In this document: one piece after another, positions 1-64,000 of the stretch
How the letters are laid out: each line of letters opens with the position of its first letter
How positions within the stretch are numbered: the first letter of the stretch is position 1
Assembly: GCA_030704615.1 (NCBI GenBank)
Contig: CM060731.1
Location: forward strand, 26,660,001-26,724,000
DNA: 64,000 bases
Direction of reading: 5' to 3'
Source of the DNA: Takakia lepidozioides
Lineage: Eukaryota > Plantae > Bryophyta
The notes under the pieces: model-generated
What the model saw: only the letters and a program-made list of their open reading frames with translations
What the model was told of the DNA's origin: nothing
The model's database searches: none
Position numbers and translations under genes: made by a program

Positions 1-1500
1 GAAAAAACACTTACATGTTCAACTCAAATAGTCTGCGCCAACGCACACTGTTTGAGCTGCCACTGAATGGTTATTTCATCATCATAAACCTGCCCTGGAA
101 GTCCGAATTTAACACCAAAAAAACAGTGACATGTACAGCTCAGACAGTGTGCGCCAACGCACACTGTTTGAGCTGCCACTGAATGGTTATTTCATCATCA
201 TAAACCTGCCCTGGAAGTCCGAATTTAACACCAAAAAAACAGTGACATGTACAGCTCAAACAGTGTGCGCCAACGCACACTGTTTGAGCTGCCACTGAAT
301 GGTTATTTCATCATCATAAACCTGCCCTGGAAGTCCGAATTTAACACCAAAACAACAGTGACATGTACAGCTCAAACAGTGTGCGCCAACGCACACTGTT
401 TGAGCTGCCACTGAATGGTTATTTCATTATCATAAACCTGCCCTGGAAGTCCGAATTTAACACCAAAAAAACAGTGACATGTACAGCTCAGACAGTGTGC
501 GCCAACGCACACTGTTTGAGCTGCCACTGAATGGTTATTTCATCATCATAAACCTGCCCTGGAAGTCCGAATTTAACACCAAAAAAAAAGTGACATGTAC
601 AGCTCAAACAGTGTGCGGCAACGCACACTGTTTGAGCTGCCACTGAATGGTTATTTCATCCTCAGAAACGTGCCCTAAATGCCGAATTTAAACACCAAAA
701 AAACACTTACATGTTCAGCTCAAACAGTGTGCGCCAACGCACACTGTTTGAGCTGCCACTGAATGGTTATTTCATCCTCAGAAACGTGCCCTAAATGCTG
801 AATTTTAACACCAAAAAAACAGTGACATGTTCAGCTGAAATAGTGTGCGCCAACGCACACTGTTTGAGCTTCCACTGAATGGTTCATCATCATAAACTTG
901 CCCTGGAAGTCCAAATTTAACACCAAAAAAACAGTGACATGTACAGCTCAAACAGTGTGCGCCAACGCACATTGTTTGAGCTGCCACTGAATGGTTATTT
1001 CATCCTCAGAAACGTGCCCTAAATGCCGAATTTTAACACCAAAAAACACTTACATGTTCAGCTCAAACAGTGTGCGCCAACGCACACTGTTTGAGCTGCC
1101 ACTGAATGGTTATTTCATACTCAGAAACCTGCCCTGGAAGTCCAAATTTAACACCAAAAAAATAGTGACATGTACAGCTCAAACAGTGTGCGCCAACGCA
1201 CACTGTTTGAGCTGCCACTGAATGGTTATTTCATCATCATAAACCTGCCCTGGAAGTCCGAATTTAACACCAAAAAAACAGTGACATGTACAGCTCAAAC
1301 AGTGTGCACCAACGCACACTGTTTGAGCTGCCACTGAATGGTTATTTCATCCTCAGAAACGTGCCCTAAATGCCGAATTTTAACACCAAAAAAACACTTA
1401 CATGTTCAGCTCAAACAGTGTGCGCCAACGCACACTGTTTGAGCTGCCACTGAATGGTTATTCCATCATCAGAAACATGCCCTAAAGGGCGAATTCGACA
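1..1500. repeat. Tandem array of ~13 copies of a ~116-bp unit, each containing an 18-bp-stem palindrome
   Basis: 'cagtgac' recurs at 124, 240 and 356 (period 116). Each unit holds cagctcaaacagtgtgcg-ccaa-cgcacactgtttgagctg. Two linker variants alternate. The array runs off the left edge of the window. Confidence 0.95.
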
Positions 1501-1776
1501 CGGAGAAAACCGTGACATGTAGAGCTCAAAAGGGTTCTGTCGTCTTGACATACATATCTTGGAAAACCGATATCCAGGGAAACAGCAGTGAAATGTTCAG
1601 CTCAACTCACACTGTTTGAGGTTGGAATTTGGGTTGTGTTGAACCTGCTGTAGTGCCCAAGTTTGGGCGTTTCGCACCTGAACAATCAAGCAAATTGGTA
1701 GGCCGCACACCGTTTGGGCTTCCAGTTTGCGGTGCTTTCAGCGTGGTGCAGATGTCCTGTGTGGGCTATATTCATA

Positions 1777-2304
1777 TCAGCAACGAAACAGAGATGTGGG
1801 TCTTAAGAATTTCACCTTTTTCTTGGCTGCTCCAGAAGACTCCCCAATTGCTGGGGACCCTTTGCGCTTCGGGCTGCTCTCTGTGCCGAGCGTGTACGTG
1901 AGCCTCTCCCCCTTCCTCTTTCCCGCAGGCAGACTCCTCGTGAGGCCACCTTCAACATCCTCTTCCATCTCGTCTGTCTCTCCCTCAGATGCGGTGTCCT
2001 CTTCATCTGTCCTTGGAACTATGGCGGGCTGCTGTTCTTCTGCTGATTCCTGCTCCTCCATCGCCACACTTTCCTCTACTCCCTCTTCTACCTCATTTTC
2101 CTCTTCGTCCACTCTTTCCATCCTCATTCTATCTCTGGCTCTATTCCTGTTTCTAGAGCTCGTGAAGTATAGTGACTTCCTTCTCTTCCTCCTACGCTGG
2201 AAACAAGGGCTCCCCACGATGCCTCTAGAGCTCTCCAGTTTGACGTTTGTAACAAGTGCTGCTATGGCATGTAACCAAAATCGAAATTGGACGTTATCAA
2301 CCAT
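1777..2304 (-). other. Acidic/basic low-complexity ORF, possible accessory gene of the adjacent Mutator-like element
   Basis: E-rich tract and K/R clusters; divergent from the transposase and lying between it and the hairpin array. No recognisable domain. Confidence 0.3.
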
Positions 2305-3062
2305 ATTTGGATGCGGGTGTTGTTATTGTGTGCGAACGGAATTCATCCATTCCGTCGTCTCCGTATTATCCAAGCAATAAAGCGCAAGAAAAAAAGTACA
2401 TCCGTTGCATGCACTAGCGATATATGTCACATGTACTGCGCCGCCTGCCAATACACCGCGGCCTTCTTGCTTTCTTTCAAATTCGGATGTGCCGTAGAAA
2501 TCTAATGCTAGTTCATTTTCGAGCAGTTCTTGCAGATCCGCAATAATTGTTATGCTTCACATATGCATCCACGTGTGTTGTACTGCCTACCCTGTGGTTT
2601 GCAGTTTACCGTTACCGTCGCCATGGGGTCATTCGGCATAAAGGGTTCTGTCGGATACGACCATGTCTGGCACGCATTCGTGCGAGGTATCTTCTGCAGT
2701 GTCAGTGTTTGTGTTGTGCTCTTCTGGCACAGCACAACCTCATGACATTTGTGGTCTTCCTGTTTACTGCTCTCCAGGGTTGTTGCCGTCTTTTCATAAT
2801 GGATGGTTTCATGTCGTTTTCAATGTTTGTTTTCATCCATAAACAGCACGGCTTCTTGTAGTATTTGAAAACAGTTTTTCTGGTTAGTGCCTCTTGGCGT
2901 TGTTGTTTCCGAAGTGAAGGTGCATCTCATCCCTACATCCTTTGCATGCATCACCTGCAACCTTTGGATTGCAGCTAGCCTTGTTGACCTCGGTTTGCTT
3001 GTCTTAATTCCCCTTTCGGTAATTGCGGGCTATCAGTTTGAGGATTCCGCAACTTTCGTTCA

Positions 3063-5467
3063 GTGAGGGAAAACATGTCGAGGGAGCGAGATACACTTGC
3101 TCGATTCCATTCCAATGCAGGTACTCTTCCACTAACTGCCACTGCAGACGACGATGGGTTTGCAGTTGTTCATGAGGATGAGCTGGTTACAGTGTTCCCG
3201 CTGGAGTTGGGTTCTCTCCTTGTTCAAAAAGAGGTGTATGACGAGGATGGGAATTTGGATTCTGGGCACTTGGAGAAACCATTGGTTGGCAAGTGTGGAA
3301 GGAAGTGGAGAGTCCTTCCAGGCACATACCGTGTCCTTGGAAAAGAGAGAAGACAATCAGAAGGATCGGTCGTTACCCCTGGCACTGCAGCATCGGTCGT
3401 GCAACAGAAGGGCACAGTTCCTGTGAAACAAGAGGTGAGCACATCCACTACCTTCGTGACTCTTTCAGACTCGTCCTCGGAGGATGTTTCTGAGATTCCT
3501 CCGCCAGTGCAGACTCCGTCATTGGATGATGACGAATTGCAAGAGATAACGAGTGTCATTCCAAAATTGAAAGCCCTCGCAGGTGTGCCTGGGTGCAAGA
3601 GCGAGCTGCGTTTTGTTGACTGGGAGTCCCTTCCTGTGCAACGGGTTCAATACGTGCCAGCACAGTTTGATGGGGACATCCTGTTTGAGCTCAACCCTCC
3701 CACCTCTTCCACTGGACTGGCTGGGCTTTTATAGGGCATGGACAAGAAACATGACGGACATCCTTGGTGCAGGACAAAAACGTCGAACATCCATAACGAC
3801 ATTGGCTTGAAATTTCGGAGGTCAGTCTGCGTTGGGCATTGTAAGTGCCAGAATATTTCTTGCCCTCGCCTGAGAAACAGCGCTCAACCAAACGAAAGTG
3901 AGTGGGAAGGTGTGCCCCTGAATCCTTTCACCCCAGGGCTTGCCCCTCCCAGGACCAATACTTTCGTGTGCAGGTTCTGCAAACTTTCCCCGTCCTGTGT
4001 TTCTGTGTGCCACGCTCGTATGTATCAGGTGGCACACCGATGCAAGACAATGACTCGTGCCTGCATTCATATGGGTGCACACGAGCATCCTGTGTCCAAA
4101 GGAAGTTGCAGGGATAGCGTGGACATCGCTAGAAATCTGCTGAAGCAGGAGTTCCACAATGCCCCTTGTGCAACACCTTCTGCTATAGCGCTTGCAGCTA
4201 GCAAGGCATTCATGGAGAAACACATACTGGGTGAAGGGGATGCGACAGAACTTATGTTGGATGCAGATTCGCTTAATGCAGTCATGGACCATTTCTCCGT
4301 GTTGAGCTCTCCCAATATTCGAAACCAGGTGAATGCACTCAGAATGGGCACAGGCACTGCTGGATTCATGGACAACATTATGGACCTGAAACGGAGGAGT
4401 CGCTATGAATTCATTCAAAACAGTATCTTCCCTGGCCAGGGCTCGTCCAAGGTGTATTTGTTCAAGATGTCCGCTGTGGGCGAAGGCAGTGGTGTGAGCA
4501 TTGTCCGCCGTATGCAACCAGGAGGAGATTTGGCTAAATGTTGGTTAATGTTTGATCACTGCAAACGGGTGAAGGGTTGGACAACCATGGCGTGCCATGT
4601 GTATGATCCGGCGTACCAGCGTGTGCTCTCCATAGCAATTTGTGATATGCAGTCGGAGGACACTGAATCCCAAATGCTCATGTGGAATTCGCTCTTGGCC
4701 GTCATGTAGCGCAATGGAATACAAAACACAAATTTTGCGGGCTTCATGGTTGATAGTGCACAGGCAAATTTCAATGCAGTGCGACGCGTGTTTGGTTCGG
4801 GGGATCCTAAGGTCCCAATGGAAAATAGGGAGCGCACATGTCTCTTCCATTGGACTCAATCTCTGGCACGTCATACAAAGCGCTGCATTCGCCCTGACCT
4901 GCAGTTGGAGCACAGAAGGCTCTGTCTCAAGTACAAGAATGCCACCTCAATGGGAGAAGCTGAGAGCACTTACCAGGCAATCCGGGCTTGGTGGTTCTCC
5001 TCTGGTGCTGCAACAGGTACCCACGTAAAGGAGTTGGAGGACTGGTTGGTTTTCTGGCACTTCAGGTACAGACAGTGGGGAGCTTTCATGACGACGGTAA
5101 GCCTCTTCAATCCCAAAAACAGAAATTTTGCATCGTGCCTGTTCATTTGGGGTTCTTCGATTGTCACTTGAAGAACCTCTACCATTTGTTTTCGTTCCTG
5201 ACATATCCATGCAATGCCTCTTGCAGGACATGTCCTTGGAGGACTTGGCCGACATGCCATCCTGTAATTTGGCGGAGACTGTTCACAACGCCTGGATGCA
5301 GCAGTCTACCAAAGCAGGTCGTGACTTGTATGTGGCCACTGCTGATGACATGGTGCGTGCACTTACACAACAAACCAGGTACCGCAATTTTCTGATGGGA
5401 CGGGGTGGAGGCAAGGGCCCTGATACGACTTTGTTGATGCTAAGGGCTGCGAGTAGGTCCGGAGTCC
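3063..5467 (+). pseudogene. Mutator-like (MULE) DDE transposase with N-terminal GCM/WRKY-type zinc domain, disrupted and truncated by the gap
   Basis: One reading frame with in-frame TAG stops at 3732 and 4707. Motifs: DGHPW...CVGHCKCQNISC...CRFC...C...HMGAHEHP, then WLMFDH, GFMVDSAQAN, CLFHW and NLAETVHNAW. A phase-0 GT-AG intron (5097-5226) joins the catalytic E exon. Confidence 0.8.
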
Positions 5468-5967
5468 NNNNNNNNNNNNNNNNNNNNNNNNNNNNNNNNN
5501 NNNNNNNNNNNNNNNNNNNNNNNNNNNNNNNNNNNNNNNNNNNNNNNNNNNNNNNNNNNNNNNNNNNNNNNNNNNNNNNNNNNNNNNNNNNNNNNNNNNN
5601 NNNNNNNNNNNNNNNNNNNNNNNNNNNNNNNNNNNNNNNNNNNNNNNNNNNNNNNNNNNNNNNNNNNNNNNNNNNNNNNNNNNNNNNNNNNNNNNNNNNN
5701 NNNNNNNNNNNNNNNNNNNNNNNNNNNNNNNNNNNNNNNNNNNNNNNNNNNNNNNNNNNNNNNNNNNNNNNNNNNNNNNNNNNNNNNNNNNNNNNNNNNN
5801 NNNNNNNNNNNNNNNNNNNNNNNNNNNNNNNNNNNNNNNNNNNNNNNNNNNNNNNNNNNNNNNNNNNNNNNNNNNNNNNNNNNNNNNNNNNNNNNNNNNN
5901 NNNNNNNNNNNNNNNNNNNNNNNNNNNNNNNNNNNNNNNNNNNNNNNNNNNNNNNNNNNNNNNNNNN
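5468..5967. other. Assembly gap (500 N)
   Basis: Run of N. Confidence 1.
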
Positions 5968-6615
5968 CGCATTGGTGTGGACGACGAAAACGTGAAGATT
6001 TCCATATTCGATGGTGGTATGATTGAAGGGCAGGACATTGTGGTGAACATCACTAGGGGCGGTACAACGGCTGCAATCGACTTTACATGGAGGAGCCCCA
6101 GGACTCATGAGCTAGTTCTGAGAGCAGTCGAAGTCCCATTGACAACGTGACTTGTATTCAGTAGGCACAGGGCTCAAGATTTGAGGGCACAATCAGCACA
6201 GTAGACGTGCTTCAAATGCAATTCATGTGGATCAATAAAAACCTCATTGTGCCCTCTTTTTATTCTATTCTGTGTCCATTGTTCCGAGAATGCGTCATTG
6301 CTCATTTCGTTTGGGATTGGGAGTGTGGGTGAATTTTGCAAATGGCTGGTAGGCTGAAACGGGCCCCCATTGTACAGAGCAGTACCACCCTACCATTCGC
6401 GAAACATTGCCTTTCAATATATAATTCTAAATAACATTGCCGAACCTCCTTCATCGGGAGGTCCTTCTCCCCCTATGACCGTGGCACCCTAAACCCTATT
6501 CCCGCGGACACTCATTTCCGGAAAATAGTGCTGCTCATGTTTTTTTCCACACTTACGACTCTGCTCATGGCTCATGCCGCTCATGGCTCATGGCTCATGA
6601 AATAGCAGCCCCCCC
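5968..6615. mobile_element. Terminus of a DNA transposon-like element inserted into a gag-like ORF
   Basis: ORF tail ends at 6150, then AATAAA, (ctcatgg)n subterminal repeats and a tagcagccccccc end followed by TTA. It truncates the gag-like ORF. Related G-run/gctagt/gtgagc termini occur at ~29813 and ~31004. Confidence 0.4.
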
Positions 6616-7290
6616 TTAGTGGAAGTGGCATTAGCCGCCTTCAACAAGTCTTTCAGCGTCCTGCCAAACTGCGCCAACAACCCTTCCCAAAAGGCTGCTG
6701 GCATGGGAGGCATCTGTTGGTCGGTCGGAGCTCTCAGGGATTCCTCGGGCTCCGTCTCCTTGGATTCCTCCGGCTCTTGAGCGGCCTCGTTTTCGAAAAC
6801 ATGCATCGCTTCCTCAAATGGCCGCCTCGGTGACACGTTGCCCCCATCGGGCTCACCAGGATCATCATCTTTTGGGCCGTTCCGCTTTCGCTTTGGCTTG
6901 CCCGACCCCATGATGAGGCCAATCCCAAGGACGATCACGTACTGAACTCTAGGCTCTGATACCAAGCGCCGCGCACCTCACTTTGGTAAGCTCCCCTTCA
7001 AGTCATAGTTACTCGCTTTGATGCGCGCGCCTAACTCCCAACCTGGCCGCCGGGCCAACTTGGAGCTTCGGCTGCTCACCGGGGCATAACGGTCCCCCTT
7101 TGATCTCCCAAAGAACCCTCCATCGATTTGGAACCAGCGGGAATTCCCTTTGGTAGTTGGCAATCTGGAACAGCTCCCCACTCTTTGGTCGCTTTCCGGC
7201 TCGCTCGCTTACTCACTAGTTTTTGGTCACCAACGGGCTTGCACCGTTCTCGGGGTTACTACTCCCTATATATACTTCTGTAGCTGTCCG
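6616..7290 (-). mobile_element. LTR retrotransposon 5' remnant: part of LTR, tRNA-iMet primer-binding site and start of gag-like ORF
   Basis: TGGTATCAGAGC on the minus strand (6953-6964), followed by ORF MGSGKPKRKR...; TATA-like gtatatataggg at ~7264-7274. The canonical CA LTR end is not seen. Confidence 0.6.
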
Positions 7291-10200
7291 CGGGGGTTTC
7301 ACAACCAGCCATGCCATTTTATGGCGAACCACCACGAAAATCCTCGACTACACTTGCGAGGAGCGTGGATGAATTTAGTACGATGCGTTCGTTCGGTGGA
7401 CGTATTCAATGCGATGACGGCGGATAGTTGGCGCCTGTGAAATCGCGCCACGTTGGCAGTATCATGCCCGCTTTCCCCCTTTTACTTCTACTTTCTTCTC
7501 ATGTTCCCTGTGCGATCGACTCCATTCTCTTCGCGCCTGTATCTTCGCACAGTTTTGCACAGTTTTGTTTTCCTCTTTGCGTTTCCATCACCGTAACGAA
7601 AGACGACCGTTCTTCCCCAGGTGTGGAGAGTCGCGGTGAGCCGCGAAGCGTCGCAAACACGCTCGCCTTCGTAACAACTCGAAGTTCATCTGCTCGGTGA
7701 GGTTCTCACTTGCTGCAGTGTTTCCATTCCATTTTGTGTCCTCTTCTTGCTTAGGGTCAGTCTTTTCATAGGACTTCTATCTGTCGCTCATTGTCCTTGC
7801 ACCTTCGTTTCATTCTGCAGCGATGGAGGATGCTTGTGAAAAGGGTGGAGCGGACTGGGTGGATTTTGTGCACCAAACCAGACTGAAGAAGGCGCGAAGG
7901 TACTGGTACTCACCAGACGAGTTTGATCATAAAATAGTGGAAGCATTTGTAGACCTCCGCACCCGGAAGCCCAAAAACTCGAATTGGCAGAAGGACAAGC
8001 TCTTCTGTCCCTTCTGTGAAGAGGTAATCAAGGACAAAATCCAACTAAATCGGCATTGTATTGACACGGGTACTGTTGCAATGATTCCACGGGATTTCAA
8101 GCCTTGGCCGATACTGAAAGAAATGTCGATTGTCAAAGAGGCCACAATGCGCTTGCGCGGATCAGTGCTTGACCCCCGCACTTTGGAATTAGACGAAGTG
8201 CGCGCACGGTATGGCGTCCATTGTGGTGGCCCGTCAATGGAGGATTTGCAAGTGCAGGGAACGCTGGACGCTCCTAGAAAACATAAACTGAGTGATGGGG
8301 CCCAAAAAACGGAGAGGCAAAAAAAGGAGAAGGCTGCAAGGTCTGCTCACGAGGCAAGGGCAAAATCCACGCAACAGACTGAACCCCGTCCTGGGCGGCA
8401 GACCCACACCATCAGTACTGATACTGAAAGTGAATCTGCTCAGGGCCTAGAAGGGATGACAAGTCCAGTGGACATTGACTTGCCTGATCAGACTCGGCAG
8501 CAGCCTCACACAAATATCGCGACCCATGCCATCGGTTTAGGGTCAAAACCAAAAACTCAACAGAGCACTGAAGGGCCAGTCTGCCCTGGCACATTGCGCC
8601 TCATTGACTTTGGGCTTTTCCCACCAGAGTGCCCACCAATTGGGGATCCAGACTTCTTCCGTTATTTCTACAAAGTTGCCCAGTCAGGTCTGCTACGCAC
8701 ATTCATCCGACAGGCGGAACAGAACTGGTTGAACAGCTTTGAAGATGAAGATGACGATGATAAAGTAGAGGAGGTAATGGTCAGTCTGACCGCCCAGTCT
8801 GTTCTCTGTGCTGTTTGAGTCCATCATCGGGGTCACGTTGCCTATTCAGTCTGGTCGGTCCGCTGCGTTCTCTCCTCAGTCCGCTGGCTCACTCCGCTCG
8901 TCAGTTAGTCTGTTTTATATCACTGAATTACTTACTGAGTCCGTTTGTCAGTCCGCTGGTCCAGTCCACTGGTATAGTCTACTAGTTGCCTCCACCCTAC
9001 GTACGCACGTTACAGTCTGCTAGTCTGTGAGTCCAGTCCGCTGCATGAGGTGAATATAGAGTCCACGTCCATGTTCCTGACGTCGAAGTTCTCTGCCGTG
9101 TACCAGGATGAACGTGTTTCTATTCGTAGGGCCATTCAGGCTTGGCGGATACCTAGCAATGATGCTCCTTTACAAGCGACTGCAGTGCGTGCGGAAGTGG
9201 ACCGCGTGCGAGAGTACATATTATTGAAGTATCCTAGGTCATCTGTTGCTATAGCGGCATTACATATTCAAGACGCGTCGGGGGGGAATGCGTCTGGGAC
9301 AGCCGAGTCTGCCATCCAGCAGACTCCCATTCAGCAGGCCGTCATCCAGCAGACTCCCGTTCAGCAGCCTGTCATCCAGCAGACTCCAACGGAGCAGACT
9401 CCCAACGAGCAGCCTGTCATCATGCAGACTCCTCTCCAGGAGCCCATCATGCAGCCCATGCCAATGGGAAGTCCTGTCATCCAACAGACTGCAGACCAGC
9501 AGACTGCCTTTCTCTCACATGGCACGGCGCTTTTTGCAGTTTGGTGATCGTCATCACCGGTAATTCGACCCGGAGCTGAAGACCTCACATTTTCCCGGCT
9601 TAGGGTGGGAGAAATTAATCCCCATTTGGATTGGCATAATGAGCTCTACCGGATTGTTGCGGACCGCCGGTGGTCATTTGTACCCTTTCATTATTCCATG
9701 GAGTTTTCTATTGAGGAAGCCAACCATGTTCTAGAAGCCGCCTCTGTTGTTGCCATTGAAGCCACAAGCGACCAAAATGCGTCGCCTCTACTTGTGCAGC
9801 TAATTCTCATGGATGACCCACGGCCTGAAGACCTCAGACATATGCCTATAGCACATCCAACCTTTGGGGTGCGAAGAAAGCACTTGTTCGGATTGACTGA
9901 GGAGGACTTTGAGCGCATGACAGCTTCCTTCCTACAACACAGATGGATGTAATTTGGCAATTTCCGCTCATACAACAAGTTGATGAAGGATCTGCATAGT
10001 TTGAGGATGGACTTACTCCATGGAACAGACCATTCACAGAAGTTTGTGGTGGATGACACATTGCACTGGTTTGCATTGGTGATGGAGCGAGCAGTATTCG
10101 ACATTGTTTTGCAGAATCCCAATGTCTTCAAAGTCCTGTGGTGTGGGATCCCAATTGAAGACCGCATCGGCGCCATTTGCTCATCTCGATGGAGCATGCC

Positions 10201-12790
10201 TGTGCCGGCAAATCAAGGACATTGGCCTCGTCGGAAATCTCTTGGAAGGTAAAATGTTGTGGGCAACTTTCGTGTTTCAGCTCAATTTCTTTTGCCAACT
10301 TTTTTATAAGTTCACATTTGCATAAACATGTGTTGCAGGGCGAGTTGATCTGGGAGACAAGCAAGTGCAGGCTGCTTTCGACTCTTTTGCCAGAGGTGCA
10401 AGGGACCTTGTCCTGGCTTTACAAGGAGTTCGGGAGACTGTCCAGCAGACTGGCCACAAGAATGTCGAACAACATATTCCCCACGACACATGTGGGCAGA
10501 CTGCCCAAGTGCTGGAGACCGAGCATGTGCACCAGACCGTCCCGGGTAATAGGCCAGATCACTCCCAGCAGACTGCCCCGCACACACATACTCAGTATGT
10601 GCAAACAGTACTGAGCGGGCAGCGAACTTTGCAGACTTTGTAGCAGACCAGAGAACAGACCGGCCAACAGACTGCCCCTCAGCCGACTGTGCAGCAGACC
10701 AGCGAACATGGCCACCAGACTGCCCCTCAGCAAACTGTACAGCAGACCGACGAATCCAGCCAGCAGATTGCCCCTCAGCAGACCGTGCAGCAGACCGACG
10801 AATCCAGCCAGCAGATTGCCCCTCAGCAGACTGTGCAGCACACTGGCGAACCCACTCAGCAGATGGCCGAGTAGACTATCCAGGAGACTAATAGCCAGTC
10901 TGTTCCCTGGATTGTGTAACAGACGCGGATGCACTGGCCTCACCGGGACCCTGTGGACGAATTTCTGCTGAGTTCCCAACAACATGTTTTTGGATCTGCC
11001 AGTATGAGTGTTTTGACCGAGTCCACTTTTCCCCCAGGCACATTCACTGACGACGTCATCAGGTCACCGGTAAAGCATTCTTATCCAGCTCCCCGTGGCC
11101 TGCCTTCTATGACCTTCCAGGTTAGTCCCGTTTTCGTGCGCTCAGTGGCGAAAGCCATAGATGAGTCTTACTTGATGACCGAACTCAATCTGGGAACGCA
11201 AAACCGTATCATAGATCTTACAGAAGAGTCTGAGGAAGCAATTGCCGGTGGGTCTTCCATACATGTTCTTGATGTTTCCAAAGTCCATGGAGATCCGAAC
11301 ACCCAGCCGACTGTCCACCAGACTGACCAGCATACTGAACAGTGGACACACGGAAGGACTGCCGAGCAACCTATGGCGGGGTAGCATACTGTCTTCATTG
11401 ATGAGCAGACTGAATCGCAGACTAACCAGCAGACTGCACAGGTCACAGATGGAAGGACTGACCAGGATGGCTCGGAGCGGCAGACTGCATAGCTCAGCTT
11501 TGACTGCACAGTTCAGATTGCACGACCTGACCAGCACACTGCACACTTCACATAGGGAAGGAGTGACGACCAACCTGCCACCGAGCACATTGCCCACATT
11601 GAGGAAGAGACTGAACCGCAGAGTTGCCAGCAGACTGCACAGTTCACAGATGAAAGGACTGACGAAGAACCGGCGGCCGAGTAGACTGCCCACATTGAGC
11701 AACAGACTGAACATGCTGGCAGGCACACTGACAAGGAACCACATGCGGCGCAAACACCGTCTGGTATAGCGCTGGATTACATGGAGTCTGCTCCCTCACC
11801 CCTTGGGCAGGTTGTGCCATTTCCTCTTTCAGCACTGTTGTTTATGTTTTAGCACATTGTGAAATTGGGCTAATTCGACATTTTGCTCGGTATCCTCACA
11901 GGATGTTCGTCCCTCCGTCGGCAGACTGTCTACTTCTGAGGACATGTGTCACGGCCCTTTGCCTTGAGGGCAGGGGGTCGGGACACATGAGGGGCTGCCC
12001 CTGTGGTGGGGGCAGCGACAACAATAGGTATGGGGGGCTGAAGCACCCTTGAGTGCCCAAGGCACTCAAGGAGGCGGAGGCGCTCACTAGGTGGAGCCCC
12101 GCACACCGGGTTGCGGTGGGGGTGGCTCCACAAGGGGTGGTGGTAGCTTAGCGGGACTTAGTGGGGGTGGCATAGGACTCACCATGGGGGCGGAGACCTC
12201 GTGGAAGGAGTCGTGGGGAGTCTTGGGACTCATCACGGTCCGCATGCCCGTATGCGCGGTCCATCGTGCCTCCATCCAGCACATTCTGTAAATGATGAAT
12301 GACCAAGACCCCGATGTCACACCGTTCTGAGAAGCCACTACGCGCGCTCACAATATACGAAGGCCTTGCCGTGTCAGGATTTCCATTCCCACGTCCCACC
12401 ATGTCCGACGCAGCACTTGCATCCTTGTCTCTGCCAGGTGGAGGCAACACGTATTAAAATATCTATTCCCCCAAGGCCACATTTTGTTTACCTCTTTTTG
12501 TGAAAGCCACGTCAGCAAATGTGCTGCCGAGTCATGGGTGCAATGAATGCGCAGTGGTTCATGGAGTCGTTGAGTCGACTACATATTCACTTTAATGAAT
12601 AAATATCTTTATTCCATTAATTGAATTAGGAAAGAAAATTTGTAGTCGCATGTGCAGTAATTACAATCACTTGTAATTTTGGCTTTTTCAAATTTTATGT
12701 ATTTACGCAATTCGTAAAATAGCCCGGAATTCTGCTACGACTCCGGAGTCGTTGACCCCACTTCTGTCCGCCGTCTGAAATGCCCCCGTG
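7288..12790 (+). mobile_element. ~5.5-kb insertion with imperfect G-rich terminal inverted repeats, carrying a decayed multi-exon gene
   Basis: Left end ccgcgggggtttcacaac versus right end (reverse complement) ccacgggggcatttcagac. It splits the putative LTR. No clear TSD. Confidence 0.45.
7823..12456 (+). pseudogene. Unknown multi-exon protein with CxxC..H zinc-finger-like motif and Q/T/P-rich repeats, disrupted
   Basis: 331-aa first exon (FCPFCEEVIKDKIQLNRHC). ORFs at 9050, 9605 and 9980 share one frame separated by single stops. Plausible introns ~8774-9106, 10249-10338 and ~11764-11901. QQTP/QQTV repeats at 9310-9510 and 10440-11760. Confidence 0.6.
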
Positions 12791-12923
12791 GGCCCACATT
12801 GTCTGTTTCGACTCTCCAGTAGTCCTGTTTACTACCAAGTGGTTCCCGGAGTGGTCGCGGACATGTAGTCGAATCGGAAAAGACACGAATGCTTCTAGTG
12901 TTAGCTTACTGGAGCTCATTACA
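12791..12923 (-). mobile_element. Probable 5' part of the interrupted LTR
   Basis: Minus strand begins TGTAATGAGCTCC at 12923, a typical LTR start, co-oriented with the PBS at 6953-6964. Confidence 0.35.
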
Positions 12924-12979
12924 TATTGTCTTCCTCCAAGAGCATATATAAGCTCTACGCAAGCGAGATAACCATGACC

Positions 12980-13850
12980 CTCTCTTACTAGCTATGGCCA
13001 AATTCGGCGGCCCTATAGAAACATCATCCCAAGGAGCAAAGGGTGGTACTGCCATTCTCATCTCTCCGGCCTCCCTCAAACAATTTTTGGTTTAAAGACG
13101 AGGTTTGGGAACCAGGTCGGGTGCAATTTTGCACCCTCAAGCTCACTAGAGACCCAGAACCTATTGGATTCCATAATATCTACGCTCCCAACATTGCCCC
13201 TGAGTGCATGGACCTCTGGTCCTTGATTACCCGAAAAATGTGCAACGAACCATCCACCAACAAATGGATAATTGCAGGTGACTTCAATATCATGGAGAAT
13301 GAGGAAGGCATGAAACGTCATGGGTCACACCCGGCGCCTTAATCCCGAAGAGGAGTAGCTCTGGCACTCTCTCGTCCAGACTCATAGCTTAATGGAAACA
13401 GAACGACCCACTGGTGGAGTACCCAAGAGGGATCAACCCTTTCTTTACTTGAACAAACAATCAGGGCATTCATGACCTGTGTATGGCTCATTTAAACGAA
13501 ATCTACATTATCTCTATGTCCATCTCCAATGGTGCAAGCCTTTTGCAGCCTCATAAACCCATTGCTCAGGGGTTTGACCATGTTGTGATTGCCCCCACCC
13601 TTTCAATGCCAAAATGCTCAAAGGCGAGGTAGAGGCATCTATAGGCCGCTTAACACTAGTCATCTCAAGATCCTAGCATTCATTCTTGGGCTGGAAACAG
13701 CATGGTTGGAGTCAAGGAACCACCTGACTCGCCCAATCAGATATTCATGTCCAAACTCTCGGCCACATACAGGACCTAAGCAAAGTGATTACGGCCTCTG
13801 ATCATAAAAGGCAAATCCTGGCCGTAGGTCGTCCAGGAACAAAAAATGCA
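12980..13850 (+). mobile_element. LINE (L1/Tx1-like) apurinic endonuclease fragment
   Basis: Motifs NIYAPN and WIIAGDFN in ORF 13043-13342, with degraded continuation. Confidence 0.75.
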
Positions 13851-13929
13851 AATGCAAGCAGGAATTTTTTCCTGAGGAGGAAAAAATGACAAATTACTTC
13901 TTCCAAAAGATGAAGTTGAGGCAATCCCT

Positions 13930-16900
13930 CTAAAGCATTTCAAAAATATATCCTCCACACATTCTACGCAGAAATACAAGTATGTATTGTGGTCTTAGAG
14001 GAACATCCACTGCCAAGTTGACGTTCATTAAAAAGAATGGGAGGATGCAATGAATTAAACAATGATCAGAGCTCCGGTATCCAAAATGACATACACAAAC
14101 AAACATGGAACAATGGCAGAACCAAACATGAAACAATGATAGCATGTGATGAAGAGGACAACATGGAAAAACGAGTCTGCCGGGACCTGATTGATGATAT
14201 GAAACATTCATATTTTATTTGAGATTGTATCATTCAAGGCGATGGACCAACAGAAAAATGAACGTCAACTGTCCATCCATTCATGGGCTTAATTCCATAA
14301 AAGCCATAGATTCTGAAGCCATAGAACCGAACGGCTTATACTAACTCATTAATAATACTGAGCCTCCTCCCAAATGGCTCACAGTCAAAGCATGTGTTTG
14401 AAGACGCCTCCTACCACAGTTACTTACAACGGTCTCCGCACTAGAGGAAACGGAGATACTTTCAGGAAGGTGAAACCCGCTGACATTGTCATCTGAAATG
14501 TTACTGCCAACTCTACTTGATGCCCTTGAAGCCTCCCGGCACGCCCGCCATTCTTCCCAATCACGCAGCTCTTGTTCCTCTTTTAGAATTCATTCCTTGA
14601 ATGTAACTGGGGACACGTGGTTGAAATAACAAATGTTAGGCCCAAAGTGGAAGTTTTGCATAATGAGGATTTGTTGAGGTAAGAGTGCAAATGCAAATGC
14701 AAAAAAATTGGAAAATCAAATTCTGAACAAACAACAGAACGGTGGGATTCACATGCCTACCGAGGTAATCAGGTTCTTTTTGATGTGGGATTCAAATACG
14801 AGGATCAAGATATCTTTCATACCAGGCCCAGCAGGCATGGTCTCGACCAATAGGCTTACGAGAACACTTTGCCCGGTTCTCGCTAATGTAATCAACGACT
14901 GTTGAAGCTTCAGCCATCTCCGATATCTATGGCCACACTGCCTTTGTCATATCATCCCGGTCACGCAAGCCGTTTGGTGATGGCTTGAATGAGAAAAAGA
15001 AGAATCCAGTATTTTATGGGTTTCGCAGGCCCTTTGATGGCTCATCATCTACAAGAAGTATTTGCCCCTTCGTAGCAAACGGTCTACCAGGGTACTTGGC
15101 AATAACACTACGAATATCCTTCACGAGATATTTCATCCCGGGCCATAACCGGTGGTATCCTTGCAATCCTCAGCAGACCATATGAAGCAAAACTTCTTTG
15201 CTATTTTCATGGGGAAGAAGCTCTCTAACATCCTACAAAGAACACCTCTATCAGCACATGACCAAATGGCCACGTGAAAAATGCTTCAATGTAAGGTCCA
15301 GAAACTCCAAGACTCCAGGCCGAGGCACCACAAACGGTCTGTCAGGAACTTGAAGTGTCACATTCCTGAAACAATCTCCATAAACAGTTCACCGCAGGGG
15401 TGGCCGGTAGCAGAGGAGTCCGTTGACACTCAAAATTAACAACATCTGTTTCCTCTTCCCCGTTGTTGCATGTAAAGGATGAGATACAAAATTATCCTGA
15501 GCAAGTTAATCACACACTGACATTAGTGTTTCTGCCATGAAAATACCCATGACCCATAATGATTGAGTGTATGGAAGATCAACACTATTGTGCAAAAAGT
15601 GGCAAAATTCTGTACGTGTTGTGGGCTTGGAATGTTTCGAGAAGAGGGATAATATTGTGAAGAAGAGGAACGTCGACTGCCAAGTGGAGGTTCAAAAAAG
15701 TACCTTGTATGGAGGGAAATTGATGAAGGTATCGTGCTGCATCCCCGTCTATTGAGAAAAGATGGAGTAAATTAGTGCAGAACCAAATGAACACAAAAGA
15801 GAAGAAAGTGGAGAAATGATATCGAATAATACCGATGTCGTCTTATTGGAAAGTCTCGCTGGCGTACTTGGGATCCCAACGGACGTGTTTTGACGAGACC
15901 CTGGTATGTCCGAGGTAATCTTTTTCTTCCGCGAGGCTGCTTTGTCTTGGAAGACAGACTTCTCTCTGGTGGAACTGATTTGTAAAAGAGATGGAAATGG
16001 TTTGGGGGCTCTATTCCGCTTCCTCGGTGCAGAACATTGTGCCAACATTGCAAGGTTGGGAAGCCGAAAAGTTGCAATTGTTTCGTCCTTGTCCTCGTCC
16101 AAAGGTTTGCGGGGAAGGGGAACGGAATGGAAATTGTCCCTTGAACACTCCATATCCTGAATGGAATTCACACGTAAGGTATGGATTACCTCGGAACAGA
16201 ATTCCAATGAAGATGTCGTTTGACAAGAAGGTCATAATCCGCATATTTTCTGGCCTGGAGTAAAACAGAACATCAGACCCAATACTAAGTAAAACAAAAG
16301 GACGAGTAAGAATTCAGATATAAGTAATTTTATCTGACTCCTTCTGATTTGGGCTACCCAACCCTTGTACTGAGGAGAGAAGGAGGGAAGAGAAGCAACA
16401 GTGTACTGCGGAGTCACAGCCTCAGCCGCGTCATCAATGGCTGACATTCTCGAGGTAGATTTCAGACCCTTGATACTTAACAGGGAGGGTGAGGATTGTA
16501 GAGTGAGGTCCACGAAATCCCCTTCACATTTGTCAGGTTGGCTTCCATCTTCGACATTAAATCCTAAACAATCATGCGACGGAACATCCATTTCAAGAAT
16601 GGACTGAAGAAGAGGGTCGTGCAATTGAACGGAAGCCAAGTGCCTGGATGATGCTTCACCGTCGATGACAGAAATCTGAACAGTAGTGTGAATGTTGTCC
16701 CTCTGTCGACGAATTTCTGATATGGAGGATTCCAATGGAGGTCCCAACGAGAAGTTTGCATCGTCAGCATCTCCATGAACCTGCCCAAACAAACTTATAT
16801 GGTCAATGTACAGACAAAGCATAACTTCCACTACACAGTGGAGGTTGTCGGATTTGAAAAAGCCCCCGCGACGAGATTTCGAGAAGGCTTGTATCCCATA

Positions 16901-17620
16901 GGATCGGGGTGGTATAGGGTGGAGAAACGCAAGGATGAGACAAGGAGATAGCAAACAATTCCATGTCAATTCAAATTGACATGGAAATCACAATAGACCA
17001 CAATCCTTATAGAAAAACAATACAACCTAGAGAAAAACCAACCAAAAATTGAGATTGCATCATAGACGTGGTTGATCAATGAAATCTTTATTTTGAATCA
17101 TCATATCGGAGATTCCGGTAATTAGAATCATCAATATAATCCAAGAGAGGCTTAAACTTGGGATCGGTGGAAACATTCTGATAAGGCTTAAGTCATATTC
17201 TCTTTTCCCTGAGATAACTGGAAACGGTGCAAGATCTCTTCATTTCAAGCAAGTATTTCAGGAGAATCTTCTAGAGATAGCAAGAGTCCGTGTCCACGGA
17301 TTCAAACGATTATAGAATCAGACAGGATTCAGGCGGGTTCAACACACACTTAATAGCAGAATTGTTGATGAGTAGAGTGTTACTCCTGTTGTACTGACCA
17401 CCAAATCTTTGCCAGACCGTCATCAATGGCTTCAAGAACAGACTTGGTGGGTCGTATCCTGATATAAATTCACTACAACAGATCCCGACTTTAACGTCTG
17501 CCACATTTGCCAGTAAGTAGCATGTATGTCTATAAAATGCAAAGAGGCAGTCCTGGTTGCCAATTGTGACCACCAGATGTCAAAACTGCAATAGGATGAC
17601 GTGGGCATAAGAATGTATGA
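13930..17620 (-). pseudogene. Decayed gene with two FCP1/NIF (HAD-like) phosphatase-homology domains
   Basis: Domain at ~14830-15460 reads KRKQMLLILSVNGLL...PRPGVLEFL...VAIWS...KDIRSV...ILLVDDEPSKGLRNP...KPIGRDHACW. Domain at ~17230-17570 reads FLKPLMTVWQRF...YNRSNTLLINNSAIKCVLNP. Stops and frameshifts throughout. Confidence 0.65.
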
Positions 17621-17779
17621 CTGCCAGTATTCACGACTATACGTGGCGATTGCCGGTTGCCCAAGGAGTGTCTACGTGGATGATGCAACATAAATAGATG
17701 AAACAGATGCAGGATGTGATTGCAAATGACGACGTGGACCAACATATCCTTGCTCGCGGGCACTAAGCCACACCCTGTG

Positions 17780-18335
17780 AATGAAGAAATGAATGGATGA
17801 ATGAATGATTAGGATGAATTAGGATGAGTGAACTAGGATGAATTAGGATGAATGTGCTCAAAATTTAGGGTTGCTAGGTCGCAGTGTTAAGTATGAGGAT
17901 AATAAGCAGTAAAAATATTTAACTACTGTTTCACTGACCCAGCAGATTAATAGTAAAACTAATCCACTGCTGGTTAAGATTAGTGAAATAAAACAACTGT
18001 ATTATCTCAACGAATGATACACAAACGCCTTGCTGACAACTATTGGATGAACGTATCAAACATAACTTTTATGCACTGGATGAATGTATGAACGAATGAT
18101 ACAACAAACGCCTTGCTGGCAACTCTTGGATGAACGTAGGAACGAATGATAATGCAAACACCGAGCTGGCAGCTATTGGATGAACTAACAGTGAAACTCA
18201 TTTAAAGATTTATTTTGGATGAATGGATGAAATTAAAATGGCCAAAAAATGGAAAAACAAATGAATGGATGGATGTATTGATGGAAAACCCAAAATCCAT
18301 CCATCTATCGCTACATTCATCCATCCAGTCATGAG
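17780..18335. repeat. GGATGAA-rich low-complexity repeat region
   Basis: Repeated ggatgaa/ttcatcc motifs and short direct repeats (aaacgccttgctg). The same motif class occurs at 29990-30120, 30530-30720 and 31260-31330. Confidence 0.55.
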
Positions 18336-18504
18336 TAGAGGGGACTTAGCATTTTTTTTGTCTCCCCTGCCATCTGTTTGTTTTCTTTGTGTTGAGTTTG
18401 ATTGTGAGAGACGACAAACATGACAGAGCTGTGTTTGCTTTCTTATGGTGTCGAGTCTGATCATGAGAGACGACGAGCGGAGCTGGTGGGATAGGGGGCA
18501 GACA

Positions 18505-18588
18505 GGGACTCAAACCCTAGAATTGGGGCATGAAGATGTGGTGCACGATGTGGCCATCGACTATTATGGGAAGCGGCTGGCCACCTTA
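18505..18588 (+). pseudogene. Isolated fragment of a SEC13-like WD40 gene (N-terminus only)
   Basis: TQTLELGHEDVVHDVAIDYYGKRLAT matches the conserved SEC13 N-terminal motif; similarity stops abruptly. Confidence 0.75.
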
Positions 18589-19249
18589 CGATGGACAACC
18601 ACAAAAGGTGTGTGTGGTTTTTTCTCTTTGTACGATGTGAAGAAGTTTGTCCATCCTGCAAATCTGGGCTCTTGGCGACTGTTAGTACCATGATTTGGTA
18701 TTCTTTTTGCTGTTTACAAGGTTCTTCGGAGAGTCAGCTTGGTCTTAGCAGGTCGTGTTTCAATCTCTGTTCACTCAGCTGCACTGTGGTGGTTCTCATG
18801 GACCAATCCGACATTACCGGACTACAGACACAAGCAGCACACACAAGAGGTCCGTTTGGGTTCATGGTCAGTCGAATCCTCCATGGGTCATGACACAAGG
18901 TGGAGGACAATGTGGTGAGGGCACCTTCTTCTTCAACCTATTTCAGCCTGTTTTGCCTCTCATCAGACTTGGCCGTGAATTTGCAGCACGGAGCAGAGCT
19001 GGCATGAGTTTTTTAAAGATCCTTCACGATGGTGCGACAACCGCAATCGCAGGGTGTGGCTTTTTCTTAATGTACGATATGAAGAAGTTTGTCCATCCTG
19101 CATTTGTCTCTTCTAGGCTAGGCTCGCAGTTCCTCAAGAGCGGCAACCCTTAGTTCATTCTGGAACACTTGGTTCAGCTTCTAGGTGAAGGGTTTCTCTT
19201 CTTTTAATCTTCAGTTTTCTAGATGGTTCTAGATGAAGATATGCTCTTC

Positions 19250-20100
19250 TTGTCATCTATTTTAGCGATAGGTGTTTCCCAACCATGCCCTTTGCGATGA
19301 TCTTATACGCATTTAATAATGTAATTGGCCTATAGTTTGAAAGATCAACTCTGTCTCCTTTCTTGTAGATGAGAGTAATGACCCCCTGAGAGATTTGTGA
19401 AGGCATGATTCCCTTATGCAAAATCTCATTGGCCATAGACAGAAAATCATCCCCACGAACGTCCCAAAGCTCTCTAAGAAATTCATCAGGCATCCCATCG
19501 AGACCTGGAGTTTTCAGCGCACTCCAGGATTCCAAGGATGAATATTTTTGGTTCTCATTTGCCTTGAGGCCGCAGGAAAGGTTGGGCAGGTCAAGCGATC
19601 CTTATTATTATAAGTATAAATATATTTCTGTTTTATTTTTCAAATTTTTATTGGCTTGTCTGACATAAGGTTTCGGATGTAGTCGGGCAGTGCATAGGGC
19701 AGTTATCATCCACGGAAATGTGTCAGCTGAAATTAGGTCGGTGTCAACCGACATCCCATCTTTGTACGGCACATGGGAACATGTTCCCAAGGGTTTGATG
19801 TTCATGGCTGGGTGACAGGTGTACCTACTAGTAAGATGAAGGATGAAAACATTCATCCGTAAGGAGGCCCTGATATGGAAAGCCTGTGCGTGGCTGCTGC
19901 GACGAACAAGAGACAAGACAGTAAAGCCCTCCTGCGCAGCGAGGCATGGAGGGAGAAGAGGGGCCACAGGCGGATGCAGGATTTGTCTTGGACGTCACTT
20001 CGGGTCTCTACTACCATGCTACGTAAGCTTGTCTCACCTAAATTTTTTGGAGAGGCTTTGATTCTGTAGAATTTTGTCAAGCATACTCGAAATCGTGTTT
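19250..20100 (-). mobile_element. LINE (L1/Tx1-like) reverse transcriptase fragment
   Basis: KTPGLDGMPDEF...GVITLIYKKGDRVDLSNYRPITLLNAYKIIAK at 19257-19535, with degraded upstream sequence. Confidence 0.85.
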
Positions 20101-21229
20101 TCTCGTACAGATTAAGGGTGCGGAAAAATTTCCCAAGGTTTTTATGGGGTGTAAGTTTCCAATAAGGTGGAGGATATATAATATCTATCGCAGGAAAATG
20201 TTCAGTTTCTGTCTCGTTCGTTGCATGAAAGGATCATTTATTTGTCGTCACCGCAATCAGGTGTTTTCCATGGTTTATATTACGCATGCACCATATACAT
20301 TTCACGTTTGATTCTCGTTTGACGGGTTTCCGAGAAGATTTTGCGAAACCAACACTGCGTTCTCGTGGTACGTTAGTCTTAGTTCGTTCGCAGCCCAACT
20401 TTGTAACCTGAAGGTATCTGACCTTTGTTAGCGGATGAGGCACAAAGGCTATCTGGTAACAGCTCTGTATCAAGTCTGCTAAATCCGGGATTTGTTGAGC
20501 CGTAAGTATACTAATAAGAAACTTCGAGCAAACGTCGAGGAGTAATCAACGGCGCATGAGTAGTGATAAGTCTTCCGCTTGCAAGCAGACGTCCAAACCC
20601 TATATTGGTTACTTTAGCTACATTCCCTTTTGGCATGATTTTAATATGAGTTTGTCACTTCATTTCACAGAGCATCAATGAGGAAGTAGATATTCCTCAT
20701 TTAGTTAGAGCCAATTTGATGTGAACCAAATTCTTGGTGTTAATGTGTTCTGAGCTTGTGTTTTGGGACTGAACTGAGGTCCCTAAAAGATAGGTGGCCG
20801 TGGCCCTGTAAGCTTTGATTGTATTTGATGTATATATGTAATTGATGGAGTAATCCTTGAATCTCTGAATGAGATCCTAGGTGCGCAAACACTGGGAGAC
20901 ATTGCCATTAACACCTCAACCCTAAATGCATATAATCCATGCTGCAGTATGGGTATGCTATTGCAAAAGGCATGCCTAGTACAGAACTATGCAGTGCTAG
21001 TGCCCACCCTTCTCTCTCGCTTGGGGGGCTACATGTGGACATAATAAAAAGTTATTCTTCTCTCTGAGACAGCTTCCCAGGTTGAGTTGTGCCCAGCCCT
21101 TGAAGCAAAACTCGATCTGGAGCTGTTTGTTGTTGATTTTGCAAGAACATTTGTGGGTAATATGCAACAGCATCAAGCTTCTCTCTCTAGGTATGAGCAG
21201 TAATTGTCTGACATGTTGTTGTTGAGCAG

Positions 21230-24200
21230 CTCCGGCTTCTACTACGATGCAAAGGGGGGCTGGTATTATAGTACACGTGATGGCCTGTACTATACATTTG
21301 AAGATGGCACATATGCACCTTTGACTTCAGCCAGCAGCCACAGCAACCCCCTCGAGGGTGCGGTTTATTTCTAGATCCTTGTTACCCTAGGGCATACCCA
21401 TATGTTTTCTGTAGGAAGGACGTCGAGGACAAACTTTTCAGAGGTTCTTGGATTTCAGGGGCATGGCCATCTACTTTTGAAATGTATCTCACATAAACTA
21501 CTCAAGGCTCTTGGATAGAAATGACTTGCATGTAACTCTGAAGACCTTGCAAGGTGTTGAGATCTTTGGGATGTGCCAATCCTCATTTAACATGAGGTAG
21601 CATGCTAGAGCTTGGTTGAGTGCAGACGGTTTGCACATATATTCTAGGTGTTACTAGACTTCAATAGGTCAGTTACTGATCATGTAAGACATATGTGCCC
21701 TCTGAAACAGTAGCAAATCCTCTGTTGGCGGTTGTACAGAGCAGGTGGTGGGAGAGGGTTATCTCCCAGATAGAAAGGAAGGTCATTCCACCACAACCTG
21801 TGGCCCTGGATCTGATGATTTGGGGCATTCTGTTGGCACGCAAGAAACCAGTGAAGGATATTTTGCCAAGTTGGAAGATCAGATGGCAGATGCTGCTGCC
21901 CAGCCCAGCTGCCGCTGCGAAAGGTCAAGTGAAGCATTGGATGTTGCCCAAACTAACACCCATGAGACCAACATTTCCCATCCGCAAGAGACTGCCACAA
22001 TGAACACAAGACATTTTGAATCTGGAGAAGATTCTTGGAGCCAAGACACACTCTCATGGGTGGATATCCCAACAGACCAGACAGAAGGCAATGCCAAAGA
22101 GCAAGCAGTCTGTCACTCCGAGGAAGGGGACCCTCGACCAGCTTCAGCCTGGTATTACCAACATGCTGCCACCACTTCTACATTGTTTAGGACCAAACTT
22201 TGTTGTTTAGAGCTCACAGGTCTGACCATCTCAACCTCATTATAGAAGATCTCTCAAGCACACTGTCTCATGTAATCTCTTTATATCCTTCTAAGCAGAT
22301 CTACCAATGTACCCAGCACCAATTTGTGTGCTTGTGAGGGGTGCTTCAGAGATCAAGTTACAAGGATTTCTATATAATCAGAACGTCTATATTTTCAATG
22401 CAGAAGTTTACACCTGGAACCAAATTGAATTTTCATTGTTCCAACCAAAATCAATTTTTGGGCATATTATCTTTATGAGAGCTGGCGTTTTATATGGGTA
22501 TATTTTTCCAATCCAAGTGTAACCTAGAGGACCACTACAGTCAGACCAAGTAGTCCAATACGTCCTAGTATGGTACATGGCTTGGCTTGCAACAAATTGT
22601 GAACTTACTCCACAAGAACTGCCTTTGACAGCTACAAAATCCCGGTTATGTGTTGCAGGATTGAGGAAGCCCTCATTGAACTCTACTTACAAAATTATCC
22701 CAGTTTATCTGCGGACGTGAAAGAAGAGGGGCCAATGATAACCTCAGCTGATATTTTTGTGGACACTCCCCCAGAAACTCCAAGGAACCAATGGGCGTCC
22801 AGCAATGAGCAACTGATTGAGGAGGCATATGCTCAGGGCGGTTCAGACAACTTAGCCACAGATAGATTGCAACATACAGGATTTTTTGCCAGAAGTCTTT
22901 CACAGGACAAGATGGCTATGGATGAGGTTTATATCGAGCATGCAACAAATGCCAATGGGCACGAGGAGGTCAGTGCTCATGTTTCTATCATGATCAAGTT
23001 CGGTTACTACTATTACCATGACTAGCATCTTCACTACCATCCAGTAACTTTGTGTTTGCTTTGATGGCTTTTTATCCAGCCTGCCAGAAGATTTCATGTT
23101 CAAATCCAAGATATCCCCTCTTACTCTAGCTCATCCTTGGACCAATGACTGCTGGTCAAGGTCCTGAAGCTATGAGGATACTTTCTTGGGAGCTGATCCT
23201 CGTTAGAGCGAGGCATCATTGATGTTACGCCCTCTTAAATCATTCCTAGATGAATTTAGGCTACAAATTTTTAAAGTTATTTATTAGTTTGTAGAGCCCA
23301 TAACTGAACTCGATGAGCCCCTTACTCTTGGCCTGAGACCGTCCTAGATTCAGTGGCCAGTATTTTGCAGTCTTTCATAGAGATTCGTAGTTTCGCTTAA
23401 ACAGCACAGCCTTACTGTGGAGACAAGCAAGCATGATGGCAGATTGCTATCTTCACAGTTATTTCTCCCTTCACCTGTTTTGCAGCAAGAATAACCGTTT
23501 GTACTGCTGACAAGAGATGGTTGTGGTGATGAGCTTCTGCAGTCAGATGATGAAAGTGAGGAGCTGGAAGAAGGTGAATGGAGACCAGAAGAGGGGGACA
23601 GAGAAAAATATATGTTTTATGATCTTGAGGAAGAGGCCGAAGAGGGAGAGATTTGCACTTCACAAGACTGTTCACTATGGGACCAGCAGGGCATATGTGA
23701 CAACAAAGATGTCTCGACAAGCTACCCTGCCCATCAATTAGGCCAGTAGATACACTCTTACCTGTCTAGTTCAACGAAGCTGCAAATATGTTTGGGGTGA
23801 GGTTAAAGAACTGCTCTAAAGAGTAAGGGGGCACCTAAATGGGCACAACTGTTTCTTCCAACTCACTGCTTTGAGCTTCAATCTGATAGCTTGACTCGAG
23901 TCCCAGGGCTAAAGAAGGCGAAGGCGGGCATGTGATCATGCAGGTGCTTCAGCCCTATGATTTTTGTAGAAACCAGGGAGTCTATTTCTGCCTAAATGAG
24001 CTTAGCTCGATTCTAAAGACTACATTTACTGGATGCAGGGATTCCAAGATTGGATGGAGAAGTTTGTTCAAGCATGCAGGGACAAACTGATGGGGAACTG
24101 TCAAAAGGTGATCAAGAGTACACAAGATTGGACAACAGCAAAGGTACAACGGCGTCTGACAACCCTGACTTGGCTGCTGTAGCTGAGGACCCAAGAGATC

Positions 24201-26991
24201 TGGCCGAGGCTGACCAAGCAGAGGAACAGTGGCGAGCACAGTATGGGCAAGTCACAAGGCCTGGCGGGAAGGCTCGTTCGCTTCCTGGTGCAATGGACTT
24301 GTGGGATTGGACAATTGTGGAGCAGGACAGAAAAGTTTCAAAGAAGAAGAAAAAGATGAAGAAGCATTCTATTCGTTTGGTGGGTCGGTTGGCACCAAAT
24401 TCTCAGAGAGTCCATCCGTCACTCGGCAGTTCTGGCGGCCTCATCCGAACCAGTCCTATTTGCGAAGTGGACCATGAGTTTGTCAAGGTTTCATCAGGTA
24501 TATGGCTTTACGATTGAAGGTATAATAGAACATTTCTTTCCATCATTTGCATTTGGGAATGATCGCACCAACTGATTCATGGCTAAAGATTAATAGGCTC
24601 CCTGAAACAGGATCGGAAGTTCTGCCTGTTCTGCACAGGAGACTCCTCTCTCTTGCCCCATAAGATTCTTGGGCTTTCTGGATCTTTCATCCAGTTCTTT
24701 CTTTACCTGGCTCTCAGCTTCTCAGTTTCCTGGTTGTAGTTGCTCCAGCAGTTGGTAATTCTTGGAATGAACCAAGACAGCTTTCTGTGGATCTTATAAA
24801 CTTTGTTCCTCTCCTTCTCTCTATCTGAGAATACTTCCTCTCTTCAACTGTGTCAACTGCATACATGAACCCCCTTGAGCTATCATAATGTGGAGGGTTA
24901 AGGGATGCAAGCCCAGCATTCCAGGTTCCTGTGTGCATTGGGAGTCACACACAGAGTTGTCGTGTTGTGCTATATTTAACATATGGTAATCTGCAGGTCG
25001 GATCTATAAGCTGCGGCGGCCAAGCTCCAAGCATGTGGCAGCAGTGGTTAACTATGATTCATCAAACCCTACACATGATTGGGGTTTTCCTCCATTGAAG
25101 GTCTTGCTCACTGAGGACGCAGAGGGGGAAACTGGATACACTCCCGAGACAACAAAATTGTCAGCCGACATGGTGGTGTCAAAGCCTTTTGTTCCCAATT
25201 ATGGACACTGGCGGTTCCAGCCCTTGGTTTCAACCAAGGTCGGTAATTTTATCGTAGGGTAACCAAAGCTTGTAAATCCTGACTGATATGAGCATTATCA
25301 TTTCTACATTTGCCTTTGAACCAAAGTTCCAAGTAGCTAATACCACTCAACAGTATAATCTAATGTAAAAATGTAGAGTTACAGACAGATCATGTATGTT
25401 GCTGATTGGTGCGTCTCCTACCTGACTTGACACAACACTTCAGACAGTGAGATGCTGGCTTTGCTACCATAGTGATGAGGTACAGCAAGGTCAGGCAATC
25501 TCTAACTGTTTGCCGTTTTTGATCTTGAACTTGAGTCATCCGCAGAAAATCAGGGGTCCTTCAGTGAGTGCTTCATTTTTAAGTTTCACCCAGGACGAGG
25601 CTGCCGAGATGGAACAGGCAAGGCAAACATGCATTTGCCCCTCCTTATATGTTCTTAGGAAGTGTTCACAACATGGCGAATGTCTTTGTGTTGTAGAATC
25701 ATCCCCAAGAATCGGTTTTAGGTCATCTCTTCCTAAGAATCTCTAACATCCAACTGAGAAACAGCTATGTCAACCACTGAGTACTGCTCTAACTTTCTGT
25801 GAGTTGCCTTCCAATGTGATTCAGAGAAAGCATCGGTACAGAGACAGGGCTGCAGAGCGCCGAACTTTGCATAGGGGATTTGGGACTGGCCCTGGTCAGA
25901 AGGGGATGCCAGAACATGAGATTGAAAGGCTGGAGGCAGAAGCTGCCACAGAGATGCCTGCAGCTTTGGCAAAAGCTGCACTAGCACCCCGCTTAGGCAA
26001 GGACAATGTTGGCAAGCGCATGCTAGAGGGCATGGGATGGAAAGAGGTGAGGCCAGCGGCCACCCAAATTGCACTGTCTGTAGTGCTATTCTGCGTTTTT
26101 TTGTTTTCCATATTCTATATAATTTCTCTTTCTTTCTGTGCCTTATAGGCTCTTGTTCTCAAGTTTCTTTCTATGTTCTTCTTTTTTCTTTTTCCTTCTT
26201 TTCTTTGAAGAGAAGAGGACCAGATCAAACTTTATTCGAAACCTGTATTAGAATTGAAACACCACTGCAAAGCCGAGAAATGGCATAAGGTAAGAAACCA
26301 CAGACCAACAGAAGAGAGCCAAAAGCCCAAAACAAAGACAAATTCCTCGGATGGAAGAATCCCTAGCTTCCAGAACTATCTTGAAGCTCCAACCCATAGG
26401 TCTGACATGAAGCTGGTTGGATCTCATGATGATGTGCAAATACATACAACAGGTTGAAGGCTGATCTTCACTGCTCCATCAGCACCGTAGGCAGGTTAAA
26501 CTAACCAGGTCACTGAAGATTCCAAATCTCCTTTCTGGGGGTTTGGAGTCCCCAGGATAAACTCTCTCTCCACAGCAAATGTCACATATGTGGCTGTGCT
26601 AGTTGTACTGTTGTGGAAAGATAGAGTAGAAGATGGAGGGGCTAGAGCGCAGTGCTGGAATTAACCTTGTACTGTCTGTATTTCACCAATGCCCTGGCAA
26701 TTTTGTGCGAGCCTCGGATACCCTGGTGGAATGAAACCCTATGACTGGCTCCGGGAGGGTTAGTAACATCCTAAGCTATATGCAGCTTTCATCTTCACAG
26801 TTCTCTTTCATCTTCGATATCTTTGCAAGCTCAGATTATTCTGTGGAAGACTCATCAAATGGATCAAAGCCTTGTGATAAAGATTGTGCTATGTGTTGCA
26901 GGGCCAAACACTGGGGCCTGGGGAAGGGGGTCTGATCAATCCTATTCAGGCTCTTGGAAACTCTGGTCGTGCTGGCTTAGGCTGGGGCTAG
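21230..26991 (+). CDS. OCRE- and G-patch (D111) domain protein; start codon not located
   Basis: Exons ~21230-21357 (SGFYYDAKGGWYYSTRDGLYY), 21740-22151, 22659-22968 (WIEEALIELYL), ~23486-23695 (ELEEGEW), 24039-24497, 24997-25238, ~25825-26046 (YRDRAAERR; NVGKRMLEGMGWKE) and 26902-26991 (GQTLG...RAGLGWG*). Most splice phases are compatible. Confidence 0.85.
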
Positions 26992-27953
26992 TAGGTAATA
27001 ACAGCTGCAGGCAAATGATAATGACGGCTTGTTTTCAACTGTTGGTTGAAGTCATTACAAGTAATAATCACTCCAGTGGAAGACAGATTCTTCAGGGAAC
27101 CATGTAAGTATTGCACAAACAGCCTTTCTTCCACCTAGGAAGTCTTCATATGCAAGATGATGTCGTTCTCGTGTTATGCTGCTATTTATGGGCGGTGACA
27201 TCATTAACTTGTTATGGTCAACTAGGGCATCTCTCTTTGAAATCTGTTGGGTTTGCTTGAACCTATTCTATCTTCTCCTTTGTTCCGCCCAAATTGGGCA
27301 CAGGGTCTATGGGCACAAGGCTACGGCAAAGAACGTTATATGAGTACATTCTGTTTGACATCTTTACACTACTTGGTTCTTTTTGCAGCATCTGCGTGCG
27401 TTCTCTGGCAACAAAAACAATTGAATTGTTTATGCGCAAGTCATGTCAAAGTTTATATTGGTGTGCACCTTCAAGATGCTTTGTGAGGAAAGGCAGTTTC
27501 ACGTTTTTGGAAAGATTCTCTCCAAAGTACATGTGCATAGAGTGGTCAATACACAAATGTTGTATCAAACATCACTCTACTATCCGTTAAGGAGATGGAC
27601 TGCATTCTTAGGAAGCTTTGGAATGAAACCCACTTTGTAAACAGCAAGTGAGATGATTTTGAAATGAGGTTGCCGGACGCTCAAACTTCACCACACATTT
27701 GTACCAAGCAATAAGCAATATTGCACTAGCTTCAATTTTGTAGAGGTGAGTTTGGTAGTAGCTATATCCTAGCCACAAGAAACCTAACACTACTGAAGTG
27801 GCATTGTGGGCATGTGAATGCGGGCGTGCGATCATGAGCCTGGAAACGTGAGCCTACACTTTCCGAAACCTGTGGATCTATTATCGGAGGGAGAGGACAC
27901 CTATTACCTAGGGAATTAGTCATTGAAGTGTGTGGAGAACAATACAAATATAA

Positions 27954-29000
27954 TCAATATATGAATTAAGACGATATGTTTGTTTGTTTGTTTTGTCACG
28001 TTGAGATGTCCCAAACCGCGAGGCCCCAACGCTAGTGCTTGGTACCATTGGAAAGCCCTCCACGAGGAGGGGTGCACCGGCTTGGTCTCATGATTTTTGG
28101 ACGAGGTGTGGGAGATACAGAATTCTGGTCGGTGGAAATTCCCCGAAAAATAGCAAAAATGGCAAAGTGGGCATTCCTGGGACAATGGTTGGAGCCTCGA
28201 CCGGAGAAAGATCAAGGGAAAGGTCTCTGGTTCAAATCTGGTCATAGGCTAAAAATGATCAGATATTGGATTGCCCTTGGTCTTAGATGACACTAGACAC
28301 TTGGGCCTGTACATGGGAGATGCACTTGGATACATGAATAGAAGATTGCACTTGGGCTTAAATTTCAATTCTTCACACATGGGCCAATGGCATAGGCTAC
28401 ACTAGAGGTTGCACTTGGGCCTCGACATAGGAGACCCACTTGGATATATAAGAAATTGCACTTTCAATTCTTCACACATGGGCTTTGACATAGGAGACGT
28501 TACTTGAATACATAGGCGATTGCACTTGGACTTAGATTTCAATTCTTAACACATGGGCCAATGGCGTAGGTTACTCTAGGCCTAGATCTCCCAAACAGGA
28601 GGGTCTCTAGATGCATAGGGGATTGCACTTGGACTTAGATGACATTGGACACTTGGGCCAACGGCACAGGCTACCCTAGAGGTTGCATTTGGGCCTCGAC
28701 ATAGGAGACTCACTTTGATACATAGGGGATTGCACTTGGACTTAGATGACACTAGACACTTGTGCCAACAGCACAGCCTACCCCAGTCAATATATGAAGG
28801 GAGCAAGTTTGTTTGTTTTGTTTTGTTTTGTAGCGTCGTTGAGATCTCCCAAACCGCAGGGCCTAGCCCCGGTGTTTGGTGCCGTTGAAAACCCCTCGAT
28901 GAGGAAGGGTGCACCGGCTTGATTTTTGGACCGGCGGTGTGGGAGATGTCGAATTTCAAGTACTTTGGGCCGCTGGAAATTCACGAAAAATAGCGAAATG
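27954..29000 (+). mobile_element. Non-autonomous Helitron-like repeat: two TC-initiated heads plus ~120-bp subrepeats
   Basis: 'tcaatatatgaa...gttgagat(g/c)tcccaaaccgc' heads at 27954 and 28787, with degenerate subrepeats at 28280-28785. Inverted relatives at 30270-30430 and 33895-34318. Confidence 0.55.
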
Positions 29001-29812
29001 GGCTGTAGAGCTAAAAAGAGGTCTTGCATTCACCTTTCTCTTCCCTTGTACAATATTGGTTAGTCCATGACATAAGCACACCGCAGCGGAAGATGAAGAT
29101 GTCACTATGCCACTTGTCAAGCATATTCTAGAAACAAGTATGCCTAGTGTAGAAAGTTACCTATCTAGTTCATTTGTTTTTATTTACTGATTTGCTTGAC
29201 TGCCCATTGGAAGGGAAAAACCAGCGCTGGTTGGTAAATCTGATCCGAAGCACGCTGCACTGATGGCCCTCCTTGGTATGTTTAGATTTGTGATGCATCG
29301 TGGTGGTAAGCCAGTAGGTGGGACCTCATTATTTCTACCACAAAAGTTGCTCTTGCATTCCACTTCCCATGAAGCTCGCAACACCCTATGTATATTACTC
29401 TCTATCCTGCAAACTAGTATCTAATATGCATAACTAAGTTGCTAAGATCTTTGATAATGGCTGGCATAACTATAAGGATTATCAGCCTGCAATGGGTTTA
29501 ATGCTCTGGAAATGAACAATAACACCTATCTTTGCTGCAAACATGCCCATAATGCAAGCATTTATTTACACTCTAAGTCCCCTCTTCACCTTGCCCAAAA
29601 TGTTAATGAGTCCTAAGATCATAACTGCACCCTTACTATACTGCTGGTATACTCTAGTACATTCAGAAATCACTCTTAAGTCCTCATCTCACCTCCAAGT
29701 CCCCAAACACCTAAAGATCTGATCTTTCAATGACTTCAAAAGATACTCAACTTCATAATCAAAGACTTTTCATGTGCACCAAAGTATCAGCCTTTACTGC
29801 CCATCCAGTATT

Positions 29813-31340
29813 GGGGGGGGGGGTGCTAGTCTGTGAGCGGCTCACGTGAGCGGAAAGATGCATGAGCGGGAAGATGCCAATCCGTGAGCGGAAAGATGCT
29901 CACGTAATAGGGTGCATGGGCCTACAATCGCGGATGAGGAAGCCCCGGAAGACCTATTTCCGCGGGAATGAGTGTACATATCATGCGTACTCGGATGAAT
30001 GTTGGATGAATGATGGATGAATAATTCATGAATGGTTGAATGCGAGATGGTTGATGGATAGACATATGCTTCGCAATGCATGAACAATGGATGAGTAGAT
30101 GGTTAAAGACTGGATGTATTATCGGAGGTCATCGCTCAGGTACTTCCCCGGAATGAGGATATAGTAGATGTACCTGAACCATACATTCAGAAAACACAGA
30201 TGCAGCAGGTGCTTGTTAATTCCCATTAAACCCCCTTGTAATCAATGTTGCGTTGATGCAAGGTTGATCCCTGTGTAGCCTATGCCGTTGGCCCAAGTGT
30301 CCAAAGTCTTATAAGTCATCTAAGTCTAATCATTATTTTTCCACAGAGCCTACGACCAGATTTGAACCGGAGACCTTTCCTTTTATATCTCTCCTGTCGA
30401 AGCTCCAACCATTGTCCATGAATGCCCTATAGGGCAACATCAGGTTCCACGATCTGCAGGCACGAAAAATTAGTTAAGTGTCGGGAGAGAGGAGAAAGAC
30501 GATGCAGGTAGGAAATGAAAGGGGCGCGGATGGATGAAATGGGTGAGCACTCAGTTAATCAACATGGATGACAGGTGGATGGACGATGGATTAAGGCGAT
30601 GGATGAAAACGTCGAAAATGGATGGCGGGGACCAAGTGGCACATCCATTTAGTTTCTTTGAAGTAGACGAATGAAATAAAATCATCTGGCTGAGATGGAT
30701 GAACTAGCATAGTTCATCCATCAAAGGAAAGAGGTGGTAGGTAACCGTAGCTAGATTTGGGGGAAGCAGCTAGAAGGATTTCATGAAGTGGTGCACGCTG
30801 AGAGGGGGAGTAATACCCGCAGCGCGCAGGGGGTAGATTAGACGAATAAAGACCTTACGGTGGCCGATAAATTAGTGATCCACCGGCGCACCGTCCGGTG
30901 TCGATGAGGGCACCGGGGAAGAATATAAGCGAGACTAGGGAAGGAATAAAGCACCTGGGACTTGTGAGAGAAATAGAGATGGAGGCTGATTGGAATCCAT
31001 ACTGGGAGGGAAGCTAGCGTGTGAGCGCGCTCACACTTAGCGCACTAAGCGTGAACAGACTTCATTAAGCGTGAGCAGATCTCTTAAGCGTGAGCACATA
31101 AGGGAAGCGGAGCGTATAGCCGTGGGAAAAGCAAGACCTATTGTCGTGGGGGCAATGTTGAGTGGAACGGAGGGTAACATACGATGTCTGGGACCTAAGA
31201 CGTCGAGTTCTATGTATGAAAATTTGAGAGAAATATGTGGCGAAATTCTTAAGGATTAATGGGTATGTGGAATGGATGAATGTAGGATGAATGCAGGATG
31301 ACAAAAGATGGATGAATGAAGCATGGATGACAGCAACACG
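29813..31340. mobile_element. Nested degenerate repeat fragments (G-run termini, GGATGA-rich, plus an inverted piece of the Helitron-like family)
   Basis: Similar starts at ~29813 and ~31004 (ggg..gctag..tgtgagcg..ctcac). 30270-30430 is a reverse-complement relative of 28170-28300. Confidence 0.4.
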
Positions 31341-31360
31341 AGGTTAATTTCAGAGAACTT

Positions 31361-32240
31361 GAAATCAACCTTGTGTCAACGCGAGGTTGATTTCCGAGTG
31401 GAAGTGGATGATTACGGTAGTTGTTTTTTTTTTTTTGGAAAAATGATGCTTTCATTTCTCAAATCAAGGTTGCGTCAATGCAAGGTTGATTTGCATCCTG
31501 CGACTTTTTTTGTTTTGTTTTTTTTGGTCATGCAAATCAACCTTGCGTCAACGCAAGGTTGATTTGAGAAATGAAAGCATCCTTTTCCACAAAAAAGAAA
31601 AAGAAAAAAAGGATGCAAATCAACCTTGCGTTGATGCAAGGTTGATTTGAGGAATGAAAGCATCTTTTTTCCAAAAAAGAAAAAAGAAAAAAATTGAAGT
31701 CGCAGGATGCAAATCAACCTTGCGTTGACGCAACCTTGATTTGAGAAATGAAAGCATCCTTTTTGCACTGTTTTTTGTATTTTGTATGGGCAAATCAACC
31801 TTGCGTTGACGCAAGGTTGATTTGAGAAATGAAAGCATCATTTTTCCAAAAAAAGAAAATTGAAGTCGCAAGATGCAAAACAACTTTGCGTTGACGCAAC
31901 CTTGATTTGAGAAATGAAAGCATCCTTTTTGCACTGTTTTTTGTATTTTGTATGGGCAAATCAACCTTGCGTTGACGCAAGGTTGATTTGAGAAATGAAA
32001 GCATCATTTTTCCAAAAAAAGAAAATTGAAGTCGCAAGATGCAAAACAACTTTGCGTTGACGCAACCTTGATTTGAGAAATGAAAGCATATTTTTCAAAA
32101 AAAAAAGTTGAAGTCGCAGGATGCAAATCAACCTTCCGTTGACGCAACCTTGATTTGAGAAATGAAAGCATCATTTTTGCACTGTTTTTTGCATTTTGTA
32201 TGTGACACAATCAAGGTTGCGTTAACGCAACCTTGATAAT
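31361..32240. repeat. Tandem array of aaatcaaccttgcgt-tg-acgcaaggttgattt palindromes
   Basis: More than ten palindrome copies; 166-bp higher-order period (31855 versus 32021); orientation flips near 31530. Confidence 0.9.
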
Positions 32241-32900
32241 GCTATGGATTTCAATCGCCTCTTTCGGGAAATAAATCTTTGTCTTGCTTAGTGTTTCGTG
32301 TCTTCTAGTCTTTTGGGAAGACTCCGGCCAAAGCCAGCATAACTAAGAGCCACTTCGCCTTGCGGCTACTGGGATGGCTCTCCCGTCCTTACATAACTTC
32401 TAACGTGAAACACAATAAATCTTGATGTAGTGTTGGTTCTTAACAGGCTAGTTGGTTGTACAACAAATCAAGTCAGTTAGTGACAAAGGATGTGAGTTAT
32501 CAAAGGGCTTCGAGGATCTGATCATTCTTTTGTTGTTTATAAAGGTTTTCTCAAATAGCGTACTGGTCGAAGGAGTCCCTTTTGAAGTCGTAGGACATCT
32601 GATTTCTGGGATCTGTTCATTCCTCCACTGTAAAAACTGACGTTTATAGCTCTGTACCAGTGATCAAAGTGTTGTTGTTTGTACAAATGACTTGCATGTC
32701 CCATATGCCCCACATGACCTTGAGTAAATAAATGAATTTCTTGCTTCCTAAGATGGTGGCATTTTGAAGGTATGTCTACATAAAGAGGCCAGGCCGTGAG
32801 CCCATGCTGTGACCCTAGGCTCACGCCTTGATGATGTGGTTTGAGCCTAGGCTCACAATTGTCCATGTGGCTGAATTCATGGCCTATGCCACATCATCAA

Positions 32901-34318
32901 TTAGTAAGAGTGTCTATTCTCGTGGACACGCTCCCCTATTGCCACACAACAAATTGGAGATTAATTAGAGATTTGTCATCATGATGTCGTATGTCTACAG
33001 AACAGATCCGGAGATGAGGATTGTGTATACCTATCCATATCATGGAGGAGAAACATGTATGAAATGAGAGCAACCCCAAGCCTCTCCTATCTCCAGCAAT
33101 CCCAATCCCAACCTCTGATGACAGAGAGCTCAACAGTACAATAGACAATATGGGGTTGCTACACACTTGTTTTCTAACCTCTGTCAAAACCAAAAGGCTT
33201 TATTTTTTATTTTTTATTTTTTTGGGTGTGTTGACGCACACTTGTTTTCCAGCCCACATCAACCCAAAAAACATGTTTTTTGGTTGCGGCAAAACAAGTT
33301 TGCATCAATTCAGCCCACTTCAACCCAAATAATAATAATAATAATATTTTTTCTTTTAAATAATTTCGGGTGTGTGTATGCTGCAAGACACTTGTTTCCA
33401 GCCCACGTCAACCCAAAAAAAGCTGATTGTTTTTCTCTTTTCTTTTTCTCTTTTTTAGGGGTGTGTGTGCGTGCGCGCTGCGTGCAAAACAAGTTTGCGT
33501 CAACTTATTTCCAGCCCTTGTCAAAACCACCAAAAAAAACATTTTAAAAAAAAACCCAAAAAAATATTTTTTCTCTGTACTGCAAAACAAGTGTGCGTTG
33601 ATGCACACTTGTTTTCCAGCCCAAAAATATATATAAAAAAAACGGTGTTTTCTTTTGTGTGCTTCACCGCACACTTGTTTTCCAGCCCATGTCAACCCAA
33701 AAAGAATCAGAAAAACATTTTTTTTTTTAATGCTGCAAAACAAATGTGCATTGATGCACACACTTCTTTTACAGTTCACCTCAACCCAAATAAATAAATA
33801 AATAATCTGGTTTAGACTAGGGCTGAAACAAGTGTGCATCAGCGTACACTTGTTTAGTAAAAACCCCAAACCTCTCCTATTCTTCAAATGCTACTAAGGT
33901 AGCCTGTGCCATTATCCCAAGTGTCCAATGTCATCTTTCAGTCCAAGTGCAATCCTCTCTATATCCAAGTGCGTCTCCTACGTCAAGGTCCAAATGCGAC
34001 CTCTAGGTAGCATGTGCCATGGGCCCAAGTGTCATCTGAGTCCAAGTGTAAGATCTTCTATGTATCCTAGTGCATCTCCTATGTCGAGCCCCAAGTGCAA
34101 CCTCTAGGATAGCCTGTACCTTTGGCCCATGCGTGAAGAATTGAAAATCTAAGACCAAGTGCAATTTCCTATGTATCCAATGCGTCTCTTATGTTGAGGC
34201 CCAAGTGCGACCTCTAGTGTAGCCTATGTCGTTGGCCCATGTGTGAAGAATTAGTCCAAGTGCACTCTCCTATGTATCCCAAGTTCGTCTTCTATGTCGA
34301 GGCCCAAATGCGACCTCT
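32901..34318 (-). mobile_element. Helitron-like element 3' portion: subrepeats, palindrome array, terminal hairpin and CTAA end
   Basis: On the minus strand: ~120-bp subrepeats (33895-34318), aaacaagtgtgcg-ttga-tgcacacttgttt palindromes (33150-33860), hairpin gtgtcca..tagacac (32910-32929), then CTAA|T at 32901. Confidence 0.55.
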
Positions 34319-34377
34319 GACGGGGGGCAAAGAGAGTCAATGAAATGGATTTGTTGTGTCCGTTGACACCCACAGCC

Positions 34378-37300
34378 TCACTTAGCACTTGCCAGCTCAG
34401 TGCGCAACTGTTTAGCAGCATTGACCAAGTTGGTGAGGGCTGGAATCACTTCATTGTACTTGCGAGTCTTCAGTCCACAATCGGGGTTGATCCACAACAC
34501 CTTTGACTCTAGAACCGCCAGCATCTGCAGACATCCACTGGCATTTAGCTTCTCCAATCTCCCTTACCTACATCTACCATCTGGTTATGGGCTTTTGGAC
34601 TTTTGGAGCATGTCGTGAACAAGAATCATAATCAAGATTGACCATCAGCTTTTCTTAAAAGACGTCTAGAGAAGCAGGCAAGACAGACATTGTGCAGTAC
34701 CGGCCAACTCCTGGCGTGACCCTTGCCATGGCAGGAACCAGTACCACCAAATATCATGAGCAAAGCAGAGACTGTTACCCCGTACTACTATATCCAAGAT
34801 GCCTCCAACTTCAACTTCAATTCAACACTTTCCTTCACAAAATCTTAATTTTAGATTGTCCAACAAATATACCGCCTTTCAGGCTTTAATCTTCATTACT
34901 TTCACAGCTATGAAGATTTCCATTTTAAGGCAGGCTTAAATCCCATATCATCCCCTTCTCTCCATACCTTGCGTGCTCGCTCAGCCATCTCCTCAGTGTC
35001 AGGGATCCGGGGAGAATGGATGTCATAAACACCCGGCCCAATGCCAGCAGCATAAGTCACCCCCTCACGGAACACAGACAGAAGCTTCTCATCTGAACGT
35101 GAGTTTTCGATCGTGATGACATCGGCATCCATATCAATAATGGAATGAATAATGTCGTTGAAGTTAGAGTAGCACATATGGGTGTGGATCTGCACACCAA
35201 GAAGACTCATCAAAAGATAATCCCTACTTGCTAGAAAAACCAAATGCCTCGTTACATTTTCGCACACACACATCCTTGTTAGACCTTTCTTTGGCCAGGT
35301 GTATGGTTAAATGCTACAGCAAGCAAAATGCAGTGACCACATCCTCTCTTCCCCCTCCCAACACACCTGAGTGGTATCCTTCACGCCACTTGTGGTGATA
35401 CGGAAACCATGGACAGACCAGTCCAAGTAGCTGGCATGCTCCACCTTGCGAAGGGGCAGCCCCTCACGCAGGGCAGCTTCATCAATCTGTATTACCTGCA
35501 GGCAGTAGATGAAATTGTCACCAACACGAGAACCTGTACCAAGGCCAAAGTTTTCCACTGCAGTCTCTGGGCCCCTTACTTTGGACGTCAGGGTGAATCC
35601 AAGGTGCTTACATTTCTGCTGCCATCAAACACTAATGCTAAGATTGCAAATCACTAGCAATCAACCACCATAGCTGTCATTTACCCCACACACAGCCTTC
35701 AATTGTAATCATAAGACATTTCTGTGTACATGAATGTGGTTACTTGCCTGAATGCCAGCAGCCTCAAGGTCTTCAACCTCATCTTTAATAGCCAAAGCAA
35801 TCTGCATGCAAGTCTCTGACCTGCAATATCCATCCTCACAATCACATCCTGCGAGTGGTTACTTGCGATCAACAAACAAAATTCAACTCAAAAGCTATCC
35901 TAATGTAACAAAATCTTTTAGGCCTCCAACATATAATCTAAAGAAATGAGAAAAATACCATCAACCTCACTAGCCCAGACAAACAGCAGCCATTCCAACA
36001 CCTTATCCAAAACCCAAAAGGCTCTCTCTATTGTCATTCTATTAACTTAAAATGTCAATGTAACTCGAGCCTTACCTGGGCTGATCATTTCTTACAAAGG
36101 ACCAGTTGAGAATGGTGACAGGACCTGTAAGCATGCCCTTCATGGGACGGGCTGTTAAGCTCTGCGCATACTTTGACCAGAACACAGTCATAGGCTTAGG
36201 CCGGCTCACATCCCCATAGATGATTGGGGGCTTTACACACCGGGACCCATATGATTGCACCCACCCATTCACTGTGAAAACAAATCCCTGCAGCTGCTCC
36301 CCAAAGTACTCCACCATGTCGTTTCTCTACAGGAATGTCAACCCAAGCAACCCAGTTAATATTCAGACTGCTACCCTGGAGAGCTAATGATGGATAACCA
36401 TTTTTCTGATCAACATACAAATACGGCACTCGTAACTCTTTAGTGATTGAAAGGGAAGATCAATTGATGCCATTTCAATAGTATCACAACATCAGCAAAG
36501 CAATTTAAAGAATTAAAAACACCAACAACAACATATATTTGTCGCAGCAGTGGGTTGAAAAATGCTGAACAGATTCAAATGAATTCGGTTGACACTCTTG
36601 AGCTGCATGGAGAGTAACTGACCTCAGGTTCACCATGGACAAGGACATCAAGATCAAGCTGCTCCTGCAGCTTTGTAACACTCTCAATCTCTTTCTGGAT
36701 TGCCGTCACATATTGATCCTCAGTGATCCTGCAAAGCCAACAAATTCATCAAGATGATTCAACCAGAACTCCGAAATCACCTCACAGCACAGATAGGGCC
36801 ATTGCTACATAAAGTATGGACATTCACACCCAATCCATCCACGGCAGCAGCCAGTTTGGACACTTACGATGAACAACCTCAAGGACAAGGAATTCAACGA
36901 CGGAGGAGTGACCTTTCGGGCAAGAGAAGTAAGAGCATGTGCTGCCGAGAGATCACAGCAACACTGCAAGCCTCAAGTTTCGTGTAGTTTTAACAAGGTT
37001 GTCACACCATCATGGCTAGGATAAAAAGTGGTGGTAAGGCTCAAGCAGTCAAGGCTCCTGAAGTAAAGCCAAAATAGAGCATATCTTCAATTAACTACCG
37101 AGTTAGACAACATGACGATTCATGTAGCTTTCAGTTGGAAACTGTCAATGGGGAATCTGACAGTTAAAGAGATCTGAAAAAGAAGTAAAACTACATAAAG
37201 GTCCAGCAGACCCCATTCAATTGTGTCATTACTGCTGCAGTTGGAAACTGTCAATGAGGGAATCTGACAGTCAAAGAGATCTGAAAAAGAAGTAACACTA

Positions 37301-40300
37301 CATAAAGGTCCAGCAGATCGCATTCAATTGTGTCATTTACTGCTGGTCTCCCAAGGCAAGTTGCATAACACACTATTCTCAACATTCAAAGTGCTTGGGA
37401 GCCAACCCACTTGTTGCTTTTGTATTCCCGCCGAACTCTGCGGAGGTCAGCTGTCTGTGGGAATGAGCCGATGGTAGTCGTTGGCAGTATAGGTAGATTC
37501 AACTTCTTTTGCTGCTCCTCAAGACGAGTCCCGACTGGAGTAGCCCGCCGATGGTCTAATCCATGCAAAGCCTTTGCCTGCCCACCAAAAATGACCAATA
37601 CCTGTCAGCTTCCTGCAGCCTGCTTAATCCCTTTAGCCCACTTTTGACACCACAGTTCATAACACCATGGAAGTAAGTGTGGCAGTGGAGAGCTGTCAGC
37701 CTCCAACCTATCTCTAATTGCCACTACGCAATGCTATCCATAATATAGCCCATCTTTCTAAGATCCGTAACTTCTACACCATGGTCAAGATACAGCTTTA
37801 CCTTAAGTATTGTACTACCAATCCAAGACCTGAATGAGTTGAAGAGATAGTGAGTCGTGTTTCCCAACCTAAATACTAACATCATGGTGGATTTGGGTAT
37901 CTCAGATGCAAGATGGAGAGGTTTGAGATACAAATCGAGGTACTTTTGACAAACGAGAAACTCACAGCTTTGCTAACAGCATCATTGTGGACCCTTGGAG
38001 AAGACCTCCGCGATTCTTGGGCAGAGGCATTGGCCGAGAAAAATTCCTGATCATTGGAAATGAGAAAATTACATCTAATTAGAGCCACAATATGGATTTC
38101 TGTCAAGCTCTCAACTATACAAAATGGGTAACATAGAAAAGGCGAAGCCAACTTAAGTCACACATAGATCCTCAAGCGGAGGTAACTTAACAAATGGCGA
38201 TACCCTTAACGATGGCAGCCTCAGGCTACGAAAGGATATTTGGCACTTTGCTGGACCTATGCTAGAGAAATGAAATGAAATGGTAGAGAAAGAGCTCTCT
38301 TGGCTTGCCCAGGTTGTGTTTGGGCTTTTTGGTTAATAAAGTATGATCTAGGGTGTTTGCAATTTCTTCAGCAACTTTGAGGGATGGAGAAGGGGAACTT
38401 CCTCACAATTACACCAAACAGATGTGCCCCACTCTCATATTTTCCCACTTGTTTATTCCCGGGAGTGCTCCCTGCAATCTCACCGTATTTAAATTTAGTA
38501 ATTTCTTGATAGGCATACCTCATCCTTCTTTCCAGAGAGTCCACTTGCCAGAGCAACCACCTCATGCACTTTCTGAGCGGCAAAACCTAGCCATGACTTG
38601 AGCTCCGGATCCAGCTTGGTTTCATTCTCCAAGTCTACAGCGGTATGGAGCAGCGAGCAAGATGTGGAGACTACAACCCTCCCTGTGCAGACAAACTTAG
38701 ATATGTTAAGAGATTCCCTTACTGTACCCAGGCAATCAACCTTAACAAAATAGAGAACCAAAGAGTAATGCTCTCTGAGAAACAAGCACAAATCTGAAGT
38801 TGTAAGCAACAGTTTCAATCACTAGCCTCTGATCTGCGACATGAGGATGCCAATGAATATCATGGAACCTGTAAGCAAATGATTGTAAGCAGAAGTCCTA
38901 TTAGACATGTTGCACACCAATGAACTATCTTACCTTTTCCAAGAGTGTTCTCCAATTCTTCCAAAAGGCTGAGAGATGCAGCCAAATCATTGGCCCAGAT
39001 GTTGCGTCCATCCACAACCCCAGCAAACAAAGTCTTGCCTTTGGGGAGGCCCAGTTCTTTAATGAGGTTAATAGTGCTTGCTCCTCGTACAAGATCAACA
39101 CCAATGGCTGATACATGTTCCAAACCAATGATTGTCCTGAGAGAAAAGGATCAAGTATAAATGTGTGCGCAGCGTAGACATGTCCATTTCCTGTCATGGG
39201 AAACCATTTGCTGATGTATACATTCGTCATTGGTACTTCAGGGAATTCAAAAGCACACAAGAAATTTTACCTTTGTAACTCAGACATGCTAAATTGAAGG
39301 ATCCATCATTGTCACCTGACAAGATCTGGAAACATGTGATGCTCAATTTTCAGGTGGATTATACACACTTTTCCAAGTCAGGCTCTGTTGGCATGGCACT
39401 AACATGTATTGACCCATAAGATCAGACCACAATTTGTAGATGAAATATCACTCGTGTCACACTGAATCATACAGTGAAACTCAGAAGGCAACCAGCTAAA
39501 ATCACTTGCCCCTGACACTTTCACCAAATGTGTTGCCATAGGCCTTAGAAGGTCCAGTTAGTCTACTCTAGAGTTTCTTACAGCAATTCCACCACAAAAC
39601 TACATGACCACTGTCAAATTAGCTTGAAGAGTTTAGAGGGTGGTAACCTTCTGCATACACAAATGATACTTACTTGTAAGCCTCAACTGGAATATCGGCA
39701 AAATAGGTCTCCAAAAGTAGATTCACACCGTCCAGACCAGCGCCAAGGAAGGAATAAGCCTTCTGGAAGGCCTCCAGCTGAGAAGCCTCCAAATCCATGA
39801 CCAGCTTTGGTTCATCGAACTGAATCCATTTGGCGCCAGCCTCCTTCAACTCAACCAACACTTCCCTGGTCATACCACATGTTAGCCTAACACTTTTCAT
39901 CCCCTCCCTCAGTATTTTCTCAACAACATTAGCCTTGATGACATTTGCAGGTTCCACAACCCAAAACGTTAAGAGTAGGAGAAATTGTAGACCACAAATA
40001 GGGACAGGTTTGAAGCCAAACGTACATTGTCTAACTTCTTGCTGACACACAAGATAGATCGGTGAGACTCAAGAGGAACTCTGACAGAGGCAGAACAACA
40101 CTGGGCATGGAACTTACTTATAGACAGGCAGGAGAGAATCAAGAAGGGACAAAAGGTTGAATGTCTTGGACACATCCTTGGCAGGTTTTGCCAAGAGCAA
40201 ATATGAGACTGGGCCCACGAGCACTGGGACAGTTTCGACGCCCAGCTGCGAAAATTTATAACCACAATCAGGTCTGGTCAATGTTGGCACTATAACAACA

Positions 40301-42129
40301 GAACAGGGGTGTATAAAATGTGATATTAACCATGGTGAGAAAACTTGTCACAAATATGGTTGTTTCTGCATACCAAAACCATCACCTACAGTTAAACTGA
40401 CTCCCTAAAACATAGACACATGACCAAAGTCGCTAAGGAGTATGAGGTCTCAGAAAAAATCAGACTAGTTCAAGATGTGCAACTGTCTAGTTTCCAGACA
40501 GATGTGCTAACATCAGACATTGTTTCCAGCCAGTACTCACATTCAAAGCAAGAAACAATATGCACAGGAATTGAGCATTCTGTGGCTTTTCAACAATTGT
40601 CTAGCTTCCAAATGAGGGATAGTACCACACCTCTTTAGCCTCCTTGTATTCTGCCACAACCTTGCGGCTTGAGAGGCTGAACTTGACATCAGGGCCAAGC
40701 TCTGGCACGATGTAATGGCTGCAGCAACATGCATCCAGTTGATGCTTCATCAGATATTACCCCAACATAGTCATAGAAGCCGGAAAGCTATTAGTCAGAA
40801 CAATTAATAAACCTCCCATATTAGAGGAGACAAATACATGTTAGGGGGGGAAAACGTCAACCATACTCTGAAGCTCATTAAGCAACAGGGCCACTCCTTT
40901 GATGTGCCCTGACAAGCCCATAGAACACCACATTTGGTTGATCTCTAAACCTACTGGACTCTACACTATACCAGCTAATCGAACATGAAAAAAGCAACTG
41001 CAATGCCAACCTCTTAGGACAAATATATCACAACGGAGAAACATAAGTCCTGGTGGCCCCACCCAGGGCTGTCCTACAGCATGACTTTTAGTACGTAGTA
41101 GTAATGACCCAAAAGAAACCAGTTATGAACCCCACCTTCAAGGAGTCCAAGAAACATCATGTGAGATACAATGAAGAACTTACTAATTCGTGTCAAACCA
41201 CTTGGTCATCTCCATGGCAGGTTGCTTCGCATTACCCCGAGCCATGGAGAAGTAGACATCAAAGTCTATCTCTCCTCCAGACCAGCCATAGCGAGGCGGC
41301 ACTGCTCCAACAAGGGCTGTTGTGTCTAACACCTGGTCCCAATTGTATCATACTCCATAAGGACTGATTCAGCGTATTGTGGCATTGCAAGGGCTATAAA
41401 ATGGTTCAAGATAACCAGGCAAATTTGATAACTTCTAAACTAGTCCCTATTGCTCTCTGGTTAGCAATGTTACATGACTATTATTCAACAGATGTGAAAG
41501 AGAAAACTGAAGTTCCCATGATCCAAGGTGCTGCAGACCTTCAACTATGTAGCCTACTCTCTGTACAAGACATACTTGCACAACTTCAGAAGACATGAAT
41601 CCGCATGAACCCTGCCATAAGCTGTACTTGCTATTTTACACAATTACAAGCTAAGCTTTTTGCTTCAGCAATATGAGAAATCAAACAACGATTCCCATTT
41701 TAATTCTTCAAAGAATTACTGAATTCTATTAGATCCCACAGTAGTAGCACTCTATAATGAGACCAGACAAAAGGTCATGCAATGCCTTCCTTAACAATCA
41801 TTTAAAAAACTCACATCAAGATGAATCAGATGTATACGGCTCAGTGGTATGAGCCTTAGTCCAATCAGAAAAGATCGGCAAGAACCTCTTGAATGCCCCC
41901 CAAATGTGAGCATGAACACAGTACTGACCTGATCATAATAGGAGAAGGTGTTGCTCGGGATCAATGTCACACCCGTCTCTGCCATTTGCTTCCAGATTGC
42001 AGATCTCAACCCTGCTGCTGTCTTCTTCAGATCCTCAGCAGTGCTTTTTCCGTCCCAAAATGATTCAAGTGCAAACTTGAGCTCCCTCTTGGGGCCCATG
42101 CGAGGGTACCCAACCACGTGTGAAGTCAT
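34378..42129 (-). CDS. METE: Cobalamin-independent methionine synthase (5-methyltetrahydropteroyltriglutamate-homocysteine methyltransferase), 15 coding exons
   Basis: Exons ~42129-41929, 41332-41184, 40718-40631, 40246-40119, 39867-39674, 39136-38934, 38682-38519, 38047-37966, 37577-37410, 36728-36623, 36326-36076, 35820-35748, 35495-35367, 35189-34968 and 34524-34378. Motifs [61 protein letters not shown]. Confidence 0.97.
37133..37345. repeat. ~106-bp tandem duplication inside a METE intron
   Basis: gttggaaactgtcaatg...cattcaattgtgtcatt occurs twice in tandem. Confidence 0.85.
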
Positions 42130-43250
42130 GATTTGTGAATGTTTGATACTGTTCAATAACATAAATAGAGTTCCAGTCATGCACTTCTTCAGATGGTTCA
42201 GACTTGCAATTGATAGATCTTGCTGAGTTAAAGACACAATCCCATGAGGAAGACAGAAAGAGGGACCATTGTAGCTGCACAGCGTTAGTGACAATCTCAT
42301 TGTATTTTCCTTCTAAGTTTCAGCTAGATTGGTATTGTTAGTGAGCTCAAGTTGGAAAAGCGATGAAACAAACGTCAGGAAATATTTTACACCTCCCCTA
42401 CTACTAGTATGTAAAGCATCCTCATTAAATAATGAAGGACATATCTGTCTCTATACCTTTCCAAAATAAAAATATCTTAAACAATTTTCATAGCATTATT
42501 CTGCCCCTCAATTCAAGATCCCTTGCAGAGAGCTCCATTTCCTGGTGAGTGCCTGCATGTAGTGCTTATAGTGCAGTGAAGAATACTAAGCAAATAACCC
42601 CCACTTCCTAACCGCGTAGCTGCTCAGTAAATCAATGAAGCAGTGACATATACGTTCCCAATGCATGAAAAGTGGCAGCAATCCAAGTCTCTGACCAAAA
42701 ATCATTGGATTTCAGCCGAGAGGATCCGATAATTGAGCGGTATCATCCACAGAAACTCCAACCTGTAGGTGGTCACACTTTTCGGCAGTGCGTTTCCAAG
42801 TCCGCATCCATATTCCACACAAAAGGAATACATGCTCAATAGCAAACTACAAAATCCGAGGAACATGTAAGAGGAGACTCAGCAGCATGGGTGGAGGCTC
42901 CCATGTCTGTTTCCTCACTGCTAATTTAGAAGAGGGCAGCATGTGATTGTAATGCTCACCCACGCGCACTTCCAGTACTCTTATGATGACTAGGGAAACA
43001 TCTTATGTATGACATTATGGAGCAGAGATACTCTTCATCTGAAAAACATTTACCTTCAGCCACTTCTTTCTGTGACAGAGAAGGCAATGGTCTCGACGCT
43101 CTTCAGCACTTACAAAATCACGAACTCACATTACTTGGAGAACCAGGTGACAACAAACACAAAACCTCAACACATCAAAGGAGGAAAATTAACCTGTAAT
43201 GACAAAAGAAATAAAGAAAGGGTCAGCATTCAAATGGAAGGACACGCTCA

Positions 43251-43340
43251 CCTCAGGCTAGCTTCAGCGCCTGATCAACGCTCCACGCAGCTACGGAAGG
43301 AGGGCCGAGTGGTCTGCCCTACCCGCGGACTCCCTCACCC
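43251..43340 (-). other. Probable first non-coding (5' UTR) exon of METE
   Basis: GC-rich segment ending in a strong GAG|GTGAGC donor at 43250; acceptor ...aacag about 20 nt upstream of the ATG. Confidence 0.45.
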
Positions 43341-44759
43341 GCCGTTTCCCCGGCCCCTCTCAGATTCCCTGGCCCGCGAATCCTTCGTCAGTTATCTTTT
43401 TGTTTTTTCTTTTCTCTTAATTGTTTTTGTGTTTTTGTTTTTATTTGTTTTATTTTCTAGGACCAACTGATTTACTGATCAAGAGGGAAAAAAATAAAAC
43501 TTACTTTCACAGGTTTCTTTTTACGTCAGCAAAAACTTGTGGGTTTTGATCTTGGTGGGACAGTAGCATTGACAAGGTGAGCGTTCTTCATGTAAGATGA
43601 CAAGGAGTCTGAGGGAGTTTGACTGAACTCTAGTATGATCGTATTGCCTAGTTGATAAGTAACTTAAAGTTAGAATCTCTCTTTGCTCTGCAAAAACTGC
43701 TTCTACTCTCTGTGTCGTAGGTTGTTGTTCCTGATCAGCAGGGCATGAAAGTAGGATGCGCAGATTGATGACAATGGCTGAGTCATTAGGAGGTTTATAC
43801 GTTTATACTTTGCTTATACTTTTCAGGGTGTTGCAATTAGACAATCATAAGAACATGTATCTTTTTTTTTGTATCAACAGATTGAGTGAAATGGATCTTG
43901 TCACTTGAAAGAGTTATCAGTGTATTGTGTTCTTCCCGTAGTTTGCAATGTCGTGCTTTTGCTCATGTTGCTTTGTCTTGCTGTTGTTGATTAACTCAAA
44001 TGCACTTTGTCTCCCTCCTAACCCTTGCTATTGACATAGTGTGCTAGCTAGTGTATTTACTCTTGTTGGTCGCAGTTGCTCTTGCTGGTGACACTTTCCC
44101 CAAGTAACATTGTTTTGCTCAACCATGTTTTCTCCATGTTAAGAGGGAGGTGGTGTCAAAATTGGTGGAAAATATTACAATTGGGAGATCCTATCCATCA
44201 ACTGTCTTGTACACGTCAAGTTTGGGTCCACGACATGCTTGACACTTCATGGTGAGGATACTTGGAAAGCTGATGGTAGATATGTATAGCGCACTCCAAT
44301 AAACAGGTTGAAAACCATTACTCTCAGGTGCTTAAAATATTGAAGAAAGAAAGAAAACCCAGTGAACACAAACCATTTCCCAGGAAGCAAAATTTCCTGG
44401 ACGAGTTGATTTCCAATAGTAGTTCACTAACGAGAGCTAGAGCATTTTAGTTGTGGAGGGTTGTTATCAGAGATGCATCGTTGCAAACTAATTTCAGTCT
44501 CTACTGGAAGTGTAGTGGAGAAAGCTGTGTCAACCATCACACATGCAGGGGAATAGCAAAAAGGTAATAGAGGGACAAACAAACCTCTCAAATGTCATTT
44601 CTATCCACCTCAACTTTTAGATAAGATCCACTGTTTATGGTTTCAGAGTGTATTTAGCATATGAGTATATACATTTTGAGGGCAGTTGATGGCAGATTAC
44701 TTCTATGTGAGCATTATCATAAAAGCTACAACTTCAACAAAACAATAGGCTTTAAATTT

Positions 44760-44925
44760 CAATTTGCCACTTTCCTTGGGCACTATTACAATGGGTGATA
44801 ACCATTGTGGTGTCTCTACTGGGTATATGAATCCTGCATCCAGTAATTTCTTGATTTCTTCCCAAACCTTAGTTGCATAGTTGGGATTCATTCTGTATCG
44901 GTTCTGTCGAACCGGTTTGGTGCTC
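44760..44925 (-). mobile_element. Gypsy-type reverse transcriptase N-terminal fragment
   Basis: KPVRQNRYRMNPNYATKVWEEIKKLLDAGFIYPVETPQWLSPIVIVPKESGKLK. Confidence 0.85.
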
Positions 44926-45329
44926 ACAGATGAGAGCAAGAAACCTAAATCACAGAATCCAGCCTACTCGATATTACACCCTGCCTTCTTAAAATTATGC
45001 ACCCCCCACTCTATATACAGATCCTGTGCAGGAGATATCATTGCCACATTTCAAGAATGAACGGCCCAAAGCTCAACTGCCCTTTACGTCCTGGAAAGAT
45101 CCCTGTAGGGATCATTCTGCCTGGTCAGCAGTGTCTCGGCCTCCCAAGGCGGAATGTAGGTGTCATTCCAAAGAGCGTTACGAGAATGGGGCCACAGGCT
45201 CGAGAGTCTACTAGTAAGAAACATGCAAGCTGATCCTAGCAAGCGGCCGGATCAACCAGCAAATACTGATTACAAGTGATAGTCCGATCCTATCACCACA
45301 TAGTACTTACACGGGAGAAGATAATAATA

Positions 45330-45415
45330 CCACACACAACTAGGTAACAGGATTTCAACCCTAAATCACCTGGGTGACACTCAGTGCTCTATCCAACTGA
45401 GCTACATACTGGTGG
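45330..45415 (-). mobile_element. tRNA-derived SINE-like head in the PPO 3' region
   Basis: Minus strand gtagctcagttggatagagca (A box)...gggttgaaatcc (B box), followed by gtgtggtat as in the SINE at 49774-49988. Confidence 0.55.
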
Positions 45416-45441
45416 TAGATATTTTCATCATCTTTGTGATG

Positions 45442-48400
45442 TTATTGGGCAAGCTCTATCCGGATGGATTGAATGATGATGGCTGTATCATCCCTATCCT
45501 TACTTTTGGGCACAAGACTGACCAAAACGCTGGGCTCCGTCTCAAGGCCAAGCTGCTTCAGCTTTGAGCTGATGCCCATCCTGAAGGAAAGATCCCGGCT
45601 AGGAGTGCGTTCTGGCGAATTTCCTTGAACAGTCGGATAGGGATAGAAAGCGCCTGTATATTCTGTACAACTCAAGGGTGTATGCTCATCCGCCTCGGGC
45701 AAATTCAAAAACAAGACAAACCCTGATTGTTTACCTGATGGTATCCTTATGCCTTCAATGGCAAGGACCTCTTCTTGAAATCCTGGTTCCTCTGATTGCA
45801 ACCATAAAGCTTCAGGCTCCGTGGTTTGAATGATAATAGGAACTGGCCTTGAGATGTGAGCCTGGAAAACTGCACTAGTAAGAGTAATGTTTCTATTTTG
45901 CGAAGCTTCTGGTCTTCGTGTGGCAATTGAATCACAATCCTTGGTTGATCGCTCTGTCTGCCATGAAGGGACGATGAACCTTGCAAGCTTGGCTATGCCC
46001 CTCATGAGTCCCTCCAGAAACTCTGGAGCACAATCTGAAGACACTGAAATTGGAGCTGGCTTGGTGCTCAGAGAGGTAGAATTAAACGAGAGCCAGTCAT
46101 TCTCTACCTCTTCATGCTTGTAGCGCAATTTTTCCATATCAAGACAGTCTGCTACCTGTACAAATCAGCAAGAGTCTTCGCTGTTACTTGACCCATTCCA
46201 AATTTGGACCAAAGTTGATGCACGTACTACTAACCATTCTAGAAAAGGAAGGTGGAAAACCAACCTTTACTCGAACAAGATCAGCGTTTTCATCGTAGAA
46301 GACAAACTCCGCATTGAGCCAGTCGGGGTCAGTCAGGTCGCCCCGTTGACCTCCTGGCAGGTTCTTCCAGAGATCCCACAAACGGTCCACATTGGCATGA
46401 TGTGCAAAGAAAAGGGGATCTCTTGCTGAAGAAAAGGCCAAGGCCATGTCCTCACTCTGTAGCTCCCTCTCATCTCCTGCCCCCACATGTCCACAGAAAT
46501 CAAATAAATTGCCACAGCTCTCGTTTACAACCGCTCGCACCATATCCTCTTATAGTGACTACTGTCGCTACACAAATGAAAGCCCCCATGAACTAGAAAG
46601 AGGTTACTTCCAAAATCTAGGATCTCGAAACAAATTGGATGGGCGCTTAATTCCAAGGCTTAAAAACAACAATTCTCCTGTGGACATTCATTGCATTTGA
46701 GGCCAAAGACTCGCCTCACAAAAGCAGACGATTCCAAAGTACAAGCTGCAGAAACTAAGTCTTGCCTTGTATATCTCACAACTCAACGCACATTCGGCGT
46801 ACAGCTGCTTGCTGATGAACTCTTTTAGACACAAAGAAACGATTGTTTGCAAGAACTGTTTGGTAAAGAACCTGTCCATCGGATCTCGAAACAAATTGGA
46901 TGGGCGCTTAATTCCAAGGCTTAAAAACAACAATTCTCCTGTAGACATTCATTGAATTTGAGGCCAAAGACTCACACCTCACAAAAGCAGACGATTCCAC
47001 AGTACAAGCTGCAGAAACAAAGTCTTGCCTTGTATATCTCACAACTCAACGCACATTCAGCGTACAGCTGCTTGCTGATGAACTTTTTTAGAGACAAAGA
47101 AACAATTGTTTGCAAGAACTGTTCGGTAAAGAACCTGTCCAAAAGTGGACGCTGCCGTGCGGGTGAATCTCGAAGGCGGCAGCGCCATAGAAAGCTGGGT
47201 CGTTGCTGCGGTAAGGTTTCCCCAGAAACAGGAGCGGGGTGGGAGCGCCGCTCACTACGGCGGTGTACATCACGTTTCTATTGATCGCCCGCTGCTCCTC
47301 CGGGCTGGCGACTGCGGCCGCCGGGTCGTAGCGGCCCCAAAAGGTGAGGTCGATAATGGCGGGGGGCAGGTGGGCCGGGCTGCGTCTTTCGTCGAACAGC
47401 CCGGGGTTTCGGCGGTCTTGGTACACCGAGGGGAACACGTTGGAGGGCGGGTCGACGTCGGCTTGGTTGTCCCATTGCCAGAAGGGCAGCACGAAGGTGT
47501 CGTCGCCCAGCAGCTTGGCGAGTATGCGCTCGTGGAAATACAGGAACCAGCGATGGAAGGGCATCAGCAGCCAGTTCTTGTGCACATCGTACACCTCCGT
47601 GGAGTTCACTTGCCTGCGACAACAAGGAGTCGGATCCAGTGTTAGATAATGTACAGCTACAATCCCAACGATGGAATGAAGACAACATGTTGAAACTAGT
47701 AAGCTGCTTCATCTGTATAAGATTCCACTGTGAAGTAGCTAAATATGTTACTAGCTACTAGATTGTGCAACCTCGAGAACATTGCCATTAAACCTTCTAG
47801 GCCAAGGCCTCGATGTTAAATTAGAATCTGTTAGATCTTTCATTTTCATTCCTCATTGCTAATGTGCGTGCATACAGCTGAGTGCATAAGAAGTGTCTCT
47901 CCTCTCGCTCCAGGACAGGAGAATGAAGAGTATTCCACAAACTATGTGATGGGGAACCGACAAAGGTGAAAACTACGGAAAGTTTCGAGCTGAGCTTCAT
48001 GCAGGATATAAAATTGTCCGCACCCTGTACATTTCGGAAGTAGTTTGAAGGTATATCACAAGAACGGCGTGGTGGTGTTGAAGTAACATGCGAATGGGTG
48101 TCAGTGATCAAGTGAGAAAGCACGTGAGTAGACAAGTTCTCCTAGGCGGAGATCAGACGTGATACGAAGAAGGAAAGCCCATGAGGGGCGAATGTGTTTC
48201 TAGATGCATTTGAGTCCATTGATTCATACTCTGAACGAAACAGCCAAATATTGTCAAATGACCTTTCAGAAGATAAAACTAGAATGCCAGGCTCAGGATA
48301 GGAAAAAGACATAGAGATAGTTTCGACTTCCACATCCCTTCCCACATGATGACTTTGTACTGCCATTATACAAGATAAACCTGTTCAGGGGATTGCGCCA

Positions 48401-48913
48401 ACAAGAGGATAGAAGAGTAGGACTCAACACCTAGAAATGACTATCAGGGTCGAGACGACTGATTCAGAGAAATGCGTTGAATAAATTGGGGGAGAGCAAC
48501 TGTTTTAAGAATGCTTGCCTGTAAACTGCGGAACCGTAGGCACAGTGCATGGTGGACTGACGAAAGAACGATCGGGGGTCATCATCTGGAAGCGCTTTCA
48601 TCAGTTCGTATGCTCGATTTAGCTTCTCTATGTACGCCTGATCCAGTTTATGTGTGGAACGCCTTACCCGCATAGGCAAGTCTGTGTTGAACTGGAAGCT
48701 GATTTCGGGTCTCTTGGGGGGCAGAAAGCAGCAGTCTAGTGGAAGACCGTTTTCAATAATAGGTTCGCACCTGCTCAAGTCCGGGCCTAGCACCGGAGCG
48801 GCATGCACAGTGTGCATCTTCCTACAACACCACGCCATAGATACTAGCATAATCGCCCACAACAATTTCTGTGTGCCCACTCCGCATCCTGGATGCACTC
48901 CTTCCCTACCCAT
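45442..48913 (-). CDS. PPO: Polyphenol oxidase (type-III copper; tyrosinase, DWL and KFDV-like domains), 4 exons, secretory-type N-terminus
   Basis: Exons 48913-48519, 47613-47135, 46476-46265 and 46155-45442. CuA HCAYG...VH...PFHRWFLYFHERIL; CuB EIHPHGSVHFWTG...RDPLFFAHHANVDRLW; DPDWL and ENDWL; C-terminal EEVLAIEGI...VSLVPK. Confidence 0.92.
46620..47141. repeat. ~260-bp near-identical tandem duplication in PPO intron 2 that includes the splice donor
   Basis: Copies start at 46620 and 46881 (ggatctcgaaacaaattgg) and both end in gaacctgtcca. Confidence 0.9.
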
Positions 48914-49310
48914 AGTTGTTGCCCTCGAATCCACAGACCAGCCAAGATATGAGCTGGACTCCCACTACGATTTCGCAAAGCACGCTTGAGAGACTAGACG
49001 ACGTAAATGGAGAACAATGCCTTGAACTTACATTTCGGATTCTCCTTGAAGCTGCAAACATTTGGCCTTGAACCCAAAGTGAGCCCCCAGCTGTGAGCTG
49101 CAAAACCCTCGGGAACCATTGTTCCCGTACGTATCACGAGAGTTTCCAGCTCTCTACGATGACCATCGAAAAGAATCAGAAGTTCCAGGACAGCAGTGTT
49201 TAGTATGCAGGCTATGGCGTCATAAAAGGGCTGCGCTCGTAAACGGCTATGTCATAATCTCGTACATAGCTGGGCCTGCCCTCATTAGTAAAGCCGGATC
49301 CCCGCCCTAC

Positions 49311-50533
49311 CGTAGGTTCATAGCAGATTAGGCACAAATTAAATTAAAAAAATAAGTGCAATAATCTGTGATTTTTCAAGATTTATCCCTAAAAGGTTGG
49401 AAAAACAATATGAAAGTGCCTAATTCAGTGAAATTGTCTAAGAAAATCCTTATTCTGTATAATTTTTATTGAAACAAAAAACAAATACCTCCATAAATGT
49501 TCAAAAAGTATAGGCCAACTCCCTAGGTCCATACAACCTCCAAAGGACCTTCCAATGAGTCTCGAACATCCTGCATACCGCAATGGGAAGGCTGATCCGG
49601 CACTAAATAATTAGAAATGAATCTGCCTAATAATTAAGTGAAAATTTAGGAAAAACTGCCACCTAAAATCTCAAACAAACTCCAAATATCAAATCTCCAA
49701 ATGCATGTTTCAAGGCATAACGCTCTAGGAAATCATGGCCAGATGATTGACCAGATGTTCTCACCCACATAATTTGTTTTTTTTTGTTTGTTTTGTTTTT
49801 GAAAAAAGGGAAACACCTGGGAGCGCCAGCTCACAAATTTGGCCCCTTAGCAATGAGAGGAGAAAATAACCTCTGTCATTTCTGCGCCGCCCAGGAACCA
49901 TACCACACCCGTCAGTAGCATGATTTGACCCCAGAATCATCTGAGTGGCAGTCAGTGCACTTAACCATCTAAGCTACTGACTGTTGGTACATAATGGTAC
50001 AGTAGATAGAGCAAGTTCATGCAGGGAGTCACCACCGAATTACTTAAAATCTCATCATGGGAGTGCCCTAAAATCTAGAAATTTCCTTAAGTTGTGCCAA
50101 AGTGTTTTGTCGTAAAGAAAATAAATATTCGGCACTTCGCTGCCGGATCAGCCTTCCCACCACGGTATGCTCATCGTTGAAGTCTTCATCCCCATTCAAG
50201 TCAGGTACATCTGGTGGTGAGTGTGTTTAAGCCAGGATTTAGCCTGCGGGCTAAAAGTTGCGCCTGACCTAAGCTTGGCTCCACATTTGCGCCCGCATTG
50301 TGTAGTGGGCTCTCGGACGCCATCTCCATTAGAAAAGACTTTTTTTAGGGTTTGTCTTGGGGAAGAAGAGGGATGGAAGGAGAAGTTCCAAGTGATGAAA
50401 GGCGCCTAATATCAAAAAATTATGGATGAAAAGTGTCTAATTTACATAAATCCTTTTTTAAAGTGCCTAAAAAGAATAGTCCAAATTTAATAATTATTAG
50501 GCACTGGGGTGCCTAATCTGCTATCAACCTACG
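49311..50533. mobile_element. Non-autonomous TIR DNA transposon (Tc1/mariner-like MITE) upstream of PPO
   Basis: 25-bp TIRs cgtaggtt(c/g)atagcagattaggcac with 24/25 identity. The left flank reads TA-C; the right flank is degenerate. Confidence 0.75.
49774..49988 (-). mobile_element. tRNA-derived SINE nested in the MITE
   Basis: tRNA-like head (gtcagta...ctga-CTGCCAC-tcag...tactgac), A-rich tail, and a perfect 7-bp TSD acataat (49767-49773 and 49989-49995). Confidence 0.8.
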
Positions 50534-51294
50534 ATGTACTATATCTTATGACATTTGTTTTCTAAATATGACTTCATACACTTTATTTTATTTGTTTATC
50601 AAATAAATGGCCTTGATGTTCAAATTAAATGGAGATCCAGGGAAAAAATAGCCTGGCCAGGGCCAGGCAGCTGGCAAAAACAAACCAAGGGATTCTGGAT
50701 TATCTGATATAGATGAGATATCTTCACAATTAATATCATTATTCTCAATATTTCTTCTATTACTTATTTGATTACATTCTTTAAGTATCCTGGTAACGGT
50801 AAGGATCTACCTTTAGTAGGATCTAGTCAGTAAACAGATTGTACAGATATTTATACACATATCATGACTGACACATATCTGTTGATAGTCTCACTGACAC
50901 CTGTCTATTGTTGATGCAAGAAACATTTCATATTTATGTAGTAGCTACCAGTGTTGTTCTGGTATCAGGTTTAGGACATACCAGGCTGGTCCTGGTACCA
51001 AGTTACTAAGTTAGACATATCACAAAACATTCATATCACTCGGGTCTATATGGTGGTGGACGTTTTTTTATTCCCAGCCTGGTCTGGTATGTGACCAAGT
51101 ATTCTCCCAAACAATACCAGACTACCGTAATACCACTGCATATACCAGTCCCTCACCTATTTAACCAGTCCAACGCTGGTGGCTACTATGTATGCATGTG
51201 TAATTTTTTTCAATATTTAATAATGTTTGAGCAACACAGTAAACTGATTTCTTATTTATTTCTAAGGAAAACCCCTAAGGAGGGATAGCTCACA

Positions 51295-51700
51295 ATTCAG
51301 GAAGTTCTTCCCTCCACTTTAGAGGTTCTTCCCTCTAAGTTAAATCGATTGCAACAATGCAGTGATTCAAATGCAGGGGGCCGCCCTTCCGCCGTCAACG
51401 CTGCTGGGTGCTGGTCCCACGATGGCTCTTTCGGTCCGGGGGGGTCCCGACTCCCACAGGAAGGACAAGCGCCAACGTGCACCTCGCTCTCTCGCAGGTG
51501 CGGTAACGGGGGGACGGGGGTTGGCTCCAAGTTGGAAAGTGTCCTCAAATTGAAGGTCGGTACTCGGTACAAGAAGTTGGAGGGTGTTGGGTGTAAGTCA
51601 AGTTATGGGATGTTGCAGTGTCGTGGGCGAGGCAGTGACCGGCAGTTTCCGCAGCACGAGAGATTGATGGAATCACAGGAGTCCCCATGGTAGCCCAGCA
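51295..51700 (-). mobile_element. Possible Gypsy pol C-terminal (integrase tail/chromodomain) remnant
   Basis: Degenerate ...LSFLW..G..EPSW...LEGRTSKVEGRT ending in a purine-rich tract; weak motif evidence only. Confidence 0.3.
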
Positions 51701-51932
51701 AGCAGTGCAGACTGAGGGGACGGGTCACGGACGACGCTGCCGCCACTTCGCCGTCATTTCTACTACACTAGTAACTAACTTACTGCATTCAATGCATACG
51801 GCACCGACCCGGCTGTAGCCAAGGCAGGGCGGAAGTGATGGAGGACGTACTGAAGTTTGGTTCATGTAAACGTGGAGTATTGGAGCCGAGTTTTGCAATA
51901 CGTGCCAACTGAGGAGTGAGCATGGGTTTGTA

Positions 51933-52329
51933 CTAGGTAGCGCACTGGAGCGCGGCCGCTACGGGCCGTAGCAGGAGCTGTGCGTGGCGAGACGCGGGAG
52001 CGTCGAGCTAGTCACAGCGACCTGCTACTGCCCGTAGCGGTCGCGCTCCAGTGCGCTACAGGACGTAATGTCACTGTCGCTAAGGATGGAGCAGGTCATA
52101 AAGTGACCTGCTGAGTAGGTCTTTCAGCCCTGTCACATCATAAAGGACACAAGAAGGACACAAAATACGAGATGAAAAGAAGGACACATGCTACAGGCAA
52201 TAGCTGGCCTCCTCGTACGCAATCAAAACCTGCCACGTCAGCATGATGCGTACGGCACTGCTACAACATGATGTGTACGAGGAGGCCTGCTACTGCCCAT
52301 AGCGGTCGCGCTCGCGCTCCGCTACCTAG
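51933..52329. mobile_element. GC-rich palindromic MITE
   Basis: TA-flanked TIRs ctaggtagcg / cgctacctag, plus an internal long hairpin (~51937-52060) built from the same terminal motif. Confidence 0.65.
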
Positions 52330-54695
52330 TAGAATAAATTCCCGCAACAAGAGAAGGTCCAGAGCTAGTTTAGCGTAGAGCAGGAATAGGGTGCCATAGT
52401 TCCACGTCATCATCACCACGTCATCGTAGACACGTCGTCATGCCACGTCATCATCGTCATCCTGCCCAAAATGCCCGAAAATAACCGGAAGAGGTGTACG
52501 ATGTGCTCAGCGCGGAGGGGGTTTCACACACGGATCTCACAAGGAGATCCTACATGGTGGATGCTGCACAACCTTTTTTCATTATTTCAAAATGGGGACT
52601 GGCTGCAGTATGAGGCATAAGAATGCAGGAGGTTTGAAGAACATTTTTAATGTCTCAGGTGTACTTCAGCTGGCAACTACATCCCATAGAAGCATTTTCT
52701 ATGGCATCTTTTATGGAGGGGGCATTCACCCCCGCTTTGAGATGACCCAGGCTGGTTTCTCGCAAATGAGCATCGAATTGGAGGGCGAATCTCTAGAAAC
52801 ATAGAAGGAGTACACGCAGAGAGGTCAAAAAATTGACTAAGGATTGCAACGTTATGGTGCAACTACAGTATCCTCGCCGGAAATCTCTAACTTTTCTTCC
52901 TTATCTGGTGTTTCATTTTCGCTGTTCTCGGTATCTTAATTCAGCCCTGGGACTGCAGCCACAAGGTTGACATTTGCAAATCATAGGAGCTGTCGACAAG
53001 AGCCTGCATGAGCACCAAGGGTCCATCACACCCAACAGGGATGGGTTAAGGGTTACATCTCCCACATAAAGAATGAGCAATGGCAAGCAATGGGCATTTG
53101 GAATGTGCTCGAGCTTTGCTGCTCAGTTTTACACACCTGTCATGACAAACAAAAAACTGCTGACTTTTCAGCTTGCCATGCTTTCACTTTCTTTATTCTA
53201 GCATTTAGGAAGGGTCGAAGTAGTACAGTACATCTGTCGCTGATTGATTGAATTTGGCAGTATGAGGGGTGATGGATATACGAACTTTGCTACAAAGGTC
53301 ATCTGCGCCAATTCCACCTGCATGAAAAGAAGGTAAGGTTGTCTCACTTCTCCATAAAGATCTTCATGTAGTCTGTTGTTCAATGTAAGAAGTTTTCTTG
53401 CGGTAATTTTATGCAAGGATTGTGTCGGTTGGCAAATCACTGGGTCACCCATGTGAAAAGTTGGTTCATTTTTTTCCCCTTAAGGGTGGTGATTTTGAGT
53501 ACATACGAGGTACTTGTTGAGTAATACCAATTAGGATGATTTCCCAGCTGTTGCTGACCCCCTTCGAAATACTTTAAAATCCCTATAGGCTGCAGCTGAG
53601 TTCTATCAAGCTAAATACTTTTCATCTACCACTGATATTTCCTTTTGTCTCAGCTGAAGAGGTTTTTCCATTTCACCATTGATACACCCTATAGCATGTT
53701 GTTGCCATCTGCTCATTAGACAATGTCAACCACCAGTAATGGGTCTGTGGTATTCTCTTCACCTTTGTCAATGCACTGCACGAATAACATATACCAAATA
53801 AACACTAGAATTTCTAGGCAAACTACCAACAACCTCTCACATTCTTAATACCAATTTGGAAGGAATTCTCACCTGAATCTGAAATTCAACTGAACTTCCT
53901 TTTGCAAAGGCATTCTTAGGTGAGTTTATGGGCCGGCTGCCAGGTCAGTTAGTCAGTTGGGCGTCGTTGGGGACCTCCCAGGCACAACATTTGGGGCCAG
54001 CTTTGAGGCAAGCCTCTCTTTGAGAGCAACCTAGTTTCTCCACTTGATGTGTTGTCAATCTCAACCAACCCAAGAGGGTTCAAAATACAAGCTTGTTCAA
54101 ATGAGATTCAAATTTAGGGCTAGCTTGCTAACTGGTCGCAGTTCATCCTCTCATATGATATTATTGGAGCACCTCTAACAGGGGTTTATCCAAAACCTAT
54201 CGACGTGGCCTTCTACCTTGCTCATAAACAAAAACTTGGCACTAGCTCGCATCCTAAAGAAGAGTAAGATGACTGTATCACATGTTTTGCATCTACGACA
54301 GGTTTACTATACAGCTCCAAGTTATATGCTGGCCAGCGCACATCTTGAACTTGACTTGGGAAGTACTTTAGTGCAGTGGATAAATTATTAACTTCATTCC
54401 GGGCATCTCTCCAATATCGACTGCCTGAATAAGTCCAAGTCCAAGTTGTGAGCAGTCGCTCCCAGGTTTCTTTTTAAAAATAAAAAATAAATAAAAATAA
54501 ATCCAAGTCCTTGAAAAGTTTCATAACCATTGGAGGCCTTGGTAACCTTGAACATTGGCTTTCTTTGCTTATATTCTAATATCTTGTGTCCCCTGGATAT
54601 TTGGAATGTCATGCCTGATTTAATTTGAAGTTAACAATATTGGTCCAATGTCGATCTTTGAAAGAGATAAAAGATAAAAGATAAAGTTTCTTTAA

Positions 54696-57600
54696 CCCCT
54701 AATGGACGAGGCGACCTGAATCAGGTCGCCGGAAAATTTCGATTGGATGAAAATCATCGAGATGAATTCGGATGAATTTGAGCCCTAAATGAAAAATGTA
54801 GGAAATTAAATTCTACGCCCCCATGTGTTGATGGCACCCCAAAAATCCTAAAGGACAGCCGGCAGGATTTTTTGGAAAGCGTGGGGGTACCCAAAAATCA
54901 GTGGTTTGGGGCCCTCCAGCAGGGTTGACCTGCCACGTGGCTGGCTGGATGGGGTGGGGTTCATGCGTTTGGCGGCGAGGAGTGCCACCGGGGGCTGCAT
55001 GTCCGCCCGTGCGGACAGCCCACTCCCCCCGGCACGCGCGCGGGGGTGGCGGGAGGTGGGGAGGATGGGCACTTCGCGTCCTTCGTTCTCTCTCGTTTGT
55101 GCATGTCGAGGGCTCGCAGCTTATTGTGTGCAGATCTTCCTCTTACGCTCCTTCTTCTTTCCTGTGTCGATCCTATTTAGCCCTGCATGCGCTTGATTGT
55201 TTTCTTTGTGCGCTTATTTGGGCTCTTTGCGATGTGGGTGTGTGCGGGCCGCTGTTCCGTTTTGCGCCGCGGAACTTTTGTTTGTCTTTAGAGCTGGCCG
55301 CTGCGTTTACATCTGCTGCTCCACCTACATTTACGAGGTGCGAGAAGGGTTGCGCATCCACGAATTCAGTGCGCAGCCGTCTGTTCGCCTTAGGTACAAG
55401 CTCGCCCCTTTTCCTCCTTTGTGCTTTTCTCTTTACACCTCTTGCTTATGCTTCATTCAGCTAGTGCTAGGGTTCTGCATGCCAACTGATTAGATCCTAC
55501 AGCCATGCTGTCAGGGATGGTAGTGCTTGGGTTTTGTGTTTCTTGATGTGGGCATTAGATTTGGGGATTTGTTTTTTTGTTCTGTACGTAGGCTTGTAGT
55601 GATTGGGGTGAGCTGTCTGGGTGGTAGGGAATCAATGGTGCCTAAGCGCAAGGCCCTTGCTGCACCTGAGCCACCACCTCCTCCACCCGAGCATGCAGCC
55701 GCAGCCCAGGTTATAAGAGGATGGGCGATGCAAGAACAGCATTGCATTGAGGAGTAGTGCAAAGTAATCTTGGGCTGCCTTTCTCCTGACTTCCTGTTAA
55801 GCTTGCTCCCCCGCCATGTGCCAATCGTTGGCCTCGCCACCCTCGCCCTCACAACTTCCGTTTCCTATTTAGACGTCAAGTTGCTCTTGTTCTAGGTTGG
55901 AGAGAGAGAAGAGAGGAGGGTGACAAGGACGGTTATAGTGAGGTTGTGAATTCTGTGTTGAGAGAAGATGTCTGGCCCGATGCCAACAGTCAGTCGTCTG
56001 AAGGTTTTGGCTCGTGCAAAGAGGTCTCTTCCTGCAAGTGTGACAGCACCTCCCAAGGGTGTCGTCAGGAAAAAAACTTGTCATGGAGTGAATTTTGGGA
56101 TTGGGGGAGAGGCTGGTGGTCTGCCGGTGAATGTGGGGCGTGTTGGTGGGTCTCTGAGTCCGGGGAGGATGGTGGCCATGGGTCGGGTGGCTTTGGGGGA
56201 GTTGCATCCCAATAGTGGGGGTGCTGGGGGTACTGTGAATTTTGGGGAGGGTCTTCTAATGGGAGTTTTGGGCATGATGAGGCCTTGTCGGACATGGACG
56301 AGGATTTTGAGGGTGACGATGGCTACATAGAGGACTCTGCCGATGAATGCGATTGGGAGAATGATGGGGTTGACATGGAGTGCGATGAGGAGCCAACCGC
56401 CGATTTTGTCAAGATGTTCAAGCCTGCGACTTGGGAGTCCAATGTTGGCTCTGAGTTTGCAACTGATAGAGGTGCTTTTACTGGCCCTGTACCTGGTCCC
56501 TGCCTGCCAGATATGAAGGGCTCACATCCTGTTTGGTTCTTTCGTTTGTTTTTGGAGACAACATGTGCTTGCACGGATATGTAGGGAGTCCAATCGTTAT
56601 GCATGTGAGGCTTTGGGTGCGGGCACTCGTGGGGGGCTTAAGTGGAAAGAGCTCACTGTTCGTGAGTTGAGGGCTTGGATTGGCATTTGTATCTTCATGG
56701 GCATGAAGAAGTTGCCCCAAACTCGCTTGTACTGGCAACACTCTGAGCAATTCTTCTCTTGTCCTGTCATCCGCAAAGTGATGACGAGAGATAGGTACGA
56801 GGCCATCCTCCGCTGTTTGCATCTTGTTGACAACGCCACTTTGGTGGCGGATCGGAAGAGTAGCAATTACGACAAGCTTGGAAAACTAAGGTGGGTGTGT
56901 GATGAGATTGTTGATAGGTGTAAAAGCCTCTGGAATCTGAACAAAATGGTGACCGTTGATGAGGTCATGATTCGTTACAAGGGGAGGTACTGTCCAATTA
57001 GGATGTATATATGCTAAGAAAAACCATGCAAGTGGGGCATAAAGGTGGGGCCAATGCTGACTCGGAGACTTCATATGTCTACAATTTCTGTTTTTACTTT
57101 GGTAAGAATGCAGGAGGGTCAGATGGCCAGAGGCAGAAAAGTGGGAAGGGAGAAGGTTACGATGTTGTTTGCCGGCTGACTGAAGGGCTGCATGGTTTGG
57201 GCCATGTCATTGTCACTGACAATTACTTTACCTCTGTCCAGCTTCTGTATGACTTGGCGAAGCTTGGCACTTGGGCCACTGACACAATCAGATTGAACCA
57301 AAAGTGTCTCCCTCCCTCTTTGCTGAAAATGAAGAAATCAAAGACTACCAAGCAAGGGCAGTCATGGTACAGGATGCATGATTCAAGGGAGGTGGCTGTT
57401 GTGTTATGGTGGGACAAGCAGGGGGGTTTTTTACTTTCATCTGCAGCCAGGCCAGCATGCAGCCTGTCCTCTCCTGTGACTGTACGTCGTTTTGTGGAAA
57501 ACCAAAGAGTACCCGTGCCATCCGTACCTGCTCATGTGCAATACCAAACGTATATGCGAGGAGTAGATGTGCAGGACCAGCTGAGGGGTGCGTATAGCTT

Positions 57601-59374
57601 GCAGCTGCGCACAAAGAAGTGGTGGCATCGTGGGGGTTTTTTTTTTTTTTTCTGGATACCACGGTGGTGAATGCGTATATATTGCATTCTGCAATGGAGA
57701 GAAGGATGGGGCGTCGGGTCATGACACATCTCGAATTCAATCTGGCTTTGGCATACGGATTGACAGCAGGCTGCTACACTGACATCATGGATACCACTGG
57801 GGATGTGGAATGCACGTTTGTGCATCAGTGCCTTCACACGACAAGACGACGATTGTGTATTGTGTGTCACGTTCGTACTCACTATTACTGCCCTGGCTGT
57901 GATGGCAGCCACTTGTGCCTTGGGCTGTGTTGGAATGAGGCACACCTACATGTCACGAGGTGACTGCAGCTAGACCTTTCAGTGATTACTTCTTCCTTGT
58001 GTGTGTGCATTGGTTGCGGATGGGGGTTCTGCTGTGTGGATTGCATTGCAGGTTGCTGGCGTTGGCTATGGATGGCGTGTGTGTGTGGGGCGTGGGGGGT
58101 GTGTTACTCGCTGATCTGTGGTGGCTGTAGGGTACTGGGGTGTGTTGTGTTGGTGTTGGTGAGGGCGCTGGGGGTCATGGGGGTGTGGCTGTTGGTTCAT
58201 GGCTTCTAGGGTCATGGGGGTGTGCTGCTGTTGGTTCATGGGCAATGCTCGTCATGTGGGGGTGTGTTGCTGATGGTTCACAGGCTGTGGGGGTCATGTT
58301 GATCTGCTGCTGCTGGTTGAGGGGCTGTGGAGGCGATGGGTGTCTGGGTGTATTGGCGTAGGAGCGTTGTGTTTGGGTGGTTTCACACTTTTGGGGAAGG
58401 GGACCGGGGGGGGGGGGGGGGCTGTCTGCACAATGGGCAGATCAGGGGGTTCAACCCCCCCCCCCAGTTCTAGGATCATGATATTCCTGGGGAGCTTGTA
58501 TTGCTGCATTGGGGTTAAAGCAGGTGCTCGCGGGGACCTTGTATCGCTGCATTGGGGGTAATGTAGGAGCTCGTGGGGACCTTGTATCGTTGCACTGGGG
58601 TAAAGCAGGTAGTTGGTAGTTGGTAGTTAGTTTTCAGATGCTTGTCGGGTGAAACGCTGAAACATTGGGTGGCCCCAGGCCCTTCTTAGGGTTTCGCATT
58701 TGGGGTCCCCCGACATTTTGTCGCAAATCGGTGACGTAGCCCATTTTTTGTAGCCGGAAATGTCTACCGGCTCAGGCAATATTTGGCCTGAGCTGGGATT
58801 GAAGTAGAAATTCACAGAAACAGAAATCAGTGCTTCAATTTTTGCTGAAATTCTGAAATTCTTTTTGGAGGTGGTACTTTATCATTCAAGGGAGACTTTC
58901 ACCACAACAATTGTGATTCCAAGGAAATTTGGCCCCCCTCAGCCTGAATTACATGTCATTTGAGCTTCATGGTGTGTTTTGACCCCCCTGTTTTCCCTTA
59001 CAAAGCAACCTTGCGAAAATTTGGGAATTTTGCTTTGGAATTTTGCCACGACATGCTTTAGGTACCACATAATGGGAATCTGGATGGGGTCTTGTGAGGA
59101 AATTTTTTTTGTCGATCCACTTTCCTGGACAAACCATTTTTCCATTGCAAATTTGGAGTGTACCCCAAATTTAGGGCTTGCAAATTTCTTATAATCTTCC
59201 AAAATACACGGTGAAATGAGGTGAAATTTTCACAGAAGCTGGATGAAGTAGGTAGCCTCCAATTCATACATTTCATCCCAGTGGATATTAGTTTCGTGAG
59301 AGATATACCCTCATCCGTGAGGGTATGTCCTGTTTTGGAGGGGGCCCACCAAAAACTGCCTCGTCCATTAGGGG
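54696..59374 (+). mobile_element. Full-length piggyBac transposon
   Basis: Perfect 17-bp TIRs CCCCTAATGGACGAGGC (54696-54712 and 59358-59374), TTAA on the left and TTAC on the right, enclosing a piggyBac transposase. Confidence 0.93.
55968..57963 (+). pseudogene. piggyBac transposase (DDE_Tnp_1_7-type, DDD triad, C-terminal Cys-rich domain), frameshifted as assembled
   Basis: MTRDRYEAILRCLHLVDN, TVDEVMIRYKGR (D at 56958), VTDNYFTS (D at 57218), YMRGVDVQDQLR (D at 57566), KKWWHR, CIVC...YYCPGC...LCLGLCWNEAH. Frameshifts near 56280, 56560, 57010-57050 and 57640. Confidence 0.9.
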
Positions 59375-60273
59375 TTACCGTCCAGTGGATTTACTGAGCC
59401 TACTGCTCAACACACGTTTGAGAGAGAGTTGTTGCTTTTATCCTTTTGGTGGGAACTGAAAGGTTTTGTAAGCAACTGAGATCGGATGCATACAATGGAG
59501 CGGGCACCTTCTTGTTTCCAATGAGGACGTCAGAGCGTCAGAGCAAGAGCTATTTCCTGCTGAGTTATCGTCAGTGCCAGCGCTAGCGATTTCCAAAACC
59601 CATATTGTTTCTAGTTAGCTCGCTCCACCGACATCCTATGCACCCGAGAGTGATGCACCTCTAGGCTCCAGCATGCCCTTCATTATGACAGGTGGGTCCG
59701 CCCGTCAATCCTACCCTACTTGTCACTGCCCAAGCAGATTGCACAACAATCCAAGTCTGGACAGGACCCCATTACAAGGGGCCGCCCCTCAATCTTATCC
59801 CCTACTTGCGACTTCCCAATTGCTCCAACGTGATTAATGTGAGATGGCACAGCAATCCAAATCTGAACTGGACCTCCTTTCATGGTGTTTGAATAAAATG
59901 TTGAGCAGTTATTTAACTTAATTCTCTCTATCACCCATCTGGTTATACCATATATATATGACCGTCGGAGCACGTAGTCACGTGTGTTGCATGTGGCTCA
60001 ATACCCGGGCCTCATTCAAGCCTGACGTGTAGCGTGAGGCCCCACGACAAACAACAAGGATTTCGGATTTTGATGGCTATTTGCTTGATAGGTGGCTCAT
60101 CACAAGAACAGATGGATGGCCTTAATCAATGCACCATAGCATTGGCTATGCCGGATGCCCGGCCTGCTCCCTGTGCCTTCCCCCAAGAGCCGGATGCCCT
60201 CTGATTATTCCATATATATTCTCACTTTTAACCCAAAACTCAAAGAGCTGTCATTTGGTGGATGAGGGTGTAT

Positions 60274-61520
60274 TAGGGAATTCCAAAAAGGCCTTGATGT
60301 GAAATGCATCGCAATTCACTTGATCACCCCCTAAAAGTGCGCAATTCAATTGAACTAACCCTAATTTGCAATTCAATTGACACACGATTTGAATGCGAAT
60401 TGGAATTGCTGACTACAATTCAATTGAATTGTCGGCACACGATTCAATTGAATTGCGAATTGGCAATTCAATTGAATTGTTGACTACAATTCAATTGAAT
60501 TGTAATCTATAATTTTTAACTTATTTATGTATATCATATATATGTATATTTAATTATACATATATACATACACATGTATAAACTAAAAATACATGTTGCC
60601 TGTCTATTCTTGCTATCCGTCTGTCAATCCTTTGCCCGTGGTAAGGCTTGAGCCCAAGATAAGCCTAAGGGAGAGCGAGAGAGGGAGAGAGAGAGAGGGG
60701 AAGTCACGAAGCGCTTGTAAAAGCGGGATTGTCTCTCTTTGTGGATGTTGGTGCCAATATATGGCTATGTACATATACCAAACATGATACCAATGTAAGA
60801 GTATCAACGTGTAAGAGTTTGATATATTAAACTATATAGAACACACATCCCAACTTGAACATGATACCTTTGTAAGGGTATCCAATTTTTTGATAATTCT
60901 CAAGATGAACATACTTTTTTTTTCTTTGTCCTGGGCCAGATACTAGTGTTAGGGGACTACATGGTGATGCAGGGGAAGCCTTTCATCAATTGTCAGGTTT
61001 GATTTTGTTTGTTTTTTTCGGAGCTAGCCATGTTTCTTTTGCCAGTGAATCACAGGAAGCTGCTGATCTGTCTCCGTCTTTGGCTCTCCCTTTCTCGCTG
61101 AGGCTGAGGGTGGTTTCACAACTCCACAATTTCCTCAAGGGCACAAGAAAGAGGGCCATCAAGAATAGACGGGCAACATGTATTTTTAGCTTATACTCTT
61201 ATATGTGTATAAATATAATTTGAATATATACATGTACATATATATTATATATTATATATTATATACAAAAATAAGTTAAAAATTATAGATTACAATTCAA
61301 TTCAATTGTAGTCAGCAATTCAATTGAATTGCGAGTTGACAATTCAATTGAATTGCCAATTCGCAATTCAATTGAATTGTGTGCCGACAATTCAATTGAA
61401 TTGCAAATTAGGGTTAGTTCAATTGAATTGCCCTTGCAATTCATTTGAATTGCGCACTTTTAGGGGGTGATCAAGTGAATTGCGATGCATTTCACATCAA
61501 GGCCTTTTTGGAATTCCCTA
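60274..61520. mobile_element. Foldback-type non-autonomous element with ~300-bp internally repetitive TIRs
   Basis: TAGGGAATTCCAAAAAGGCC...GGCCTTTTTGGAATTCCCTA termini, repeated 16-bp palindrome caattcaattgaattg, and a 7-bp TSD ggtgtat (60267-60273 and 61521-61527). Confidence 0.88.
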
Positions 61521-62985
61521 GGTGTATCTCCCTTCTCCCTTCCCCAAAACATCCCCAGAAATGGAATTGAAATTGTAGCAGTGGATGGGTGCAGTGGAAC
61601 ATTCCAAAGTGGCATGTGTGCCCAAAAATTTCAAGTAAATACCAAAATGAATATTTGAGGGAACTCAAAAGTGCCAAGAAATTTTACCCTTGGAATAACT
61701 CAGACGTGAATCCATCATTGTGACCTAACAACTTCATCTAAGAACATGTGACCCTCACTTTTCATGTGGATTATACCAATGTTGGGCGGATATTAACTTT
61801 GCCCGCTTTGGGTGTAAAATATTTTTGGTTCTAGATATCCGCCGGTTCCGGATATTACCAACATGATAAACAGCGGATCCGGGTATGCATCCCAGTTACT
61901 ATTTAGGCCGGATATCCACCGGGTATGATACACTGGGTATAGATTTCTTTTTTCACAAATTCATATCCGCAGGTTATGCATCTAGCCGGGTCCTAAAGAA
62001 TGTCGGTTGGGGGTCCGGATAACCTGATATTTGATATACTGCAGTTGATACCCTGATGATTCTATATCCGGCAAGGCAAGGCGGGGGGGGGGGGAAAGAG
62101 AGAACGTGAGCACATGCGCACAGCTCAAGTGAGAACAAAATGGAGTCGTGAGTCGTTTATATACGGAAATAGAATAAACGCAAATAGGGTTCCTACAGCG
62201 AAATAAGGGTTTATGTGCCTATTTATGTCCCTAAACCCTAAACCCTAATGCGAAATAGGCACCCCTAATGTACATCTACAAGCTCCATGTTCCAAATATT
62301 TACCGCTTTGGTATCCTACAAAAGAATAACACACTAGGGAAAACAAAGTTGCAATACTAAACCAACACCATCCAAAACACACAAATACCAAACAATAATT
62401 TGAACAATTAAATATAATGAGGCAAACAATGGGTTTCGCCTGCGAAATAATTCAAGGTATCGAGTTCCACCAACGAATTTTCAAGGTATCGTTGCGTATG
62501 TCATTCATCCAATGGTTTCATTGGCGAAACCAATTGAGTTGTGTTTGGTTTTGCATATAAGGGACGACATGAGGTTGTTTTATTTCGCTAACAAATTGTA
62601 CGTGCTTATTGCGTAGACCATTACCCATGCTTTCGTGGGCGGAACAAAATTAATTGTGTCGAGTTTTACATATTAGTGACTGCTACGAGCGTCAACATCA
62701 CATGATTAATATGCAACAAAAATTGTTGTGGGAGATGGCACTAACAGGAAATTCCCTATGCCCCAGCTTCGTGTGACTTGTGCTCATGTGAACAGAAATT
62801 ACCAAATGTTTCGCATTTCGTTTGACGTGACCACGATTTAGTTTCGCTAAAGTATTTACCCAAGAATATTCTTGGAATATTCAGAATATTCTCTTCTGCT
62901 CCCGTGAGCAGGCGCACGGAGGGGGGAGCCTACGCACATGCTACCCACCCTCCGGCAAGCGTGTAGGTAAGACCTATGTTGGCAT

Positions 62986-63356
62986 TGTTGGAATTCGACA
63001 GAGAATAGAGGTAAAAGATGAACTGATTACGGAGAACTCTCCACCCAACCATAGGACCACAACAAACTCTGTGTCCACCCTCCGAGCTCTCCCTATTTAT
63101 ACTCAAAGTGTAATCCAGAAATAGCTGAGATAACTATAGCATAACTCCATGCTTTTACTTAAGTTATCTCCACCTGCTATTCTGGTACAATGACTTGAGT
63201 CACTAATAACTGAAGCTAACTTTAGCTATCTCTTAGCTAACCGAGGCTTATCTCTATTGTTAACTGTGACTTGTCCGCACTCCTATTATGGAAGCCTGAC
63301 TTGTCATCACAGTAACTCTAGGTAGTAGTAACTTGGTCAGGAGTTGATTTCCAACA
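62986..63356 (-). mobile_element. Solo LTR (371 bp)
   Basis: TGTTGGAA...TTCCAACA termini, flanks ggcat/tgcat (4/5 TSD match), and tataaatagggg on the minus strand near 63090. Confidence 0.75.
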
Positions 63357-64000
63357 TGCATGACATTAGAGCATGTATTGCCCATTAGATCAAGGCACAA
63401 TTGATAGATGTCATATCACTCTTGTCACACTGAATTAGGTCACAAAGGTGGGATTACTTGCAAACCCCAAGGAATCATGTTCCCGTACCTCTCCGGTAAC
63501 TACTTCAAATCGCTTCCTAACATCAGCACTCATTTCGGGCTCTTCATAGGCTCCATGAGCGTGTACGATGCAGATGCTAGTGCGGTTACAGTTAGCATAG
63601 ACAATGAGGGGGGTCAGTTTCACCTTCACAAGAAGGGACTGTCAACCCAATCAGTGTAACTCCCATTTGGTGTCACAAAATTGACCAAATATGAAAAATA
63701 CAAAGAATAAGTGACGGAACGGGGTGACATGGACTGGGGTGGCAGACCCTACACCTCATAGCTACCATCACCATCACCTTACCAGCAAACTGCTAGTCTT
63801 CATACAACAACCTAAAATATTCAATAGTGAGGATGGGGTAAGAGGGGCCGGGGAGAAAAACCCGAAGCAGCCCCATGTCACTCGGGTCACTATTAAGCAT
63901 TAAGCATAATGCATATAATTTTGTGTAGTTGATGAACAAGTTGTTGGACATAAGATGACTGGTCAGTCACTATGAGGTATAGGCTTCAATTTATGCTGGG

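What the first reader, a model, noticed from the sequence alone, without database searches (positions are those of the whole stretch)
54696..59374. Complete piggyBac transposon in a land-plant genome
Seen: 4679-bp element with perfect CCC-initiated 17-bp TIRs, a TTAA left target, intact DDD triad and Cys-rich tail, on the same contig as plant METE and PPO genes. Known: piggyBac is typical of animals, fungi and protists and is rarely reported as a native element in land plants. Inference: a plant-resident lineage, either retained ancestrally in bryophytes or horizontally acquired, and recent enough to keep perfect TIRs. It is a potential footprint-free tool for plants.
Basis: partly seen in the sequence, partly recalled or inferred. 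Interest (0 to 1): 0.8.

Follow-up and report, generated by a model that had tools for sequence, protein, structure and literature searches.

The report
Decayed piggyBac transposon in a moss-type plant
This is a real piggyBac-type jumping gene sitting in a plant chromosome, but this copy's transposase gene is broken in four places, and piggyBacs in land plants were already reported in 2025, so it is a useful but fairly ordinary record.

Summary
The element at 54696-59374 is real. It has perfect 17-nt inverted ends that start CCCC, a TTAA on the left and TTAC on the right. Its plus-strand transposase matches Pfam DDE_Tnp_1_7. The three catalytic aspartates and a six-Cys/one-His tail are present.

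It is not "complete". The reading frame has three frameshifts (about 56549, 57047 and the T15 run at 57637-57651) and one in-frame TAA (57015-57017).

Short-read contigs from the same organism cover both junctions without a difference. They also show a multicopy family at 90-100% identity. Sister copies are in frame at three of the four lesions. An internally deleted derivative exists. Other copies of the repeat that hosts the insertion read straight through a single TTAA.

Plant PPO and MetE exons lie on the same window.

The transposase belongs to a well-supported clade of unnamed metagenome piggyBacs. One clade member sits beside a plant-type gene, and another has TTAA/CCC ends. The clade is separate from animal PGBD4-like proteins, and nothing is more than 47% identical to this element.

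[quoted passage not shown] This scan already holds 155 piggyBac notes on this genome.

Verdict: new member of a known kind, and this copy is dead.

The parts
54692..54695 (.). Left target-site copy, TTAA
   Evidence: Read directly
54696..54712 (+). Left 17-nt terminal inverted repeat, starts CCCC
   Evidence: perfect match to the right end; 0.07 matches expected by chance
54709..54729 (.). 10+10 nt palindrome abutting the left TIR; possible transposase-binding site (inference only)
   Evidence: Read directly
56285..57963 (+). piggyBac transposase pseudogene, about 555 codons read through four breaks. Pieces: 56285-56548 (frame 2), 56556-57014 (frame 0), 57018-57047 (frame 0), 57050-57636 (frame 2), 57652-57960 (frame 1), stop 57961-57963
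   Evidence: Pfam PF13843 E 9.7e-30 and 1.2e-25
56549..56553 (+). Lesion 1: one extra T in a T run (frameshift). Sister copies lack one base here and read in frame
   Evidence: table 4 (56549, 1 left out, in the only contig laid there in each of the two DNA runs)
57009..57024 (+). Lesion 2: small scrambled stretch of several indels that creates an in-frame TAA at 57015-57017 inside the conserved MP-KP-KWGIK motif
   Evidence: table 7 (loose end after 57010 in sister copies reads in frame)
57047..57048 (+). Lesion 3: one base missing (frameshift). Sister copies carry a T here, which restores the conserved Trp
   Evidence: table 4 (57047, T put in)
57637..57651 (+). Lesion 4: T15 homopolymer in place of the Leu-Phe-Phe-Phe codons, shifting the frame
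57856..57945 (+). C-terminal Cys-rich domain, C-x2-C-x8-C-x2-C-x6-C-x3-C-x4-H
   Evidence: No Pfam model matched
58147..58340 (+). G/T-rich tandem array, period about 42 nt, downstream of the gene
58400..58472 (+). Strong hairpin built on a G16 run and a C11 run
   Evidence: -50.2 kcal/mol, z -3.3, 0 of 200 shuffles as good
58489..58617 (+). Three tandem 43-nt units
   Evidence: Single units fold no better than shuffles
59302..59329 (.). Right subterminal palindrome, different in sequence from the left one
   Evidence: I23
59358..59374 (-). Right 17-nt terminal inverted repeat
59375..59378 (.). Right target-site copy, TTAC (one substitution relative to TTAA)
   Evidence: In other copies of the family the letter after GGGG-TTA is A (table 7, loose ends after 59377)
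59375..59415 (.). Right part of an unrelated high-copy short repeat into which the element inserted. Its left part covers at least the last 20-30 nt before 54696
   Evidence: summed depth 9,575-15,675 here and 1,815 at 54676, against 32-64 in unique flank contigs. Joints 54694/5/6 -> 59380/1 run across a single TTAA

Best explanation
This is a decayed, formerly autonomous copy of a multicopy piggyBac-superfamily DNA transposon that lives in the genome of a bryophyte-type land plant. Members of this superfamily move by cut-and-paste. A DDD transposase binds the CCC...GGG inverted ends, excises the element through hairpin intermediates, and inserts it at a TTAA, which is duplicated. Here the element inserted into a TTAA inside another short, high-copy repeat. 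Afterwards this copy picked up one substitution in the right TTAA and four lesions in its transposase gene, so it can no longer make transposase. Because both 17-nt ends are still perfect, it could in principle still be moved by a working transposase from a sister copy. Shown: the anatomy, the lesions, the multicopy family, the in-frame sister sequences at three lesions, and the clade placement. Inferred: the mechanism (from knowledge of the family), the possibility of mobilisation in trans, and the existence of an intact sister copy.
For: Ends and target. Transposase identity: Pfam PF13843; hits to the solved piggyBat and T. ni transposases with the catalytic motifs aligned; full-length alignment with relatives showing DDD, the extra D and the Cys/His tail. 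Lesions. Residence in the plant genome: contigs with 0 differences cover 54446-54720 and 59348-59900 at unique depth 32-64 (table 8), and PPO and MetE exons are on the window. Multicopy family: 681 and 1,017 contig pieces at 90-100% identity in two DNA runs, and 41 pieces in an independent 'plant metagenome' run. Sister sequences are in frame at 56549, 57010-57024 and 57047 (tables 4 and 7). A deletion derivative joins 55368 to 58222 (table 5). Paralogous empty sites join the two flanks over one TTAA (tables 5 and 5c). Lineage: SH-aLRT 100 clade with metagenome piggyBacs, including one with TTAA plus a 17-nt CCC TIR (L004) and one beside a plant-type ADH gene.
Against: The window's own versions of the lesions are not seen in the short-read contigs, because contigs drop rare variants. 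Lesions 1 and 4 lie in homopolymers, so they could be assembly errors. Junction contigs reach only 25 and 27 nt into the element, under the tool's 31-nt rule of thumb. The empty-site joints have a shorter side of 20-30 nt, the range the tool warns about. No intact copy of this family was seen. No transcript of this copy was seen. Host identity is coded, so 'bryophyte' rests on plant domains and on unchecked notes from the scan.
Confidence: 0.85

Rival explanations
1. The copy is actually intact and autonomous, and the breaks are assembly (homopolymer) errors or unusual decoding.
For: Lesion 1 sits in a T5 run and lesion 4 in a T15 run, which are typical places for long-read errors. The short-read contigs never show the window's own version at these places.
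Against: Lesion 2 is a multi-indel scramble with a TAA stop in a conserved motif, and lesion 3 is a missing T that is not in a T run. Neither looks like a homopolymer error. The listed sister contigs also differ from this copy by about 1-3% in substitutions (table 8), as expected for an ageing copy.
Confidence: 0.07
2. The family is a recent horizontal arrival from an animal, fungus or virus rather than a long-term plant lineage.
For: piggyBacs are known for patchy distribution and frequent horizontal transfer (PMC13461360). The element's G+C (0.51) is above its flanks (0.42-0.44).
Against: Nothing in 1.84 billion representative proteins is more than 47% identical. Named animal proteins are at 32-37% and fall outside the element's clade. 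One clade member lies beside a plant-type gene. No relative was found in the viral contig collection. Copies within the genome have diverged by up to 10%.
Confidence: 0.06
3. Contaminant DNA or a chimeric assembly.
For: None beyond the unusual host.
Against: Exact junction contigs at unique depth, a family present in hundreds of contig pieces from the same organism's runs, and plant genes on the same window.
Confidence: 0.01
4. A domesticated piggyBac-derived host gene (PGBD-like).
For: The catalytic residues are conserved.
Against: The TIRs and target duplication are kept, the family is multicopy, and the reading frame is broken.
Confidence: 0.01

Closest known systems
piggyBac superfamily (T. 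ni piggyBac; piggyBat from Myotis lucifugus, PDB 9c0f; T. ni PDB 6x67)
   Same: TTAA target; CCC...GGG terminal inverted repeats of similar length (13 nt in T. ni per PMC5381638, 17 nt here); PF13843 core; DDD plus the extra D in GVDxxDQ; a C-terminal Cys-rich domain; a single-gene element with long untranslated flanks.
   Different: Named animal piggyBac-derived proteins are only about 32-37% identical over the 219-aa piece. The Cys-rich tail matches no Pfam model, including none for piggyBac tails. The subterminal palindromes differ between the two ends. The host is a land plant. This copy's gene is broken.
Unnamed metagenome piggyBac clade (P0005, P0013, P0028, P0174, P0193, P0195, P0199, P0212, P0215; loci L001-L006)
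   Same: Same strongly supported clade (SH-aLRT 100). Same Cys/His spacing in the tail. L004 has TTAA plus a perfect 17-nt CCC-type TIR. At least one member lies next to a plant-type gene.
   Different: At most 39% identical over the whole alignment (up to 47% over the 219-aa piece, to a fragment outside the tree). Those relatives carry conserved N-terminal extensions of 250-650 aa that this element lacks. Several of them are intact, and the L004 element is much larger (9.2 kb).
'Group 4' piggyBacs of fungi, land plants and algae (PMC13461360, 2025)
   Same: A piggyBac lineage in land plants, described there as an unexpected distribution.
   Different: Membership could not be tested. The paper's sequences and supplementary files are not held here.

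Membership tests
piggyBac superfamily transposon | TTAA target-site duplication | tested here: met
   Left TTAA, right TTAC (3 of 4). Other copies read A after GGGG-TTA, and paralogous empty sites carry one TTAA (tables 5, 5c, 7).
piggyBac superfamily transposon | Terminal inverted repeats beginning CCC and ending GGG | tested here: met
   17/17 perfect, starting CCCC.
piggyBac superfamily transposon | Transposase with the DDE_Tnp_1_7 (PF13843) core | tested here: met
   E 9.7e-30 (profile 14-140) and 1.2e-25 (profile 150-336).
piggyBac superfamily transposon | DDD catalytic triad | tested here: met
   Asp codons at 56958, 57218 and 57566 align to the conserved DE, DNY and GVD motifs of piggyBat and of relatives.
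piggyBac superfamily transposon | C-terminal cysteine-rich domain | tested here: met
   The six Cys and one His are conserved in position across the clade and in animal PGBD4-likes. No Pfam model matched, so this rests on the pattern and the alignment.
Autonomous (complete) element | Uninterrupted transposase reading frame | tested here: not met
   Three frameshifts and one TAA.
Active transposon | Excision/insertion activity or insertion polymorphism | not testable with these tools
   Only indirect signs: a multicopy family, copies at 99% or more, and a deletion derivative.
Group 4 piggyBac (PMC13461360) | Placement in that paper's tree and CRD class | not testable with these tools
   No supplementary data are held.
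Two-gene piggyBac with upstream helper ORF (earlier notes of this scan) | Conserved small ORF in front of and overlapping the transposase start | tested here: not met
   No Pfam hit in any upstream ORF. Upstream ORFs and N-terminal parts of relatives find nothing upstream of the transposase start at 56285.
piggyBac with tRNA-like 52-nt modules (earlier notes of this scan) | Anticodon-less tRNA-like units behind the transposase | tested here: not met
   ARAGORN found 0 and Rfam found 0. The 43-nt units fold no better than shuffles.

The most novel reading that the evidence does not exclude
The family to which this dead copy belongs still has intact, active members in this bryophyte. It would represent an old streptophyte-resident piggyBac lineage (a clade of its own, with relatives beside plant genes). 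That would give a plant-native, TTAA-specific, potentially footprint-free transposon system.
Probability: 0.3. Interest if true: 0.55.

Novelty: new member of a known kind. Interest (0 to 1): 0.3.

Why it matters
piggyBac is a workhorse for seamless transgenesis, and for a long time it was thought to be missing from plants. A documented, junction-verified family in a bryophyte genome fills in the distribution that a 2025 mining study only sketched. This family has sister copies that read in frame where this copy is broken, and it sits in its own clade with plant-hosted relatives. It also points to where a plant-adapted transposase might be found. This particular copy is only a fossil marker of that family.

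Tried and rejected
- The word-index protein search with the 219-aa piece returned only three unnamed fragments, because of the length window.
- Searching JGI metagenome contigs for TTAA plus the TIR, and for the protein piece, found nothing.
- Searching viral contigs with a clade profile found nothing. A first attempt failed because fragments made the alignment too gappy.
- I looked for TTAA-flanked TIRs in L001-L003, L005 and L006 and found none. Those contigs may not reach the element ends.
- I looked for an upstream helper gene and for tRNA-like modules reported by other agents for other piggyBac families of this genome. Neither is detectable here.
- I first read the right flank as a TA-flanked MITE inserted into the TTAA. 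I dropped this when the depth at 54676 and the joints showed that the same repeat continues on the left side of the insertion.
- The supplementary tables of the 2025 paper are not held.
- Searches for papers on piggyBac in named bryophyte genera found no description.
- Host species naming was not pursued, because run labels are coded.
- I built no repaired or consensus ORF. Breaks were read with X in my scripts. No spliced model was needed.
Full report
**What is there**

The window carries a 4,679-bp element at 54696-59374.
- Its ends are a perfect 17-nt inverted repeat starting CCCC. The tool reports 20 nt because the TAA of both flanks also matches.
- With three mismatches allowed, the 17-mer occurs only at these two places in 64 kb, against 0.07 expected by chance.
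- The left flank is TTAA (54692-54695) and the right flank is TTAC (59375-59378).
- The ends are otherwise asymmetric. A 10+10 nt palindrome abuts the left TIR (54709-54729), and a different palindrome lies 45 nt inside the right end (59302-59329).

**The gene**

The plus strand between 56285 and 57963 encodes a piggyBac transposase.
- Two pieces match Pfam DDE_Tnp_1_7 at E 9.7e-30 and 1.2e-25, covering profile positions 14-140 and 150-336.
- The same pieces hit the solved piggyBat (9c0f) and T. ni (6x67) transposases. The DE, DNY and GVDxxDQ motifs align.
- In a full alignment with relatives, the three catalytic Asp (codons at 56958, 57218, 57566), the extra Asp (57575) and a C-x2-C-x8-C-x2-C-x6-C-x3-C-x4-H tail (57856-57945) are all in place.
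- The tail matches no Pfam model.

**The gene is broken**

No ORF in the element is longer than 219 aa. Reading the three frames side by side and the raw sequence gives four lesions:
1. One extra T in a T run at 56549-56553.
2. A small multi-indel scramble at 57009-57024 that puts a TAA (57015-57017) inside the conserved MP-KP-KWGIK motif.
3. One missing base at 57047/57048.
4. A T15 run (57637-57651) where relatives have Leu-Phe-Phe-Phe codons.

So "complete" and "intact" in the finding are wrong for the gene, although the catalytic residues themselves are present.

**Support from reads**

I laid Logan contigs from four public runs on 54200-59900, which is 5,701 letters and within the operators' limit. 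Two runs are DNA from the same sample of the coded "organism A". One is an independent "plant metagenome". One is a run of organism A guessed to be RNA.
- *Junctions.* Contigs with no differences and unique-level depth (32-64) cover 54446-54720 and 59348-59900. They cross both junctions by 25 and 27 nt. That is what k-mer contigs do at the edge of a repeat, but it is slightly under the tool's 31-nt rule.
- *Copy number.* Inside the element, 681 and 1,017 contig pieces were laid at 90-100% identity. Summed depth there is tens of times the unique level, and highest in the last 200 bp. The tool warns that summed depth is not a copy number, so I read this only as "many diverged copies".
- *Independent sample.* The metagenome run holds 41 pieces at 90-99% identity, so the family occurs in a second, independent sample.
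- *Divergence.* The sister contigs listed in the tool's table (the longest laid, some at a joint) differ from this copy by about 1-3%.
- *Sister copies at the lesions.* They lack the extra base at 56549, carry the missing T at 57047, and read in frame through 57010-57024. Each time this restores residues conserved in relatives: Trp, Trp and Pro. The family consensus is therefore open at three of the four lesions. The fourth could not be judged.
- *Deletion derivative.* A form joining 55368 to 58222 exists at single-copy depth in the DNA runs. It also appears in the run guessed to be RNA.

**Insertion site**

The 41 nt right of the element (59375-59415) and at least the last 20-30 nt left of it belong to another, very abundant short repeat. 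Summed depth is 9,575-15,675 on the right and 1,815 at 54676.
- Several contigs join 54694-54696 directly to 59380-59381 with zero to two letters between. They read through a single TTAA followed by the right flank (tables 5 and 5c).
- I read these as uninterrupted paralogues of the host repeat, that is, empty sites. They fit a piggyBac insertion with TTAA duplication followed by one substitution in one TSD copy.
- Other copies of the piggyBac family have A after GGGG-TTA (table 7).
- The shorter sides of these joints are short (20-30 nt), so this is good but not decisive evidence.

**Host**

A plant-type polyphenol oxidase C-terminal domain (45442-46134, minus strand) and a cobalamin-independent methionine synthase exon (41791-42297, minus strand) lie on the window. 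Earlier notes of this scan call the genome moss-like. I did not verify the species, because run labels are coded.

**Relatives**

The word-index search is limited by length and gave three unnamed fragments.
- Because the claim rests on rarity, I ran the exhaustive search with the 219-aa piece. It gave 3,955 hits at E of 0.001 or better, with the best at 47% identity.
- The ten closest clusters I looked up are unnamed metagenome or Logan proteins.
- The named proteins further down the list are animal PGBD4-like, at 32-37% identity.
- In a maximum-likelihood tree of 38 proteins, the element falls in a clade of ten with SH-aLRT 100. The clade is separated by a long branch from the rest of the tree, which holds all four named animal sequences.
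- Within that clade, L004 is a 9.2-kb element with TTAA on both sides and a perfect 17-nt CCC-type TIR.
- P0212 sits in three samples beside the same zinc-ADH gene. The best named matches of that gene are all land plants, at about 75% identity over the exon.
- P0013 is an intact 1,164-aa ORF seen on 16 contigs.
- These relatives share N-terminal extensions of 250-650 aa that this element lacks.
- No member of this element's own family was found in JGI metagenome contigs. No relative was found in viral contigs.

**Leads from other agents**

This scan already holds 155 notes on piggyBac in this genome. They include an intact two-gene element, helper ORFs and tRNA-like modules. I tested both extras here.
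- No upstream ORF has a Pfam hit. Upstream ORFs and N-terminal parts of relatives find nothing upstream of the transposase start at 56285.
- ARAGORN and Rfam find nothing.
- The 3' region does hold a 42-nt G/T-rich array, a strong G16/C11 hairpin (z -3.3) and three 43-nt units. The units fold no better than shuffles.

This looks like a different, single-gene family.

**Literature**

- Bouallegue et al. [quoted passage not shown]
- Elliott and Gregory 2015 list PiggyBac among the superfamilies found in all groups studied (PMC4438587).
- A fern genome table lists 1,230 PiggyBac fragments (PMC6890710). A liverwort genome table lists none (PMC12130436).
- A review counts PiggyBac among angiosperm MITE superfamilies (PMC10004981).
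[quoted passage not shown] Its supplementary data are not held.
- I found no paper describing a bryophyte piggyBac.

**Mechanism and verdict**

By family knowledge, such elements are excised and reinserted at TTAA by a DDD transposase that recognises the CCC...GGG ends.
- This copy cannot supply that enzyme. It keeps perfect ends, so trans-mobilisation by an intact sister is conceivable but unshown.
- Perfect 17-nt ends are weak evidence of youth. At about 2% divergence, roughly half of such pairs would still be perfect.

The finding is a correct identification with an overstated state ("complete", "intact") and a novelty claim that the 2025 paper and this scan's own earlier notes have overtaken. 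I rate it a new member of a known kind, of modest interest. The open question worth following is whether the family still has intact members.

Noticed in passing
window 54665-54695 and 59375-59415: The piggyBac sits inside a copy of a very abundant short repeat. Summed contig depth is about 45x the unique level on the left side (at 54676) and roughly 230-250x on the right. Other copies continue past 59415 with a stretch holding an inverted match to 59379-59389, so it may be a MITE. In this locus the repeat breaks off at 59415.
   Followed up: partly
window 55368 -> 58222: An internally deleted derivative of the family lacks the whole transposase (2,853 bp, 4-nt microhomology at the joint). It is present at single-copy depth in the DNA runs and in a run guessed to be RNA, so a non-autonomous copy may be transcribed.
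   Followed up: partly
window 59166-59356: The last 200 bp before the right TIR have several-fold more summed depth than the rest of the element. This suggests many short derivatives that keep the right end.
   Followed up: no
window 58147-58617: The 3' untranslated part holds a 42-nt G/T-rich tandem array, a G16...C11 hairpin (z -3.3) and three 43-nt tandem units. No tRNA-like fold, Rfam match or ARAGORN hit was found.
   Followed up: partly
L001-L006 (proteins P0005, P0013, P0199, P0212, P0028): The closest clade of metagenome piggyBacs carries mutually homologous N-terminal extensions of 250-650 aa with no Pfam match. One of them (P0013, 1,164 aa) is identical on 16 contigs, which suggests a currently active element in some plant-like host.
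   Followed up: partly
L004:635-9805: A 9.2-kb TTAA-flanked piggyBac with perfect 17-nt CCC-type TIRs and several extra ORFs around the transposase. The ORFs called there contain stops when translated with the standard code.
   Followed up: no
window 60516-61279: A TTAA-flanked pair of AT-rich 15-nt inverted ends (1 mismatch) about 750 bp apart. It is possibly a small MITE and possibly chance.
   Followed up: no
window 5001-6000: A 1-kb stretch with G+C of 0.25 in a window that averages 0.45.
   Followed up: no
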